From an uncultured virus (IMG/VR IMGVR_UViG_3300025009_000100) (lineage: Duplodnaviria; Heunggongvirae; Uroviricota; Caudoviricetes): 64,000 bases of DNA. The notes beneath the pieces were generated by a model, which worked only from the letters and a program-made list of their open reading frames with translations, had not been told where the DNA came from and searched no databases. The stretch lies in the IMG/VR virus record IMGVR_UViG_3300025009_000100; one strand, given 5' to 3'. Of this stretch, positions 1-64,000 are shown in pieces. A program made the translations under genes and the position numbers. Numbering within the stretch: the first letter of the stretch is position 1; each line of letters begins with the position of its first letter.

Positions 1-579
1 ATGAAAGTAGTCAAAGACGTAAAGACCAACACAGTGATATTCGCAGAAGACGAGCTGTCCTGGGTTAATGGTAAGCTGGTTGGATCAGGATTTTCCGCGC
101 CTTTCTGCAATCAGGTGGATCATGTTATCGAAACAATTGAAAACATTCCGGATGACTGGCAGGGTGGGCACTATTTCTATACCTCTGCCGGTGGGTGGGT
201 TCGAACCGATCTCGGTAATCAAGTCGTTTCAATTTCGGTATTGGCCTTACAAAAACAGAAGGCCACTGAAATCAATACCAAACGGGAGCAGACAATCCAA
301 TCCGGGATGTCTTATAAATTCCCGGACGGGATTGAGGGCGTTGTGGATATTAAGTCAGATCGGGATATTATCAATATCACGGGTCTGGGGGTGGCAGCTT
401 TGGCATTACAATTAAAAGGCGATGCCACAACAAAAGTTGAATATCGAGACGAGGCGAATATAAATCACGAGATGACCGCCACGGAAATGATAGAATTTGG
501 TTTGGCTTTCGTGCAGTGGTATTCCCAAAAATATAAAGAGAGTTGGGCTAAAAAAGACGATTTACAAAAAGATAAGTAA
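1..579 (+). CDS. DUF4376-like tail fibre-associated protein
   Basis: C-terminal half (EINTKREQTIQSG...SDRDIINITG...YRDEANINHEMTATEM...SWAKKD) resembles the DUF4376 domain found in tail fibre loci. Confidence 0.6.
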   Translation: MKVVKDVKTNTVIFAEDELSWVNGKLVGSGFSAPFCNQVDHVIETIENIPDDWQGGHYFYTSAGGWVRTDLGNQVVSISVLALQKQKATEINTKREQTIQSGMSYKFPDGIEGVVDIKSDRDIINITGLGVAALALQLKGDATTKVEYRDEANINHEMTATEMIEFGLAFVQWYSQKYKESWAKKDDLQKDK

Positions 580-642
580 GGGGGGCTTTATGGTATATTT
601 GGATAAACTGCGGAAGTCAATAGAAAAATATTGGAGATATAA

Positions 643-999
643 ATGAAAAAATTATTTTGTATTATTGTAATTTCATTGATTTTACTCGGGGATGTTTTTG
701 CGGGAGTGGATCTGATTTACGCTCCTATTTCTTTCACCTTGAGCACGACAGGTGATCCGGTGGCAATAACTACTGGAACGCAACCTTGTTATGGGTTTAG
801 CGTTTTATTATCGGACGATTCTGGCTGGTATTTATATTTAACTGCGAATGGATCAGATACTCCTACGGAAATATCGAATAATGTTGTGGGGGTTTCTTGG
901 GATCATTTGGTGCCTCCTGGTACTACTATTTTTTATGCTAAAGCAATTTCTGGAACCCCTAAGCTATATGTATTTCCGGCTAAAAAGAGGAATTATTAA
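643..999 (+). CDS. hypothetical protein with Sec-type signal peptide
   Basis: GGAG RBS; MKKLF, hydrophobic core, VFA cleavage-like site; beta-rich mature part. Confidence 0.6.
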   Translation: MKKLFCIIVISLILLGDVFAGVDLIYAPISFTLSTTGDPVAITTGTQPCYGFSVLLSDDSGWYLYLTANGSDTPTEISNNVVGVSWDHLVPPGTTIFYAKAISGTPKLYVFPAKKRNY

Positions 1000-1008
1000 G
1001 GAGTGCAT

Positions 1009-3183
1009 ATGAAAAAATTATTTTTTGGGCTCTGTATCTTGTTGTGGGTACTGGTCGGGCAGTCTTGGGGTGCCACCGTATTCATAAAAAATATAGGAGG
1101 AGCAGTTTATTACGATTCCTCCTGTTCGTCCTGTGACGGGGTTACGGCTGAAGATACGGCTGGATCTATAGTCGCAGCTTTAACAGAGTCCTCCACGAAT
1201 GGAATTATTAATATTTGCGTTGGTACATATTCAGGGACAATGCTGGATGCCTCCGGAGGATTAAAGACAACAGCTTCTGGGCAGAGCATCAATGGCATAG
1301 GAATGGTCGTAATAGATGGAGTAAGCGCAGGCACGCATACTTTTTCTCCGACGCATTCATGCACTTTGAATAACATAGAATTCACAGGGTCCACCGGGAC
1401 AAACTATAATATTTATGGAGCTTCGAATTTAACCATAGTCGGGTACGGAGTAAAAATCACAAATGGAGCCAGGGGAATATTTAATAATGGGACACTGACC
1501 TTATGGCGTTCTACTTTTTCGGGTATTTCTGGCGCGTATTTCATCAATAACAATGTTGCTGGAAATACTGCTAATATCTACTATTCCGTTTTTAAAGACA
1601 GTGCTGCATACTATACGGCTTTTAAAGGCACCCATAATTTAGCCAATAACCTTTTTATTGGGAACCTGAACGAGGCTTTTGTGATTGGCACAGACAGCGC
1701 CCAGGTCGTAAATTTAAATAATAACGTTTTTGTCGCTAATTCGGTTTCCTTAGCCACGAAACATATAGTCAGTAATACGTCTGCGAATGCCGTTGTTTCA
1801 GGTGCCAATAATCTTATCCTTGGAAACCCATTCGATCCCATAGATTTCGGAATAAATAATATGGGGACATTAACCGGCACGATATACGATTCCCCTGAGT
1901 TCACAACCCCCCGCAGAACCGGAATAATAAATTTGCATATGCATTTCTGGGATTTTTCTGATTTGTCAGTTATTTCCCCTGTGGCCGCATACGCTGCGAA
2001 TTTGGGGCAATATATCACATTAGGGATAAGGGGTGTGAGGACGCTTGTATCAGGAGATTGGGCTTTTTTAAATAGTTTTATAGCCCAGGGACATTCTGTT
2101 GTTTTAACGACAGAAAATCATCTTACCCTTACATCTCTCGGTGGTTTGACCATCACCGGTCCAGCCGGATCAACAATGACGATCTCGATTGATGATTCGG
2201 CCGCATCGTCTGATTCCTGGACCGGCACTGTTGTTTTAGGTGAAACCGGGGAACCCGCGAAATATACATTCGACATATCCGGATCTGGAAGTTACGGAAC
2301 TTTATTGACCCTGTCCAATGCCATAGAGGCGTTGCCGTTGTGGACATCAATTGTTGCAAATTCCGGGGATGGAACCGGGGCTACCAACAGAAGAAATTCT
2401 GCCAGGTCCGTGTCGCTGGCAAACGTTACAGGCGTAAGCACAGCATCAGCATATGCAACTATTTTGGACCGCAATCGGATGTATTATACGGAACTGGTAG
2501 AGCCAAAAAAAATAATAGAAACTCATGGCATTGCAGTAAACGGGATTGATTGTCCCGGAGGTAGTTCTGATGCCACGGTTAGGGCATGGTTATCATCTGA
2601 TGCTGCCGGATGGTGGGCTAAAGGCGGAACAATCCCGTTTTTAGCTGCCTGGAGCACCAGCGGGTCAGGAAGTTATACCATGGCGGATGATTATCAGTCT
2701 GCATCGGCATACGGTCTATCTATATACCAGATATGGTGGGCCTTGGTGGAGGACTATTTCGCTACATCAGATATCGACAGGAGGGCCGCCACGCTTGTTG
2801 ATTTTGCCAATTATACAGGAGCCTTGATGACAATTGTTTTTCATCAAAACACTTACTCTGAAGCCAATTGGACACTTATTTTAGATGCACTGCATAATAA
2901 CTTTGCGGGGGTAAATAATTCCGAAGCCACGATTGCCTACGTTCGATCTGGAACAGATGCAGACGCTAACGGACTAAGATGGACAAGATCATTCCCTGTA
3001 AATGATAATTATAGAGTAAGTAAAAATTCTATTTTAATAGACGCTGGAATAGATATGTCAATTTTATATGGTGAGCGAGACTATTATAATAATCTTATCT
3101 ATGGAAAATATAACCTCGGGGTCGACCAAAAAGCAGGTATGCCTATAAAATATCAAGGCATGTTGCGCATAGGGGGAAGATGA
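1009..3183 (+). CDS. signal-peptide protein with parallel beta-helix (pectin-lyase-like) region and inserted NodB/polysaccharide-deacetylase-like domain; putative tailspike/depolymerase
   Basis: AAGGAG RBS before ATG 1009; Asn/Gly-rich beta-helix repeats; NodB-like segments GHSV..TENH, ELVEPKKIIE, CPGG, IVFH; C-terminal ILIDAG...NLGVDQ closure. Confidence 0.55.
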   Translation: MKKLFFGLCILLWVLVGQSWGATVFIKNIGGAVYYDSSCSSCDGVTAEDTAGSIVAALTESSTNGIINICVGTYSGTMLDASGGLKTTASGQSINGIGMVVIDGVSAGTHTFSPTHSCTLNNIEFTGSTGTNYNIYGASNLTIVGYGVKITNGARGIFNNGTLTLWRSTFSGISGAYFINNNVAGNTANIYYSVFKDSAAYYTAFKGTHNLANNLFIGNLNEAFVIGTDSAQVVNLNNNVFVANSVSLATKHIVSNTSANAVVSGANNLILGNPFDPIDFGINNMGTLTGTIYDSPEFTTPRRTGIINLHMHFWDFSDLSVISPVAAYAANLGQYITLGIRGVRTLVSGDWAFLNSFIAQGHSVVLTTENHLTLTSLGGLTITGPAGSTMTISIDDSAASSDSWTGTVVLGETGEPAKYTFDISGSGSYGTLLTLSNAIEALPLWTSIVANSGDGTGATNRRNSARSVSLANVTGVSTASAYATILDRNRMYYTELVEPKKIIETHGIAVNGIDCPGGSSDATVRAWLSSDAAGWWAKGGTIPFLAAWSTSGSGSYTMADDYQSASAYGLSIYQIWWALVEDYFATSDIDRRAATLVDFANYTGALMTIVFHQNTYSEANWTLILDALHNNFAGVNNSEATIAYVRSGTDADANGLRWTRSFPVNDNYRVSKNSILIDAGIDMSILYGERDYYNNLIYGKYNLGVDQKAGMPIKYQGMLRIGGR

Positions 3184-3436
3184 AACCATGGCGTTCTCAT
3201 CATTAATAACAGTTAAGTCAGTTTCACAATCGCAGTCAAGTCTTTATAATATAGTATTCAATCTGCTTTATAAGCATGGGGTGATAGTCCGTTTTGGATG
3301 AGTGCATCATCAAGCAGAAGCCCTTGAAAGGCTTTAAATTGATAGGTTTTGATTGGTATTACTGGCCCATGCCGGATGCTTGGGTTAAAGAAATGCGGGA
3401 ATTGAAAAAAGTAAACTATATGAGGGATAAAAATTA

Positions 3437-3757
3437 ATGGCAATAATTGATGACATCCTGGATCTTGAACAAAAACAGAAGAGCTTATTCGCCGCCAAGG
3501 GTAAATACGCTCAGTGCCTGCAAACGCCTGAAACGATACCATCAAAGGGCGCAACGGCTGATTTGACCAAACTTCGCAAACCGGACGATGAATCGGACGA
3601 AATAGACTTTATACCAAGGGAAAAAGATTATGCCTTTACCGTTGATGTCTGGTCTCACAAAAAAGGTTCTGTTGTCACAAAAGGATTTAAAATCACGGCT
3701 CAACGCGACCTTGGTGATGGGATAATTGAAACAATAACCAAAGGGGAATCATTATGA
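3437..3757 (+). CDS. hypothetical protein (paralog of 3754..4272)
   Basis: 106-aa ORF, ATGA-coupled to the next gene; shares motifs with it. Confidence 0.6.
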   Translation: MAIIDDILDLEQKQKSLFAAKGKYAQCLQTPETIPSKGATADLTKLRKPDDESDEIDFIPREKDYAFTVDVWSHKKGSVVTKGFKITAQRDLGDGIIETITKGESL

Positions 3758-4272
3758 AAAAAAGCATGCTTTTGATTATCAGTTTGTCTATGTTTTTGGT
3801 CTCATATGTCTGGGCTGATATTACGTCACACCCGAACTATCAAAATATCAGATCCAGGAAAAATATCATTACCGGTCTGATCAAGGGTCAGCAGGCCGCG
3901 TATTTTGCACAGCATGGACAATACTTCCAAGGGCTTTTAATACCGTCTCAAGCAGCATGCAACGGATCTACGGAAGTAGGGATTGACTACGGTTCCCATC
4001 CAGACGACCAGTCAGACTCTTGGGGAACTTGGATGCCTGATGTTTTTAATGACGATTTCCGTACAATTTTTAATGTCAGGGTGAATGTAGTTCAACGATT
4101 AGAAGAGCACGGATATGAAATTTTGTTCTCTTTGGTAAAAGAAGGCCTTGGGCCAGATCCGTATGGTAACGACGGCGATCTGTGGAAATACAGATATGTT
4201 TATGGGCCTCTTTACGGCAGCGGGAGCATAACGGATGATTGGTATATTGAACCTCCGGAGGTTGGGCCTTAA
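3754..4272 (+). CDS. hypothetical protein with signal peptide
   Basis: MKKSMLLIISLSMFLVSYVWA signal-like N-terminus. Confidence 0.6.
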   Translation: MKKSMLLIISLSMFLVSYVWADITSHPNYQNIRSRKNIITGLIKGQQAAYFAQHGQYFQGLLIPSQAACNGSTEVGIDYGSHPDDQSDSWGTWMPDVFNDDFRTIFNVRVNVVQRLEEHGYEILFSLVKEGLGPDPYGNDGDLWKYRYVYGPLYGSGSITDDWYIEPPEVGP

Positions 4273-5933
4273 TGTCTAACGATTTTACAGGTGACTCCAA
4301 TTGTGTAGCCTTGTGGCGATTTGAGCCAACTGATTTACTGGCAGATTCAATCAGCACGAATGACTTAACTGATAACAACACGATTGGCTCAAACACCGCT
4401 GATCACATAGAGGGGGCAGGCTGCGCCGATTTTGAGCAACTTAACTACGAGCATGGTAATATTCTTGACACCAATTTGTCAGCAGGATTCCCATTTAAGA
4501 GTGGAGATACAAATAAAAAAATAACCGTGTGTGGCAGGCTTAAATTTGAGACTGTCAATGCCGCACAGTACATATTCTGTAAAGGAGAGAATGTCACCAA
4601 CAAGCGCAGCTTTGCTATATATAATAATTCCAATAAGCTGGGGATTCTGTTGGGTTATAGTGGCGGGGCTTCTTTTGAGGGTGCTTATTTAACTTCATCA
4701 TTATTAACCGGCCGGTTTTACAGCTACGGGGCAACATATGATGACTCAGACAAAAGCTACCGGTTACGCGTTTGGGATCATACCGCTGGCGCTTTATTCC
4801 AGGAAATAACTGGAAATTTCACAAATAATGTTAACGTAGAAGATGGCGCGCTATTCATCGGGTCTCGGGATGGCGGATCGGTCTCCTTTGATGGGTTAAT
4901 GGATGAGACAGTCGTTTTTAAGGACATCAAAACTGCTGATATAATAGACCAAATCAGAGCAGGAACGTATGGGGGTGGAGATGCCGCTGTTGCTTTTTTC
5001 GATGGAAAAATCAGAATTGTTTCTGCATCAAGTATTTTGCTGGATGGTTTATTAAAAATTAAAGACGATGCCATTAACCTGCTTGATGGTAAAGTTGCAC
5101 TATCAGAACAAACTCCAATAACAAATCTGCTCGATGGTAAATTGGCGGTGAAGGATACCACTATTGCTCTATTGGATGGATCATTGGCTGTACAGAATTC
5201 AGCTACCCTTTTATTAAATGGTTTAGCCACCGTAAGTAATGTTGGACAGAGTACTCTGGATGGCAAACTTGTTCTAAAATCCGCAGGGACAAGCTTATTT
5301 GACGGCAAGGCCACTATACGGGATATTGCGCTAAACTATTTGGATGGCAAAGCCCAAATTAAAAACACTGCTTCCGACCTGTTGAACGGTAAGATCGCTG
5401 TCCTGTCCAACGTCACTAACAGTCTTGATGGTAAAATGCTGCTGGAATCCGGGGGCACGGTTTATGACTTATTGGACGGTAAAATATCAATCAAGTCTGT
5501 TACAACGGATTATCTGGATGGTCTGATTTCAATCCAGGACTATTCCACCTTATCTCTCGATGGTAAGTTGATAATATCCAAAAATAACACCTTAAATTTA
5601 GATAGTAAAATTACCGTCAAAGACATTGCTTCTGATCTTCTTGACGGTAAAATTGTGATAAAAACGAATGCTGTTAGTTTATTTGATGGTAAGTTATCTG
5701 TCAAAACAGCATCTATTGAGCTGCTGGATGGCAAGATAATTATAGGAGACGATGGGACAACTATTCTGGATGGGAAACTTGTAATAGCTTCAGATAGCGC
5801 AACAAACGTTTTTGACGGTAAAATCATTTTAACTGCCCTTGCTCATGGCAAGGTAACAGTAACTTTTGATTTAAAAACACCCGGAATATCTTTTGATTTA
5901 AAAACGCCGGGCATAACATTTAGTATTGTTTAA
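4272..5933 (+). CDS. LamG/concanavalin-like domain plus about 20 LLDGK repeats; putative fibre/adhesin
   Basis: VALWRFE...LFIGSRDGGSVSFDGLMDETVVF LamG signature, then approximately 14-aa repeats. Confidence 0.7.
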   Translation: MSNDFTGDSNCVALWRFEPTDLLADSISTNDLTDNNTIGSNTADHIEGAGCADFEQLNYEHGNILDTNLSAGFPFKSGDTNKKITVCGRLKFETVNAAQYIFCKGENVTNKRSFAIYNNSNKLGILLGYSGGASFEGAYLTSSLLTGRFYSYGATYDDSDKSYRLRVWDHTAGALFQEITGNFTNNVNVEDGALFIGSRDGGSVSFDGLMDETVVFKDIKTADIIDQIRAGTYGGGDAAVAFFDGKIRIVSASSILLDGLLKIKDDAINLLDGKVALSEQTPITNLLDGKLAVKDTTIALLDGSLAVQNSATLLLNGLATVSNVGQSTLDGKLVLKSAGTSLFDGKATIRDIALNYLDGKAQIKNTASDLLNGKIAVLSNVTNSLDGKMLLESGGTVYDLLDGKISIKSVTTDYLDGLISIQDYSTLSLDGKLIISKNNTLNLDSKITVKDIASDLLDGKIVIKTNAVSLFDGKLSVKTASIELLDGKIIIGDDGTTILDGKLVIASDSATNVFDGKIILTALAHGKVTVTFDLKTPGISFDLKTPGITFSIV

Positions 5934-5944
5934 GGAGAAAAACC

Positions 5945-6520
5945 ATGGCAGAACCAACCACAAGATTCAGGAAAATTCCGTTGGCTACTACAACCGCAGC
6001 CTTAGATACCGCAGCGGAAAGACTTGCCGCGATTGCAAGTGAAGCGGTTGTCTCTACGGCAAGTGGTAATGAGGCGGATTTCGGCACTGTAGATATTTCA
6101 GGTGGTGCCGCAAATTCAGGTATTCAAACGATCCTATGGGACGTGACCGCTGATGGAGGCAATACCAAGGTGGAGACCTTTAAACTTTGGTTGTCCAGCA
6201 ATGGCTTCGATCAGGCCGGGTCAGTAATTAAAATGCAACCTCTATCCGGAGGAGATCAGGCATCGCCCAGTAACACCCAAAATTATGTCGCTAATGCAGT
6301 CGTTGGTAGTTACACCTGGGCAACTATGCCAGAAACAGAACCGGCACAGAATGTATGGCCGACAGATGAAGGGGCCGATATGGTACTTTCTACAACATCA
6401 GATGATGTTGTCATGTGGGCTATGTATGCCGCTATTGCTGCCAGTGAAACAACCGGTACATACAAAGGCACTGATGCTGGCTACGAACTACAATTTTCAT
6501 TCAAGTACAGCTATTCATGA
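5945..6520 (+). CDS. hypothetical, probably virion-associated beta-sandwich protein
   Basis: AAGGAG RBS; Thr/Ala/Gly-rich; ends FSFKYSYS; position in tail-distal cluster. Confidence 0.55.
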   Translation: MAEPTTRFRKIPLATTTAALDTAAERLAAIASEAVVSTASGNEADFGTVDISGGAANSGIQTILWDVTADGGNTKVETFKLWLSSNGFDQAGSVIKMQPLSGGDQASPSNTQNYVANAVVGSYTWATMPETEPAQNVWPTDEGADMVLSTTSDDVVMWAMYAAIAASETTGTYKGTDAGYELQFSFKYSYS

Positions 6521-6927
6521 TGCACTTAGACTCCCAATACCGGGACAGGTGGCAAGAGTACCACCTTGCTACCGGGGAAACCGCTGATAGCCGGAAAATA
6601 AATTGGCGTCAAGTGGAATGGGAAAAGGTTGTTAGAGTGGATACTCATTTGAAGCAACATACCTATTCCATTACCTGTCAGAATCCAGCTTTTCAATTCT
6701 TTATGGTTTTCCGGTGGGGCGGGCAGCGGCCCGTTTATAAACACGGTAAATTTGATCAGTATGAGGCTATCCGAATTTGGACAGCGGGATGGACGGATGG
6801 TGAAAAATGTTATCTCGAAGACTATGATTTTAAATCTGGGATGTTGATAAAAAAGTATGCATCTACTTTACAAGAATTTAAAGCGCATATCCATCCCCGG
6901 ATAGCAAAAGGAGTAATCCATGACTGA
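6517..6927 (+). CDS. hypothetical protein
   Basis: 136-aa ORF overlapping both neighbours. Confidence 0.6.
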   Translation: MMHLDSQYRDRWQEYHLATGETADSRKINWRQVEWEKVVRVDTHLKQHTYSITCQNPAFQFFMVFRWGGQRPVYKHGKFDQYEAIRIWTAGWTDGEKCYLEDYDFKSGMLIKKYASTLQEFKAHIHPRIAKGVIHD

Positions 6928-7279
6928 TTTTATCAGCATAAAACCTTCTGAAAAAGGCACGGCTGTTGTGACTATCTATCCTGTGGATGAAGATGGAATC
7001 GCCTTAACTTTTGGGCAACTCAACAATCCTCAATGGCAGCTTATGAAAACTAACGGAACAGTCGTCAATGACAGAACGTTTGCCCTTTCTGCTTTGACAG
7101 GCCTTTCTTGGGTTATCAGTGGGGATGACTTGGCTATTTTTGGTTCCAGGGACTCAGGAAATAGGGTTATCTCTTTTCAAGCCGCTTACGATTCATCCGC
7201 TGGAACGGATCTACCTCTTACGGCAGAATGTGTTTTTACCATTGATAAATTGGTTGGGCAAACGGATATTGTGAGCTAA
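6920..7279 (+). CDS. hypothetical, possible virion adaptor (BppU-like Ig fold)
   Basis: GGAG RBS; beta-rich 119-aa ORF. Confidence 0.45.
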   Translation: MTDFISIKPSEKGTAVVTIYPVDEDGIALTFGQLNNPQWQLMKTNGTVVNDRTFALSALTGLSWVISGDDLAIFGSRDSGNRVISFQAAYDSSAGTDLPLTAECVFTIDKLVGQTDIVS

Positions 7280-7397
7280 TTATAAAAAGAGCCTCCTCTG
7301 AATGGAAAGGATGAATAAAGTATTTTTAATTATACTGCTGGAGGGATTTTTAAATTTTGAATAGTGGTGTTGTATAATAAAATAAAAGGAGCCCTGA

Positions 7398-7667
7398 ATG
7401 CCCATAAATGAATATTCGAAAGAAGTTTTTGATGAGGCACCGGTTAAAACAAAACTTGGGATGTTGTTCGTCATGAATTTAAGGATCATAGAGCAGCTTG
7501 ACAAACACCCAACCAACTGCAATGAACGGTTTAAAGCTATTGAAAAAGACACAAAATTTTTATTGAAACGGAAAACGATAGATTCGGTTATTGCTATTTT
7601 TTCAGCTATAGGTATCTCTGTGGGTATGGTTATTGCATTCTTTAAAGGCTGGACTCCGTTTAAATAA
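7398..7667 (+). CDS. coiled coil plus C-terminal TM protein (holin/XhlA-like)
   Basis: AAGGAG RBS; single C-terminal hydrophobic helix; directly precedes M23 peptidase. Confidence 0.5.
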   Translation: MPINEYSKEVFDEAPVKTKLGMLFVMNLRIIEQLDKHPTNCNERFKAIEKDTKFLLKRKTIDSVIAIFSAIGISVGMVIAFFKGWTPFK

Positions 7668-7682
7668 ACGATAAGGGGGATT

Positions 7683-8045
7683 ATGATATCACCAACAGGC
7701 AAAGGCATCAGAAATGATAAAGAAGGCTCCGGGGAATACGGGGCATCCAGGGGGAACCGGCTACATAATGGCGTTGATTATTTGTGTGACGAGAATCAAA
7801 TTGTTGTTGCTCCATTCGATCTTATAGTCGAGCGAGAAGCTATCCCGAAAGCTGGTTCACCTCTTTCTGGCATAGCATGGACTCGTGGGATGTCTAAGGG
7901 CAAGATGTTTTACTTTAAACCGCATAAATGGCTGATTGGTAAAGGCGTTAAGGCGGGTGAAAGCATAGGTATTGCTCAGGCTGTTTCGAAAGATTACGGC
8001 CTGCCACGGATGAAAGATCACATCCATTTCCAGGTGGATGGCTGA
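7683..8045 (+). CDS. M23 family peptidase (putative endolysin)
   Basis: HxxxD motif (HNGVD) and HxH motif (HIHFQ). Confidence 0.8.
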   Translation: MISPTGKGIRNDKEGSGEYGASRGNRLHNGVDYLCDENQIVVAPFDLIVEREAIPKAGSPLSGIAWTRGMSKGKMFYFKPHKWLIGKGVKAGESIGIAQAVSKDYGLPRMKDHIHFQVDG

Positions 8046-8283
8046 TATGTTCGTCACTTGTCCTAACTGCAACGGTAATTTAATAACAGCGGACCATAAC
8101 AATTTCGGAATTGTGCGGTGTTGGTGTGTGGTTGGGTGGGTGAATGAGCATACCGGCCTGCCTGGATGGATGGATGATTTACAAGAACTGATTAGAGAGG
8201 ATTCAAATGAAAAAGTTGTTTTTGATTTTAATCGCAGCAATGTTTTTAATGACGGGATGCGGTGTATTGAATACTGCCGTTGA
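8038..8283 (+). CDS. small Cys-containing hypothetical protein
   Basis: CPNC...CWC; overlaps both neighbours. Confidence 0.35.
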   Translation: MADMFVTCPNCNGNLITADHNNFGIVRCWCVVGWVNEHTGLPGWMDDLQELIREDSNEKVVFDFNRSNVFNDGMRCIEYCR

Positions 8284-8488
8284 AATTACGGACATTTTAA
8301 CGAGGGAAACCCCGGTCCATTCCGCCATGGTCCAAAGCATCACCATAGGCAAGGATAAAGCCACGCTCTTTTTTGAGGACGGGTTTAATTACGAAGTCCG
8401 GGACGCGGATTATATCAAACCTGGCGATAAGGTGAATATTTTTGAAACAAAAACCGGATTCAGGGCGGAGATGTCAAATGAAAAATAA
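8207..8488 (+). CDS. predicted lipoprotein
   Basis: GAGG RBS; MKK, hydrophobic core, FLMTGC lipobox. Confidence 0.7.
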   Translation: MKKLFLILIAAMFLMTGCGVLNTAVEITDILTRETPVHSAMVQSITIGKDKATLFFEDGFNYEVRDADYIKPGDKVNIFETKTGFRAEMSNEK

Positions 8489-8726
8489 AAAATATTTATT
8501 GGCTACCCTGCTGTTGATATTTTTGATGACGGGATGCGTGGCTGAATTTGCAGGATTCCAGGGCAAGACTGATAACGGATTTTTTATGACAGTCAAGGAT
8601 AAAACAGGCAACGAGATTTCCACCGGAGCTTCCATTAATGATCCGGAGCAAGTCCTGGAACTTAGGGCCATGTATGAAGTCTTGGTGAAGGAGCTTTCCA
8701 AAATTATGAAGGAGCAACGCCAATGA
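8478..8726 (+). CDS. predicted lipoprotein
   Basis: GGAG RBS; MKNKK, hydrophobic core, FLMTGC lipobox. Confidence 0.7.
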   Translation: MKNKKYLLATLLLIFLMTGCVAEFAGFQGKTDNGFFMTVKDKTGNEISTGASINDPEQVLELRAMYEVLVKELSKIMKEQRQ

Positions 8727-8926
8727 AAGATAAATGGTTTTTAAGATATCTGCTTGCGATTCTGATTGTGCTGTTGTCATTCGGGTATGTGTTTATCATC
8801 ACCCTTGTTGATTCAGCCCGGCCGAATGAGGTTATCCTTGGGTTTATTCTGGGAACGGGGCTGACGGGGATTATAACTTTCTTTTTTGGATCTTCTGACA
8901 AAAAGGGAAAGGAAGATATAAAATGA
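8723..8926 (+). CDS. putative holin (2 TM)
   Basis: two TM helices ending FFFGSS plus a charged tail. Confidence 0.6.
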   Translation: MKDKWFLRYLLAILIVLLSFGYVFIITLVDSARPNEVILGFILGTGLTGIITFFFGSSDKKGKEDIK

Positions 8927-9435
8927 CATTGGCATTACCAAGAACACTTGAGTATGTTCAGTTTCAGGGGGTATCACTTACCTCTAAAATAATCCAGAAA
9001 TTTACCCGTGACCAGGATTCCCATTCTGCCGTTATGGATCGGGAAGTCCATGGAACTAAACAACTTATTGAACAGTGGCCTCACCAAGGCGGAATAAAGG
9101 CGTGGATGGATTATGCCGATTGGTCCGGACATACCAAAGGAACGCCCTATGAAATCTGGTCGTTGAAAGTTTCTCCGGAATGTTATGATTTTGTTATGGG
9201 ATATTACAGGGAATCCGCGTCCAAGAAAAGGGAATATGATTGGTCTGGTATTGTGGCTTTCGGACTAAAAGGCAAAGACGATCCGGACAAGACCTTTTGC
9301 TCTGAAGAAATGATCACCCCGCTTTGTCAGTGGTTCAAGTGGGACCGGATCAATCCGGCTTTGGTTTCTCCGGGGATTTTTAGAATGATTATCCAGGCTA
9401 AAGGGGCCAAATTGACCGGGAAAGCGATCACTTAA
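8923..9435 (+). CDS. permuted papain-like (YiiX/YebB-like NlpC/P60) amidase
   Basis: SHSA (His), YDW and FCSE (Cys) in permuted order. Confidence 0.7.
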   Translation: MTLALPRTLEYVQFQGVSLTSKIIQKFTRDQDSHSAVMDREVHGTKQLIEQWPHQGGIKAWMDYADWSGHTKGTPYEIWSLKVSPECYDFVMGYYRESASKKREYDWSGIVAFGLKGKDDPDKTFCSEEMITPLCQWFKWDRINPALVSPGIFRMIIQAKGAKLTGKAIT

Positions 9436-9610
9436 TTTCTTTTATCGTAGAAAATCCTTTTGTTTGTTTTACTTCAAAGAGTTTATCTGCATATTCAATA
9501 ATATCTTCCCGGGCTGCTCGTTCATCATTAATACAGATGATCTGCAGCCCTAACTTTTCAGAAAGCATTTTCATTAATCGGAGGACTCTTTTATTTTCTT
9601 TTTCCCCCTT
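9428..9610 (-). pseudogene. displaced original 3' end of the sbcC C-terminal gene
   Basis: Reads KGEKENKRVLRLMKMLSEKLGLQIICINDERAAREDIIEYADKLFEVKQTKGFSTIKEIK*, matching KMLSEKLGLQII...YADK of 10199..10819. Confidence 0.8.
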
Positions 9611-10152
9611 TTTAAAGAAAGAATATACTTTTTTATTTTTATTTGTATTTTTGTTGCTGTTTTATTATTCACTTTCACGGCTTCTGTTGAACCGCAATAA
9701 ATACAACGTCCGTCTCTTTCTTTTATTTGGGTTGAAATTGTGCTAAACCAACGTTCTCCGTATTCTTGCATTCCTCCTTGCCAATTTGGGGCAAATTCTC
9801 CTACTCTTGGGTTATTTCTTTTTGTTTCCCTCATTTTTTGTTTGGTTTTTTCAGAATGTTTAAATCCCAGGAGCGTGTTTGCTATTTTTTGTTTAGTTTC
9901 TTCCGATAATACTCTGGACCTGTTGCTTTTTATAACTTTTTCGCGGTGTTCTTGCGTTTTATTATACGTTGTAAAAAATCCACGTTGTTTGGCGATTTCT
10001 CGCATTTTATCTCGGGTTTCCACCGAAACTTGCCGCCCCCTTACCCAATGTCCTTTTAAATACGGATTCCATTTCTTTTTTGGGATGCTCCATTTTACTG
10101 GCATCCCACATCCACATTTGCATAATGGCGCTTTCTTTTTTCTAATTACCAT
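9574..10152 (-). mobile_element. truncated NUMOD3/HNH homing endonuclease
   Basis: CKCGCG; NUMOD3 repeats (VSVETRDKM, LSEETKQKI, KHSEKTKQKM); NWQGG; IKERDGRCIYCGS, then low-complexity sequence with no HNH core. Confidence 0.75.
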
Positions 10153-10198
10153 GTTCCTCCTATAATAATATATTTCGCGCCATTATACCTTAATTATT

Positions 10199-10819
10199 TT
10201 AATAAAGCAAGTCTTTTACTTGATGAACCTTTGAAACATTATTCTGCATTGTAACCTTATAAATTTTATCGGCATACCTGCTCATTATTTCTGAATGGGT
10301 TATCATTATAATCTGCAATCCTAATTTTTCAGAAAGCATTTTAACCAGTGCGCCGACCCTTTCATGATGATTAACAGAAAGATGCTTAAACGGCTCGTCA
10401 AGTAACAATGTATTCCGGTATTTTTTTACCATACTCCAAGAAGCACACCGTAAAGCAAATGCAGCCACATCTGCAGCCCCCAGTCCCGAAAACAATAAAG
10501 GGTCAACCAATTCTTCTTGTTTTTTGAAGAACAGGTCACACTCAGTTTTATCCCTGCGTAGTTCAAACTTTACAAGAAACTCATACGCTTGGTCAAACAC
10601 GGTATTCAAACCAGTTGAAACCATATCCCCGAGCTGAAATTCTAATTGTCCTTGTGTTTGTATCGCAATTTCTTTGATGAACTCAAGCGCCCGCTGTTCC
10701 TGTAATAAAAGAACCTTTTGCTTTTTAATACTTATTTCTAAGCTTTGAATTTCATTTTGGATGTATTCTTTTTGGGCTTGTTTTTTGTTTAGGAATGTCC
10801 GGAGCTTTTTAAGATTCAT
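10199..10819 (-). CDS. SbcC/Rad50-like ATPase, C-terminal half
   Basis: coiled coil, signature-like FSGLG, Walker B LLLDEPF, H-loop ITH. Confidence 0.85.
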   Translation of the reverse strand: MNLKKLRTFLNKKQAQKEYIQNEIQSLEISIKKQKVLLLQEQRALEFIKEIAIQTQGQLEFQLGDMVSTGLNTVFDQAYEFLVKFELRRDKTECDLFFKKQEELVDPLLFSGLGAADVAAFALRCASWSMVKKYRNTLLLDEPFKHLSVNHHERVGALVKMLSEKLGLQIIMITHSEIMSRYADKIYKVTMQNNVSKVHQVKDLLY

Positions 10820-11111
10820 CGGACTCACCAGATTCATTGGCATCCTCAATCTTTGCATATTCTTCTTCGATTTCTTTCATTAAGGCATTCAGACGTGCAT
10901 TGGTTTCATCAATAGCTGCTTGCAATTCTTCTACGACTTTGTTAGCTTCTTCCAGTATTTCTTCTTCCGTTTCTTTGTCTACCTTGAGTATTTCATTCAG
11001 TTTTTTAAAATCAGACTCCAATGACCCTTTTACCCGCTCAGCTTTTTTACCGAGGTTTTCCATCTCTTCTTGATATCTAAGCAGGGTGCTTTTAATTTGT
11101 GTTTGGTTCAT
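10809..11111 (-). CDS. coiled-coil hypothetical protein
   Basis: Glu/Lys-rich heptads; lies in sbcCD cluster. Confidence 0.6.
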   Translation of the reverse strand: MNQTQIKSTLLRYQEEMENLGKKAERVKGSLESDFKKLNEILKVDKETEEEILEEANKVVEELQAAIDETNARLNALMKEIEEEYAKIEDANESGESDES

Positions 11112-11311
11112 TTGTCATCCTTTGCTCTATTTCTATTGATCCCAGTGAGTGTCCTCAAAATCATTTTAAAGCATTTATTCATATCATTTTCAAACGACAC
11201 TTCTGATTGCCAGTATAACCAGTGCCAAAACATAAATCACCTATTCACCCATTTTAAATATGACAGTCTCCCATGTTATTTTCTTGAAATGGCGCCTTGA
11301 TGTTCATTTTA

Positions 11312-11533
11312 CTAATCCTTTACATCTTCTTTTGCAGGTTTGTCAAAATATTCTTTTAAAGGTACTGTATTTTTTCTTTTCTTTTTCCTGGATAATAAAA
11401 CTTTTAGAGCTTCATCAAATTTCTCTCCTACGGTAACTTCCTGATCAAACATACAATCATTCAACGGAGCATACACATTAAACCAATTTTTGCGGATGTG
11501 TTTTAGCACCCTGGCAGCTTCTTGTTTTTTCAT
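11312..11533 (-). CDS. hypothetical protein
   Basis: ATGA-coupled to the sbcD-like gene. Confidence 0.5.
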   Translation of the reverse strand: MKKQEAARVLKHIRKNWFNVYAPLNDCMFDQEVTVGEKFDEALKVLLSRKKKRKNTVPLKEYFDKPAKEDVKD

Positions 11534-12432
11534 TTTCCCACCCATTTTAAAATTATTTCTTTGATGCTTTGGGGTACTTTATTTTTTTCCAAAGCACGTT
11601 CAATATTTTCTTCAAAAGACAGGCTGACTTTCCATGACCCTTGCAGTTTCTCCATAAAATCGTTTACTTGTTTTTCTTTTCTTTTCCGGTCTTTAATGTG
11701 TTCTCTGGACATCGCATTTTCGTTAATCCTTAGGTAATGGATGTCAAACGAGTTATCTTCCGCGTACCAAAGGAATACACATGGCTTGTGGTCCATTTGA
11801 TCTGCATCATGGCGGGTTAAAGACCCTGGATTGATAAGAAGTTGCTTGCCCTTTTTAGCCGTAAATGTTTTATGATTATGCCCGGTTATAATTAGATCAG
11901 CCCCTGGAAATAAATCAAATAATTTATTGCATTGCGGGTCTTCACAGCCTGGGTATGGTAATTCATCTTTCCAGGTCATCGTATGCAGTATAACTGCTTT
12001 TTTCTTTACCACTTTCCCAGTGGCATAATCACGCAGTCGTACTGGGTATAAGGAATCTAATTCTACCCCCCAATGGCCAGCATTTAAAATAGGATGAATC
12101 AATTCAGACCTGAAAAGTATTTCGATACCTGTTTTATGCAACAGCCCAAGACTGTGTTGTGCAAGATCATGATTCCCGATAATTGTTTGCATGTGTTTAG
12201 GAAAATGGGCAAAACAAGCATTAATTAAATTTGGGGATGCTTTCCAATGGTCAAACAGGTCACCAGAAAGCTCTACGGGGCATTCATGCTCTTTTTGTAG
12301 CTCAGATATTTGGTCCACTTTATTCCACTGTGCTTCCCAAATAGAATCCAGGCGGCAAGGGGGAGTTCTTTCTTCCTCCATCAAATGCCAATCCCCTGAG
12401 ATAATGGCATCTGCTTTTCTTTTCTTTTTCAT
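11530..12432 (-). CDS. SbcD/Mre11-like metallophosphoesterase nuclease
   Basis: DWH, GDLFD, GNHD, GHNH and NPGS motifs. Confidence 0.9.
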   Translation of the reverse strand: MKKKRKADAIISGDWHLMEEERTPPCRLDSIWEAQWNKVDQISELQKEHECPVELSGDLFDHWKASPNLINACFAHFPKHMQTIIGNHDLAQHSLGLLHKTGIEILFRSELIHPILNAGHWGVELDSLYPVRLRDYATGKVVKKKAVILHTMTWKDELPYPGCEDPQCNKLFDLFPGADLIITGHNHKTFTAKKGKQLLINPGSLTRHDADQMDHKPCVFLWYAEDNSFDIHYLRINENAMSREHIKDRKRKEKQVNDFMEKLQGSWKVSLSFEENIERALEKNKVPQSIKEIILKWVGK

Positions 12433-12441
12433 TTCAGCCTC

Positions 12442-12894
12442 TTAATTATGATGCGAGTTTTCTTTTTCTCTCAATTGGTATTCTGTATCAGCAGCGTAGC
12501 ACAATCCACCGTCTGCCATGTTTTCAGCCATCCATAAAAGGTAATTGGATGGCAGTTTTGAAATTCGGGTACCTTTGTATTTGCCAAATGGCATTACAGG
12601 GTCCTCTTTTTCTCTTTTCTTTTTGTTCGTTTGCATGCAGCCTCCTTTATTTCTGCTTAAAAATGGGAGAGCGATACATATGGCATCGCACAAAGCTGTT
12701 TTAAATTGGTCAATTGCTTTTTGAAATTGGTACAATTCCGGAATAAATAGCTTTCCATTTATTGTTACGTATTCAGCGATATACTGCAGTGATATTTGGT
12801 AAGTATCACTTACCTCAATAGCTGTATTTAGTTCCTCTGGCGATACTAACTGTTTTAAAGTACAATACGCATTTTCTTCTTCCATTGTTTGCAT
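12442..12894 (-). CDS. DUF3820-like domain protein
   Basis: MPFGKYKG...LPSNYLLW motif; internal GGAGG-ATG may be a second start. Confidence 0.6.
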   Translation of the reverse strand: MQTMEEENAYCTLKQLVSPEELNTAIEVSDTYQISLQYIAEYVTINGKLFIPELYQFQKAIDQFKTALCDAICIALPFLSRNKGGCMQTNKKKREKEDPVMPFGKYKGTRISKLPSNYLLWMAENMADGGLCYAADTEYQLREKENSHHN

Positions 12895-12895
12895 A

Positions 12896-13096
12896 TTATA
12901 AAATCCTTTTTATAATTTGAAAGTCTGTTTTAATTGATTCCCCTGCTGCTAATGTTAAAATATAGTTTTCCCAAAACCATCGTTGATCCATAGTAGATCC
13001 TTTGATTGAATTAACACTTGTAAGCCAGTCTGGCGCAGTGTTTTCATCAAATTCCTGAGTAGTCCTGAAAAATCTATGTGTCATTTCAAATTTCAT
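12896..13096 (-). CDS. hypothetical protein
   Basis: AGGA RBS; ORF fills the gap in the operon. Confidence 0.5.
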   Translation of the reverse strand: MKFEMTHRFFRTTQEFDENTAPDWLTSVNSIKGSTMDQRWFWENYILTLAAGESIKTDFQIIKRIL

Positions 13097-13104
13097 AAAA
13101 CGTC

Positions 13105-14226
13105 CTATTTCCCGCAGAGCGGACATTGTTCCGGCATTAATTCTTTGAACTTGGTTTTAGTTTCTTTGTATTTCTTTAGCATCATTTTCACTTCGTTTTG
13201 TTGCTCTGTTATTTGCCGTACCAGCAATTCTAATTCTTTCTTTTTATCCAGTTTCCCCTGAATAATTTTAAAGAAAACTGAAGCCCGGTCAACCAGTCCA
13301 GATACAGTAAGTTTTTTGCTTATAAAATTTAATGTTTCCTGATTTTTAATAACCTTACCTACCTGCATTTCAATCTCGTTTTTTTGCTTTAAATTTTCCT
13401 TTGTTTTATTATACAAGATATCCGCCTTTTTTATAAAAGGAATAAGCTTTAATTTTTTATTCAAAGGGAATAATTCCCTTTGCTTTTTTTGGATATCGTA
13501 TACCAAATCCTGTATTGCCTGAAATTGTTCATTTTTATTTGTTATCTTTTCTTGTTGCTTTTCGGCTTTAACCAGCAGCATATTTAACCTGATATACTGC
13601 ACATACTTTGCCAATTCTTCTGTTTTGCTCTTATGGATTGATTTGAGTTCATTCAGTTTTTGCTCGTTCACCCGGATAGATGATTTCCCTTTAGCAATGG
13701 CAGAATCAATCACATCAAACCCGGCAACAGAATTAAAATGCTTTGCAACATCCCCTGGGCTTTCCGCAATTAAAAAGATAGGCACCCCCCTTTCCAGTTG
13801 TCTTTGGATATTTACTTTTTGATCCATATTCAAGATCTTGGCAATTTCTTCTGGAACATTTTGGCCAAATGCTTTAAACTGTATTTCATCTTTCCCGGGT
13901 TCTTTTAAGAAATATGCTGCTTGACTGGCTTTTTCATACCTGATTTTTGTTTGATTGCTTAATATCATTTCAATTTCAGATTTCTTTGAATGCCATGTTC
14001 TCCATTCATCACCTGCCGGCCTGTTGGAAATGATTTTGTAAAAAGCATTAAAGATTGCAGATTTACCGTGGTCGCTTGGGCCGATAATCATATTCACACC
14101 GGGGCTGAAATTTAATAAAGCATGTTTATGGCATTGGACGTTCTTTAATTCGATAGATTGTATATATTGGATTGGGGGGATTGTTGAAGTGGTCACTGGC
14201 CGTGTTGTTTTATTTTTACGTTTCAT
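13105..14226 (-). CDS. SbcC/Rad50-like ATPase, N-terminal half ending at the zinc hook
   Basis: SIELKNVQCH, Walker A GPSDHGKS, coiled coil, terminal CPLCGK. Confidence 0.85.
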   Translation of the reverse strand: MKRKNKTTRPVTTSTIPPIQYIQSIELKNVQCHKHALLNFSPGVNMIIGPSDHGKSAIFNAFYKIISNRPAGDEWRTWHSKKSEIEMILSNQTKIRYEKASQAAYFLKEPGKDEIQFKAFGQNVPEEIAKILNMDQKVNIQRQLERGVPIFLIAESPGDVAKHFNSVAGFDVIDSAIAKGKSSIRVNEQKLNELKSIHKSKTEELAKYVQYIRLNMLLVKAEKQQEKITNKNEQFQAIQDLVYDIQKKQRELFPLNKKLKLIPFIKKADILYNKTKENLKQKNEIEMQVGKVIKNQETLNFISKKLTVSGLVDRASVFFKIIQGKLDKKKELELLVRQITEQQNEVKMMLKKYKETKTKFKELMPEQCPLCGK

Positions 14227-14456
14227 TTTCCATCCTCTGGTTCAATCTCATACAAAATATAGTATGGATCGTCGCCTGAAATTTCTAATATCCAATTAGC
14301 ATAGTGCCACTGCATAGTCATGCCATCATTTTCATTTTTCATGGTAGCCATTAAACAAAAGTCAGGCATTTTTATTTTTGTAGCGTTTACAAATTGATCA
14401 AGAAAAGCAGTCATACTATCTGGGGCACAATCATCCTGTTGTAATAGTTTTTTCAT
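14223..14456 (-). CDS. hypothetical protein
   Basis: 77-aa coupled ORF. Confidence 0.5.
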   Translation of the reverse strand: MKKLLQQDDCAPDSMTAFLDQFVNATKIKMPDFCLMATMKNENDGMTMQWHYANWILEISGDDPYYILYEIEPEDGK

Positions 14457-14458
14457 AT

Positions 14459-15298
14459 TTACTCCCTCTCATCCATAAAATATTCTGTGATTATTTGTTG
14501 CCAGGTTTTACCGATCTTGCCTTTATGCGGATAACCCGGCAAGGCCCTTTTCGGGTATTTCTTTTTATGCCATTTCAAAATCTTTTTATATTTTCTTTTC
14601 CCGAATACTTCTGCTTTTTCTTTTTCATTCGGGTGGATGTATTTGGATGGTAACCGGGTACTTGGCGGACATTCCAGATAATCGGCCAGGTTCCGGAGTA
14701 AAGCAACCAAATCAATAAATTTATGCAGGCCGTATCGTTTGTATGTCTTGTAGACTTTTCCTTCAAAAGAATTCGCTTGAAAATGCAACACACCACGGAT
14801 AAGCCCTTTTCCTTCTGGGCCGGATAATTCACTTTTCAATTTATGCTGATGGTCTAAGGTGGTATCACCCCATTTAATTCTTTGTTTTATAATAGGGCAA
14901 TATCCATCCTGGAGCAGGTAAAGTTTTTGTTTTAATTCTTGGGCAGTTTTTTGCGTTAATTGGATGCAATCTGGGGCATGCCTTTCCTTATCTACAAACT
15001 TGCCCCAATCTATTTTTTTTACTGGCCTGTTTCTGGCAGTTATTATCGGTAGTATTGGTGGTTTTACTTCTGGTTTGGTGGTAATATGTTTTACGGATAT
15101 TTTTACTTTCCGTTTGGGTTTTACTTCTGGTTTGGTGGTAATATGTTTTACGGATATTTTTACTTTCCGTTTGGGTTTTACTTCTGGTTTGGTGGTAATA
15201 TGTTTTACGGATATTTTTACTTTCCGTTTGGGTTTTATTCCTGGTTTTGTTTTTCGTTTCATTACCCGTTTCATTATCCGTTTCATTATCCGTTTCAT
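14459..15298 (-). CDS. endonuclease VII-like Holliday junction resolvase with repetitive basic N-terminus
   Basis: QDGYCPI...LDHQH...IRGVLHFQANSFEG...LRNLADYL. Confidence 0.8.
   Translation of the reverse strand: MKRIMKRIMKRVMKRKTKPGIKPKRKVKISVKHITTKPEVKPKRKVKISVKHITTKPEVKPKRKVKISVKHITTKPEVKPPILPIITARNRPVKKIDWGKFVDKERHAPDCIQLTQKTAQELKQKLYLLQDGYCPIIKQRIKWGDTTLDHQHKLKSELSGPEGKGLIRGVLHFQANSFEGKVYKTYKRYGLHKFIDLVALLRNLADYLECPPSTRLPSKYIHPNEKEKAEVFGKRKYKKILKWHKKKYPKRALPGYPHKGKIGKTWQQIITEYFMDERE
15061..15238. repeat. 57-bp tandem repeat, 3 copies plus a partial copy
   Basis: units start at 15061, 15118 and 15175; encodes KPKRKVKISVKHITTKPEV. Confidence 0.95.
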
Positions 15299-15311
15299 TA
15301 TTTAGATTTTC

Positions 15312-15878
15312 CTATTTATTGTAAGAACCGATCCGGAAATGCATTTGAAACGCTTTGATAATTTTGAGATACTTTCTTGGCTCTGTTATTTTTCGCCATT
15401 TACCTTCTTCTTCACCCCATTTAGCAACCGGGGTCGGCATTGATTTATGGCTATTCATTTCAAAAATAAAATTGCCTTTTCTTTGTAATGGTACATTCAG
15501 GGTGGCAATCATATATTGAGGATGATATACAGATAAAAACTTATTTTTAGCAGCCCCTTTCAATGTCCCAATAACAAATTGTCTATTCATGCATTCCTGC
15601 TCCACAGCCAATTCATCCAGGCTCAGAATTGGTAAAGGGCCAAGGAAGGCCAAAACCATTTCACTGCAAGCCCAGGCCCCCATAGAATAATGACAGATTT
15701 TCATTCCTGCTGGAGGGAAATTATCATGGGCCAAAGGGGGATAATGTTTAAAAAAAATAACATAAATGCCATCCAAAATAGGAGTGCCAAATTGAATATG
15801 TTTTGTGAATATATCACCAGGTAAAGATAGTTGATACCCTTGCCCTTTAGATGATATTCTTTTGCTTTTTATTTTCAT
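15312..15878 (-). CDS. hypothetical protein
   Basis: 188-aa ORF in operon. Confidence 0.6.
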   Translation of the reverse strand: MKIKSKRISSKGQGYQLSLPGDIFTKHIQFGTPILDGIYVIFFKHYPPLAHDNFPPAGMKICHYSMGAWACSEMVLAFLGPLPILSLDELAVEQECMNRQFVIGTLKGAAKNKFLSVYHPQYMIATLNVPLQRKGNFIFEMNSHKSMPTPVAKWGEEEGKWRKITEPRKYLKIIKAFQMHFRIGSYNK

Positions 15879-15890
15879 AATACCGGTGCC

Positions 15891-17033
15891 TTAAAACTTT
15901 CTTTTACGGTTTAACTTCAGCTTTTCTTCCAGTTCATTCCAGCACGATTGAACGGCCTTAAAAAGGATTTTTTCTTTTCCTTTTTCTTCAATGTATTGGA
16001 TCAGTTTTGGCTGGGTCATTTCAACGTTTAATTCGGTGGCTGTGATGGTCTGTTTTGGCTTCACCCAGTATTTATTTGTGACCAGAAAATCCAGGCAGGA
16101 TTCAATATCGTCAATCCCATAATCATAATAGATTGGGAATCCGACTTCCCGGAGCTTTCCGGTGAATTTGTTCTTTGAGATCTTTATGACTGTTTTAACC
16201 CCAATTTTATGGGGTACCCCGGCAACCGTTTTGGTGATTGCTCCGGCATACGTCAGCCAGGCTTCAATGCTGGAATAAAATTTTAAAGCTTTTCCTCCGG
16301 CCCTGTATTGTTTAACAAACGAAAATGCATCCAGGTTATCCCTGGTTTGGCTAATGATAATCAGTATTGATTTTGTTTTGGAAAGCTTGCCGCAAATCTG
16401 CCGAAACATCTGGGAAGCTTTCTTCTGTTTGGTTGCCTGAAAGCTGCCTTTTATTTTAGATAAATTGCCTTTCTTTCGGTGCTCCCTGTTTTCAAGTTCT
16501 TTTGCTATTTCGGCGTCGGCATCAATTGCATCGAATGAATCCAAAATGTAAATAAAGGGCTTTTCTGAATCAACAGCATCCATAACATGGTCAAAGAACT
16601 GTTCAATGGTTGATGAAAAAACAAGCTCTCCTGTTTCAGTATCAATGGAAGGGGGTTTCACCCTGGAACAAAAAGAAGACCCGAAAAGTTTTTCATGATC
16701 AAACGAATCTGCAAATTCGGCATCATCATAGATCAACGCATAATCAGCGTATTTCTTGCTGTTTGCCATTGCGGCCATACCGGATAAGGCAAGAAAGGAT
16801 TTCCCAGAAGAAGAATCTCCAACCAGGTTAATCATCCGGCCTTCCAGGTACGCACCAGAATATCTGTCAGAACAAGCAAGGTTAAAAAGAATAGAACCAG
16901 AAGGAACCCACAATTTACCATTTTGACTTTCTGGTTTCACCTCTTTTTCTTCTTTCACATGTTCCCGGATTTGTTCCCTTAGGTTATCCCCTGAAGATGG
17001 CCTGGACATAGATTTAACTTTTCTTTTTATCAT
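15891..17033 (-). CDS. RecA/UvsX-like recombinase
   Basis: GDSSSGKS, ILDS, IISQTR, AGGKALKFYSS, KNK. Confidence 0.9.
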   Translation of the reverse strand: MIKRKVKSMSRPSSGDNLREQIREHVKEEKEVKPESQNGKLWVPSGSILFNLACSDRYSGAYLEGRMINLVGDSSSGKSFLALSGMAAMANSKKYADYALIYDDAEFADSFDHEKLFGSSFCSRVKPPSIDTETGELVFSSTIEQFFDHVMDAVDSEKPFIYILDSFDAIDADAEIAKELENREHRKKGNLSKIKGSFQATKQKKASQMFRQICGKLSKTKSILIIISQTRDNLDAFSFVKQYRAGGKALKFYSSIEAWLTYAGAITKTVAGVPHKIGVKTVIKISKNKFTGKLREVGFPIYYDYGIDDIESCLDFLVTNKYWVKPKQTITATELNVEMTQPKLIQYIEEKGKEKILFKAVQSCWNELEEKLKLNRKRKF

Positions 17034-17065
17034 TTATCATGTTCCTTTTGTTCCTTTTATTCTTT

Positions 17066-17479
17066 TTATTCCTTTACCGGGATTTCCCCGTATTCAAGTA
17101 TTTCCAGCCGTTGAATGATCTGCTGCAACAAATGCTGGTCAAGTTTTTTCTTTTTAAATTCAGTGATTACTTCTTCTTTATACTCATTCCATCGTAGGGA
17201 CATTTGGTCCGCTGATTTCCATCCGATTTGACTTGCGTTCTTAATACATTTATCTTGCCACTCCCGCACTAAATAAACAGTCACTTGTTCCAATAAAATT
17301 TCAAGTTCTGGGAGTTTTTCAATGAAAGGGAGTAATAACTCCTGGAAAACTTCAGAACGAGTTTTTGAGGATAAAATAGCATGGAGAGCGATTCGATGGG
17401 AATCAGCCCTGGCAATATAACAGCCGACTAACTTATCTGGTGCGGGGGGCTTAAGGAATCCATTTTTATACTGTGCCAT
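17066..17479 (-). CDS. hypothetical protein (possible RHH-like N-terminus)
   Basis: GGAG RBS before ATG 17479; start moved out of the tRNA-like element. Confidence 0.5.
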   Translation of the reverse strand: MAQYKNGFLKPPAPDKLVGCYIARADSHRIALHAILSSKTRSEVFQELLLPFIEKLPELEILLEQVTVYLVREWQDKCIKNASQIGWKSADQMSLRWNEYKEEVITEFKKKKLDQHLLQQIIQRLEILEYGEIPVKE

Positions 17480-17502
17480 CTTCTTTCTCTCCATACTATT
17501 TA

Positions 17503-17582
17503 TTGTTGGGGCAGGATTTGAACCTGCATACAAGTACCTTCCGCCTTGCCTGATCTGCGTCTACCTATTCCGCCACCCAACA
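17503..17582 (-). tRNA. tRNA-Leu(CAA)-like RNA with unpaired anticodon stem (pseudo-tRNA)
   Basis: acceptor TGTTGGG/CCCAACA; D arm GCGGAATAGGTAGACGC; T arm GCAGG-TTCAAAT-CCTGC; discriminator A; CAA at 34-36 by register. Confidence 0.7.
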
Positions 17583-17611
17583 ATTTTGGTTATTGGTTAA
17601 TTACCTGGTAG

Positions 17612-18997
17612 TCATTCATCCTGCATTGAATCGTATTCATCAAAACAAGCATCATGCTTTTTACAGGTGTCTTCATCGCATTCATCATGATCCCCGAATT
17701 CCTCACCAAATACATGGCCGTGCGGACATTTGCCTGAAGCCCCTTTCTTGGCTTTTTTATCCGCTCCCTTGCCGGATTTGTCTTGCTTTTTGGATTTCGG
17801 TGGGGGATCATCTTCTTCTTCATCCTCGTCATCATCTTCTTCTGGCTCCGGCTTCTTTTTACCGGATTTTGCAGGCTTTGTGGATTTGGAGGTTTCTTTC
17901 TTTTTACCCTTTTTCGGTTTTTCAATCCCAAGTTCTTCCGCCAGGGCCTCTCGCAGGGCATCCTCAGAATCAATTTCATCTTCATCAATTTCAAAGTCCA
18001 GGGATTCGGCAAGGGCAACCAGTTCATCTTCATCCATGGATTCTAATTCATCCCAGGATTCCGGCTGTTCTACTTCTTCCGAATCACTATCATTGTCGCC
18101 GTCATCATCGTCTTCCGGCTCTGGTTCGGGTCTTTTCTTTCCCTTTGCCGGTTTGGATTTATCTGCTTTCCCGGCTTCCCTGGAACCTTTTTTTGTTTTT
18201 CTGGAAGTTTTTTCATCTTCATCATCTTCCTCCTCAGAATCATCATCTTCATCCTCGTCCATACCTTCCAGAATTGCCTGGATTTCCTTAAACGTCCGGA
18301 TATTCGGCAGGATCACATCATCCAGGCAGGGAACTTCTTCCAGAATGGATTCATCGTAGTCATCCCGTTCGATAAAGTCAATCCGATCACATTTGGAAAA
18401 TTTGGTTTTGTCAAATACTTCTTCCAACAACCGGATCTTTAAAGAATACCCGCCTTCCAGCAGCGGGAAGTTTTCCCATTCTTCTTCACCGTTTTCCAGT
18501 TCAACGCAAAGCTGCTCAAAGAACAAGAAATCAGAAATGTCCCACAAAACGATCTTGCCTTTCAGTTCTTTGTTACCGGATAGCATCTTGAGAGCAAACA
18601 ATGATCGTTCTGATGCCCGGTAAGCTCCGGCAAGTTTGTTGTCCAGGTCAGGGTCATCGAAAATCTCCTGCCGTTTCTGGCATAACGGGCACGGTTTTCC
18701 GATAGTTGTTGGGCATACGATATCCATTTTATTCGGCCCAACATTTCTGTGCAGTTTGTACGGCATCCTGTACCAAATACCTTCCGTGATGTATTCACCT
18801 TCCATATGTAATTTTGGGTTTTTCACTTCATACGGGAGGATATCAACCTTGTACAACCCAGGTTCCTCTTTCCAGAGTTGCATTCCTTTTGGGATACTGA
18901 GCCATTTTTTCCCAAGTTTTCTATTTTTTCTGGATTCCCTGGCTCCGGCACCCATTGAGGCCCCACGCCTCTTGTTTTCACGTTTACTCTTTTTCAT
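17612..18997 (-). CDS. single-stranded DNA-binding protein (gp32-like core) with long acidic tail
   Basis: KVDILPY, H..VG...VCP..GKPCPLC, GYSLKI; very acidic C-terminal half; terminal Cys/His cluster. Confidence 0.75.
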   Translation of the reverse strand: MKKSKRENKRRGASMGAGARESRKNRKLGKKWLSIPKGMQLWKEEPGLYKVDILPYEVKNPKLHMEGEYITEGIWYRMPYKLHRNVGPNKMDIVCPTTIGKPCPLCQKRQEIFDDPDLDNKLAGAYRASERSLFALKMLSGNKELKGKIVLWDISDFLFFEQLCVELENGEEEWENFPLLEGGYSLKIRLLEEVFDKTKFSKCDRIDFIERDDYDESILEEVPCLDDVILPNIRTFKEIQAILEGMDEDEDDDSEEEDDEDEKTSRKTKKGSREAGKADKSKPAKGKKRPEPEPEDDDDGDNDSDSEEVEQPESWDELESMDEDELVALAESLDFEIDEDEIDSEDALREALAEELGIEKPKKGKKKETSKSTKPAKSGKKKPEPEEDDDEDEEEDDPPPKSKKQDKSGKGADKKAKKGASGKCPHGHVFGEEFGDHDECDEDTCKKHDACFDEYDSMQDE

Positions 18998-19164
18998 TTG
19001 TTCTCCTTTCGTTCTGTTTCTACTGTTTGTCCTTCTATTTTCTTCACTATTTCCGCAATTTGATGTAAAACCCCTAAGGCAAAATTACGCCCAGCTAAAT
19101 ACGCCATCAAAATAATTGCAAGCGTGCCGCAAATGGAAATAATTAATGTTTCTAAAAAATTCAT
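18994..19164 (-). CDS. small membrane protein (56 aa)
   Basis: MNFLETLIISICGTLAIILMAYLAG...; ATGA overlaps at both ends; below the ORF-track size cutoff. Confidence 0.55.
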   Translation of the reverse strand: MNFLETLIISICGTLAIILMAYLAGRNFALGVLHQIAEIVKKIEGQTVETERKENK

Positions 19165-19712
19165 GCTTTTTTCCTTTTGAACCCGCTGAACTTATTTTTT
19201 AGGTTGCTGGCAGTTTTTTTCTTTGTTTCTTCTGCTTGTTCTTTTCTTTCCCTTCTTTTTTCCATTTCTCTGTTTAAGTTCCTGGGAGTCGTTGGCCCGA
19301 TAAAATAAGATTGTGAATGCAAACTGACTAATTGCTCCAGTGCTTTTGTTTTGGTATATGTCATCAGGTTTTTCATGTCTTCTGCCACAAGTGCCGCATC
19401 TGCTGCCTGGATAGCTGCCTCTTTTGCTGCTTTATACTCATCATTGCTGCGATAATAAGCTTCAATATCCGCAGCATTCGGTTTCTCTTTCCCACAGCAT
19501 CCAATTGGATCATTATTTGCTTCCAAGATAAGTTCTGACCTGGTTGTTTTGACTTCCTCTTCATCCAGCCGGGCCTGTTTCCTTAATTCTGCCAGTTGTT
19601 CGATGTACATCAGGCATTTTTCCGGATGTTCTGCCCATTCCACATCCAGGGCTTCTGTATCTATTTTTACGTCTTGTTTGTAGTCAAGACGTTTTTTATT
19701 CAGTAAGCCCAC
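19161..19712 (-). CDS. UvsY-like recombination mediator
   Basis: AGGAGG-GTG start; DVKID..LDVEW...IEAYY...KALEQLVSL helical pattern; next to ssb and recA-like genes. Confidence 0.55.
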   Translation of the reverse strand: MGLLNKKRLDYKQDVKIDTEALDVEWAEHPEKCLMYIEQLAELRKQARLDEEEVKTTRSELILEANNDPIGCCGKEKPNAADIEAYYRSNDEYKAAKEAAIQAADAALVAEDMKNLMTYTKTKALEQLVSLHSQSYFIGPTTPRNLNREMEKRRERKEQAEETKKKTASNLKNKFSGFKRKKA

Positions 19713-20022
19713 ATTTCCTCCTGTACGTTTCTTTTGTGGATTCTTCTTGTGCATTAAACCATTCCAGCATTTCTTTTATGGTATACACAAACACGTCAGA
19801 CCGGTATTGGCCAGGCCAAGTATGAAATATTGTGGTGTCTTCAGGCAACTCAAACAATGTGGCAGTCATATCTTCTTTTCTTATCTCGTTGCCTTGGACC
19901 ACGATGAAAGGACTGATTTGCTTTTTCATTGTGAACATGTATTTTGGAAAGTAATGATCCAGTTCTTTTCTGAATCCAGCTTTATTGATTTTGAATTTTG
20001 AAACACTTGGTTTTCTTTTCAT
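19696..20022 (-). CDS. hypothetical protein
   Basis: 108-aa ORF containing WPGQYRSDVF. Confidence 0.55.
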   Translation of the reverse strand: MKRKPSVSKFKINKAGFRKELDHYFPKYMFTMKKQISPFIVVQGNEIRKEDMTATLFELPEDTTIFHTWPGQYRSDVFVYTIKEMLEWFNAQEESTKETYRRKCGLTE

Positions 20023-20029
20023 TTTGCCC

Positions 20030-20365
20030 CTACCTTTCCTCTTTTAGTATTTCTTTTATGCTTGGATGCGGGATTGACCCCATATCTTCCTGTACCTCAT
20101 AAAGCACCCGTGCCAAAGTTTTTACCAGCTTTTCTAATCGGATAATTCGTTTGAAATTAGTTTTCTTGGCCATCCTGCTTTGGCATCTTGCGCTTTTTGG
20201 CCTACCGATAATAGTTTTAATTCCCAATAATTGTAAATACCGGTACACTGTCCTCTCACAAATGCCCAGGGCAATGCAAATTTCAACTTTTTTAATCTTC
20301 CCTGTTTGTATCTTTTCTTTGTTGCTTATCAAGTATGCCATGATTTCATCAGGATTAGGGCGCAT
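20030..20365 (-). CDS. HTH DNA-binding protein
   Basis: EICIALGICERTVYRYL helix-turn-helix. Confidence 0.65.
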   Translation of the reverse strand: MRPNPDEIMAYLISNKEKIQTGKIKKVEICIALGICERTVYRYLQLLGIKTIIGRPKSARCQSRMAKKTNFKRIIRLEKLVKTLARVLYEVQEDMGSIPHPSIKEILKEER

Positions 20366-20413
20366 TTAAAGAAATCCTTTGTTATGGTTATTATACCCGG
20401 GAGGCCCCGTCAT

Positions 20414-20617
20414 TTAATTTCCAGTAATTATAATTGGGCAATTTTTAGAACAGCAAAGACACACAAAATTATTAACGTGATTACACTCATAATGGTGAAC
20501 GATATTGTCTGCGTTATTCACAAAAACTGGACCTGCCCATTTACAAGCATCCGATGTTGTTTTTATCTCCCATTCAACAAGATCTTTTACTTTTTTTAAT
20601 TTTTTGTTATTTCTCAT
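20414..20617 (-). CDS. hypothetical Cys-rich protein
   Basis: 67-aa ORF with GAG RBS. Confidence 0.45.
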   Translation of the reverse strand: MRNNKKLKKVKDLVEWEIKTTSDACKWAGPVFVNNADNIVHHYECNHVNNFVCLCCSKNCPIIITGN

Positions 20618-20626
20618 ATTTTCTCA

Positions 20627-21574
20627 TTAACATGGAGGCTCAATTCCTTGACAAATGTTATAACAAAACTGGGTAATCAATGGGAATCCAGCATCGTACG
20701 TGTTCTTGTAAAGAAACCATCCCAAGATTAATGATGCTGATTCATTTCCATTTAGTAATACCGCTCCAGCGTACCCGATAATTTGCCGGCGAATGCTTTC
20801 AGGGTCTTCCGTTTTTAACCCTTGGAGAACCTTTTTCACTTTACCCCATTCCCCTGTTTTCAGCATCGCTTGGCATAATTCATTTACCGCAGCGGATTGA
20901 TCCAGTAATTCAGATTTAACAGCTTCCAGCATATCTTTTTCGTCAGTGAGGTTCAGGGCCTTTTCCAATAACTGTAAAGCGTTTCTTGGGCTCCCTTCTG
21001 CGTACGTAATAATTTGTTTTATAACTTTTCCGGGCAAAACCTTCCGTTCTTTTTTGCACACCTTTTTAAGTAACAAAATCATCTCTGATTCGGAAAGAGT
21101 CTGCAATTGAATTTCAACACATCTACTTTTTACGGTAGATATGACACGTTCTGGATTTGTTGTGCATAAAATGAAATGAACATGTTTCGGCGTGTCTTCC
21201 AGAGCCTTCAATAAGGCATTCTGGGCTTCATTTTTTTCTTCCATCCCTTTGCCAACCATGTGAAATTCATCCAACAAAAAAACTTTGCATTCACTCTTAA
21301 TTGGTAAGAACTTCATTTGTTCCCGTATTTCACGCATTGTATCAATGCCACGAAATACAGCAGTGTCCAACTCTTTATAATCACAATCAGCGCAATTCAA
21401 TTCAGTTTTCAGGATTCTGCCGAGGGTTGTTTTCCCGCACCCTTTTTGCCCTGTGAACATAATGGCATGGGGTAAATTCCCCTCTTTTAAGAAAGAAGTG
21501 AGCAATTGAACATTTGCTTTATTTCCGACCATATCTGATAACACCCCCGGCCTGTACTTTTTGTACAACTCCAT
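20627..21574 (-). CDS. clamp loader AAA+ ATPase (DnaX gamma/tau-like)
   Basis: LYKKYRP, GQKGCGKTT, LLDEFH, AQNALLKALED, SRC, GSPRNAL. Confidence 0.9.
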   Translation of the reverse strand: MELYKKYRPGVLSDMVGNKANVQLLTSFLKEGNLPHAIMFTGQKGCGKTTLGRILKTELNCADCDYKELDTAVFRGIDTMREIREQMKFLPIKSECKVFLLDEFHMVGKGMEEKNEAQNALLKALEDTPKHVHFILCTTNPERVISTVKSRCVEIQLQTLSESEMILLLKKVCKKERKVLPGKVIKQIITYAEGSPRNALQLLEKALNLTDEKDMLEAVKSELLDQSAAVNELCQAMLKTGEWGKVKKVLQGLKTEDPESIRRQIIGYAGAVLLNGNESASLILGWFLYKNTYDAGFPLITQFCYNICQGIEPPC

Positions 21575-21575
21575 T

Positions 21576-22079
21576 TTAATTTTTCTCCTGTGCTTTTTGG
21601 GCGCGAGTAAATCGATCCCAACACAAAGATTTTTTACTGGCATAATTACAATTTGGTATGTGCCCTATCCAGCCCCGCCCATCCAATTTTTTGCATTGTT
21701 GTACAAACCCATCAATAGCATGGCATGCACCTTGATCGGCAAGCATTGGGCAACACAATTCTTGGATATGCGCAGGCATTTGCCCTGACAAAAATTCTGT
21801 GTAACTGACTCCTTTTTTGTCCATATCAATTTCACCAATACCAACAAAATTTATTTTGCCCAACCCTATTTTATACCCATACCCAGATTTGTATACGCGA
21901 CTAATTCCATCTTTAGTCCGTTTACCTTTAAACTCGTTGTACGTGAAGGTGTACTCAAATGCGCCTGAACCTTTACAGGTTGTGCAGACAACACCACAAC
22001 CGTGACCTTCAGCCATTCCTTGGTACACCCCGGTGCCGGAACAACTCTTGCATTCGATTAATTTTTTAATTGTGGGCAT
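21576..22079 (-). CDS. hypothetical protein with DnaJ-type CxxCxGxG zinc finger
   Basis: CKSCSGTG...CTTCKGSG. Confidence 0.65.
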   Translation of the reverse strand: MPTIKKLIECKSCSGTGVYQGMAEGHGCGVVCTTCKGSGAFEYTFTYNEFKGKRTKDGISRVYKSGYGYKIGLGKINFVGIGEIDMDKKGVSYTEFLSGQMPAHIQELCCPMLADQGACHAIDGFVQQCKKLDGRGWIGHIPNCNYASKKSLCWDRFTRAQKAQEKN

Positions 22080-22131
22080 TCTTTTCTCCAGTTTATAATT
22101 TTAATTTTCTACATCTTTACCGTATTCTGTA

Positions 22132-22164
22132 ATATTATACAAAATGATTTTAATTTTTTTAAAA
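22132..22164 (-). promoter_or_regulatory. conserved leftward promoter motif, copy 1
   Basis: TTTTAAAAAAATTAAAATCATTTTGTATAATAT; near-identical copies at 30692 and 35647. Confidence 0.7.
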
Positions 22165-22189
22165 GTTGTTTAAAAGTTGTCATCTTTAT

Positions 22190-23608
22190 TTATTTGGCAA
22201 TTTTAACAACATAAGAAGCTGATGACCAAGGGGCGTCAACTTCAAAAACATTTGCTTCAATTTCTAAAGGAACAATAATCCAAGGCCATTGTTTTGGCAA
22301 CCAAATACACGCAACAGATCGGATCATATCAAGTATTTGGTCTTTTTCATCAGGTTCATTTGTAAAAACAAGCTCGTCGTGTATTTGTCCAATTAACCGG
22401 GTCTTTAATCCTTGGTATTCAATCCTTTTTGAAATTTCAATGAATGTGGCAAGAGTACAATGGAATGCTGGGCCTTGTATTGGGTAATTGTTTATTTCGT
22501 TTTTGCCCATCAACCCAGAGCAGGTAAACCCGGTTAATGTTTTTAAGTATCCCCTTTTATAATACTCCGCAACATTATCTAATTTCCATTGATTGTATGC
22601 CTTAAATCTTTGTTTCCAAAAATGGTTTTGTACATCTTGAATATGGTCTTCAAATTCTTCGTAACAAGTTATGCCCTTTCGGATTAAGTGCTCTCCAAGG
22701 GTCATTCCAGTTATTAATGGCAAACCGTCTGATTTTTCCCAAGAACCGGAAGAAGGCAATCCACCCCAGTGCAAAAGAATTGGGGCATTGTTCCCGTAAT
22801 AATCGCCGTAGAATTGAGGAAATACAAATCCATTTTTGGCGCCTTTCCTTAGTGTTTTTTCAGATCCTTCTTTTTGAAATTTATCCAGCTTATAGCAATC
22901 GACGGCAAGATCCCGGTGCATATCAGTTTTTTTGTCTGTTACATACTTTATCATTTTGGGATCTTTATGATTGCAGCAAGAAATAGCAACTTCAATCCCG
23001 GAAAAGTCTGCTGTAAGAAACCGATGTCCTTTGTGCGGGATAAATGCTGTCCGGATGATTTTCTTTTGAATGGGATCTCTATTCGGCTGGTTCTGGAAAT
23101 TGATATTGGCGCTGCTGGATCGGAATGTTTTGGCAGTATGCAGGTGGAAGAATGGGTGAAGAAACCCATCCACTTGTTCTTTTATGATACCTGAGATATA
23201 AGTGTTCAAAACCTTATCATATTTTTTATAACTGATATACGGCAATAAATCTTCATTCTGTTTGCTTAACAGTTCTAAAGTTTCATTGTTTACAACAGGC
23301 TGGCCGTTTGGGTATGTAACACTGGGTTCGGTTTTTTTGACTTGTGGGAGGTGTAATTTTTTAAACAAGATATCCCGAAGTTGCATATCAGAATTGAAAT
23401 TGGCATTCCGGTAAATTTTTTTCCATAGTTTACCGGTCCTGGTTTCTTTAAATTCAGTGATTAATTTTTTTAGTTTCAGGGTAAGTATTTTTTCTTGCTT
23501 CAAGCAGTATTTGATATCAATGCCAATACCTTCAATTGAGGCATTTGATAAAGTAATTAACCCTTCTGTGATCAATTTCCGTGCATCTTCAGTAGTTGCT
23601 TGAATCAT
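22190..23608 (-). CDS. family A DNA polymerase, polymerase domain (C-terminal part of split gene)
   Basis: RSSSANINFQNQP, ADFSGIE, RKGAKNGFVFPQFYG, NYPIQG, QIHDEL. Confidence 0.92.
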   Translation of the reverse strand: MIQATTEDARKLITEGLITLSNASIEGIGIDIKYCLKQEKILTLKLKKLITEFKETRTGKLWKKIYRNANFNSDMQLRDILFKKLHLPQVKKTEPSVTYPNGQPVVNNETLELLSKQNEDLLPYISYKKYDKVLNTYISGIIKEQVDGFLHPFFHLHTAKTFRSSSANINFQNQPNRDPIQKKIIRTAFIPHKGHRFLTADFSGIEVAISCCNHKDPKMIKYVTDKKTDMHRDLAVDCYKLDKFQKEGSEKTLRKGAKNGFVFPQFYGDYYGNNAPILLHWGGLPSSGSWEKSDGLPLITGMTLGEHLIRKGITCYEEFEDHIQDVQNHFWKQRFKAYNQWKLDNVAEYYKRGYLKTLTGFTCSGLMGKNEINNYPIQGPAFHCTLATFIEISKRIEYQGLKTRLIGQIHDELVFTNEPDEKDQILDMIRSVACIWLPKQWPWIIVPLEIEANVFEVDAPWSSASYVVKIAK

Positions 23609-24051
23609 TTTATCTTCCCTTGTGATTTTAAATAATGGTACCGCACCCCACATTCAGCACAACAAAACCTCTTGATCCCCCAGTTTTGGTCTTTTTGTGT
23701 TCTGTGCCTGGAAAACCACCCTTCTATTTTTTCATTTTTACATTGAGTTGGGTCTACCTGGTACATCAGGCATTGTTTTCTTTTAGGGGCCTTTATTTTT
23801 TCTTTCCCGTTACTGTGGTATTTTTCATAATTTTTCTTCCCTTCTGGGCATTCAAAACAATAGTAAAATGCATCGATGGTATGGTTAATTGCAGAGACCC
23901 CGTTTTTGTTTGTTTTGTTTGCTTGATGGTACATATGTGCACAAGCTTTTTTTGTTAATTGGAGTTTGATAGGTTTTATGCATTTGAATATTTGAAGGCT
24001 TTCTTTCTGTAACAATTCAGAATTGGTCTGCAATTTCTTTTTCCGTTTCAT
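23605..24051 (-). CDS. Cys-rich hypothetical protein between the polymerase halves
   Basis: CFEC and RFCCAEC motifs; ATGA overlap with the polymerase domain gene. Confidence 0.6.
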   Translation of the reverse strand: MKRKKKLQTNSELLQKESLQIFKCIKPIKLQLTKKACAHMYHQANKTNKNGVSAINHTIDAFYYCFECPEGKKNYEKYHSNGKEKIKAPKRKQCLMYQVDPTQCKNEKIEGWFSRHRTQKDQNWGIKRFCCAECGVRYHYLKSQGKIK

Positions 24052-24068
24052 TGTAGGTTTCTGCCTGG

Positions 24069-25316
24069 TTAAAAGGGAATTAGTTCGTTTGCTACTTTAT
24101 TTTCAATATCTTGTTTTTGTTTTTCTGTGAGCCAATATCCGTATAATGAATCCAAGGCGCAATAAGTCAAAACTGGTTTTATCCCGAATTTTTTAATGAA
24201 TTCTTTTATTCTGTTTTTTGCATTGGCCCCCTGATCAGGTGGGCTTTCTAAGTATGGTTCTATTTGAGAATTATAATCGATAACCCCGAAATTAACATAT
24301 GCTTGGAATTTTAATCCACAAATGCCTTGCCTGTTATCCAAGATATGGGCCGTGTTCATGCTGCACCAATCCCAGCCACGGACTCTGGTTTTCATTAATA
24401 CTGCACTCCATAATTGCTCGAAAGAAAGGTTGTGTGATGATTTTTTTATTTTTCCTTTTTTCAGGATCATAGACCATACCTTTGCCCTGTATTCATCATT
24501 CTCCCAAACAAATACTTTTTTACTGGATACTGCAACGCTGACACAAATTATCTCATGTCCTGGTGCATGTGGTTTCAGCCCGGTAGTTTCATAATCAAAA
24601 GAAACCCAAGGAGCACGGTTGATCTCTTTAATAGCTTGCCGGAAATCTTCATTATTTTCAACGTAATGAATGCATTTGGTATCATCGGAAAATTGAATTT
24701 GTTCTTGTATGCTTATTGCGGATGTTAAATCTTCTAGCCAAAGATTCTCTGCCATATTACTGTACTTTTCTTCACTTTGTTCAATAAACCAAGGAGCGAA
24801 TACTGGGCAAACCCAAGCTTGATAGTTCCTGTCTGGTATTTGCCAACCTCTCCAATTCTGTATTCCGCTGATGTTCTTTTTCCAGTAATGGCCAATCAAT
24901 GCATCAAGTGATTCTCCCCCAAAGGGGATTATCACATTTGGTTTATGTTGGCGGATCGTTTGTACCAGTTTTGTTTTGCAGCAAAGAATTTCTTTTGGTT
25001 TGACTTTTTCTTCTGAATAACAAGCAACAGAATAGACAACAAGGCAATCACTGGCAACATCTACCCCTATTTGTTTTAAAGCACGAACAATTTTTTTCCC
25101 GTGCCGGCTTTTAAGTGGTTCACCAAGTTTATCGTCAGTCACACTTGGTGATTCAACCAAAAGCATGATCTTTTTCTTAAATCCACCAAACGGCTTCATT
25201 CTTGGAGTTTTGCATCCACGGTACCTGCCACAAGTTGAGCAAGTATTACCTCTTCCAACAAAGGAATTAAATGTTTGCACTTTTTGTTTTCTTTCTGGGA
25301 AAAAGAATCCGGACAT
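24069..25316 (-). CDS. UDG family-4-like domain plus 3'-5' exonuclease (N-terminal part of split polymerase)
   Basis: CSTC..C, VESPS, IIPFGG, WRG; exonuclease motifs FDYETTGL, HNLSFE, YCALD. Confidence 0.85.
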   Translation of the reverse strand: MSGFFFPERKQKVQTFNSFVGRGNTCSTCGRYRGCKTPRMKPFGGFKKKIMLLVESPSVTDDKLGEPLKSRHGKKIVRALKQIGVDVASDCLVVYSVACYSEEKVKPKEILCCKTKLVQTIRQHKPNVIIPFGGESLDALIGHYWKKNISGIQNWRGWQIPDRNYQAWVCPVFAPWFIEQSEEKYSNMAENLWLEDLTSAISIQEQIQFSDDTKCIHYVENNEDFRQAIKEINRAPWVSFDYETTGLKPHAPGHEIICVSVAVSSKKVFVWENDEYRAKVWSMILKKGKIKKSSHNLSFEQLWSAVLMKTRVRGWDWCSMNTAHILDNRQGICGLKFQAYVNFGVIDYNSQIEPYLESPPDQGANAKNRIKEFIKKFGIKPVLTYCALDSLYGYWLTEKQKQDIENKVANELIPF

Positions 25317-26128
25317 TACTCCTTCCTCCCGCTAAAAAGCCAATCAGTGTTTCCTTTTCTTTCCTTGTTTTTGAAAGCTTTTTTCCACAAAATATTAACG
25401 TCTGTTCGGTATAGGGAATTTATACCACCCCATTCTTCCTTACCTTTTTTTGCCTTTATTTTAACGATGCCAGGGTGAAGTTTACTTAATGCTATAGCAG
25501 CTTCTTTTTGCATTTCAAACGTCCGATAGGTTGAACACCCACCCCTATCGCCACTCTTCCCTTGTCCCCAGCAATACTTGTACGACACCCGGTTTTTGTA
25601 TCCTGCAGCAAGTAAAGACAAAGTCATGTCAAAATCTTCCATTATCGGCAATCTATCAAACCTGATTTTTTCTTTATTCACAATTTTGGTGTTGTACGCA
25701 TAAACATTATTCATACGGGTCACTTCCAGGTAATCTTCTGCTATCCGGTTATTCCCAAATCTTTGACTGACCCCTACGTGGATAAGCCCTTCTTCCAGCC
25801 AAAAAAGTAATAATTTGTACATTCCGTACACATCTATTTTTTCAGCTTTTTTAAGTTTACCTTCTTTCCGTACACCAAAGGACATATCATCATCAAAAAA
25901 TAAACTGAAATCACTGAGGCTATTTTCAATAATGTACTGGCGTACTTGGCCGATGTTTGTTACTTTTCTTTCCACAACCATGATCATTTTTTTAGAAACA
26001 CGTTCGCAATACACCCCGTATTCTTCTTTGTTCACAACCAAACGAACCTTTTCCATCAATTTATTTGGGATGTGCTTTAATGTCTCTTGCTTATTCGGCC
26101 TGCTGTACGTGGGAATATAAATGTGCAT
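25316..26128 (-). CDS. TET-associated (TAGT/GREB1-like) DNA glycosyltransferase
   Basis: IYIPTYSR, IGQVRQYI, FFDDDM, MEDFDMTLSLL, GGCSTYRT, DVNILWKKA. Confidence 0.8.
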   Translation of the reverse strand: MHIYIPTYSRPNKQETLKHIPNKLMEKVRLVVNKEEYGVYCERVSKKMIMVVERKVTNIGQVRQYIIENSLSDFSLFFDDDMSFGVRKEGKLKKAEKIDVYGMYKLLLFWLEEGLIHVGVSQRFGNNRIAEDYLEVTRMNNVYAYNTKIVNKEKIRFDRLPIMEDFDMTLSLLAAGYKNRVSYKYCWGQGKSGDRGGCSTYRTFEMQKEAAIALSKLHPGIVKIKAKKGKEEWGGINSLYRTDVNILWKKAFKNKERKGNTDWLFSGRKE

Positions 26129-26140
26129 AATACACCTGTT

Positions 26141-27472
26141 TTATTTTGTTAAATCGATACCTTCTTTTTTCCATTGTGCTTCATAATCATGTGGGGCATA
26201 CTCAAAAACTAAATTGCCCTTACTGTCCTGGTCAACCGGAACAACTTTCCCATGGAAATAGTTCCTGGGATTTCCAGGACTGTGTAAATTATTCCAGGAC
26301 CGTTGTGTGATTTGTTTTAGATTGGTGTTCCGGACCCTGGCGTGTGACATTCCAACAGTACATGGGTGGTCATTGGCAAAACGCCATTCTTCCAGGTATG
26401 TTTCTTTACCACTGTTGTACACTTTATCAAAATAAAGCCTTTCAAGCTTTCCTGTTTTGTGATATGTTTTCCTGATTTCTTTCAGGTGGTATGTCAATTG
26501 GGATGTAGTCCAGTTTTGCATTTCCGGGTTCTTTTTAAAATTATCCGGCATGGCACAACATGATCCAGAGGTGTTCAACTCTTTAAAGTCAGGGTCACTG
26601 ATCCCACAAACCAAATTATTTTCAATGCAGAATTTATAGATCTTTTTGATATATGGCTCTTTTACAAGCCTATTGAGCCTCCGGTACCCGCCACGTTCTT
26701 TTGGGCTGAGCACCGTGTAATATTCATGCATATTTTTTATCCCGGTTAACTGGCCCAGCCAATCATACCTGGTCTTCATTCCGATATTTGCTCTTGCATC
26801 CATGGCAAAAAACTCGCAACTGACACCGTTAATACCAGCAGCGAGGGCATCGTTTAATAGTTCATCAAGGCCAACATCAGAAATTCCAACAATAAAAGGA
26901 CGTAATCTGAGGATAGTCCAATACCCCATATCACTGAGTTCTTTCAATGCTTTTAATCTTTTTGTTGGGCTTGGCACCCCAATTTCAACCCGTTTTGCCA
27001 TATCATCATCACGGGTTATAATGGATGCCTGGAAAGCAAAATTTGACTGTTTTTGGTATTTCTCAAATGTTTTGAGGTAGTTCTTTTCTAAGATTGTTGG
27101 TCCTTTGAATGAAAAGAGGGTTGGGTAATTTAATTTCCCCAGCCCTTTAATTAATTCAAGCCCGGTTCCGTTTGTTTTTTCAAATGAACAAAATGGATCT
27201 GCCAATCCACCCCAATGCAACAAGAATTTTCTTTTATAAAAATGCCGGTACATTACATCTTGCGGTGATTCACCATTCATTTTTTTCAACAACCTTTTTA
27301 CATTCACTTGTTTGAGTTCATGTGTTTTCATGCTTGGGTTGTTGCTCTTAAAGAAGTATGAAAAACAATTATGCACAAGCACACCATTGGCATAATAATT
27401 ATTATGTTTAGACGTTTCAATGTTATGGACTCTGAAAGTCCCTTTTTTTATAACAATGCTTTTTATGCGCAT
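26141..27472 (-). CDS. intein C-fragment (35 aa) plus C-extein of an SPL-like radical SAM enzyme
   Basis: MRIKSI...VHNIET...NYYANGVLVHN/C; extein WGGLADPF, EIGVPSPTKRL, LRLRPFI. Confidence 0.85.
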   Translation of the reverse strand: MRIKSIVIKKGTFRVHNIETSKHNNYYANGVLVHNCFSYFFKSNNPSMKTHELKQVNVKRLLKKMNGESPQDVMYRHFYKRKFLLHWGGLADPFCSFEKTNGTGLELIKGLGKLNYPTLFSFKGPTILEKNYLKTFEKYQKQSNFAFQASIITRDDDMAKRVEIGVPSPTKRLKALKELSDMGYWTILRLRPFIVGISDVGLDELLNDALAAGINGVSCEFFAMDARANIGMKTRYDWLGQLTGIKNMHEYYTVLSPKERGGYRRLNRLVKEPYIKKIYKFCIENNLVCGISDPDFKELNTSGSCCAMPDNFKKNPEMQNWTTSQLTYHLKEIRKTYHKTGKLERLYFDKVYNSGKETYLEEWRFANDHPCTVGMSHARVRNTNLKQITQRSWNNLHSPGNPRNYFHGKVVPVDQDSKGNLVFEYAPHDYEAQWKKEGIDLTK

Positions 27473-27763
27473 TTTGCAATCCTTTCGGTAAGCAACTTAC
27501 TAAACTGGGTGACAGGTAATTTTGTTTCGTCTCTATGTATACGAACAGTAATTATGCCATGTTTTTGATACAACCAATTATCACGTTCATGATGTTTTTC
27601 TTGCCCCTTTTCTGTATAATGCTTACTGTGCCCATCATACTCTATTACAATATTTTTATCAGGCAAGAAAAAATCAAGCGTGTATTCTCTTTTTGGTCCT
27701 GGTATTTTCATTTCATGAATAAAGTTTTCACCGAGCACACGTAGTGCTTTCCGTACCTTTTTT
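27463..27763 (-). mobile_element. Vsr/DUF559-like endonuclease domain of the intein element (frameshifted from upstream ORF)
   Basis: YTLDFFLPDKNIVIEYDGHSKH...ERDNWL...VRI; frame is open upstream to the A6 run at 27758-27763. Confidence 0.75.
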
Positions 27764-28589
27764 CACCGATTGAAATTCTTCCATTTTCAAGCCATGTTTT
27801 TACTGATTTTTGCAATGTCTTTCTTCTGATGGTTGGGTCCTTCATCGGATTGTTTGTCAGCATCCTATGTTTTGCGTCTGGTTTTTCTTTTCCTAACCAA
27901 TATGGAGTTAATTCACCACTGGCATACCGTTTTTTTAATGTTTTCGATGTTCTTTCTGTGACACCAGCAACCCACCTTGGATTATTTTTCTTCATGCGTT
28001 TTGATACATTTTTTCTAAATTGGTATTCTTGGTTCCGTGCAACTAAATACGGCTTTTCTACAAAATCAACTTCATCAGTTAGCTTTAAGTCTTTTACGCA
28101 TTTCCATTCAGAATTATTCACCCAAACAGGATGTTCACCTGTGATATTTAACTTCCGCCCATTTTCAAGTTCAATCTCATAAATCTCATGCACTGTCCTT
28201 TCCATGGTGGCTGTTATTTCTGTTACCTCCATTTGCATTGTTTCGACGTTCCTGCTGTAAATACTATCTCCTACCATAAGATGTTCAATTGGTTTATTCC
28301 CACCAACAACAGAAATTGGAGTCCCTGCAATAGTGCAATAGCAACAGCCGAGTCCACAGTAACTATACTGATCAAATGTCATCGGCATACTGCAATCAGG
28401 TAATTCACTGCTCACCCGTGGGGAACCATATGTTCCGTGGGCTGTCCTGTCTGTATTCTCAAGAAGCCATTTGTTTGCTTCTTTTAAGATGTCGGAGTTT
28501 AGTGGAGGTAATATTCCGTTTCCGATCTGATCTTCTTTCGTCATGTTCTGGCTCTGTTTGGTACTTGAATTTTCGTTTTTCCGAATCAT
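27708..28589 (-). CDS. radical SAM N-extein plus intein N-fragment plus NUMOD-like repeats
   Basis: SPR..E.PDCSMPMTFDQYSYCGLGCCY/CTIAGTPI; Hint block B ITGEHPV; intein starts at 28337. Confidence 0.85.
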   Translation of the reverse strand: MIRKNENSSTKQSQNMTKEDQIGNGILPPLNSDILKEANKWLLENTDRTAHGTYGSPRVSSELPDCSMPMTFDQYSYCGLGCCYCTIAGTPISVVGGNKPIEHLMVGDSIYSRNVETMQMEVTEITATMERTVHEIYEIELENGRKLNITGEHPVWVNNSEWKCVKDLKLTDEVDFVEKPYLVARNQEYQFRKNVSKRMKKNNPRWVAGVTERTSKTLKKRYASGELTPYWLGKEKPDAKHRMLTNNPMKDPTIRRKTLQKSVKTWLENGRISIGEKRYGKHYVCSVKTLFMK

Positions 28590-28929
28590 AAGATATTTCC
28601 CCTGATTTCAATGCTGCGATAAAATCTAAAAGCAAATTAATCCTGTACAGTGATTGCTTCACCCCGAGTGATCTGCGAGAAGTTACAGAGAAAAACTGCT
28701 TGAAGTTTTGGATGTCTTCTTCATTTGCAAAAACAACTTCAATAATTCTGTCATCAATAGATGCTGCGTGGTTCACTTGTGTTGTTTTCTGCAACTTTTC
28801 CGGGCGGAGGTATTGCATTTCCAGGACACGCAATTCTTCTTTCGATGTGCATTTTTTCTTTGCCAATTCAAATTTGCTCATTTTTGAAAGCACCCTACTC
28901 TTAATTGGCAAGAATTCTTCTATGTTCAT
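28459..28929 (-). CDS. hypothetical protein
   Basis: GGAGG RBS; overlaps the radical SAM start. Confidence 0.55.
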   Translation of the reverse strand: MNIEEFLPIKSRVLSKMSKFELAKKKCTSKEELRVLEMQYLRPEKLQKTTQVNHAASIDDRIIEVVFANEEDIQNFKQFFSVTSRRSLGVKQSLYRINLLLDFIAALKSGEISYDSEKRKFKYQTEPEHDERRSDRKRNITSTKLRHLKRSKQMAS

Positions 28930-28941
28930 TTTGGTGCCTCC

Positions 28942-29682
28942 TTAACTTTTGAGTGGCACCAGTGACCAAAAGTTTTCTTTTTGTTTTATGACCGTTGGGA
29001 CGTCAGTGCCAAAGAACATTGTTACTTTTTCACTCCAGTCTAGGATGCCAAGGATTTTCAAAAAATGTTCTGTCAGGATTTCCGTTTTGCATGTTTCATC
29101 AGTTTCCGCTTTACCTAAAAACAGTTTAAATTGCTGCTCATCGTATTCATTGCTGTGCAGCATTGTTTTCTTCTTTTCGGAAACAATAAAAATGCTGGTA
29201 GGGCTGACTATGGAAGAATAGTACGTAAATTCGTCGTACATCTTTTTGGTGAAGTCGATGGAGTTACTGCATTGTTTTTTGAGGTCAGAAAATTTAAGCT
29301 TTTCTGTGATGCTGGTTGGGACAGATTCAGGAGGAGATAGAATACATTTCAATTGGGCTTTGTGTTTTTTGAGGATAATCCAGTCATCTTCAAACCGGTA
29401 CTGGACTTCTTCGCTGTTTTCAAAGAATTTAATCAGGCCGGGTAAATTGTTTAGCCCAATAGTGAGGTCCTCTGTTATACCAAGGTCTTCAGTGCAAGAA
29501 AGGAATACACTGGAAGTCATATCAATTGCCTGGATTTCTCCAACCCCGTTTTTTACAGTCAGGACAACTTCATTCAACAACCCACGCAGGTTTGCATTTG
29601 TGAGTAAGGCGCTGAAGTTTTTTCCATTCTTGATTATCGTGTTATCTCCTGCGTGGTCACTTTTCTTTTTTAGTTTTCCCAT
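28942..29682 (-). CDS. putative sliding clamp (PCNA/gp45-like)
   Basis: 246 aa; IQAIDMTSSVFL, two-domain beta/alpha pattern, C-terminal PTVIK...LVP; a clamp loader is present. Confidence 0.55.
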   Translation of the reverse strand: MGKLKKKSDHAGDNTIIKNGKNFSALLTNANLRGLLNEVVLTVKNGVGEIQAIDMTSSVFLSCTEDLGITEDLTIGLNNLPGLIKFFENSEEVQYRFEDDWIILKKHKAQLKCILSPPESVPTSITEKLKFSDLKKQCSNSIDFTKKMYDEFTYYSSIVSPTSIFIVSEKKKTMLHSNEYDEQQFKLFLGKAETDETCKTEILTEHFLKILGILDWSEKVTMFFGTDVPTVIKQKENFWSLVPLKS

Positions 29683-29786
29683 TTCCTTATTTCACCCTCA
29701 TTATTGATTTTGTGCGAAAAATGCCGCCCATTAATGCATATTTGGGCGGCATTCAATCATTGTTTTACTTGGCTCCGTTGGCAGTG

Positions 29787-30611
29787 CTATTCCATGTTGG
29801 GATGTTTTTCTTCTTTGGATTTGATCTTCCCGTTTTTTTCGGTAATTGTGATCCCTTCCTTTTTCAACTGCTTCATATGGCCATGCAGCCTGGCAGTGAG
29901 TTGTTTCACATCCTTTCCGGGAAATTTTTCAGTGAGTGTTTTGAGGATGTCTTCTTCTGTGGTACCTTTGAAGAGCAATTCATCAATCACACCAACAGCA
30001 GAAGAAAGCAACCGGCCGTATCTGGATTTTCCAGCTTCTTTTTTCGGGCCTTTTGCAGGTTTTTCAGCCGGGTCAATTCCGAGGATTTTCAGCATTTTGG
30101 CTTTCAATTCACGTGGGCCGGCAAGACCTTTATAATCACTGAGGCCTTTGCGCAGTTTTTTGAATTCATCATTGTTGTTCACCAGGATTTTCATGTCGTC
30201 AAGCTTCTTTGCTGCTTTTACCTGGTCGGCCAGGGACAGTTCCGGACCATCATCATCTGCATCATCATCTGCATCATCATCTGCATCATCATCTGCATCA
30301 TCATCTGCATCATCATCTGCATCATCATCTGCATCATCATCTGCATCATCATCTGCATCTTCTGCTTCCGGGATTTCAACCCCCAGGATTTCAAGCACCT
30401 CTGCCAAGTTTTCAGAAATTTCATCGTCTTCAGTGAGTTCTGCGGCGGCCTCTGTCACTTTGTCACAGATTTCCTCAATGGACCCTTTATTCAGTTCAAC
30501 AGGGTTTCCATCATCATCTTCCAGGTCAAGCAGGCCCTGGAGCTCATCCGCAGCTTTTCGCAGCTTTTTCGGGTCAATCTGCGGTGCTTTTTCTTTACTT
30601 TTCTTTCCCAT
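29787..30611 (-). CDS. acidic protein with (ADDD)9 linker and C-terminal winged-helix-like domain
   Basis: AAGGAG RBS; C-terminal domain paralogous to 40878..41561. Confidence 0.7.
   Translation of the reverse strand: MGKKSKEKAPQIDPKKLRKAADELQGLLDLEDDDGNPVELNKGSIEEICDKVTEAAAELTEDDEISENLAEVLEILGVEIPEAEDADDDADDDADDDADDDADDDADDDADDDADDDADDDGPELSLADQVKAAKKLDDMKILVNNNDEFKKLRKGLSDYKGLAGPRELKAKMLKILGIDPAEKPAKGPKKEAGKSRYGRLLSSAVGVIDELLFKGTTEEDILKTLTEKFPGKDVKQLTARLHGHMKQLKKEGITITEKNGKIKSKEEKHPNME
30249..30356. repeat. perfect 12-bp tandem repeat, 9 copies (ATCATCATCTGC)
   Basis: read directly from the sequence. Confidence 0.95.
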
Positions 30612-30691
30612 TGTCGTTCTCCTTTTTTCTTTGTTACTGTTAGTAACTCTTGGTTAAATTGGAATATGATTAAATTCATTTCCTCGTCATT

Positions 30692-30724
30692 ATATTATAC
30701 AAAACAATTTTAATTTTTTAAAAA
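30692..30724 (-). promoter_or_regulatory. conserved leftward promoter motif, copy 2
   Basis: TTTTAAAAAATTAAAATTGTTTTGTATAATAT. Confidence 0.7.
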
Positions 30725-30746
30725 TTTATTTTGCTCCCTCCTTTAT

Positions 30747-31196
30747 TTATTTTTCAATTGACGCATAGTACAGTAATTGTACACCAGCTTCATTGAACAT
30801 TTGTTTTGTTGACAGTATATCCACACCCCATCTTTTGATATGTTCTGTACTTGGTTCTATTGTGACAACAAGGGTAATTCCAGATTGGATAATCATACCG
30901 GCACATTGGCTGCATGGAGGCATAGGAACTACATATAATGTACATCCAGCTAAATCCTTTTGGGCAAATAAAATTGCATTCTTTTCTGCATGGATCACCC
31001 TACGGTATTTTTCTTCCCTGTTGTCATAAAGCCCGGTATCGTCAGAAGTTCCTTTAGGAAATCCATTGAAACCAACGGAGATAATCCTTTTATTTTGGTC
31101 AACAATCACAGCGCCACATTTAGTGCTTGGATCTTTACTCCAAGAAGCAACTAAATAAGCAAGATCAATAAATCTTGCATGCCATTTGAACGGCAT
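30747..31196 (-). CDS. dCMP deaminase
   Basis: SKDPSTKCGAVIV, GFNG, HAE, PCSQC. Confidence 0.92.
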   Translation of the reverse strand: MPFKWHARFIDLAYLVASWSKDPSTKCGAVIVDQNKRIISVGFNGFPKGTSDDTGLYDNREEKYRRVIHAEKNAILFAQKDLAGCTLYVVPMPPCSQCAGMIIQSGITLVVTIEPSTEHIKRWGVDILSTKQMFNEAGVQLLYYASIEK

Positions 31197-31198
31197 TT

Positions 31199-31399
31199 CT
31201 ACCTCCTCAAATATCTCCCAGGTTTAAAGTTTTTCTTCCTGAGTTGATAATTTGCTTTTCCTTGCCCCCATACACTGCTCATATCAATCCCATGCCCATG
31301 AATTTGGATATGCTCGTATACAGGGCAGGGCATAAATTCTGCAATGTTTATTATAGTTGGCCACAGAAAAAGCATAAATATACAGATAACAATTTTCAT
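31199..31399 (-). CDS. small hypothetical protein
   Basis: ATGA-coupled to thyX; hydrophobic N-terminus. Confidence 0.4.
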   Translation of the reverse strand: MKIVICIFMLFLWPTIINIAEFMPCPVYEHIQIHGHGIDMSSVWGQGKANYQLRKKNFKPGRYLRR

Positions 31400-32112
31400 T
31401 CCTGTACCCCATCGAATACAACAGGGATTTTTTCTTTTAATTCTTTTAAGAGCGGCAGCATTAAGGCCCTCATCTGTGGGTGTGCTGCTTTGGAAGTCCT
31501 GAGGGTTAAGACATGATGCCATTCCCGGAGGTTTGCTTTTACCACGATTTCGGTTTTAAGCGAATTGGGTAAAACTTCTCTGGCCTGTTCTGGCCTCCAG
31601 CCCGCATCTAATAATTGCAGATAGTATCCTTCCGCATATCGCATTGCCCTAAGCCATATAGTATCTGCAATTAAAATTTCTTTGGTTTGTTCAAGGTGTG
31701 TGCACGATGTTGGATAACCCCAAACAGGCCGGATAAATTCCATATTTCCATCATACTTCACGTACCGGGTGCTTTCCTGGGCAAAAGAACACATCCGGTG
31801 CCGGACCAGTTCATGCGTCACTCCCCGATTGGTAATAAACTTGACGGTAAGATCCGCAAATTCAATCATTGCATGGTGGCCTCTGTTTTGCAGCATCTTA
31901 ACAAATTTTCTTGATGAATGGTGCTGACATTCCGAGGTGCAAGAAAAATACCAATGCAGGTCAGGGCAATTTTCATGACCTTGCTGTTCTTCTGGAATTG
32001 AACATCCAATTTTATTCTCTGATTTATAGCAGGTTCTCCCGGCACGTTCGATCATTTCCAATGCCTGTTCTGGCCAATTTAAAATTTCATAGCTTTGATT
32101 AATTATTTTCAT
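31396..32112 (-). CDS. thyX: flavin-dependent thymidylate synthase
   Basis: AGRTCYKS, THELVRHRMCSFAQESTRY, AREVLP, NLREW, AHPQMR. Confidence 0.95.
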   Translation of the reverse strand: MKIINQSYEILNWPEQALEMIERAGRTCYKSENKIGCSIPEEQQGHENCPDLHWYFSCTSECQHHSSRKFVKMLQNRGHHAMIEFADLTVKFITNRGVTHELVRHRMCSFAQESTRYVKYDGNMEFIRPVWGYPTSCTHLEQTKEILIADTIWLRAMRYAEGYYLQLLDAGWRPEQAREVLPNSLKTEIVVKANLREWHHVLTLRTSKAAHPQMRALMLPLLKELKEKIPVVFDGVQE

Positions 32113-32123
32113 TATAAATCCTC

Positions 32124-32543
32124 CTACTCTTCGTTTGGTGGTTCAACGAATATAAATTCTTTTTTCAGCCCGAAAACATCTAAGGTGCTGACATAGATTT
32201 TTTCTTTTTTCATTTTTCCAGGCCGGTTATCTAATTCAGGGTGGTTCAGCATTGTGTGTGCCATACAGAGGATGCTGAATAATGCCCCGCCTAAATGAGT
32301 CTTGTTAATCCCCAGTTTTTTGGCATCAGGGTCGAAATCTTCTCCATCATAGAAATGGGCAGATAGGTGTCGCTGCGCCGAATCCATCATTATTGTTGTG
32401 TGGAATCCTTCTCTCCATGATTCCCGACGATATTTGATTAGCCCTTCCCTGTAAGCTGGTTCAAGGATCTTAATCAGCAGGTCCAGTGGGATCAGGCTGG
32501 GTTGGGGTTTATTTTCTTGTTCATTGTTCTTTGGTGCTGTCAT
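32124..32543 (-). CDS. dATP/dGTP diphosphohydrolase-like protein (DUF5664)
   Basis: KPQPSLIP...GLIKY...W.EG...SAQRHL...GEDFDPD...HL. Confidence 0.7.
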   Translation of the reverse strand: MTAPKNNEQENKPQPSLIPLDLLIKILEPAYREGLIKYRRESWREGFHTTIMMDSAQRHLSAHFYDGEDFDPDAKKLGINKTHLGGALFSILCMAHTMLNHPELDNRPGKMKKEKIYVSTLDVFGLKKEFIFVEPPNEE

Positions 32544-32715
32544 TTATCTCCTCCTTCCTCTTTTATTTCTACTTCATACCCAACCGCTAATAATCCATTT
32601 TTTACATTTTCAGCTTCTTCTACTGTTAAACAACGTCGAGTCACATACTGGAAAATAGGGTGGTTTCCCAATACTAAATATTTAAATGGTTTATTCATTT
32701 TCTTTCATTCCTCCT

Positions 32716-34278
32716 TTAAAAAAAACTATTAATGATTGGCCGTCCTATTTGCAGACGGTGTGTAACGTAGCACCAGTTTGCGCCTTCAGTATCCCTGGCC
32801 ACAATATCATTGATGCGCATAATGCCCTTCTTCTTTTCCTCTTTGGTCATGTTCAGCCCGACCATTGCGGTAACATGGTCAAGCTTCCTGCGGTCTTCTG
32901 AAAAATTCTTTTTGGATAAAAACTTTTTATCGAATCCCTCCGTATCGCTTTGGCTGGCAGATAGTAACAAACATTTGCGGTCCTGGCTCAACCGCCTGGC
33001 ACGCATCCATTTTTTATTTTCTTGATCCCTGGGCTTCAGCCCTGTAGCATCATAGTCCGGGGCGATCAAGTCCATGTAATCAATGATGATGATTTGCGGG
33101 AAGAACCCACTTTTCTCTAAAATATCCAATTCGGCATTGATTTTAGACATAGTCAAAGATTCGCTGGAATATGTGATAAGCTTAATCCTGTTTATCAAAG
33201 TTTTATGCCTTTTTTCCAAAGTCCTGTGGACTTCTTTCCAGCTTAATGGTTCAACGGCTTTTCTCTGTTTATACCACAAAGCACCTTGAAACCGGTTCTT
33301 TTTAAATCTGAGGCAATTGTAACAAGGAGTATGCTCCGGCATTTCTTCAAAAGCCTCTTTCAGTTCTTTTAATGTTAAGTCATGGATTTGTTCTGGCTTT
33401 TTCTTGTAAAACGGGCCATCATCCCCTTTTTTGCCTCCTGCCCTAAAATCTAATTCACATTCATCATTTTGATTCCAGATGCAATCCAGGGCCGGAATCA
33501 ATAAAGGGCCGCAATACTGCTGTAAATCTGATTTCTTGGATAAATAAATTGCTTGGCGTCGTTCTTGTTGTGCTTGGGACATATCCCCGGCTTGGATAAA
33601 AACAACTTGCTTCCCTTGTTTGGCTGCTCGCATGGCGGCATCCATTAAGAAGAACGATTTACCTCCTTTATTCTGGCCCAGGAAAACAACAAAGGATTCC
33701 TGGACCATATATTGGTTGATCAGTTGCCCTAATGCTCCAGGATATTTTATTAACGGGTCTTTGTAACTTTCAAACGCCTGTTTCCGCTGCTCAACTGTCC
33801 CTAAAGGGGTGACGGCATTTGATTTGAGATGTTCTACTGGTTTAAAGTTCACAAGCAATTGTTCCGCTTCCAGAATTCTTCCGGATTCAACTTCCTCTTT
33901 AACCCGGTCAGCATACATATTGATCTTACATGCTTTCCCATATTTTTCAGTCTGGTCTAACAAATATTCCAGGTTAGTATTGCTTTCATTCTGACTTTCT
34001 TCTGATAAATCAGCGAGGACCCATTCAATGATTTCAGCCTGGGCTTTATGGATCTTTTTGGTCCGGAGCTTTTCCATGAAAATATCTTGGATATTCATCC
34101 CTGGAGCCAGTTTATATGTTTGGAAATAATCGTACACCCATGAAATAATGATTTTAGCTTCCGGAGATTGAACCCATGAAATATCTATGAGTTCAATCGC
34201 TTGTTTTAAATACTCCGTATACAGAATCAGCCCGATCACAATTTTCCGTTCAATTTGGAGGATTTCTTTTGTTTTCAT
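32716..34278 (-). CDS. replicative SF4 (DnaB-like) helicase
   Basis: GQNKGGKS, IIIDYMDLI, SASQ; Cys-rich insertion. Confidence 0.85.
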   Translation of the reverse strand: MKTKEILQIERKIVIGLILYTEYLKQAIELIDISWVQSPEAKIIISWVYDYFQTYKLAPGMNIQDIFMEKLRTKKIHKAQAEIIEWVLADLSEESQNESNTNLEYLLDQTEKYGKACKINMYADRVKEEVESGRILEAEQLLVNFKPVEHLKSNAVTPLGTVEQRKQAFESYKDPLIKYPGALGQLINQYMVQESFVVFLGQNKGGKSFFLMDAAMRAAKQGKQVVFIQAGDMSQAQQERRQAIYLSKKSDLQQYCGPLLIPALDCIWNQNDECELDFRAGGKKGDDGPFYKKKPEQIHDLTLKELKEAFEEMPEHTPCYNCLRFKKNRFQGALWYKQRKAVEPLSWKEVHRTLEKRHKTLINRIKLITYSSESLTMSKINAELDILEKSGFFPQIIIIDYMDLIAPDYDATGLKPRDQENKKWMRARRLSQDRKCLLLSASQSDTEGFDKKFLSKKNFSEDRRKLDHVTAMVGLNMTKEEKKKGIMRINDIVARDTEGANWCYVTHRLQIGRPIINSFF

Positions 34279-34523
34279 TTGCCAGAGTCTTTCCATTTTT
34301 CCAGGACTTGGCCTGACGCACTACTTTTGATTATGTCCCTGTGCAGCAGGTCTTTTATTTCCATTAACAACTCATTTGTGCGTTTTGCGGATTTTTTCAT
34401 TTGCTTCAGGTGGTCAGTCCGTTCATTAATTTTCCAGTACCAGCAAACAATTTCTCGGCAAATGGCAAATAGAACTAAAAACACAACAAGTGCTGGAATG
34501 AGTGTTGAATTTGGATCTTCCAT
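34275..34523 (-). CDS. small membrane protein
   Basis: TM helix followed by REIVCWYWKINE. Confidence 0.6.
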   Translation of the reverse strand: MEDPNSTLIPALVVFLVLFAICREIVCWYWKINERTDHLKQMKKSAKRTNELLMEIKDLLHRDIIKSSASGQVLEKWKDSGK

Positions 34524-34553
34524 TTTAAATCTCCTTTATTTTATTGTTGTTAA

Positions 34554-35516
34554 TTAATCTGTCATATCTTTCCAGGATTTGTATTCAGGTTTACGTAAAC
34601 CGTCATACTCATCTTCTGGTTCTTCTTTTTCATTGTATTGTTTATTCCTCCCGGCATATCCGTAATCATCATTCTTTTTTGGGAAAACACCGATCCATGA
34701 ATTCATTATGGATCTTTCCAGGGCTTCAATTATTTCATCTTCTGAAAAATTACGCAATTTATTTACTAATATAACAATAGCTTGTTTAGTTTTTATTGGG
34801 TTCCCTTGTTCCCATCTATATGCTGCGTATTCATACATAGTATGGAGGATACTTTCAGATTTCATTTCTTCTGGACATATTTGCATAAAAACTTCCATTG
34901 GATCAAATAGTTTTTTATTTATTTTATTATTTTTTTTCTTTTTGAGAGGTTTTTCTTTTTGAGAGGTTTTTCTTTTTAGAGGCGGATTTTCCAATATTGG
35001 GTTTTCCAATATTGGGTTTCCCATTTTTAGGTTTGGACTGGTTAGCTTTTTACAAACCTGTTGAAACACTTCTTTTGAATTCTGCGTAGAAGGAGTAAAT
35101 CCCCATCCTTGCTTCCTTATCCACTTTGTAATATAATTTAATTCAAATTTGAATGGGTGCGCAGTATATGCAAAGAAAGAACCTCGCACTTTCTTCTTTT
35201 CATCGTAATAACGGAAACGAAGAACATACCCAAGTAATTCAAGTTCAGCAAGCCCTGAAGATACGGAATCCTTTTTATCTTTTTTTGCTTGGATCACACT
35301 GGACGTGTACGTATGCCATCCTTTTTTGTTTTTATTCCGTAGAAGAAATACTAAAATACCCAAACTTTTCCAAGATAAGTTCAGGTCTTCAATTACTGTA
35401 TTTGGTACTTGCGTAAAATTGTCTGGTGTTGGATCTGCGTAGATTGCATCTGGGGGGATATTATACTTTATTGTTGTTTGAATGGTTGTTTGATTTGCCA
35501 CAGATTTTCTTTTCAA
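34554..35516 (-). CDS. phage replication initiator-like protein (N-terminal wHTH, internal repeats)
   Basis: NFTQVPN..IED.NLSWKSLGILVFLL; ENPILENP repeats; IEALERSIMNSWIGVF; likely TTG start after AAGGAG. Confidence 0.65.
   Translation of the reverse strand: MKRKSVANQTTIQTTIKYNIPPDAIYADPTPDNFTQVPNTVIEDLNLSWKSLGILVFLLRNKNKKGWHTYTSSVIQAKKDKKDSVSSGLAELELLGYVLRFRYYDEKKKVRGSFFAYTAHPFKFELNYITKWIRKQGWGFTPSTQNSKEVFQQVCKKLTSPNLKMGNPILENPILENPPLKRKTSQKEKPLKKKKNNKINKKLFDPMEVFMQICPEEMKSESILHTMYEYAAYRWEQGNPIKTKQAIVILVNKLRNFSEDEIIEALERSIMNSWIGVFPKKNDDYGYAGRNKQYNEKEEPEDEYDGLRKPEYKSWKDMTD
34933..35023. repeat. iteron-like repeats (17 bp x3, then 15 bp x2-3); candidate origin
   Basis: TTTTTCTTTTTGAGAGG with period 17; (G)TTTTCCAATATTGG repeats; AT-rich flank. 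Confidence 0.6.
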
Positions 35517-35646
35517 TCTTTTTCTCCTTGTAGAGCCATTAAAGATGATGCTTTTTGGGTGGGTGGCTCGGAAGATCATAACAGGGCGAAATGATCTAAC
35601 CCACCCTTTATCCTTTCGGACTTACCGGGCCAGGTAAGTAAGCAAT

Positions 35647-35679
35647 ATATTATACAAAATGATTTTAATTTTTTTAAAA
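35647..35679 (-). promoter_or_regulatory. conserved leftward promoter motif, copy 3
   Basis: same motif as 22132..22164. Confidence 0.7.
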
Positions 35680-35687
35680 ATTATTTT

Positions 35688-36623
35688 TTATCCTATTAAA
35701 CAATCCTCCCCGAGCACATCACGGAGTATTTCCAGGCCCATTTCACCGGGATCTATTTTCTTTTTCCCTTCCGGTGTTTGGTAAAGCACCTTCCAAACAT
35801 CAACCCCAGAGAACAGCAGTTGTTTGTATAGCAAATCGGCTTTGCTTTGGCCAGCAACATCAGGGTCAAAAAAGATTAGAACCTTTTTCATTTTCATCAA
35901 CCTGAAGATTTGTTCTTTGGTTAATTCAACCCCGAACCCGCAGATAGCTCGGTATCCAGCCAAGGTTACTTTCCAAACATCAAACACGCCTTCACAGAGC
36001 ACTGCTTCATCACCCCCATCATCATTGTAAAAGATATGCTTGTGGTGGATAAGTTCCCGGGCCTCCGGACAGGAGATATACTTCAAAGGAGAATTGCCAG
36101 ACATATCCCTGGTTTGCCAAGAAACAACTTTCCCTTGGTACTTAATCGGAATCAAAACCCGGTATGATAAATCCATTTGGTCGATGACCGCGCCTGGCTG
36201 AGTTATTTTAAGCTCAAAAAGGGATTCTAATGATAATGCTTCCTTTAAACTGAAACCACGTTTTTTGAAGTAAAATTTACCTCCAGGGGACTCGTTTAAG
36301 GGCACCGCGTGGGGTAAAATAAATGATTTTCGTTTAAGGGTTAATTTTTTAGCTGGATTGTGGGACTTCCCTTCATACTTTCTGATCAGTTCTTTCGCCT
36401 TTCTCCAGTTTACCCCAAGGAGCGTTTCAATTACTTTCGTAACAGGTTTATGTCCGCAACGCCAGCAGAAGAAATATTCTTGTTCGATATTGTATCCCAA
36501 ATGATTGCCAGGGTTTCCTGTACAATAGGGGCACGGGATATTTATCCACCCAGGCCGATAATGTGGTGCACCTTCAGGGGCGGAGGAAATACCGTGGTCT
36601 TGAAATAACCTAAGCAGGTCCAT
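35688..36623 (-). CDS. DNA primase (zinc finger plus TOPRIM)
   Basis: CPYC...CWRC; CEGVFD; FFDPDVAGQ. Confidence 0.88.
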   Translation of the reverse strand: MDLLRLFQDHGISSAPEGAPHYRPGWINIPCPYCTGNPGNHLGYNIEQEYFFCWRCGHKPVTKVIETLLGVNWRKAKELIRKYEGKSHNPAKKLTLKRKSFILPHAVPLNESPGGKFYFKKRGFSLKEALSLESLFELKITQPGAVIDQMDLSYRVLIPIKYQGKVVSWQTRDMSGNSPLKYISCPEARELIHHKHIFYNDDGGDEAVLCEGVFDVWKVTLAGYRAICGFGVELTKEQIFRLMKMKKVLIFFDPDVAGQSKADLLYKQLLFSGVDVWKVLYQTPEGKKKIDPGEMGLEILRDVLGEDCLIG

Positions 36624-36954
36624 ACGGAGAACCCCCTTTCAGAAAAGATTTCCAATTTTGTGCATGCTGTTTCCAGGGAATTGGGTCTTTTGGATGCCAA
36701 TAAAATGCCAGGTAAAAAGCATTGGCAAAGTTAAACCTGGTCGCATGAAGCCATTCCACGTAATTTTTAATATCTTCGCAGCCATTTCCAGCGTGTCTTT
36801 TTTTGATATTTTGGATAAAAGGTACCGTAATACCATTTTTACTGAGGAACTCTTCAAGCAATTTTGTTCGTTTCATTAACAACGAGTTTCTGTCCAGTTC
36901 TTGCGTTTCATTCATGTTTGGTATTACTTGCTGTGCCGGCATCACGTTTGGCAT
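36610..36954 (-). CDS. hypothetical protein
   Basis: 114-aa ORF in operon. Confidence 0.5.
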   Translation of the reverse strand: MPNVMPAQQVIPNMNETQELDRNSLLMKRTKLLEEFLSKNGITVPFIQNIKKRHAGNGCEDIKNYVEWLHATRFNFANAFYLAFYWHPKDPIPWKQHAQNWKSFLKGGSPYGPA

Positions 36955-37234
36955 TTCTTTCCTCCTTTAATTGTTGCAGGTATTCTTTTCTCCGTTGGCA
37001 TTTTTGTGGGCAATCAATACAGATTGCTAAATCAATCCAGGGCACGTTCTTTTCAGTAAAAAACTGAATCCAGCCTGGCCGGTAGCAGTCTTTTGGTGGA
37101 AATGGTAAATGACCACCTACCGGCCTTTTATATGTTGTCGGTGGCGGTTCAGTTGGTTTTTCTTTTCTTTTTATTTTAAATTTTGTCTTCACCGGGCTTT
37201 CTGCTTTTTGCTTTATTTTTGTCCTTCTATTCAT
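36908..37234 (-). CDS. hypothetical basic protein
   Basis: GGGG RBS; CxxCxxxC. Confidence 0.5.
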   Translation of the reverse strand: MNRRTKIKQKAESPVKTKFKIKRKEKPTEPPPTTYKRPVGGHLPFPPKDCYRPGWIQFFTEKNVPWIDLAICIDCPQKCQRRKEYLQQLKEERNAKRDAGTASNTKHE

Positions 37235-37244
37235 TCAAGCCCCC

Positions 37245-37742
37245 TTATAGTTGTTCGATGTATCTCCATGCTCCCCAGATATCTTTCCATTTGAATCCCA
37301 TGGCAAAAAGCTTATCAGAGAGCCACCCTTTGAATCCCTTTTTTTGTTCTTGGTATCCCTTTTGTTCCGTCAGTAACAGGTCTTTTATCGCGTTCATCAC
37401 AGGGTCTTTTTCAATAAGGTCCTTTAAAATTACCAGCTTTTCAGGGCTTGGCTGTAGTTGGGCTATTAAATCCATAATATCAGACAGCGTCTCATTTTTC
37501 CTTTTCATCGCTGACCGGGCTGTCATGCTGTTGATAATATGGCTGTGGACGCAGCAAAATAAAAAGGTGGTGAAGGCCCCTCTTTCTGGCTGCCAGGATT
37601 TGACGGAATCCCAGAAAATCATATTGATGTCGCTTAGGGCCTCATCAAAACTGCAATTCAATTTCTTGGATAATTTCCACGCTTGGTATCTAATAAGATT
37701 TTGATATTTGACGTATAATTCTGTCATTGGGTCTTTTTCCAT
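37245..37742 (-). CDS. sigma-70-like factor (region 2)
   Basis: YQNLIRYQA...FDEALS...FWDSVKSWQPERGAFTTFL. Confidence 0.7.
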   Translation of the reverse strand: MEKDPMTELYVKYQNLIRYQAWKLSKKLNCSFDEALSDINMIFWDSVKSWQPERGAFTTFLFCCVHSHIINSMTARSAMKRKNETLSDIMDLIAQLQPSPEKLVILKDLIEKDPVMNAIKDLLLTEQKGYQEQKKGFKGWLSDKLFAMGFKWKDIWGAWRYIEQL

Positions 37743-37769
37743 GATTATTCCCCCTGTTTATTTCATTCT

Positions 37770-39191
37770 TTAAATTTTGATTCTTTCAATTCCTAATTCC
37801 TGATATTTTTTCAATCGGGCCTTCACTGACCGCCCTAACACCGGTTCCATATTATCCCAGTAATCCAGGATGAGGGCCTCTTTTTTTCCTTCGTGAATCC
37901 TTGTTACTCTGCCAATCACCTGAGTCAGAAAATCAACATCTTTAATTGGTGTTGCCATATGCAGCACGGATAATAAAGGTTCGTCGAATCCTTTACCAAG
38001 TAATTGTTCAGTTGCGAAAAGTATCTTCAATTTACCAGTAGCGGCTTCTTTTACTATGGTTTTTCTGTCTTCTTTGGATACCTGCCCAACCAAAATACGG
38101 CTTACCATTTTTATTAATGGGGGCAAAAGGTTTTGGATTAAATAAAGATGCTGGACTGACCTGGAAGTCACCAATTGAATTCCAAACCAGTCTATTTCTT
38201 TTTCAATATTTTGAGCGATCAACTTATTTACTGTTTGATCAAGTAATCTCGATTTAACCCCAGCCTGATAGTTCCTCCTAAAATTGATATCCGTTTTAAA
38301 TTGAGTAGGGATTACTTTTACTTTGGCGGGGCATCTTTCCGCATCTTTATAATTAACAACAATTCGGATAGGACCAAGCAGCCATTTCATTACTTCTGTT
38401 TTTCCATCCTTCCTCACTGGGGTAGCGCTCAGCCCGTATACGTATTCTCCGGTGAAAACATTGATGATTTTTTCATACGATTCAGTTGCCGCGATGTGAC
38501 ATTCATCTACGATCAAACAATCAAACGAGTTTATTGCCTTTTCCTGTTCTCGTAATGTCTGCATTAATGCAACGGAAATAGGATGCACTTTGACATCTCC
38601 AGCGCCTATTTTTCCAATTTTAGAAACTCCCAAAAACTGTTTAATCCGAGCAATCCATTGATTCATCAATTCAGTTGTATCAACAACGATACAGGTTCTC
38701 ACTGAGAATTTGGCTACCAGCCATAAAGCCATTACTGTTTTCCCTGATCCTGTAGGAGCCTGAATTATCCCGTTCTTGTGGGATAATTTTTTGATTACGG
38801 GCTGTCCTTTATTTTCTGATAATTCCCCTTTAAAAATAAAAGAGGCCTTTTTTACTTGGTGTTTTTCGTTAGTAACGGGCCTCTTTAATAATCTTTTTAA
38901 CTGCCACATTGCGCCTCTTGGTAGAACAACCTGCGTCCGATTATCAAAGTCCCAGTAATATAGTTCAACCGGTATTGCTTTTGTTGTCCAGCGTCCTTTT
39001 ACTTTATTTCTGGTGATATAGTATCCTTCTTTGATAAATTTACCCCAATCTTTTTCTTTGATCCGTTTGAATTCCATCATTTTACGGAATTCTGGATTGA
39101 TAATAGTAAAAGCCTTTTTGATTTCTTCCAATTTTTCTTCTGGTACATCATCCGGCAACCGGATTCTGTTATTGATAATAATTGGTTTCAT
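37770..39191 (-). CDS. SF2 DExH helicase (UvsW/XPB-like)
   Basis: APTGSGKT, DECH, SAT, GFD, QVIGRVTR. Confidence 0.9.
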   Translation of the reverse strand: MKPIIINNRIRLPDDVPEEKLEEIKKAFTIINPEFRKMMEFKRIKEKDWGKFIKEGYYITRNKVKGRWTTKAIPVELYYWDFDNRTQVVLPRGAMWQLKRLLKRPVTNEKHQVKKASFIFKGELSENKGQPVIKKLSHKNGIIQAPTGSGKTVMALWLVAKFSVRTCIVVDTTELMNQWIARIKQFLGVSKIGKIGAGDVKVHPISVALMQTLREQEKAINSFDCLIVDECHIAATESYEKIINVFTGEYVYGLSATPVRKDGKTEVMKWLLGPIRIVVNYKDAERCPAKVKVIPTQFKTDINFRRNYQAGVKSRLLDQTVNKLIAQNIEKEIDWFGIQLVTSRSVQHLYLIQNLLPPLIKMVSRILVGQVSKEDRKTIVKEAATGKLKILFATEQLLGKGFDEPLLSVLHMATPIKDVDFLTQVIGRVTRIHEGKKEALILDYWDNMEPVLGRSVKARLKKYQELGIERIKI

Positions 39192-39332
39192 TTTCTTTTT
39201 ATCCTTCTTTTGCTTGCTTTCTTTTTTTCTTTATACCGGCCCCAAACTAACATTACGAATAACATAACCGGCCAAAAGAGTGCTTCTCCTGGAAAATTAC
39301 TGACAAATTCCATTATTTTCTCCTATTTTATT

Positions 39333-39560
39333 CTATTTAAAGTTAATAAATCGGATACTTGCCCTGGTTCTGTTTCTTTTGGGTTTGGTAGTATGCCTGA
39401 CCTCTTCAGTGTAAACACCATCCCGAATTTTGATTTTGAGCCCAGGTACCCTTCGCCAGGACTTCTTACTAATCTCTTGAGAATTCCAGCATGGGCTGTT
39501 CCTATTTTTGGAAGCAGCCCAGATGTGATTGATTTTCTTCCTGTTTACATTCTTGATCAT
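39333..39560 (-). CDS. hypothetical basic protein
   Basis: GGAGG RBS; ATGA-coupled. Confidence 0.45.
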   Translation of the reverse strand: MIKNVNRKKINHIWAASKNRNSPCWNSQEISKKSWRRVPGLKIKIRDGVYTEEVRHTTKPKRNRTRASIRFINFK

Positions 39561-40051
39561 TCTTCCTCCTTGTTTGCCCAATCAGGTTTTTTTCTTTTAG
39601 TCCATTTAGGATTCTCACTTTTCCATTTTTCAATGAGGCATTGTCGATATGCTTCTGTGGTGCTGATGATATGTTTATGGTTTTTGGTGCAGTTTATAAA
39701 CGGCATTCTCCGGTAATTAAAAAATAGATGATTTTGTGCTTTAAAATCATGCAGCATTAAAGAAGTTTTATGTATTTTATTAAACCTGTGTTTGTACTCT
39801 TCACAGCAATCTGTTAAATACGACATTGCTTTAAAATAATAATATTTGCAATTTTGTATTATTGGGTGATTTTCATGTGTGGGCAAATAAATGCAATCCA
39901 TTGCTGTTAAGGTTTCTCCAACATCACAGTTTTCAATCCATATTGCAGTGCTCAGGATTTGTCCAAGCTCGATGATTTGTTTGTTTAATCTTTTGTCATC
40001 TAAATCTTCTGATGATTTAGTACTATCATTTCTGGTCCAAAAGATTTGCAT
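39557..40051 (-). CDS. pyrimidine dimer DNA glycosylase/endonuclease V (DenV-like) family protein
   Basis: MQIF...LDDKRLNKQIIE.GQIL...THENHP...EY.HRF.K.H. Confidence 0.75.
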   Translation of the reverse strand: MQIFWTRNDSTKSSEDLDDKRLNKQIIELGQILSTAIWIENCDVGETLTAMDCIYLPTHENHPIIQNCKYYYFKAMSYLTDCCEEYKHRFNKIHKTSLMLHDFKAQNHLFFNYRRMPFINCTKNHKHIISTTEAYRQCLIEKWKSENPKWTKRKKPDWANKEEE

Positions 40052-40280
40052 AACACCCCCTATTTACGTGCGTTTAATTGCATTTAACTCTTCACATAGG
40101 CATTTAACCCCCTAAATTAAATGCCGAATCAAAAGTCAAATATATTCACCGGTACGGACAAAACGTTTTTTCTTCTTATGGATTTTAACCACATTCACAT
40201 TGATCCAGCGGTATAGGTCCACAATTGCAGTCATTTTATTTTCTGATATTAACCGACCTTTAGTTCTTTTACCACCCATA

Positions 40281-40787
40281 TCAAATTCCACAATCTCTTT
40301 CATTATCCCTCCTTTTGTAAGCCTTGTTCACAATTTTGCAAATGCTTAATAATTCGGCTTTGTTTTCTCTCCAGAATTTCAGGGCATCGCCATTCATTTT
40401 AGATATCTCACCATCAGAGAAATTTTTCCACTCTGAAATCAGGTGCATCTCGCAGCCGATTTTCATTGTGCTGTTAAAAATGAATACAGGCCACCTTTTG
40501 GATGATATTGTCAGCATGGAAACAATCTCGACGCCGAACATTTTTTTAATTTTTCCTATTATGTTTTTTGCACGGATACCTCCCCCGGCCTCGATCTCTT
40601 CCCCGGCCTCGATCTCTTCCCCGGCAATGATCCCTTTCCCGGCCCTGATCCCTTTCCCGGCAATGATTCAACCGGTAACGGAAAGAGATATCTTTATTTC
40701 CAAGAATTCCGTTGATATCAGATCTTTTTTCAGCTCCCAATATCCTTTCTTCTCTTCCAGCCCTGGTGTGGTTTGATCAATAATCAT
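40281..40787 (-). pseudogene. hexapeptide (IxAGxx) repeat protein with in-frame TGA at codon 40
   Basis: AAGGAG RBS-ATG 40787; single TGA at 40668-40670, then in-frame IIAGKGIRAG... and MKIGCEMH..W..F...I..M...A..FW. Confidence 0.75.
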
Positions 40788-40827
40788 TATGCTTCTCCTT
40801 TTTTAAACGCCCAAATCCTGTTTTTAT

Positions 40828-40854
40828 AAAAGGGCAGAATAATTTCCTGCCCTT
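40828..40854 (-). terminator. Rho-independent terminator
   Basis: AGGGCAG-loop-CTGCCCT followed by a T run, just after 40878..41561. Confidence 0.6.
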
Positions 40855-40877
40855 ATTTAATGGTTGCATTCACAAAG

Positions 40878-41561
40878 TTATTTTTTAATTTTACTCCCAA
40901 TTTTAACAGCTACAACACCGTTTTTTTCAGTGATTTTTACCCCTTCTTTTTTCAACTGCCTGAGATGGGATTTCATCCTGTTGACGATTTGTTGTTTTGT
41001 TTTCTGGGGAAACTTTTTCTGGATGGCATTGATAATCTCGTCTTCAGTTGTGGTGCCAGCAAGCAAAAGAGAATCAATCACACCAACAGCAGAAGAAAGC
41101 AACCGGCCATACTGAGACCTTGGGCGTTCAACCTTTTCTTTCGTTTTTCCAATGCTGATTTTTGTACGGGCCTTTTTGCCGGCATTAACCAGTTTTTCTT
41201 TAAGGGATGGTACAGCAACTTCAGCAAGGGTGGGAATGGGCTCAACAACAGGAGCAATAATAGGTTCCGGGGCTTCTTCTACAGCCGCTTCCTCAACCTC
41301 AGAAACATGCTCAATTTCCTCAGGCAGCGGTTTCAGTGCACACATGTTCCAGCAGATCAGTTTGTTGATACTCAGTTTCTCAATTGCCCCTTCCTTTTCC
41401 AATTCCTTCAAGGCGTCAGTGATTGTTGTTTTGCCGGCGATTGTCAGGCATTCTTTGATGAGAAATGTCTGATCCACATTTTCATTTTTGCTCAGGTGCT
41501 GCATAATGCTGATTTTGACTTGATCTTTTTTGGTTGGGGTTGCTGTAGTTGATGTTGCCAT
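40878..41561 (-). CDS. first leftward gene; two winged-helix-like domains
   Basis: AAGGAG RBS; C-terminus paralogous to 29787..30611. Confidence 0.65.
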   Translation of the reverse strand: MATSTTATPTKKDQVKISIMQHLSKNENVDQTFLIKECLTIAGKTTITDALKELEKEGAIEKLSINKLICWNMCALKPLPEEIEHVSEVEEAAVEEAPEPIIAPVVEPIPTLAEVAVPSLKEKLVNAGKKARTKISIGKTKEKVERPRSQYGRLLSSAVGVIDSLLLAGTTTEDEIINAIQKKFPQKTKQQIVNRMKSHLRQLKKEGVKITEKNGVVAVKIGSKIKK

Positions 41562-41581
41562 GACGGTCTCCTTTTCCTTTT

Positions 41582-41640
41582 TTAATTGTTTCGGCCTTTA
41601 CACGGCCTCGTCAGTGTATCATCTATATACAGACAATTAA
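41582..41640 (-). ncRNA. type III hammerhead ribozyme
   Basis: UUAAUUGUC^UGUAU-auagaug-AUACA-CUGACGA-GGCC-guguaaa-GGCC-GAAA-CAAUUAA; complete core and three paired stems. Confidence 0.9.
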
Positions 41641-41850
41641 GTTTTTGTACCTTATTTAACGTACAAATCTAATTCGGTTTACTTTTGATGGTTTACTCAA
41701 GGGTTTTCAATCATTTCCCCAAAAGCCTTTACCTCTTTAGATCCTGCTCAGTCCGTCTTTTCAGGTCCTTGTCACTCACCCCTCCTGTATCGGGGGTAAG
41801 GCTGAAACATTTCATCTTGGAGTTTGGCAGGCCCCTCTCACTTTAGATAC

Positions 41851-41879
41851 ACTATACATCATCTAAACAAGAAAGTAAA
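41851..41879 (-). promoter_or_regulatory. sigma70-type leftward promoter
   Basis: TTTACT-17 nt-TATAGT with AT-rich upstream sequence. Confidence 0.6.
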
Positions 41880-42024
41880 GACTTTTTAAAAGGTTTTAAA
41901 AACTTTTTTTAATATTTTTTACACTAATTTTATTTAATTAAAACATGTACTTACAAAATATTTCCAAAAAACAGCAAAAAATAAAGCAAAAAAATCGAAA
42001 ATATTTTATTTAGAAAAACAAAGA

Positions 42025-42040
42025 AAAAGGTTATAAGCAA
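42025..42040 (+). promoter_or_regulatory. candidate late promoter motif AAAAGGTTATAARCAA, copy 1
   Basis: recurs at 49352..49367; both copies precede structural operons. Confidence 0.55.
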
Positions 42041-42065
42041 TTAAATTAAAAAAGGAACCTTATAT

Positions 42066-42818
42066 ATGAGAAGAAGAAATACACCCAAAGTAAAAAACCC
42101 CCAGGGGATAATCAACCCCCCCACCCCCTATACTACTCCCATGATACCCACCATAACAGTGGATGAACAAGTATTCGTAAATCAGATTATATTAAACCGA
42201 GATCCTGCCGTAACCCTCAGGCAAATGAGAATAGTTCCAAAGGATGCCCCCCAGGAAGAAATAGAAAGGACAGTCCAGCAATATTTAAAAAACCCCAGGG
42301 TACAAGAAGCCCTTTTAAAAGCAAAAGCAGATCAGATACAAAGACTCAGGGTAACAGATACTTCTGTAATAGCCCAATTATCCAGATTTGCATTCATAGA
42401 CCCCTTGGACTTGTATGATTCCAGGGGTAGATTAAAACCCTTAAAGAAAATCCCATACGAAGCAAGAGTATGCATCCAGTCAATAGAAACTCAAACAGTG
42501 GGAGGGGTAAGGTCCCCTGAAGTGCAAATAACAAAAGTAAAACTCAATTCCCAGATAGACGCATTAAAAACCCTTTTGGAAAAGATTATTCTGAAAGACC
42601 CTCCGAAGGATTCCCCGATACAGATTGGCACTGTGAATATCCAGAACAATGCCCAAATAAATCACACACAAACAATTAATCCAAAGCAATTAACCAAAGA
42701 ACAGGTACAAATCCTGCTGGAATTAAAAGGATACAAGCAAACTGTATTGGGATATCAGCCCGCAGAAGTCCCAAGTAATGCAGAGGCAGACCAGGAGTTT
42801 GGTTCCTATGCCAGTTAA
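42066..42818 (+). CDS. terS: terminase small subunit
   Basis: LKNPRVQ...VIAQLSRFAFIDP.DLYD..G.LKPL...KVKL...ALK; directly before terL. Confidence 0.8.
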   Translation: MRRRNTPKVKNPQGIINPPTPYTTPMIPTITVDEQVFVNQIILNRDPAVTLRQMRIVPKDAPQEEIERTVQQYLKNPRVQEALLKAKADQIQRLRVTDTSVIAQLSRFAFIDPLDLYDSRGRLKPLKKIPYEARVCIQSIETQTVGGVRSPEVQITKVKLNSQIDALKTLLEKIILKDPPKDSPIQIGTVNIQNNAQINHTQTINPKQLTKEQVQILLELKGYKQTVLGYQPAEVPSNAEADQEFGSYAS

Positions 42819-44400
42819 AATAAAAAGGTACCACCGCAGAACTATCCCAAAGAACCAATGGCCAGATATTACCCAGTTAGTTAATTCTATTTCTGACAGG
42901 GATTTAAAGGCCCAGGAATGTCGGACATCTTTATTTGCATTCACCAAGAATTTCTGGGAAGAAGCAGGGATTCACGATAAACCGGTATGGAATTGGCATA
43001 TAGAGCAATTATGCTTAGAACTGGAAAAGATTGCGTACCGGGTGGCAGCAGAACATCCAAACGAATACGATATGGATGTGAATATCCCCCCAGGCACAAC
43101 CAAATCCCTTTTATTCACAGTTTTCTTCCCTGCATGGGTATGGACAAATTGGCCCTGGATGAAGTTTATTAAACTCTCTTATTCTGCCACATTGGCATTG
43201 GAGCATGCAGAAGTTGCCAGGGAAATACTCCGATCAGAGAAATACCAGTTATTGTTTACTGATATCAAAATAAAGAGAGATAAAGATCAGAAAAGTAATT
43301 TCCGTATCCAGTATTGGGATGAGAAAAGAGGTATATGGCGTTTAGGTGGTGCTTTATTTAGTACCAGTATCCGAGGTACAGTCACTGGGATGCATGCCCA
43401 TTTTATATTGGTGGATGATCCCCTGGACCCATTTAAATCTTTTTCTACAGTGGAATTAGAGGCCACAAATAAGTGGATTCAGAACGTCCTTCCTACGCGG
43501 AAGATAAATAAAGCTGTCACCCCTACAATAATGATTATGCAACGGACGCATCCAAATGATCCCAGCGGGCAGAATATTGCATTAAAGAAAAAGGGCCTGA
43601 AATTAAAAAGAATTGTATTGCCTGGTAAAATAGGGGCAAAAGATTCATCGGATAATACTCGTCAGCTTGTGAAGCCTAAAAGATTCCTGCAATACTATGA
43701 TACCAATAATGGGTATTTAGATCCTATAAGGCTGAATGAATCTGTCTTGCAGGAATTACAGCTAAAATTAGGGCAGTATGGGTACATGGCCCAGGTGGAG
43801 CAAAACCCGTCAGCCCCTGGAGGTGGTTTATTTAATACTGAGAACTTTGACCAGTACATCGATTCTAGCGTGTTAAATTGGGATTTGTATTTCCATAATC
43901 ATATTCGTTTTTGGGATAAAGCAGGGACAACAGACGGAGGTAAGTATACAGCAGGAGTAAAGATTTGTAAAATGGCGAATGATAAAAGCGGCACCCCCAG
44001 GTATTGCATTTTGGATGTAGTGAGGGGCCAATGGGCAGCAAATCAACGGGAAGCAGTGATCGAAACAGTGGCAGTAGAAGATGGCCCGGATACAATGCAA
44101 TGGATTGAGCAAGAACCCGGCTCCGGTGGAAAAGAATCAGCAGAAGCCACAGTTGAAAGATTAAGTAAAGTAAATATTATTTGCCAGGCGGAAAGGCCTG
44201 TGGGGGATAAGTTCTTTAGGGCAGACCCTTTCTCAGTTGCGTGGAACAGGGGGCAAGTTTATCTTGTAAAAGCAAAATGGAATAAACCATTTTTGGATGA
44301 GCTGGCAAACTTCTCCCCAAGTGCAACATATAAAGATCAAGTAGATGCAGCAGGAGCAGCATATAGCAAAGTACATAAAATAAATGGAGGGACGTGGTGA
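42808..44400 (+). CDS. terL: terminase large subunit
   Basis: NIPPGTTKS, LVDDP, IMQR, FWDKA, EQEPGSGGK, DQVDA. Confidence 0.93.
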   Translation: MPVKIKRYHRRTIPKNQWPDITQLVNSISDRDLKAQECRTSLFAFTKNFWEEAGIHDKPVWNWHIEQLCLELEKIAYRVAAEHPNEYDMDVNIPPGTTKSLLFTVFFPAWVWTNWPWMKFIKLSYSATLALEHAEVAREILRSEKYQLLFTDIKIKRDKDQKSNFRIQYWDEKRGIWRLGGALFSTSIRGTVTGMHAHFILVDDPLDPFKSFSTVELEATNKWIQNVLPTRKINKAVTPTIMIMQRTHPNDPSGQNIALKKKGLKLKRIVLPGKIGAKDSSDNTRQLVKPKRFLQYYDTNNGYLDPIRLNESVLQELQLKLGQYGYMAQVEQNPSAPGGGLFNTENFDQYIDSSVLNWDLYFHNHIRFWDKAGTTDGGKYTAGVKICKMANDKSGTPRYCILDVVRGQWAANQREAVIETVAVEDGPDTMQWIEQEPGSGGKESAEATVERLSKVNIICQAERPVGDKFFRADPFSVAWNRGQVYLVKAKWNKPFLDELANFSPSATYKDQVDAAGAAYSKVHKINGGTW

Positions 44401-44618
44401 TGAAAAAACCTTTACTTGGAATAAAGGAGGCGGTGATGGGCGCAAACAAAATCATAACAGGTGGGTGTGATAAATGTAGAAAAGGTAATTTTTGTAATAT
44501 TCACGTAGATAAATTAAAAATTAACAATTGCCCTATTTGTAAAGTTGCTAAGGTCCATCCGGGGTTGTGTTCTGATTGTTTTATAATGAAAAAGTTACTA
44601 TACAGGAGTTTAAAATAA
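44400..44618 (+). CDS. small Cys-rich hypothetical protein
   Basis: several CxxC motifs. Confidence 0.45.
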   Translation: MKKPLLGIKEAVMGANKIITGGCDKCRKGNFCNIHVDKLKINNCPICKVAKVHPGLCSDCFIMKKLLYRSLK

Positions 44619-44621
44619 TAA

Positions 44622-44927
44622 ATGCCGAAATTTAGCCCAATAAAATTAAGCGCAATAGAAAATAGACATGGGTTTTCTTTTACTTGCCCTGGGTGTAAAA
44701 CTGCGCATTTTATCCAGATAAACCCTGAATTTAGCCCATGTTGGATATTCAATGGTAACATAAATAAGCCATCGGTATCCCCAAGTATTTTGGTTCGTTC
44801 TGGGTATGTTGATCAAACGCCCACTACACGGTGCCACTCTTTTATTACGAATGGGCAAATCCAATTTCTTGGGGATTGTACCCATGCGCTGAAAGGGCAA
44901 ACGGTTGATTTACCAGATTGGGAATAA
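44622..44927 (+). CDS. DUF6527-like protein
   Basis: CPGC..H...WIFNG...PS.SPSI...CHSFITNGQI.F..DCTH.L.GQTV.LP. Confidence 0.7.
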   Translation: MPKFSPIKLSAIENRHGFSFTCPGCKTAHFIQINPEFSPCWIFNGNINKPSVSPSILVRSGYVDQTPTTRCHSFITNGQIQFLGDCTHALKGQTVDLPDWE

Positions 44928-44947
44928 ATATTAAATAGGAGGAATAA

Positions 44948-45148
44948 ATGAAAAGAAAAGAGACTGAAAGTTTTGAAGAATACAAACAAAGACGAATAGA
45001 GGCCCGGTTGGTGCAGGAAACAATGCTTAATGGGGTATTTAAGTCAAAGGGAAATACCCAACCAGTATATGCCTCTGTCGAATATGCCAAACGGAAATAC
45101 CAAAGGCTGATGCAGAAGCTCAATAGAAGAAAAGGAGTGCCGGCATGA
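44948..45148 (+). CDS. small basic hypothetical protein
   Basis: AGGAGG RBS; ESFEEYKQRR. Confidence 0.55.
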   Translation: MKRKETESFEEYKQRRIEARLVQETMLNGVFKSKGNTQPVYASVEYAKRKYQRLMQKLNRRKGVPA

Positions 45149-47433
45149 AAGTAAACCGAAAGAATTTACCTGCCCCTGAACCTGACCCCCAGCAGCAGAT
45201 CCAGGTATTGCAGCAGCAATTAACAAATAATAGCATCCTTATGGCCCGGATGCAGTTCGCTTTTGAATTGGGGGTTACATTCGGAGGGGCCAGAAACCTT
45301 TACCAAGTCCTTGGGTACAAGAAACAACTTACTTTCCAGGATTATTACCTTCAGTACCAGCGGGAGGATTTGGGCAAAGTCGTCATTGATAAAGTAGTAA
45401 ATGGCTGCTGGGCGAATAAGCCCCAATTAAAAGACGAAACAGGCACGGATGAATCACCCTTTGAAAAGGAATACGATGCTTTTGCCAAGCAATTTAAGCT
45501 TTACAGCATCCTGAATCGCTTGGATAAACTCCTGGGTTTGGGGGATTATGCTGTGTTACTCCTGGGATTTGATGACAACCTGGACTTTTCCCAGCCGGTG
45601 CAGCCCAATGCACAAATCAAATATTTGCAGCCTTATTCCTGCAACTCAGCAACCATCACCTCATTTGAGAGTGATAAAACCTCCGAGAGATTTGGCAAGC
45701 CCGTGATGTACCAAATCCAGGTAAACCATGAAACGAGTTCTTTTGACAGGGAAAAGACATTAACGACAATCACCATCCAGTGTCATTATACTCGGTTGAT
45801 CCATGTTGTGGAAGACCCCCTGGAATCCAGTATATACGGAACCCCCAGAATGCAGTCGGTTTTTAATCGGTTACAGGACGTCCAGAAGATTCTGGGGGGA
45901 AGTGCTGAGTCTTATTGGAAAAACGTGTCTCCCGGGCGAGTAGCAAAGCTGGATAAAGACACAACTTTACTCCCGGGGGATAAAGAGGACTTAAAGACCC
46001 AATTTGATGAATACGATCACAACCTCAGGAGATGGCTGCGTGTCCGTGGAATGGATATTCAGGAATTATCCACCACAATTGCAGACCCTGAAAAAGCAAT
46101 GGAAGTGCAAATTAATGTGATCTCTGCTGCAACTGGCATTCCTAAAAGAATACTGATGGGGTCCGAGAGAGGGGAACTGGCTTCTTCACAGGATGAAAAG
46201 GCATGGAACTCACTATTATATAATAGGATGGTAAACTTCTGCGAGCCTTGCATCCTCCGACCTTTGGTGGATAGCCTCATTGAGCACAAAAGTATCCCAG
46301 ACCCAGTGGGAGGATATATTGTTGAGTGGCCGAAGATGTCTGCTTTGGGAGAAAAGGAAGTTGCAGAAATAGGCTCTTCAAAGATGGAAGCCATGAGTAA
46401 ATACTTGGCTGCTCCTGGTGGTACTGATATTCTGCCTTTGGAAATCTTCTTCCGGGATATTATTTCTTTACCGGAAGATACCGTAAAAGAAATTATGCTG
46501 AAGATTGAGGACGCAGGCGGGATTGAGGCATTGGAAGAAAAGATGAACCCGGAACCAGAAGAACTTGACCCTGATAAAGTTACTGACAATCTTTTATCCG
46601 TTTTGGGTGGGTCTGGCAGTGGTAACCATGGACATGCAGGAAGGCCAGGTAAGGTTGGAGGCAGCAGCATTGGAAGTAAAGGGAGTGGTAAATCTGCGGA
46701 CAAGCCGGCAGATAAGCAAGAGAAAAGCACTCTCTCCGGAGAGCAAACGAAACGGGTAAGCAGAACTACAAAATTGGATAAACCAACCATCACCGTAAAA
46801 CCCGTGGCGTCAAAACCACCCAAGCCAGAAAAGGACGTAAATCAATTTGTTGGTTTGTCTGTTAAACAAGGCACAAAAGACCCCAAAACAGCCAAAGCGT
46901 TAAACGAAATAAATTCGCATATGGAAGAGGTTTTATCCCGTAGGCCTGGGTTAAAAAATATATTGGATGATATGGGGCCACCGACTGAATTGGTATTAGA
47001 AAAAGGGACACATGTGAAATACACCAATTCAGAAGGGCAAAAAAGAACGACACTGGGACTATACCGGCCAAAAGAAGACACCTTGCATATCCCAATAGAA
47101 GGTGGTTCAAAAGACATTGCAAAGGCATTTGTTTTGGGTACTAAAGCATATACAGTCGGGGGGAATGGGGCAATGGCTACTGTCCGGCACGAATTTGGCC
47201 ACGCTGTTTTAGCAAAAAGCCCAGAGATAAAAACAGCTTTTATACTTCAGGTATGGAAAAATAATAATAACGGAAAAGTTGCATTTTCTGGGGTCAGCCG
47301 GTACGCAACGCTTAATGCATCAGAAGCTTTTGCTGAAGCCTTTTCTGCCTGGTCTTCTCCATACTATAATACTGGGAAAGGAACAACGTTACCTAAAAAT
47401 ATTGAACAGTGGTTTGATAATAATTTAAAATAG
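45145..47433 (+). CDS. portal protein (DUF1073-like) with C-terminal zincin-like extension
   Basis: portal motifs IHYTRLIH-like, ATGIPKRILMG; then Gly/His tag, linker, HEFGH and EAFAEAF. Confidence 0.85.
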   Translation: MKVNRKNLPAPEPDPQQQIQVLQQQLTNNSILMARMQFAFELGVTFGGARNLYQVLGYKKQLTFQDYYLQYQREDLGKVVIDKVVNGCWANKPQLKDETGTDESPFEKEYDAFAKQFKLYSILNRLDKLLGLGDYAVLLLGFDDNLDFSQPVQPNAQIKYLQPYSCNSATITSFESDKTSERFGKPVMYQIQVNHETSSFDREKTLTTITIQCHYTRLIHVVEDPLESSIYGTPRMQSVFNRLQDVQKILGGSAESYWKNVSPGRVAKLDKDTTLLPGDKEDLKTQFDEYDHNLRRWLRVRGMDIQELSTTIADPEKAMEVQINVISAATGIPKRILMGSERGELASSQDEKAWNSLLYNRMVNFCEPCILRPLVDSLIEHKSIPDPVGGYIVEWPKMSALGEKEVAEIGSSKMEAMSKYLAAPGGTDILPLEIFFRDIISLPEDTVKEIMLKIEDAGGIEALEEKMNPEPEELDPDKVTDNLLSVLGGSGSGNHGHAGRPGKVGGSSIGSKGSGKSADKPADKQEKSTLSGEQTKRVSRTTKLDKPTITVKPVASKPPKPEKDVNQFVGLSVKQGTKDPKTAKALNEINSHMEEVLSRRPGLKNILDDMGPPTELVLEKGTHVKYTNSEGQKRTTLGLYRPKEDTLHIPIEGGSKDIAKAFVLGTKAYTVGGNGAMATVRHEFGHAVLAKSPEIKTAFILQVWKNNNNGKVAFSGVSRYATLNASEAFAEAFSAWSSPYYNTGKGTTLPKNIEQWFDNNLK

Positions 47434-47458
47434 CACGTATAGCGTAGGGGGAAGCGAG

Positions 47459-47800
47459 ATGATACAAGAACCAAATTGTTTTAAAAGAGGTTGTATTCAT
47501 AATATCAGGGTAGAACAGCCGGATGGAACTGAAGAAACGGAAGTAAATGCATGTGATGCATACCCGGATGGAATACCAGAAGAAATTGCATACGGAGATG
47601 AATTGCATTTAGAAGTCCGGGATGACCAGGATAATGATATTGTGTTTGAGGAAGATACAGCATCAAAAAAAGTAATGGCCAACGAGACTAATGAAGAACT
47701 GTCCATACTCGGTGGCTCTGGCAGTGGACATTACGGGCATGCGGGGAGGCCTGGTAAGAGAGGTGGATCAGTAACAGGCGGAGGAGGAGGTACTCCCTGA
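47459..47800 (+). CDS. Cys/His small protein (CxxxxCxH...CDAYPDGIP...H) fused to a second Gly/His tag
   Basis: ORF track; ends at a TGA that is in frame with 47801..48244. Confidence 0.7.
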   Translation: MIQEPNCFKRGCIHNIRVEQPDGTEETEVNACDAYPDGIPEEIAYGDELHLEVRDDQDNDIVFEEDTASKKVMANETNEELSILGGSGSGHYGHAGRPGKRGGSVTGGGGGTP

Positions 47801-48244
47801 GTTGCAGAAAAAAATGGCAAGAAGGATTTCGATAACACCCAAGCAGTTATTAACGACATCCATAGTAGGGTTGACTCCAAGGATGGTTTGGTGTATGGTT
47901 TACGGGTTATCCCGGGAGAGGCTGGCTACACCCCAAAGATAGGTGATATTCAGCGCCCGTCAAAAAAATGGGTGAATGGGTATGAAACAGATATTGATTT
48001 GCTGGGAACCAGTGCCGCATTAGTAAAAAAGAATAAAATTGAGCAAGCTTTAAAAGATATTGGGGTGATAGCTGGCGGTCAAAATGGGTATTATTTTGGG
48101 GATACCGTTGTACTTATAAAAGGGAGAAAGGCCAAGTCAGGTGAAGATGTTGGGGAAATACTATTAAAATCTCCTGAGATTGTAGCTGTGTATAAAAAAC
48201 AATCTAAAGGTGAATCCAATATAACTAAGCGTGTATTACCATAA
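47801..48244 (+). CDS. in-frame continuation after TGA; possible ADP-ribosyltransferase-like domain
   Basis: open frame from 47801; YGLRV...GTSA...GEDVGE resembles an R-S-E pattern. Confidence 0.45.
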   Translation, partial: VAEKNGKKDFDNTQAVINDIHSRVDSKDGLVYGLRVIPGEAGYTPKIGDIQRPSKKWVNGYETDIDLLGTSAALVKKNKIEQALKDIGVIAGGQNGYYFGDTVVLIKGRKAKSGEDVGEILLKSPEIVAVYKKQSKGESNITKRVLP

Positions 48245-48262
48245 TCAGTTAAGGAATAAACG

Positions 48263-49231
48263 ATGTTAAGTCAATATCAGCCTCATGTGCATGCGCTGCC
48301 AATATTGCCCAAAATGCCCAGGATCTCAGTGAATGCAGCCTTCCGGAGAGACCCCACAAGGACTTTATCTCTCCGGAACCAATTCAGTGCCCAAATGAAA
48401 ATGCGGTTCAAGAAACTCAAGCAATTAATCCAGACAAGCGTATTGGACAATGATTGTTTTGGGCTGAATATTAACTGGGCACAGGGGCCTTATGATCCTT
48501 TTACCAGGAACCAAGCCCTCACTGATCAAATATTTGCCTTTGAAAGAAACCCAGCCAAAGTAACCAAATTTATGGAATGGCTGCAAGAGCAAATAGAGAA
48601 TGAAGTCCTGGAAACAATCCCTGGCCAGCAATTAGGGCAAGCGGTAGAAGCAGCATGGACAAATACTTATATCCAAACAGCATATCAAAAAGGGATGCTC
48701 CGGGGCCGGCAAGAACTCAAAGGTAATTCTATAACCGGGTACCAAGACATCCCACCGTATGGCTCGCAATATGGTTCTCTGCAGAAAGCGTTTAATTCTC
48801 CTTTCCACGCGGATAAGGTTGGATTAATATATACCCGAGCCTATGAGGGGTTAAAGGGCATTACCAATGAAATGAGTAAGCAGATTTCAGGGGTTTTAGC
48901 CCAGGGCATATCGGAAGGCTGGAACCCTAAAAAGATTGCAGAGAATCTAACAGACCGTGTTGATAAAATAGGGATTACCAGGGCAACTATATTGGCCAGG
49001 ACAGAAGTAATAAGGGCGCATCATGTTGCTATAGTACAGGAATACAAGAACTGGGGCGTCCAGGGTGTTATTGTTCAGGCAGAATGGACAACCGCAGGAG
49101 ACAGCCGGGTATGTCCTATTTGTTCTTCCTTGCAAGGAAAGGTTTATACTTTAGAACAAATTGAGCCACTAATTCCTCGGCACCCGCAGTGCAGGTGTCT
49201 TGCGTTGCCTGTGGATGTTACGGATAAATAA
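48263..49231 (+). CDS. MuF/SPP1 gp7-like minor head protein
   Basis: RDPTRT, LARTEVIRAH, WTTAGDSRVCPIC, IPRHPQCRC. Confidence 0.9.
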   Translation: MLSQYQPHVHALPILPKMPRISVNAAFRRDPTRTLSLRNQFSAQMKMRFKKLKQLIQTSVLDNDCFGLNINWAQGPYDPFTRNQALTDQIFAFERNPAKVTKFMEWLQEQIENEVLETIPGQQLGQAVEAAWTNTYIQTAYQKGMLRGRQELKGNSITGYQDIPPYGSQYGSLQKAFNSPFHADKVGLIYTRAYEGLKGITNEMSKQISGVLAQGISEGWNPKKIAENLTDRVDKIGITRATILARTEVIRAHHVAIVQEYKNWGVQGVIVQAEWTTAGDSRVCPICSSLQGKVYTLEQIEPLIPRHPQCRCLALPVDVTDK

Positions 49232-49351
49232 TCCTACCTTAATAAATTCAATAATCCCACCAATAAAATAAGTCCTACTTAATTAAAGGTTTTTTATAAA
49301 AATTAAGTAGGGCTTAAATTTTTTAAAAATTTCTCTTTTAATTTTTTTTAT

Positions 49352-49367
49352 AAAAGGTTATAAACAA
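49352..49367 (+). promoter_or_regulatory. candidate late promoter motif, copy 2
   Basis: AAAAGGTTATAAACAA. Confidence 0.55.
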
Positions 49368-49432
49368 GCCATTAAAGTCAAATTTATTTTTGATTACCGA
49401 ACCTTACGTAAGAAAATGAGAGGGAACATGTA

Positions 49433-50986
49433 GTGAATCTACCCAATTTACAAAGTATCTTAACTCAAAATCAGCAAGTTCAGTCCAGGCAGGAAACATT
49501 GGATAATATTATTTATTCGGTGTTTCCTGTAGTCATGTTGACAGAAGGCGTCCATGCTGGTTCCGGTGGCCCTGTTCTTTACACTGCGCAAACCCTTGCC
49601 AATTTCCACCAAACCTGGAATGGCACCCCTGTTACATTAAAACACCCTGATCTCAATGGCACCCCTGTCAGCGCAAACCAGCCTGAAATCTATAAAACCC
49701 AAGTTGTCGGTACCGTATTTAATACCACCTTCCAAGACAATAAACTGAAAGCGGAACTTTGGTTGAACGAGCAGAAATTGGAAATGCTTGCTCCTGGACT
49801 ATTAAATGGACTCCGGGTTGGGATGAAGCTGGATGTGAGCACAGGCCTATTTGATGAAGGGCCGAAAGTTACTGGGAATTTTAACGGACAGGATTATGTG
49901 GCGGTTGCTCACAATATCCGACCCGATCATTTGGCCCTTTTACCAGGGGAAACTGGGGCTTGTTCCTGGAAAGATGGGTGTGGCGTGAGAGCCAATATAG
50001 CGAATACCGAGAATAAAGAAGGAAAGGAGGTGAAACCAAAAATGAGAAGAAGAAAACCCCCGGTGGTTAATTCTACCGGTATCGATGAGAACACTGAATT
50101 CATCAAACAGGAAGAAGCCCTTATCCCCCTTGCCTTCACCATCAATTTCGGAGAAGAATTAATCCATCCTTCTGAGAACAAAGCGAAAGACCCCCAATCG
50201 TACCAAGGGATTATGGACGCTTTACGTGCAGCCCTTTATCCTAATGATATTAATGGTGAAGTATACCATTATATAAGGGCAGCGTATCCGGATTACATCG
50301 TGTATGAGAGGGAATCTAAATTCACTGGCACAAAGCTTTTCAAAAAAGAATACAAAATGATGGATGGTAAGGTGGAATGGACTTCCGAGCCAGTTGAGGT
50401 TCAGCAGGAAATTACGTACAAAGAAATTCAAACCAATGTAACAGCAAACGAAATAAATAACAAGAAGAACGAGGAGAACGAAATGAAGACAATGCGTGAA
50501 TGTTGCCCGGCAAAGGTCGATGAGCTGATCAAGGCCAATGCCAAATTCCAGGAAACGGACAAAGAGATGCTCCTGAATATGTCAGAAGATGCTTTTGCCC
50601 GTGTTATTGACCTGTCCGCCCCCACTGTTGTGGAAAAGGAAGTGGTCAAGGTCGTTGAAAAAGAAGTCAAGGTCAATGCAGAATCCAAAACCTTTGATGA
50701 ACTGCTGGCAAATGCAGACCCCAAGCTTCAGGAATCCATCCAGCACGGACAGCGTCTTGTTGCCCAGGAAAGAGAAAACCTGGTTTCCCGGATCAAAACC
50801 AATAAGGCCAATTCCTTCAGCGATGATGAATTGAAGGCTTTCAGCCTGGATATGCTTGGTAAACTCGCTGCCATGGTTCCCGCGCCCGTAAATTGGGCCG
50901 GCAACGGCGGTGCCCGGCAGGTTATCAATTCCGAAGGGGTTGAACCCCTCCCTGAACTGGAAGACGCCTGGAAAGACGCAAAATAA
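49433..50986 (+). CDS. prohead protease/scaffold (DUF2213-like)
   Basis: PVTLKHP, VSTG, PDHLALL...GACS...GCG; helical C-terminal scaffold. Confidence 0.8.
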   Translation: MNLPNLQSILTQNQQVQSRQETLDNIIYSVFPVVMLTEGVHAGSGGPVLYTAQTLANFHQTWNGTPVTLKHPDLNGTPVSANQPEIYKTQVVGTVFNTTFQDNKLKAELWLNEQKLEMLAPGLLNGLRVGMKLDVSTGLFDEGPKVTGNFNGQDYVAVAHNIRPDHLALLPGETGACSWKDGCGVRANIANTENKEGKEVKPKMRRRKPPVVNSTGIDENTEFIKQEEALIPLAFTINFGEELIHPSENKAKDPQSYQGIMDALRAALYPNDINGEVYHYIRAAYPDYIVYERESKFTGTKLFKKEYKMMDGKVEWTSEPVEVQQEITYKEIQTNVTANEINNKKNEENEMKTMRECCPAKVDELIKANAKFQETDKEMLLNMSEDAFARVIDLSAPTVVEKEVVKVVEKEVKVNAESKTFDELLANADPKLQESIQHGQRLVAQERENLVSRIKTNKANSFSDDELKAFSLDMLGKLAAMVPAPVNWAGNGGARQVINSEGVEPLPELEDAWKDAK

Positions 50987-51045
50987 CCCTGTGGATTTGC
51001 ATTGAACAACCAAATACAAGATAAATAGCAATAAGGAGAAATACG

Positions 51046-51543
51046 ATGAGTTCCAAGAATACGATTTATCTGCGCCAGGGACAGTCCCAGAGAGTGCAGC
51101 TTGAACGACTGGCAAATGCGGCTTTGAAGCCCGGCCACCTTATCGAACTGATGAGCACCAATAAATTCCGGATGCATGCTACTGCTGGTGGACAGGTGTC
51201 CCCGGTAATGTTTGCCATTGAAGATGAGCTTCAGGGGAAAGACGTTGGCGATACCTATGCTGCCGGTGATAATGTTGTCGGTATTATACCCCAGAGAGGT
51301 GATTTCATCCAGGCCTGGCTTAAAAACGGCCAGAATGCCTCCATCGGTTCCAGGTTGGAAAGCGCAGGGGCTGGCCTGCTCCAGGTACACGTTGCGGATG
51401 ATTCAAATGACCCACATTTGACGGAACAGATCGTTGGCATTGCAATGGAAGCGGCCAACCTTTCCTCCTCTTCCGGAGCAGATGCTGCAATCGGTACCAC
51501 TGATGGCGCCGGCAACGTAGCTGTTTGGATTATGATTATCTAA
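51046..51543 (+). CDS. head decoration/cement protein
   Basis: between scaffold and capsid genes; PGHLIE...LESAGAG.L pattern. Confidence 0.7.
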   Translation: MSSKNTIYLRQGQSQRVQLERLANAALKPGHLIELMSTNKFRMHATAGGQVSPVMFAIEDELQGKDVGDTYAAGDNVVGIIPQRGDFIQAWLKNGQNASIGSRLESAGAGLLQVHVADDSNDPHLTEQIVGIAMEAANLSSSSGADAAIGTTDGAGNVAVWIMII

Positions 51544-51611
51544 TCCAAAGTAAGATTTACTGAGACACAGAATAAATTAAATTGAAACATAAATGTACAA
51601 GGAGAAAATAG

Positions 51612-52676
51612 ATGGAAGCGAATACCACTTTTGTTGATCCTCAGAGCGGAAGATTTTCTGATTCAGAAGTCGGAAGCATGTTGGGGACATCGTTTAACGT
51701 GAATGCCATGCGCCCGTATTGGCACAAAGGCCATGTATATATTAACCAGAAAGGCTTTGACGGCAAAATGAAAGCGGTAAAGGTAACCGCTAATGCTGCC
51801 CTGCTCAGAGACGAATGGATAGAAATTGATAAAGTTGTCCAGAAGGTTTCCCGTGAGCGCCTTGTTGGTGCTGCTGATCTTCTCGGCCGGGGCCTCACAT
51901 ACAATCTGACCAATCCCATGGGTAAGACCGTGTTTGAATACCAGGATATGGATGACCCCGGTGAAGCAGCAATGAGCATGGACGGGGCAACTCAGGGTAA
52001 AGGCGACCGGCCTGATTTCCAGACCAAATACCTGCCCATCCCCATTATTCATTCTGATTTCACCATCGGGCAGAGGGCACTGGAAGCCAGCAGAAACTCA
52101 GGTGATGCCCTTGATACGACCATTGTTGAAGCACACACCCGCAGAGTAACGGAAAAACTGGAAGACCTCCTGTTCACCAATACCACTTATGCGTTCGGGG
52201 GCGGAACCATTTATTCCTATCTGTCCTTCACTTCCAAGAATGAAGTGACCCTTTCCGCAAATTGGGATGCTGCTGGTAAAACCGGCGCACTCATTCTGGC
52301 TGATGTTTTGAACATGATCGAAGCATCCATTACAGCAAAGCATTATGGCCCCTGGGTTCTTTATATTCCTACGGCATATCAGACAAAGATGTCGGAAGAC
52401 TATGCAACCGGGTACCCCAAGTCCATTATGCAGCGTTTGATGGAGATTGAAGGTCTTACTGCTATTAAGGTTGCCGACAGACTCACTGCGAACAAAGTTA
52501 TTTTGGCGCAGATGACATCGGACACCGTTCGTTTGATTAATGGGTTCAGCCCCAAAGTCATTCAGTGGTCCAGTCAGGGCGGCATGATCCATCATTTTAA
52601 GGTTATGGCCATCCAGGTGCCCCAGATGAGAGCAGACCAGGCAGGGAATAGCGGTATCACAGTCCTTTCCGCATAG
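51612..52676 (+). CDS. major capsid protein (encapsulin/Linocin-M18-like HK97 fold)
   Basis: EW.EID..V....R.RL; PIPIIHSDF.I..R.LEAS; GPWVLY. Confidence 0.85.
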   Translation: MEANTTFVDPQSGRFSDSEVGSMLGTSFNVNAMRPYWHKGHVYINQKGFDGKMKAVKVTANAALLRDEWIEIDKVVQKVSRERLVGAADLLGRGLTYNLTNPMGKTVFEYQDMDDPGEAAMSMDGATQGKGDRPDFQTKYLPIPIIHSDFTIGQRALEASRNSGDALDTTIVEAHTRRVTEKLEDLLFTNTTYAFGGGTIYSYLSFTSKNEVTLSANWDAAGKTGALILADVLNMIEASITAKHYGPWVLYIPTAYQTKMSEDYATGYPKSIMQRLMEIEGLTAIKVADRLTANKVILAQMTSDTVRLINGFSPKVIQWSSQGGMIHHFKVMAIQVPQMRADQAGNSGITVLSA

Positions 52677-52762
52677 TTTCAGTGAAGGCCCTTAATACCA
52701 CGTATTTAATTAACAATGGGTAATCAAGCCCATTTTGTAAAGATAAAACAAGAGAGGTTCAA

Positions 52763-53257
52763 ATGATAAAAAGCACACAGAAACCCGGAGATAATCAAAC
52801 ACCCGGCCGTAAAGTTAAAATTGCAAAACCGGCACCCAAGCCCGTGCCTGAAAGAAAAAAACTTCGGTATAAGAAAGTGACCGGCGGCATTTTCTTTTCT
52901 GCCACAAAGCAACCTGTCCGTAAAAATGAGATCTTCCTCGCTTACCCAGAAGAAATCCCAGCAGGGTTTGCTTCCAGTTTTATTTGCTTGGATGAAATTA
53001 CAGCCTCGGCAGACCCCGGTATTAAAGTAGGGCTGGCACCTGCCGGCAAGAACTGCTGGAATGTAATTAATATCCTGACCGGCGATATCCTTAACGACTC
53101 CCCATTGGATGCCACATCCGCAAAAGCTTTTTTGGAAGAAGGCCAATCCCTTCCAACTGGCCCTGAGCCCCTGGAACCACCTGAGAAGAAATCCACGGAA
53201 ACCAAAGGCAAAGAGCCTGAGGAAAAGGAAGATGACGAGGAGGAATACGACGACTGA
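52763..53257 (+). CDS. hypothetical protein following the capsid gene
   Basis: GAGG RBS; WNVIN..TG..LN..PL motif; acidic tail. Confidence 0.6.
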   Translation: MIKSTQKPGDNQTPGRKVKIAKPAPKPVPERKKLRYKKVTGGIFFSATKQPVRKNEIFLAYPEEIPAGFASSFICLDEITASADPGIKVGLAPAGKNCWNVINILTGDILNDSPLDATSAKAFLEEGQSLPTGPEPLEPPEKKSTETKGKEPEEKEDDEEEYDD

Positions 53258-54018
53258 TGCTTTGGTCTATCCCACAAATATGGTCTGGCTATTGTTGGAT
53301 ATTGGGCGGAGGGGTTTCCGTAGCTGATCAATTTGGTGTGCCTGAAACCCTTATTCCTACAACCCGGGAAGAATACTATGAATTCGGTTCTTACTTGGAG
53401 CCAATTATGCGTGATCATGTCATTGGGGTAAACGTAGGTGCTTTCGTTTCTGATGCAATACCGGTGGCATTTTTTGGTGATTCCGACACGTATAGTGACT
53501 TCCGGAGTTGGTATGATGATTTTGGAGGGATTAAAGTTTCTGGGGCCGGTAAGTTCGTCGAGCCCATGTTTACTTCCATTTATCACGTGTACAAGAGCCA
53601 TAAACACGGCATTACCAGGAAACCGAATGAAGTGTCCTGGGTTGCTTACAATTCCGCTTGTGGTGCCATCAGTTTAGCATACCATTTGGGGTGCAGGGAA
53701 ATATTTCTTTTGGGGATTGACCTTAAAGAAACCAGAGGCCGGGTTCATTGGCATTCTGGGTACCCGGATAAGGGTAAAACCCCCACAATAAAACACCTGC
53801 ACAAAGGTATCCCCACAAAAGAAAGCCCAGTGCCTTTTAAAATCCATATGCAGAATTATCATTTTATCGCCAGTGATGCTGAAAAGCTCGGGGTTAAAAT
53901 CTGGAATGTATCGCCTGATTCTGCTTTGGATTGTTTTGAAAAGATAGATTTAAAGACCGCTTTAAAGAAAGCCTTGACTCTAACCAAGAAAGCAAGGAGC
54001 AATAATGTTAACAGATAG
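53257..54018 (+). CDS. MptE/Maf/sialyltransferase-like Rossmann enzyme
   Basis: ILGGG.S, VIGVN, NS...AISLAYHLG.REIFLLGID, IWNVSP.SAL..FEK. Confidence 0.6.
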   Translation: MLWSIPQIWSGYCWILGGGVSVADQFGVPETLIPTTREEYYEFGSYLEPIMRDHVIGVNVGAFVSDAIPVAFFGDSDTYSDFRSWYDDFGGIKVSGAGKFVEPMFTSIYHVYKSHKHGITRKPNEVSWVAYNSACGAISLAYHLGCREIFLLGIDLKETRGRVHWHSGYPDKGKTPTIKHLHKGIPTKESPVPFKIHMQNYHFIASDAEKLGVKIWNVSPDSALDCFEKIDLKTALKKALTLTKKARSNNVNR

Positions 54019-54748
54019 TCTGACCATAAATACCAAGACGCAGATTTTATGTGTGTATAAGACCGGGGGGCCTTACACGGATGAATATGTTTTGCGTCTT
54101 TTGGAAGGAGTACAACGGTATTCTACTGAAAATATTTCCTTCCTTTGCCTGACTGATGATGAAGCGTTTATTTCCAAAAAAGTATGTAAGACCAAAAAAC
54201 TGAAACACGGTTGGCCGGGTTGGTGGTCCAAGATTGAGTTATTTCGGCAGGACTTGCCCAAAATTCCTTCTGTTTATTTTGACCTTGACACCATCATAAA
54301 AGGCAATATCGACGCACTTACCCAGCAAGCTCATTCTCATTCTTTTATTGTATTGAGGGGGTTCAGCAATAAGTTCAGGAAGCCTGGAAGCCTGAATTTT
54401 GCCAGCGGGATTATGGCAGGTTCTTTCTGGGAGTATTCGCCCGTGTATGAGTTATTCCTTGAAGACCCTGAAAGATTTATGACCATCAAACAAGAAAATT
54501 GGATGCACGGAGACCAGGGTTTTATTGCTTCCGTAATAGGGGTTGATAACGTCCCCAGACTGCAAGAGCACCTCCAGGAAAACTACATTGTCGGTAAAAG
54601 AATTATCCATCTGGCCAATAAGATCCCGGATGAAGCTTCTGTGATTGCTTGGTCTGGTGAACCCAGGCTGCATGAATTAAACAATGGGAACGATATCATT
54701 CACCAGGAATTATCGTCACTTTGGAATGGGTATAGGTGGCACAAATGA
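54005..54748 (+). CDS. GT-A glycosyltransferase (GT8-like)
   Basis: GWWSKIELF, YFDLD, SGIM, GDQGFI. Confidence 0.8.
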   Translation: MLTDSLTINTKTQILCVYKTGGPYTDEYVLRLLEGVQRYSTENISFLCLTDDEAFISKKVCKTKKLKHGWPGWWSKIELFRQDLPKIPSVYFDLDTIIKGNIDALTQQAHSHSFIVLRGFSNKFRKPGSLNFASGIMAGSFWEYSPVYELFLEDPERFMTIKQENWMHGDQGFIASVIGVDNVPRLQEHLQENYIVGKRIIHLANKIPDEASVIAWSGEPRLHELNNGNDIIHQELSSLWNGYRWHK

Positions 54749-55719
54749 ATCCAGTTGATAAAGTAGTTTCATATTCATCTGCGAACACTCTCCCAGGGAA
54801 ATTGCTTAGAATTGCCAGGACTTGTTTGACGTATGATTTATTTATCAAACCAATTCATTTTCAATTGTGCCCAACAAATGCATGTAATTTGAATTGTGCT
54901 TTTTGTTCTTGTTCCGCCAGGGAGAAATCGCAACAGCTTTCTTTAAAACAGGTGCAAAATCTTTCAGATATCTTTTATTCTTTGGGTTCAGCGGCTGTGA
55001 CAATAACTGGGGGTGGGGAACCTTGCTGTCATCCGAATCTACCTGAGATAATCCGTTGTTTAAGCGGTGCCCGGTTTAAATTAGGGCTTGTCACTAACGG
55101 ATATCTCATTGAAAGGATTTTAAAGGAAATTTCACTCCTGACTTGGTGCCGGGTGAGTGTATCTGATGACAGGGATTTAGACAAACTCTTTTCCATTTTA
55201 TTTCCTTTGGTCACAGAGAATAAAATTGATTGGGCATTCAGTTATGTCGTCACCAGGAATTTTAAAATTCAGAAGTTTGCCAAGGCAGTCCAGTTTGCAA
55301 ACGATCATGGATTCACCCACGTGAGGGCCGTGAGCGATCTCCTTGACCTTGATCGGGTTCCATCGCCGGTTTTTATCCGGGAATTAATGAAAGAATACGG
55401 AGTGGATGATTCTATCGTCATTTACCAATCCCGGCAGGAATACAGCATGGGAACGAGTAAATGTAAGATCAGTTTACTGAAGCCTGTGATTGCTCCTGAT
55501 GGATTTGTTTACCCTTGTTGTGGTGTTCAGTATGCTTTGCCTGAAACACAGGGCGTTTTCCCGGAAGAAATGCGGATGTGTCATATTGAGGATATTCCTA
55601 CTTATTTTGCTTCTCAGAAAGTTTATGAGGGTTCCAGTTGCTATAGATGCTATTACCAAGAGTATAATACGGCTTTGGATTGCATGACAACCGAATACGA
55701 CCATTTGGAGTTTGTGTGA
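54736..55719 (+). CDS. radical SAM/SPASM-type enzyme
   Basis: CNLNCAFC, TGGGEP, TNG, DGFVYPCC, CYRC. Confidence 0.88.
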   Translation: MAQMNPVDKVVSYSSANTLPGKLLRIARTCLTYDLFIKPIHFQLCPTNACNLNCAFCSCSAREKSQQLSLKQVQNLSDIFYSLGSAAVTITGGGEPCCHPNLPEIIRCLSGARFKLGLVTNGYLIERILKEISLLTWCRVSVSDDRDLDKLFSILFPLVTENKIDWAFSYVVTRNFKIQKFAKAVQFANDHGFTHVRAVSDLLDLDRVPSPVFIRELMKEYGVDDSIVIYQSRQEYSMGTSKCKISLLKPVIAPDGFVYPCCGVQYALPETQGVFPEEMRMCHIEDIPTYFASQKVYEGSSCYRCYYQEYNTALDCMTTEYDHLEFV

Positions 55720-56387
55720 TGATTTCCTTTATCCTTTCATATAAAGCGGCGGATCAATTCAGGGAAGAAAACATCAAATTTGTTTTGAAACGGATAGAAG
55801 CTTTACCGATTGAAAAACAAATTATTGTGGTAGAGCAGGGCGTAAAACAAACTTTTTTTAAAGAAGGTATTGAGGTTATCTTTGTTAACGATCCAGGGCT
55901 ATTTTACAAATCCTTTTTGTATAATTTGGGTGCCCTGAACGCTAAGTATGCCATTCTGTTTTTCCATGATATTGACCTGGTGGTATCAGAAGATGTTTAC
56001 TTAACCACCATCAAAGATATCCAGGAAAATGATGTGGTTGATCCCTATGGGAAGGTTGTCTATGTAGGAAATATACCCAGCGCGGTAATCCTCGCGGGAT
56101 TTGATGTAATTGTCAAAAACCCTATCAAAATCCAAGATTCTTCAGTAATTTCTGGTGGATGTTTTTGCATTAAAAAGGATGTTTTTATTCAGGTGGGTGG
56201 ATTTCCGGAACAATGTATCGGTTATGGTCATGAGGACACCGTTTTTGATATTAAGCTGAAAATACATAAATGTAAAATAAAACGCAATTTATCTTATTCC
56301 GTTATCCATTTATGGCATACCCCTCAGTTGGATGAAAAAAGGAATCTTCCTATTTTTAAGGCGTATAAAAGAAAATGCAAAGCATAA
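55719..56387 (+). CDS. GT2/GT7-like glycosyltransferase
   Basis: IVVEQ, YNLGA, FHDID, GGFPE..IGYGHED, HLWH. Confidence 0.85.
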   Translation: MISFILSYKAADQFREENIKFVLKRIEALPIEKQIIVVEQGVKQTFFKEGIEVIFVNDPGLFYKSFLYNLGALNAKYAILFFHDIDLVVSEDVYLTTIKDIQENDVVDPYGKVVYVGNIPSAVILAGFDVIVKNPIKIQDSSVISGGCFCIKKDVFIQVGGFPEQCIGYGHEDTVFDIKLKIHKCKIKRNLSYSVIHLWHTPQLDEKRNLPIFKAYKRKCKA

Positions 56388-57130
56388 AATATACTTTTTT
56401 ATTTCCTTATTTGGATAGGATTCCCCAAACCAGGGCCACTTTAGTTTCTTTGGTTACTTTTTATGGGACCAGGGAAGATGTAGAAATCTTATTTATTCTG
56501 GATCAAAAACAAACCCTGGTGATGACCAGGGAATTATTGAACTTGGTTGATGCTTTTCATGCTTTCTTTAAAATACGACTTATACCTTGTAGTGCAAAGA
56601 TTGCGTATGATCCGGCAACCGCTTATAATGATGGAGCCAAAGAAGCGAGAGGAGACTTTCTTATTCTAAGCAGCCCTGAATGTCAGCACGATGTGGATAT
56701 TTTAAAAGGGCTGGATGCAGAATTTCAAAAGAACATGGGAGCGTATGTGATCTGTTCTTGCAAAGCAACCAATCCTGATGGCTCTTTTAGACGATGGTAT
56801 CAACATAGTATCCACGGAAACCGGGCTTTGAATTTTTGCACTGCTTTATCCCGGGAGAACTTTAATTTGGTAAAGGGTTTTAACGAGGAATACACCATTG
56901 GCTATGGGTATGATGATGACTCATTCCGAGATAGGGTTTTTTACTCAAATATCCCTTTTGTATTTCGGGATGATCTTCAAGTTACGCATCAATGGCACGA
57001 GAAGCCCCGGCCCAATAATTTTTCACAGTTATTTACTCGAAATAAGATTATTTACTCCAAAGAACGTTTAGATCAAGTAATGGATAAGGAATTGCCCTTT
57101 TTATCTACCAAGATCGCAAGGACTTTATAA
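56375..57130 (+). CDS. GT2/GT7-like glycosyltransferase
   Basis: YNDGAKEARGD, GFNEEY..GYGYDDD, HQWH. Confidence 0.8.
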   Translation: MQSIKYTFLFPYLDRIPQTRATLVSLVTFYGTREDVEILFILDQKQTLVMTRELLNLVDAFHAFFKIRLIPCSAKIAYDPATAYNDGAKEARGDFLILSSPECQHDVDILKGLDAEFQKNMGAYVICSCKATNPDGSFRRWYQHSIHGNRALNFCTALSRENFNLVKGFNEEYTIGYGYDDDSFRDRVFYSNIPFVFRDDLQVTHQWHEKPRPNNFSQLFTRNKIIYSKERLDQVMDKELPFLSTKIARTL

Positions 57131-57197
57131 TGCTAAAAAGAAACAGCGATTTGTTTGCCAAAGAGCGTAAAGAATTCACCAATGTGAGGACAGTCGC

Positions 57198-57593
57198 ATG
57201 AATCAAGTTATTTTAATAACAGGGAAAGCTGGTGCGGGTAAAACTACATTGGCAACTTCTTTGGCAAAAAATATTGATGCTGTGCTGTTAGACAGTGACG
57301 CTATCCGGGCAATTTATCCCACAGGATTTTCTGACCAAGATCGAGAACAGCATTTATTCAGGATGGCAAGTCTTGCAGCACTTATCCGGGAGCAAGGTAA
57401 TAATGTTATCATAGCAGCAATAATGCCGAAAAAATCATGGCGGCAAATGATGCTTGAAAAAGTCCCTGGGGCAGCATTAATTCATATCCCGGGTGGAACA
57501 TTGTGGCCTGGTACAGAATATGAGGAACCGGGTGAGGACGAAAACCCTTTATCTTTATATCAAATGAAGAATTTGAGGAATTTAGTATGCTAA
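57198..57593 (+). CDS. cysC: adenylyl-sulfate (APS) kinase-like protein, compact
   Basis: ITGKAGAGKTT, LDSD.IR, GFS.QDR, YEEP. Confidence 0.75.
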   Translation: MNQVILITGKAGAGKTTLATSLAKNIDAVLLDSDAIRAIYPTGFSDQDREQHLFRMASLAALIREQGNNVIIAAIMPKKSWRQMMLEKVPGAALIHIPGGTLWPGTEYEEPGEDENPLSLYQMKNLRNLVC

Positions 57594-58306
57594 AAGACTA
57601 TTCCAGTAAACCAATCTTAATCACTGGTGCGGCTCGTTCTGGAACTTCTATGGTTGCTGCTTGTTTCCACCTGTGTGGCGCTTGGAAAGGTGATACCGGA
57701 GGCCCGTCTGCATACAATGAGAAGGGGATGTTTGAGAACCTTCCTTTGCGGCAAGAGATTGTAAAGCCTTTGTTTAGGGATTTAGGATATGATCCTCTGG
57801 GCCAATTTCCATTGCCTCCTACAAATAAAGTGAAGATCCCGTTTGATTTACGGCAGAGGGTTTTGGCCAATATTACAAAACAAGGATGGACCCCGGAAAC
57901 CATTTGGATGTACAAATGTGCAAAGATGTCTTTGTTATGGCCTGTTTGGGCTTTTGCCTTTCCTGAAAGCAAATGGATCATCGTTCGCAGGAGAAAAGAG
58001 GATATCATATTCTCATGCATGCAAACTGCTTTTATGCGGAGTTTTAACCAGCCACATATTCTGCGCAGAATGGGGTTTAAACAACCGGAAGAAGGATGGA
58101 ATTACTGGGTAGAATTTCACGAAAATAAATTTAATGAGATTATCAATCAAGGGATCAATACCAAAGTAATTTGGCCCGAAAAGATGGTCAAAGCAGATTA
58201 TTCTGAATTGAAAGATGCCATTGAATGGGCAGGATTGCAGTGGAATGGCCAAGCAGTTATGGAATTTATTGAGCCACGGCTTTGGCGTGCCAGGAGGAAC
58301 AAATGA
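57587..58306 (+). CDS. sulfotransferase
   Basis: ITGAARSGTS 5'-PSB loop; IIVRR....I.S 3'-PB motif. Confidence 0.85.
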   Translation: MLKDYSSKPILITGAARSGTSMVAACFHLCGAWKGDTGGPSAYNEKGMFENLPLRQEIVKPLFRDLGYDPLGQFPLPPTNKVKIPFDLRQRVLANITKQGWTPETIWMYKCAKMSLLWPVWAFAFPESKWIIVRRRKEDIIFSCMQTAFMRSFNQPHILRRMGFKQPEEGWNYWVEFHENKFNEIINQGINTKVIWPEKMVKADYSELKDAIEWAGLQWNGQAVMEFIEPRLWRARRNK

Positions 58307-58683
58307 GCAGAACAAATCATGTAGAGGTTCAGGCAATTATCCCGGATACAATTTCCTCAATTGTGATTGATGCTTTTATCGTGCTTGCCTCCACTATGGT
58401 TGACAATACCGTTGCAACCTCTGGTATGGATGACACTTTACTGGAGCAGATCGAGCAGTTTTTAACTGCCCACCTCCTTTATACCACGGTTAAAAGACAG
58501 GTACAAAATAAATCCGTTGGTGACGCATCTGAAAGTTACGCGAAGCTTGGTGAGGGTTTAAAAGCAACGACGTATGGTGTGATTGTAGCTCAGTTAGATT
58601 ATACCGGTATTTTGGTGGATACCGGGAAAAGTACAGCAAAGATTGAAGCTATACCATCATTTGATGACAGTGAGGTCCTTTAG
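58303..58683 (+). CDS. head-tail adaptor
   Basis: GGAGG RBS; IE..LTAH...SVGDASESY...T.YG...LD.TG.L. Confidence 0.75.
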   Translation: MSRTNHVEVQAIIPDTISSIVIDAFIVLASTMVDNTVATSGMDDTLLEQIEQFLTAHLLYTTVKRQVQNKSVGDASESYAKLGEGLKATTYGVIVAQLDYTGILVDTGKSTAKIEAIPSFDDSEVL

Positions 58684-59028
58684 ATGTTAAGCGGGGCATT
58701 AAATCAAGCAGCAGTTTTGTGGTCTAAAAATACCACTGATGGATACGGAAAGATTACGTACAACACTGCTGTTTTATTAGATGTCCGTTGGCAAGAAAGC
58801 TCAAAATTGTTTATCAGCCAAACCGGGAAAGAAGAAGTCAGTGCACATGTAGTTTACGCAGAAACTTCTATTGATTTTGATGATTATTTATGGCTTGGGA
58901 GTTTAGCTTCTTTATCTGCTGGACAAAAGGCAGACCCAATGCTTGTTACAGGTGCTTTGCCAGTCAGGGGCAGGAATAAATCATACGATTTGCAGGGCGG
59001 GACGTTTGTTTCGAAGGTGTTTTTATAA
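58684..59028 (+). CDS. head closure protein
   Basis: synteny; DGYG...VRWQ. Confidence 0.65.
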   Translation: MLSGALNQAAVLWSKNTTDGYGKITYNTAVLLDVRWQESSKLFISQTGKEEVSAHVVYAETSIDFDDYLWLGSLASLSAGQKADPMLVTGALPVRGRNKSYDLQGGTFVSKVFL

Positions 59029-59029
59029 A

Positions 59030-59449
59030 ATGTATCCAGCAAAATACTTAAAGGGATTGGATGACGTTTTGGGCAAATTAAAAAAAGCCACAGACGCTAT
59101 CCCAGGTAAAACTCTAAAAGGGTTAATCCGGGCAGCAATAATTGTCCGTAGGGATATGGAACAAACGAAGCCTAAAATACCAGTAGACACTGGGAACTTG
59201 CGCTCCAGTTATTTTTTGGTTACCAGTAATGGTGATACGCGGGATGGTTCGAATCCAGGAGTACCAAAACAAGCAGTCCCTGGCCCTTACGTAGCTTTAG
59301 GTTTCTCCGCTAATTATGCTGTGAAAGTGCATGAAGCAGTAAATGTTACTTTTCAGAGGCCCGGTTCCGGGGCAAAGTTTTTGGAAAGTGCTTTAGACAG
59401 GAATGCAAAATCTATATTGGAAATGATACAGAAAGAGGCAAAAGTATGA
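59030..59449 (+). CDS. HK97 gp10-like neck protein
   Basis: PVDTGNLRSS, YA..VHE, AKFLE.AL. Confidence 0.8.
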   Translation: MYPAKYLKGLDDVLGKLKKATDAIPGKTLKGLIRAAIIVRRDMEQTKPKIPVDTGNLRSSYFLVTSNGDTRDGSNPGVPKQAVPGPYVALGFSANYAVKVHEAVNVTFQRPGSGAKFLESALDRNAKSILEMIQKEAKV

Positions 59450-59847
59450 GTCAAGTAAATCCACCCAGTTTAGATTTGAAAGACATGTTGGATAATTCAA
59501 ATTCTGGACTGGTGTTGACTTTTGGTACCAATTTATTTTTGTCCTCTTTGCCTGATATGCCGCATAATGCTGTATGTTTGTATGATACTGGAGGATTACC
59601 TCAGTTACAGTATGCATTAGAACGGCCAAATGTACAAGTCCGTGTCAGAAATATTGATTATTTAACTGGGTACCGTTTAATTCGGGACATTAAATACTAT
59701 TTGCATCAAGCAAGAAATGGGGAAATCTGGAATGGGACAAGATACATCCAGATTGAAACTCGCTCCGATATTTTATATATTGGGCAAGATGAAAAAAATA
59801 GGCATTCTTGGACACTGAATTTCAGTATTTGGCGGTCTGGGAATTAA
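59446..59847 (+). CDS. tail terminator (minor capsid PF12691-like)
   Basis: LYDTGG, P.VQVRVR, GQDEKNR. Confidence 0.75.
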   Translation: MSQVNPPSLDLKDMLDNSNSGLVLTFGTNLFLSSLPDMPHNAVCLYDTGGLPQLQYALERPNVQVRVRNIDYLTGYRLIRDIKYYLHQARNGEIWNGTRYIQIETRSDILYIGQDEKNRHSWTLNFSIWRSGN

Positions 59848-59888
59848 CACAACTGTGCACAAGCACTATATAATGTAAGGAGAATATA

Positions 59889-60323
59889 ATGGCTTCAGAA
59901 GCAAAAAGTGGCGTTGGTGCTCTTGTAAGGTATTACAGTGGAGCAGCTTGGGTAAGTTTTGGGGAAGTGACAAACATTACTGGCCCGTCAATGACCAAAG
60001 CAACGCATGATGTCACAAGTTTGGCAAGTACAGGTGGATTTCGGGAATTTATTGTTGGATTGAAAGACCCAGGCACCCTCCAGTTTACGATGTGGTTTAA
60101 CAGGGCTGACTTTGATGCCGCCCTGGCTAATTTCAATTCGGATGATTTGGTTGACTTTGAGATTATCCTCCCCGATGATGACCATACAACATTGGAGTTC
60201 TCTGGGTTTGTGACGGATCTCCCGTTGACAATCCCTGAAGGCCCCATGAGTATCAATGTAACGGTTAAGATTTCAGGCCCGGTGACAGTTAATTCCGGAT
60301 CGGGCACAGTGACACACGCATAA
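59889..60323 (+). CDS. major tail tube protein
   Basis: ITGP....DVT.L...FREFI.GLKDPG. Confidence 0.85.
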   Translation: MASEAKSGVGALVRYYSGAAWVSFGEVTNITGPSMTKATHDVTSLASTGGFREFIVGLKDPGTLQFTMWFNRADFDAALANFNSDDLVDFEIILPDDDHTTLEFSGFVTDLPLTIPEGPMSINVTVKISGPVTVNSGSGTVTHA

Positions 60324-60435
60324 CCGGTATTACCAATTGTCAGACGTATGAAATGTAATTAAAAGATAAAAAGAAAACCTAATCAAAGGTTCACCAAATT
60401 AAACAAATTTAACAAATTGAACAGGAGAAAACAAA

Positions 60436-60906
60436 ATGACTGAAATCAACGGAACCAATCAGGCTCCTACAGCAGCAACCTTTCTAACAGCAGAAGAACT
60501 CAGAAACATCATTTTACAGGCGAATGATTTGCCTGTGATCCCCCAGGTTGTTCCGGAATGGGGCGGGGTTACTGTGTATGTGCGTTCAATGACCGCAAAA
60601 GAACGTGACGACTGGCAAGCGTCCTATTTTTTCTTGAATAAAGATGCACAGGAATCAGCAGACGGAACCCCTGGTAAAGTGACTGTGAAAAACCTTTCCG
60701 CTTCTTTACTGGTTAAAATGCTTTGCGCAGACCCGGAAGGAAAGGTTCTTATCTTCAAAGAATCGGATATCGACGCTTTAGGGGATAAGTCAGCCGCAGT
60801 CATCAACCGGCTTCAGGAGGCACTGAGAGCGGCTTCTGGCGTAACAAAAGAAGACGAGGACGCCATTGAAAAAAACTTAAACGCCCAGAGCGTCGTTTCT
60901 GGTTAA
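60436..60906 (+). CDS. tail assembly chaperone G
   Basis: VPEWGG.VYVRSMTAKERD; slippery A AAA AAC at 60870-60876. Confidence 0.85.
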   Translation: MTEINGTNQAPTAATFLTAEELRNIILQANDLPVIPQVVPEWGGVTVYVRSMTAKERDDWQASYFFLNKDAQESADGTPGKVTVKNLSASLLVKMLCADPEGKVLIFKESDIDALGDKSAAVINRLQEALRAASGVTKEDEDAIEKNLNAQSVVSG

Positions 60907-61418
60907 CAGAAGCACGTAGGGCGGGACAATATAATATGGATGCATTTATGGGCAGCATGACAGCAAAACAAGCACTCGAATGGGAAATATTTGCGAAAGA
61001 CAATCCGTCTTTTGAGGATGTTATTCTGCTTCAGATCGCATATGTTGCCCAATTATTTGCATCCGCAACAGTTAAAAGAAAAGATGGGGCTGAATTCAGT
61101 ATTGAGGATTTCATGCCCTGGAAAAAGAAAGCCAAGACAACTTCCAGTAAAGCAGCAAAGAAAGAAGTTGCTTCAGGTTTGTTATCCTCTTTTAAAAACA
61201 TTTTGTTGAAATCAGGGGATGAAAAAGCAAAGGCTTGGGCAAAGAAAGATGAAGTTGAAGTTAAAAAAGTTCAAGGCACTGACGGAAAATGGTACAATTA
61301 TGCCTTGGAAGAGTTTGCAACAAGGACAAAGCCCCCCAAACGGCTTTCCCAAGTTCAACCAGCAGCGTCAGTAAGAAAACCCAGACGGCTTAAAACAAAT
61401 GGGGATACAGGTAAATAA
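60870..61418 (+). CDS. tail assembly chaperone T (reached by -1 frameshift)
   Basis: the -1 frame reads KKLKRPERRFWL...MDAFMGSMTAKQALEW, in frame with ORF 60936..61418. Confidence 0.85.
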   Translation, partial: KKLKRPERRFWLTEARRAGQYNMDAFMGSMTAKQALEWEIFAKDNPSFEDVILLQIAYVAQLFASATVKRKDGAEFSIEDFMPWKKKAKTTSSKAAKKEVASGLLSSFKNILLKSGDEKAKAWAKKDEVEVKKVQGTDGKWYNYALEEFATRTKPPKRLSQVQPAASVRKPRRLKTNGDTGK

Positions 61419-61427
61419 GGACAAATA

Positions 61428-64000
61428 ATGGATATCGGCAGCTTACTTGCAACAATCGGTGCAGACATAACAGACCTGAAATCCGCTGTGGCTCAGGCAA
61501 ATTCTGAACTGGAAAAGTACTCCAGGAAGACAGATGATGCCTTGTCTAAAGTGAATAGGGGTTGGGGGAGTTCATCTGCCTTTATTGTAAAATCAGTAGG
61601 GTTGATTGGTACTGCTTTTGCCGGCTTGCAGTTAAAGACATTTCTACAAGATGTTGCAATGGCTGGCGCCAGGTACGAGACCCTTGGAGTGGTATTAACC
61701 CAGGTTGGTAAAAATATGGGGTACTCCTCCCAGGAAATGAATAAATACGCTGCTGGAGTAAAAGACGCTGGTATCCAGATGGATATTGCCAGACAGGTTA
61801 CAATCCGTATGGCACAAGCCCAAATCGACTTGTCGAAATCGCAGCAGCTTGCTCGTATTGCGCAGGATGCGGCTATTATTGGAAATATAAATTCATCGGA
61901 AGCACTTGAAAGGATGATTCATGGTATCCAGACAGCTCAAACTGACGTATTGAGGTCTATTGGTATCAATGTTTCTTTTGAAGCTTCTTACGCTAAATTG
62001 GCGAAGGAACTTGGTAAAACCTCAAATGCATTAACTGAACAAGAGAAAATGCAAGCGCGTACCAATGCGGTTATGGAAGAAGGTGTTAAAAAAATTGGCA
62101 CGTATGAAGCTGCGATGGAAACCGCTGGAAAACAAATCACTTCTTTACCCAGGTATATCAATGATTTTAAGATCGAAATGGGAGAGGCATTTAATCCAGC
62201 AACCGCCGATGCCGTAAAAGCAGTAACCAATTTAATGAAGGATTTGAATACAGCAATTGTTCAGCCGGAAATTCAAGCAGAGTTACAGCGAGTTTCTCAA
62301 GAATTTGCGAATTGGGTTGATAATAATTCTGAATTAATTAAACAGCATTTACCAGAATTAATCCAATCTATTGCGGTAACGTTGCGTGGAGTGGCTGCTG
62401 CTGGGCAAGTTGCGGCAGCAGCATTGTCCTTGGTGAACACTGCGTTAGATAGTGTTATGGTTAATTCTAAAGCTGCTGGCATGGTTGCTGGTGGGCAAAT
62501 GTCTTTAGCCGAATTTTTAACTTCCAGCACGAACCAAATGCGGCAGCGTGTTCTGGATTTTGATATTAGTTTAAACGGGGTGAATAAAACTATTTCCGAG
62601 AGTACCGATGGGTATTCGGAATATGCTGGCACAATATCTGGGGTTGTTGCCTCGGCAGTCAAAGAAAGTATCGCTCTGACCAAAAAACAAATAAGTGCAA
62701 ATGAGTCTGTCGCAAAATTGTTAGCACAATTACAAATAAGCACCGGAGGTTATGCTGACGCAGAAAAGCAATTAAAATATCTGGAAGTAGATAATTGGCG
62801 TAAAGAAAAAGTAAAAGTAATCGGAGCAACAAATGAAGGTATAGAAGAAACTGCCCGATTAATGAAGCTGCTCGCTGACCAAGAAGAGGGCTTCAAAAAC
62901 AGATATTCCAATATGGCACTTGGTATGGCCTGGGACGATTCCTTCTTAACCCAGGAGGCTCAGATTGCTTACCTGGCAGAGAAAGAATTGAAAGCCGTTG
63001 AAGATCGTAAGAAGGCTGAAGAAGATCTTGCAAAGTTCCGGGAGAGATGGGCCAAGGAGTATAAAAAATCTCAGGAAAAATCTCTTGAAGCTTACACTGA
63101 TTTTTCTGACACCATAAAAGATAATATTAAGGATATTATTGAATCCCATGAAAATATGGCTGATAAGATTGTCAGCATCTTCAAGGACATGCTTTATGAG
63201 ATCGCCGCTTCAATAATTGCTCAGAAATTCGTTATTCCTATTGGTTTACAAATTGGTTCCGCTTTGGGCGCAACTTGGAATGGGACATCCTTTTCAAACA
63301 TGTCCGGGGCCAGTTCTAATATTCTCAGTACGGCTTCAGGGGCCAATTCCATATATAATGCTTTCAACGGAGGAACTTCCCAATTTCTAACAACTGGCCT
63401 TGGGGGAAAAGTAGGCTCCAGCATATTCGGTAATTCCAATTGGTACGGGACAGGCGCTTCAATGGCGGGTACGAGTGCTGCTTATTATGGTGGAGCTGAA
63501 TATATGGTCGCGGCCGGAGCTGAAGCTGCCGGAACAGCGGGTATAGCTTCTACGCTTTCTGCCATCGCTCCTTATGCGGCTATTGCAGCCATAGCTATCC
63601 CGTTGATTACTTCTCTCTTTGAAGATGATCCGACCCCGGCAATAGGAATACAAGGTGGGTCTTGGGAGGAAGAATCTCCATCGACAGGGAGCCTGAACTC
63701 AACCAAATACAATTACAAACTCTTTGCTCAGGACATGGGGGGTGAATCTTCTGCCACCCTTTTGGAGTTTTTTGATACTCGGTTTGCTGCGGTAGATGAA
63801 GCACTTTCCGGGGCATTCGCCGAAACCCTGGAAAAATACGATGCAGGGGCCAAAAATAGGGGTTGGGTGTACACTGAAGGCATGGATACCGACGCAATCC
63901 TGGAAGCGGTTAGCAACAATGTTTTTGAAGGTATTTTAGACGGTTTAAAAACGGTAACGATGGGTGCCGGGTTCGAATCTTTCGGGGTTGATTTTTTTGA
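61428..64000 (+). CDS. tape measure protein (runs off the window)
   Basis: AAGGA RBS; MDIGSLLATIGAD...; Ala/Gly-rich helical sequence after the G/T chaperones. Confidence 0.85.
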   Translation, partial: MDIGSLLATIGADITDLKSAVAQANSELEKYSRKTDDALSKVNRGWGSSSAFIVKSVGLIGTAFAGLQLKTFLQDVAMAGARYETLGVVLTQVGKNMGYSSQEMNKYAAGVKDAGIQMDIARQVTIRMAQAQIDLSKSQQLARIAQDAAIIGNINSSEALERMIHGIQTAQTDVLRSIGINVSFEASYAKLAKELGKTSNALTEQEKMQARTNAVMEEGVKKIGTYEAAMETAGKQITSLPRYINDFKIEMGEAFNPATADAVKAVTNLMKDLNTAIVQPEIQAELQRVSQEFANWVDNNSELIKQHLPELIQSIAVTLRGVAAAGQVAAAALSLVNTALDSVMVNSKAAGMVAGGQMSLAEFLTSSTNQMRQRVLDFDISLNGVNKTISESTDGYSEYAGTISGVVASAVKESIALTKKQISANESVAKLLAQLQISTGGYADAEKQLKYLEVDNWRKEKVKVIGATNEGIEETARLMKLLADQEEGFKNRYSNMALGMAWDDSFLTQEAQIAYLAEKELKAVEDRKKAEEDLAKFRERWAKEYKKSQEKSLEAYTDFSDTIKDNIKDIIESHENMADKIVSIFKDMLYEIAASIIAQKFVIPIGLQIGSALGATWNGTSFSNMSGASSNILSTASGANSIYNAFNGGTSQFLTTGLGGKVGSSIFGNSNWYGTGASMAGTSAAYYGGAEYMVAAGAEAAGTAGIASTLSAIAPYAAIAAIAIPLITSLFEDDPTPAIGIQGGSWEEESPSTGSLNSTKYNYKLFAQDMGGESSATLLEFFDTRFAAVDEALSGAFAETLEKYDAGAKNRGWVYTEGMDTDAILEAVSNNVFEGILDGLKTVTMGAGFESFGVDFF

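Follow-up and report, generated by a model that had tools for sequence, protein, structure and literature searches.

Effector domains fused to portal or MuF proteins, and propeptides that precede the internal head proteins of T4, are already known from tailed phages. In T4, the capsid-targeting sequences of IPI to IPIII and of Alt are removed by the prohead protease gp21 (PMC9026906, PMC5694885), which is described as cleaving behind L/I-X-E (PMC9026906), and cleavage at K103/S104 is reported for HK97 (PMC10275583). Here we describe a 64,000-nucleotide stretch (referred to as the window) from an uncultured tailed virus (IMGVR_UViG_3300025009_000100) that contains two copies of a 20-residue, Gly-rich peptide, GGxGSGxxGHxGRPGxxGGS, referred to here as the tag. 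Based on sequence comparisons, we suggest that tagged enzymes are likely freed by cutting inside the virus head and are probably injected with the DNA.

The window phage has a 94%-identical relative, L289, which carries a portal-tag-GNAT-tag-zincin arrangement and a long MuF protein. The features of the window locus are as follows.

45145-46590, + strand: portal body (Phage_portal_3) and acidic linker A; PF06381 at residues 70-418 (E 3e-30), phrog_146, 91% DNA identity to L289
46579-46590, + strand: VTDN, predicted head-protease site, with its Asn 6 residues ahead of tag 1; kept in L289
46606-46665, + strand: tag 1, GGSGSGNHGHAGRPGKVGGS, and recombination junction, from flank matches to the L289 tags
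46666-46869, + strand: Lys/Ser/Pro-rich linker, read from the sequence
46870-47433, + strand: zincin metallopeptidase cargo domain, with HEFGH at 47188, a Tyr, and EAFAEAF at 47323
47459-47656, + strand: Cys/His protein (C7, C12, C32, H50), from 34 homologues, invariant residues, and gene neighborhood
47657-47710, + strand: linker B (VMAN-ETN-EELSIL), an in-frame extension of the Cys/His gene; 81% over 105 bases to the linker ahead of L289 tag 2
47711-47770, + strand: tag 2, GGSGSGHYGHAGRPGKRGGS, read from the sequence
47798-47800, + strand: in-frame TGA between tag 2 and its cargo, probably a nonsense change; also in other assemblies
47801-48244, + strand: probable ADP-ribosyltransferase (ART)-fold cargo domain (R35, GTS 69-71, GEDxGE 114-119), of the polyvalent-protein pool
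48263-49231, + strand: MuF, short form (PF04233; 322 aa)
49433-50986, + strand: divergent DUF2213 prohead protease-scaffold (PF09979; head maturation protease PHROGs)
49985-49996, + strand: VRAN closing the protease catalytic domain (V-x-[AD]-N pattern)
50438-50449, + strand: VTAN in the scaffold part of the protease-scaffold (V-x-[AD]-N pattern)
51612-52676, + strand: major capsid protein, from profile and PHROG matches
51783-51794, + strand: VTAN, predicted capsid maturation site; FRAL at the matching place in the relative G036

As a preliminary description of this DNA had stated, the portal runs beyond its usual end: its ORF has 762 residues, with the PF06381 match ending at residue 418, and an untagged homologue has 482. 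Both Gly/His peptides were found where that description placed them (46594-46665 and 47699-47770), with the cores listed above, and no third copy occurs in the 64,389-base genome. Their divergence at synonymous positions was also confirmed, with 9 identical, 11 synonymous, and 4 residue-changing codons among 24 (48/72 bases identical). The wider pattern search that the description had called for recovered about 470 IMG/VR stretches in which the tag stands ahead of unrelated domains, with a maximum of 13 tags in one phage. The pattern was matched in 49/49 phage records, which were chosen for holding the tag, and the reversed pattern, used as a control, was matched in none; the presence of the tag in phages is not due to chance. 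Matches in Streptomyces and other GC-rich GTDB genomes were dismissed as chance frames of a loose pattern (41/97 frames). A GRP core is also the motif of AT-hooks, and AT-hook-like DNA binding by the tag was considered but is doubted, given the frequent occurrence of Glu at positions 11 and 16 of the tag (46/233 and 97/233, respectively). The tag has no family in Pfam or PHROGs, and it was not found in cultured phages, where the short query and the low-complexity filter could hide it. Literature searches by motif and by concept found no description of it, and supplements, including the external files of PMC5512222, could hold the motif.

What follows the tag varies greatly. The 212 cargo segments form 122 groups, 99 of the segments having no relative in the set, which supports the idea that the cargo is polymorphic. 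Two to five tags are found in 43 of 151 tagged proteins, and some tagged genes (in G024, G027, G048, and G049) are distant from a head module, which speaks against release by a head protease. Comparison with L289 reveals how cargo may be exchanged. The 45 bases upstream of window tag 1 match the flank of L289 tag 1 at 36/45 positions, and the 45 bases downstream match the flank of L289 tag 2 at 45/45; judged from these flanks, window tag 1 is a crossover between the two tags of L289. The suggested role of the tag as a swap point therefore holds, as a crossover inside it altered the cargo between two near-identical phages, and C-terminal domains do vary among close relatives. The portal polypeptide carries one conflict domain in the window (zincin) and two in L289 (zincin and a GNAT-like domain that is below the Pfam cut-off). 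L289 lacks cassette 2 (Cys/His-linker-tag-ART), and its Cys/His gene ends at a stop, whereas the window copy is fused in frame to linker B. The MuF protein was rightly described as short and free of a toxin extension in the window, but this is not a fixed trait, since the L289 MuF has 628 aa and carries an ART-like tail, that is, a toxin domain C-terminal to MuF.

The residue directly ahead of the tag (residue -1) agrees in 239/260 within-contig pairs (0.92), compared with a shuffle mean of 0.20 and a maximum of 0.30; when each genome is weighted once, the values are 0.89 versus 0.22. Agreement at positions -2 and -3 is 0.20 and 0.33, and that at variable positions inside the tag is 0.51 to 0.80. 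Half of the agreeing pairs use different codons at -1. In 30 of the 34 genomes scored (of 55, with 21 unscored), residue -1 is also the residue that closes the prohead-protease catalytic domain, which by sequence would place a protease motif at the leader-cargo border, although these borders were read by eye with the tag residue already known, and the 34 genomes represent about eight lineages and so are not independent points. Exceptions are the window and G046 (mismatches) and G050 (one tag matches and the other does not), and G025 is unreadable; the proteases of G003, G005, G044, G032, and G054 lack a Pfam name, and motif and position served to assign them. G052, which has a T4-like portal, an S77 protease, and gp23, has L-x-E ahead of 4/4 tags, and in HK97-type heads residue -1 is mostly K. 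Other, unrelated tags in the same genomes stand 1 to 4 residues behind the same residue (read by eye). The earlier suggestion of a cleavage signal thus stands in part: cutting near the tag is indirectly supported, but its determinant appears to be the genome-specific residue -1 and not the tag.

The window is an exception to this rule, with Leu ahead of both tags and head proteins that suggest cutting behind Asn. Here, the motif is displaced, and V-x-[AD]-N sites lie 6 to 10 residues 5' of the tags, with linker B predicted to be cut at Asn residues 10 and 7 positions ahead of tag 2. This pattern, which was defined only once the sites had been seen, was counted 7 times among 2,186 residues of the head module (including the sites ahead of both tags) versus 4 times among 18,793 others, and the same pattern is present at the protease border, in the scaffold part, and in the capsid protein. 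In G036, a Leu-type relative, FRAL was found by eye at the place matching the capsid VTAN. From these patterns, we consider it quite probable that the prohead protease cuts at such borders and that in the window it does so not behind Leu but behind the Asn residues found in VTDN and VMAN/ETN.

We therefore favor, as a reasonably probable reading, that a swappable cargo unit begins at the tag, likely enters the prohead, is cut by the head protease, and is probably injected with the tag still on. Tagged cargo would be brought into the prohead by the portal to which it is fused or by a short leader. At or just ahead of the tag, the head protease of the phage itself would free it, and the tag would stay as the new N-terminus of the freed cargo as it is injected with the DNA. 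What the tag does after cutting is the least certain step, and we only tentatively propose that it may act as an unfolded leader easing the exit of cargo from the head. The tag could instead be a loading address that binds scaffold, capsid, portal, or further tags while the prohead assembles, with the cut merely trimming a leader. Consistent with this, 89/216 tags lie at most 80 residues from an ORF start with no structural carrier ahead, and the near invariance of the His, Arg, and Pro of the tag (at positions fixed by the search pattern) would fit a binding motif. However, T4-like, HK97-like, Mu-like, and DUF2213 heads, whose scaffolds are unrelated, all occur with this one tag, while the short leaders ahead of it are genome specific and alike within a genome, like the T4 capsid-targeting propeptides (PMC9026906), a contrast that also weakens the earlier proposal of a packaging signal. 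Further, a rough local search found no tag on the portal, MuF, or DUF2213 protease in 17 of the 38 genomes in which a portal could be seen, and therefore tag-to-tag recruitment is not required. A loading address thus seems distinctly unlikely to us.

Recombination within the tag, the DNA identity of certain copies within one genome, and a shortened GGPGSGP form that also sits behind the same residues as the full tag would be expected if the tag only made the site cleavable, as a flexible or prime-side segment, and spread as a 60-base recombination handle with no later role. We regard this as very unlikely, given that the synonymous sites of the tags are largely diverged (same codon in 0.27 to 0.67 of agreeing pairs) and the peptide is therefore under selection, that known prohead proteases are described as needing only short upstream motifs (PMC9026906), and that the window tag is intact though the cut likely falls 6 to 10 residues away. 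As autoproteolytic release by MPTase domains was proposed for polyvalent proteins (PMC5512222) and the window zincin is fused behind a tag, the zincin might itself cut polyproteins at the tag, yet this is hardly credible when zincin is found in 11 of 55 tag-bearing genomes (in partial regions) and residue -1 tracks the prohead-protease lineage.

Under the favored reading of protease-released cargo, the zincin would be an enzyme for the host. The zincin-like domain of the preliminary description is well founded: its H, E, H, and two downstream Glu residues are invariant in 18 homologues, and it combines HEXXH with a downstream Glu on a second helix, as in lethal-factor-like zincins. Its profile matches the lethal-factor catalytic domain (E 9e-12), whereas the Pro-Pro endopeptidase match is weak and that to Pfam ATLF (E 0.014) is below the cut-off; no homologues were found among shorter proteins. 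The Cys/His homologues have 62 to 83 aa, and the gene follows zincin in 9/10 non-self loci, while it stands directly behind a non-zincin gene in L204, G001, G034, and G040. The window Cys/His ORF has no family in Pfam or PHROGs (relatives match the unnamed phrog_33375), its model has no PDB match at a Z of at least 2, and the ESM Atlas returned only unnamed clusters. By gene neighborhood only, it is a probable Zn-binding partner of the zincin, and the pair also occurs on a MuF protein in the cultured Flavobacterium phage lotta8-1 (gp28/gp29). We think it likely that the freed zincin would reach the host and act there as an anti-host or anti-defense enzyme and that the Cys/His protein would restrain it in the producing cell.

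Cassette 2 is interrupted by the TGA at 47798. Two further assemblies of this DNA and a contig with a depth of 288 show the same codon, which makes a single assembly error unlikely, but they may have the same source as the window. TGA recoding was rejected, as TGA is an ordinary stop that ends 25/79 long ORFs of the genome and switching to code 4 takes coverage from 0.909 to just 0.941. The cassette is probably inactivated by the TGA. In G045, an intact Cys/His-linker-tag-cargo fusion indicates that the architecture is viable. The R/S/E pattern reported for the domain behind the TGA was recovered (R35 and E119 at ≥90%, GTS consensus), and all four invariant family columns are kept in the window. 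The domain has 184 homologues, several of them within LPD38, ART-PolyVal, InPase, portal, or MuF proteins; among the 150 listed, none has this tag and 8 have other tags by pattern. Its model (pLDDT 90.7) has mostly ART folds as structural matches (best Z 5.5, rmsd 3.0, 88 aligned) and no Foldseek PDB match at E ≤ 0.001; there was no Pfam match and only leads under 0.9 in the ESM Atlas. The modeled structure suggests that the domain probably adopts an ART fold. The kept columns, the viable fusion in G045, and an AAGGA 4 to 7 bases ahead of an in-frame TTG/GTG suggest that it might still be made, by low-level readthrough or from a fresh start at 47888/47891 as an untagged cytoplasmic core, but TGA works as a normal stop in this genome, the N-terminal helix (model residues 6 to 23) would be missing with a start at 47888, and the cassette is absent from L289. 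We consider continued production unlikely.

If the favored reading is right, one short motif would list the enzymes carried inside a phage head, most of which belong to unknown families, and would be a direct source of candidate anti-defense and host-takeover proteins. Residue -1 would likewise predict head-protease cutting rules (DUF2213: Asp, Ala/Leu, or Asn; Mu I: Leu), and we know of no measured specificity for either protease. It would also become testable how internal proteins, once cleaved, are selected for ejection, and a portable leader could help load proteins into phage heads. As a speculation that we ourselves find rather doubtful, tailed viruses of bacteria, and perhaps of archaea, with unrelated heads might share a universal 20-residue, N-terminal, post-cleavage leader, along with a few interchangeable alternatives, that routes protease-released enzymes out of the capsid; residue -1 would then be a readout of protease specificity, and the DNA of the peptide would double as a payload crossover point.

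Compared with the described systems, the tagged loci appear to share with T4 a short propeptide that ends in a head-protease motif ahead of unrelated internal proteins, which in T4 are trimmed and ejected, and the T4-like tag-bearing phage has the corresponding L-x-E. In the accounts of T4 cited above, however, the conserved part is the removed propeptide, whereas here the conserved 20-mer lies behind the predicted cut, is common to unrelated head lineages, and recurs inside polyproteins and portal fusions. The cargo comes from the same pool as that of polyvalent proteins and portal/MuF fusions (zincin MPTase, ARTs, GNAT, 2H, Nudix, and RelA/SpoT), which are predicted to be injected (PMC5512222, PMC9503650), and here it lies in a head-module context, with homologues of the ART-like domain in LPD38, ART-PolyVal, and InPase proteins; the available text of those sources mentions no recurring tag at the junctions, and autoprocessing by MPTases is proposed there instead of lineage-matched prohead-protease sites. 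Like the MuF polymorphic toxins, as portrayed in the accessible parts of PMC5576092, PMC11699363, and PMC3482391, the window has a head-module carrier, a variable C-terminal enzyme, and a small downstream ORF, which in those toxin systems is an immunity gene, but its carrier is the portal, its MuF is short, and its cassettes are delimited by tags and can be chained.

The window, a virus record of 64,389 bases, is contained in groundwater sequencing runs, and its head module is ordered small terminase, large terminase, portal, MuF, DUF2213-type protease-scaffold, decoration protein and capsid protein. The preliminary description had the portal running past its usual end into a tag, a Lys/Ser linker and an HEFGH...EAFAE (zincin) domain, and the next ORF encoding a Cys/His protein with a second tag, one TGA and a further open domain; this is the layout that we observed.

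45145-47433: portal ORF, 762 aa; portal domain, then tag 1 (46606-46665), Lys/Ser linker and HEFGH...EAFAE domain
47459-47800: ORF after the portal; Cys/His protein, linker B (47657..47710), tag 2 (47711-47770) and TGA, with 147 further open codons beyond it

These are the only two copies of the 20-residue tag (GGxGSGxxGHxGRPGxxGGS) in the whole genome and, as previously described, they differ at many synonymous positions (of 24 codons, 9 are the same, 11 have synonymous changes and 4 a changed residue). A 74-aa Cys-rich ORF and a DUF6527 gene between terminase and portal (44394-44927), both missing from the close relative L289, are a second variable slot of the head module. Directly after the capsid genes (53257-58306) lie glycosyltransferase-, radical-SAM-, kinase- and sulfotransferase-like genes, judged by eye, which possibly have a role in capsid or DNA modification.

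The tag system is real. A degenerate tag pattern, run against 18 of the 64 parts of IMG/VR, matched 195 stretches (about 470 estimated for the whole collection), giving 236 tags in 113 contigs. Wider regions of 54 records, picked for length and coverage of all residue classes, together with the window hold 216 tags in 151 proteins, with up to 13 in one genome. Pfam, run on 132 of these proteins, identified portals, MuF, DUF2213 protease and ChaB as carriers, ART domains (VIP2-type, PARP, ART-PolyVal and DRAT-like), and zeta-toxin kinase, 2H, Nudix, GNAT, papain-fold deamidase, Ntox50, RelA/SpoT, topoisomerase IB and ATLF zincin domains, some of them N-terminal of the tag rather than behind it; many of the 132 had no Pfam match. 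The catalogue of downstream domains proposed in the preliminary description shows that they are not invariant, the 212 segments behind tags forming 122 groups, 99 of them singletons. In GTDB, the full tag was present in 56 of 97 matching frames (overlapping loci counted twice), in records labelled Clostridia, Dehalococcoidia, Omnitrophota, Elusimicrobiales, Azospirillum and four archaeal groups; these are mostly MAGs, in which mis-binned virus contigs are possible. The remaining 41 frames look like chance matches in GC-rich DNA and were rejected. The archaea-labelled loci L310, L318, L336 and L350 (Methanotrichaceae, Methanomicrobiales, Bathyarchaeia, Methanomassiliicoccales) are all on MAG contigs, L318 and L336 with the same context. 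In genomes G048 (16741, 62194) and G049 (8412, 36493), tagged genes lie far apart, on both strands, close to recombinase or RNA-ligase genes and not to a head module. The tag of genome G002 at 47950 and that of locus L346 are followed almost directly by a stop, as is window tag 2.

The residue directly before the tag (residue -1) is genome specific. Among 48 nonredundant multi-tag contigs (5 of 53 removed as redundant), it was identical in 239 of 260 within-contig pairs, versus 0.20 after shuffling, and uniform in 39 contigs; agreement was 0.20 at -2 and 0.33 at -3. A second, overlapping set of 39 genomes from the wider regions (G042 removed as a duplicate) gave 0.92 over 597 pairs, half with different codons at -1, and 0.89 versus 0.22 when weighted per genome. 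Agreement at the variable positions within the tag is lower (0.51-0.80), so tag copying alone is not enough to account for the agreement at -1. The same residues stand before other tags of these genomes and before a short GGPGSGP form. Alternative short leaders in the tag's slot (HPR..G.F, PRVPAG..GGQW, AHV..YT and WIT[VI].G.H types) also precede cargo domains and follow the residue characteristic of their genome (proteins P0017, P0028, P0064, P0068, P0110, P0118, P0123, P0139, P0027, P0044 and P0146; genomes G007, G014, G015, G029 and G041).

The head protease could be placed in 34 of 55 genomes, representing about eight lineages, and the residue closing its catalytic domain was read by eye.

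Residue closing the protease catalytic domain and residue before the tags
Canonical DUF2213: closing D in 12 of 12; tags D
S78-like protease: K and K in 5; G025 unreadable; G046 mismatch, tag R
Unnamed protease clade: R and R in 3
Mu I protease: L and L in 2
S77 and G054 proteases: E and E in 2
Divergent DUF2213: closing R-x-A, tags A/L; 6 genomes
Asn-type subclade: G050 tags H and N; window tags L and L

With 30 matches, 1 partial match, 1 unreadable case and 2 mismatches in this by-eye reading, the residue before the tag, at the level of sequence, tracks the head protease. The same residues occur at capsid-protein N termini. The two controls of published specificity were the T4-like G052, all 4 of whose tags are preceded by L-x-E, and HK97; gp21 cleaves after L/I-X-E (PMC9026906), and HK97 is cleaved at K103/S104 (PMC10275583).

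The window does not follow this pattern. Its protease closes with GCGVRAN, and in its capsid protein VTAN takes the place of FRAL in a Leu-type relative; both tags are preceded by Leu, as in most of its closest portal relatives, with VTDN and VMAN-ETN just upstream. V-x-[AD]-N, a motif chosen post hoc, has 7 occurrences among the 2,186 residues of the head module versus 4 among the remaining 18,793. We infer that the window cassettes are of Leu-type origin and would now be cut at predicted Asn sites 6-10 residues earlier.

The proposal that the tag is a swap point for effectors is borne out by L289, whose portal is 94% identical to that of the window and is followed by a VTDN linker, tag, GNAT-like domain, VTAN linker, tag and zincin, and then by a separately terminated Cys/His protein of 67 aa. 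Window tag 1 matches L289 tag 1 upstream (36/45 bases) and L289 tag 2 downstream (45/45 bases), which places a crossover, in one direction or the other, within the tag. For linker B and tag 2, the homologue is the second L289 linker, but the cargo behind them differs. Run X5 has an L289-like layout and was not taken as independent. The L289 MuF (628 aa) has an ART-like tail (318 aa, within 6461-8730; sharing 33% identity with a protein that has a weak DRAT match), which with a 112-aa ORF forms a putative MuF toxin-immunity-like pair that has no counterpart in the window.

We propose a unit consisting of carrier or leader, protease site, tag, Gly/Ser linker and enzyme. Because unrelated heads share the same tag, its role is placed after the cut, where it would act most likely in ejection, although this is a guess. 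Rival readings make the tag a loading address or, with the crossover in mind, a mere cleavable recombination handle. Zincin autoprocessing is a further rival. Within the proposed unit, 89 of 216 tags lie ≤80 residues from the ORF start, and the leaders before such tags are alike within one genome.

The zincin retains HEXXH, Tyr and Glu, and by profile it matches the catalytic domain of lethal factor. The post-TGA domain has 184 homologues, and many of these are part of polyvalent, portal or MuF proteins. The best structural matches of its model (pLDDT 90.7) are to ART folds and are weak (Z 5.5). In this genome TGA serves as an ordinary stop, and therefore cassette 2 is probably dead; G045 carries an intact Cys/His-linker-tag-cargo fusion of the same layout. 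The Cys/His protein is usually 55-83 aa with three Cys and one His invariant. Of 10 non-self loci, which form about five distinct groups, 9 have its gene after a zincin and one after an ART-like ending. It directly precedes a zincin-bearing gene, after another gene, in G001, G034 and G040, and the cultured phage lotta8-1 has the same pair on MuF. Gene order thus suggests that it is likely a zincin partner.

Our literature search, by motif and by concept, found no description of the tag in main texts. Earlier publications describe effectors fused to portal or MuF (PMC5512222, PMC9503650), MuF toxins paired with immunity genes (PMC5576092, PMC11699363, PMC3482391) and the targeting propeptides of T4 (PMC9026906, PMC5694885). 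The window zincin shares its lethal-factor-like resemblance with the polyvalent-protein MPTases (PMC5512222), and T4 propeptides resemble one another as do the leaders within a genome here. This analysis adds the rule, seen in several lineages, that the residue before the tag matches the head protease, together with the predicted Asn sites displaced upstream and the crossover in the tag.
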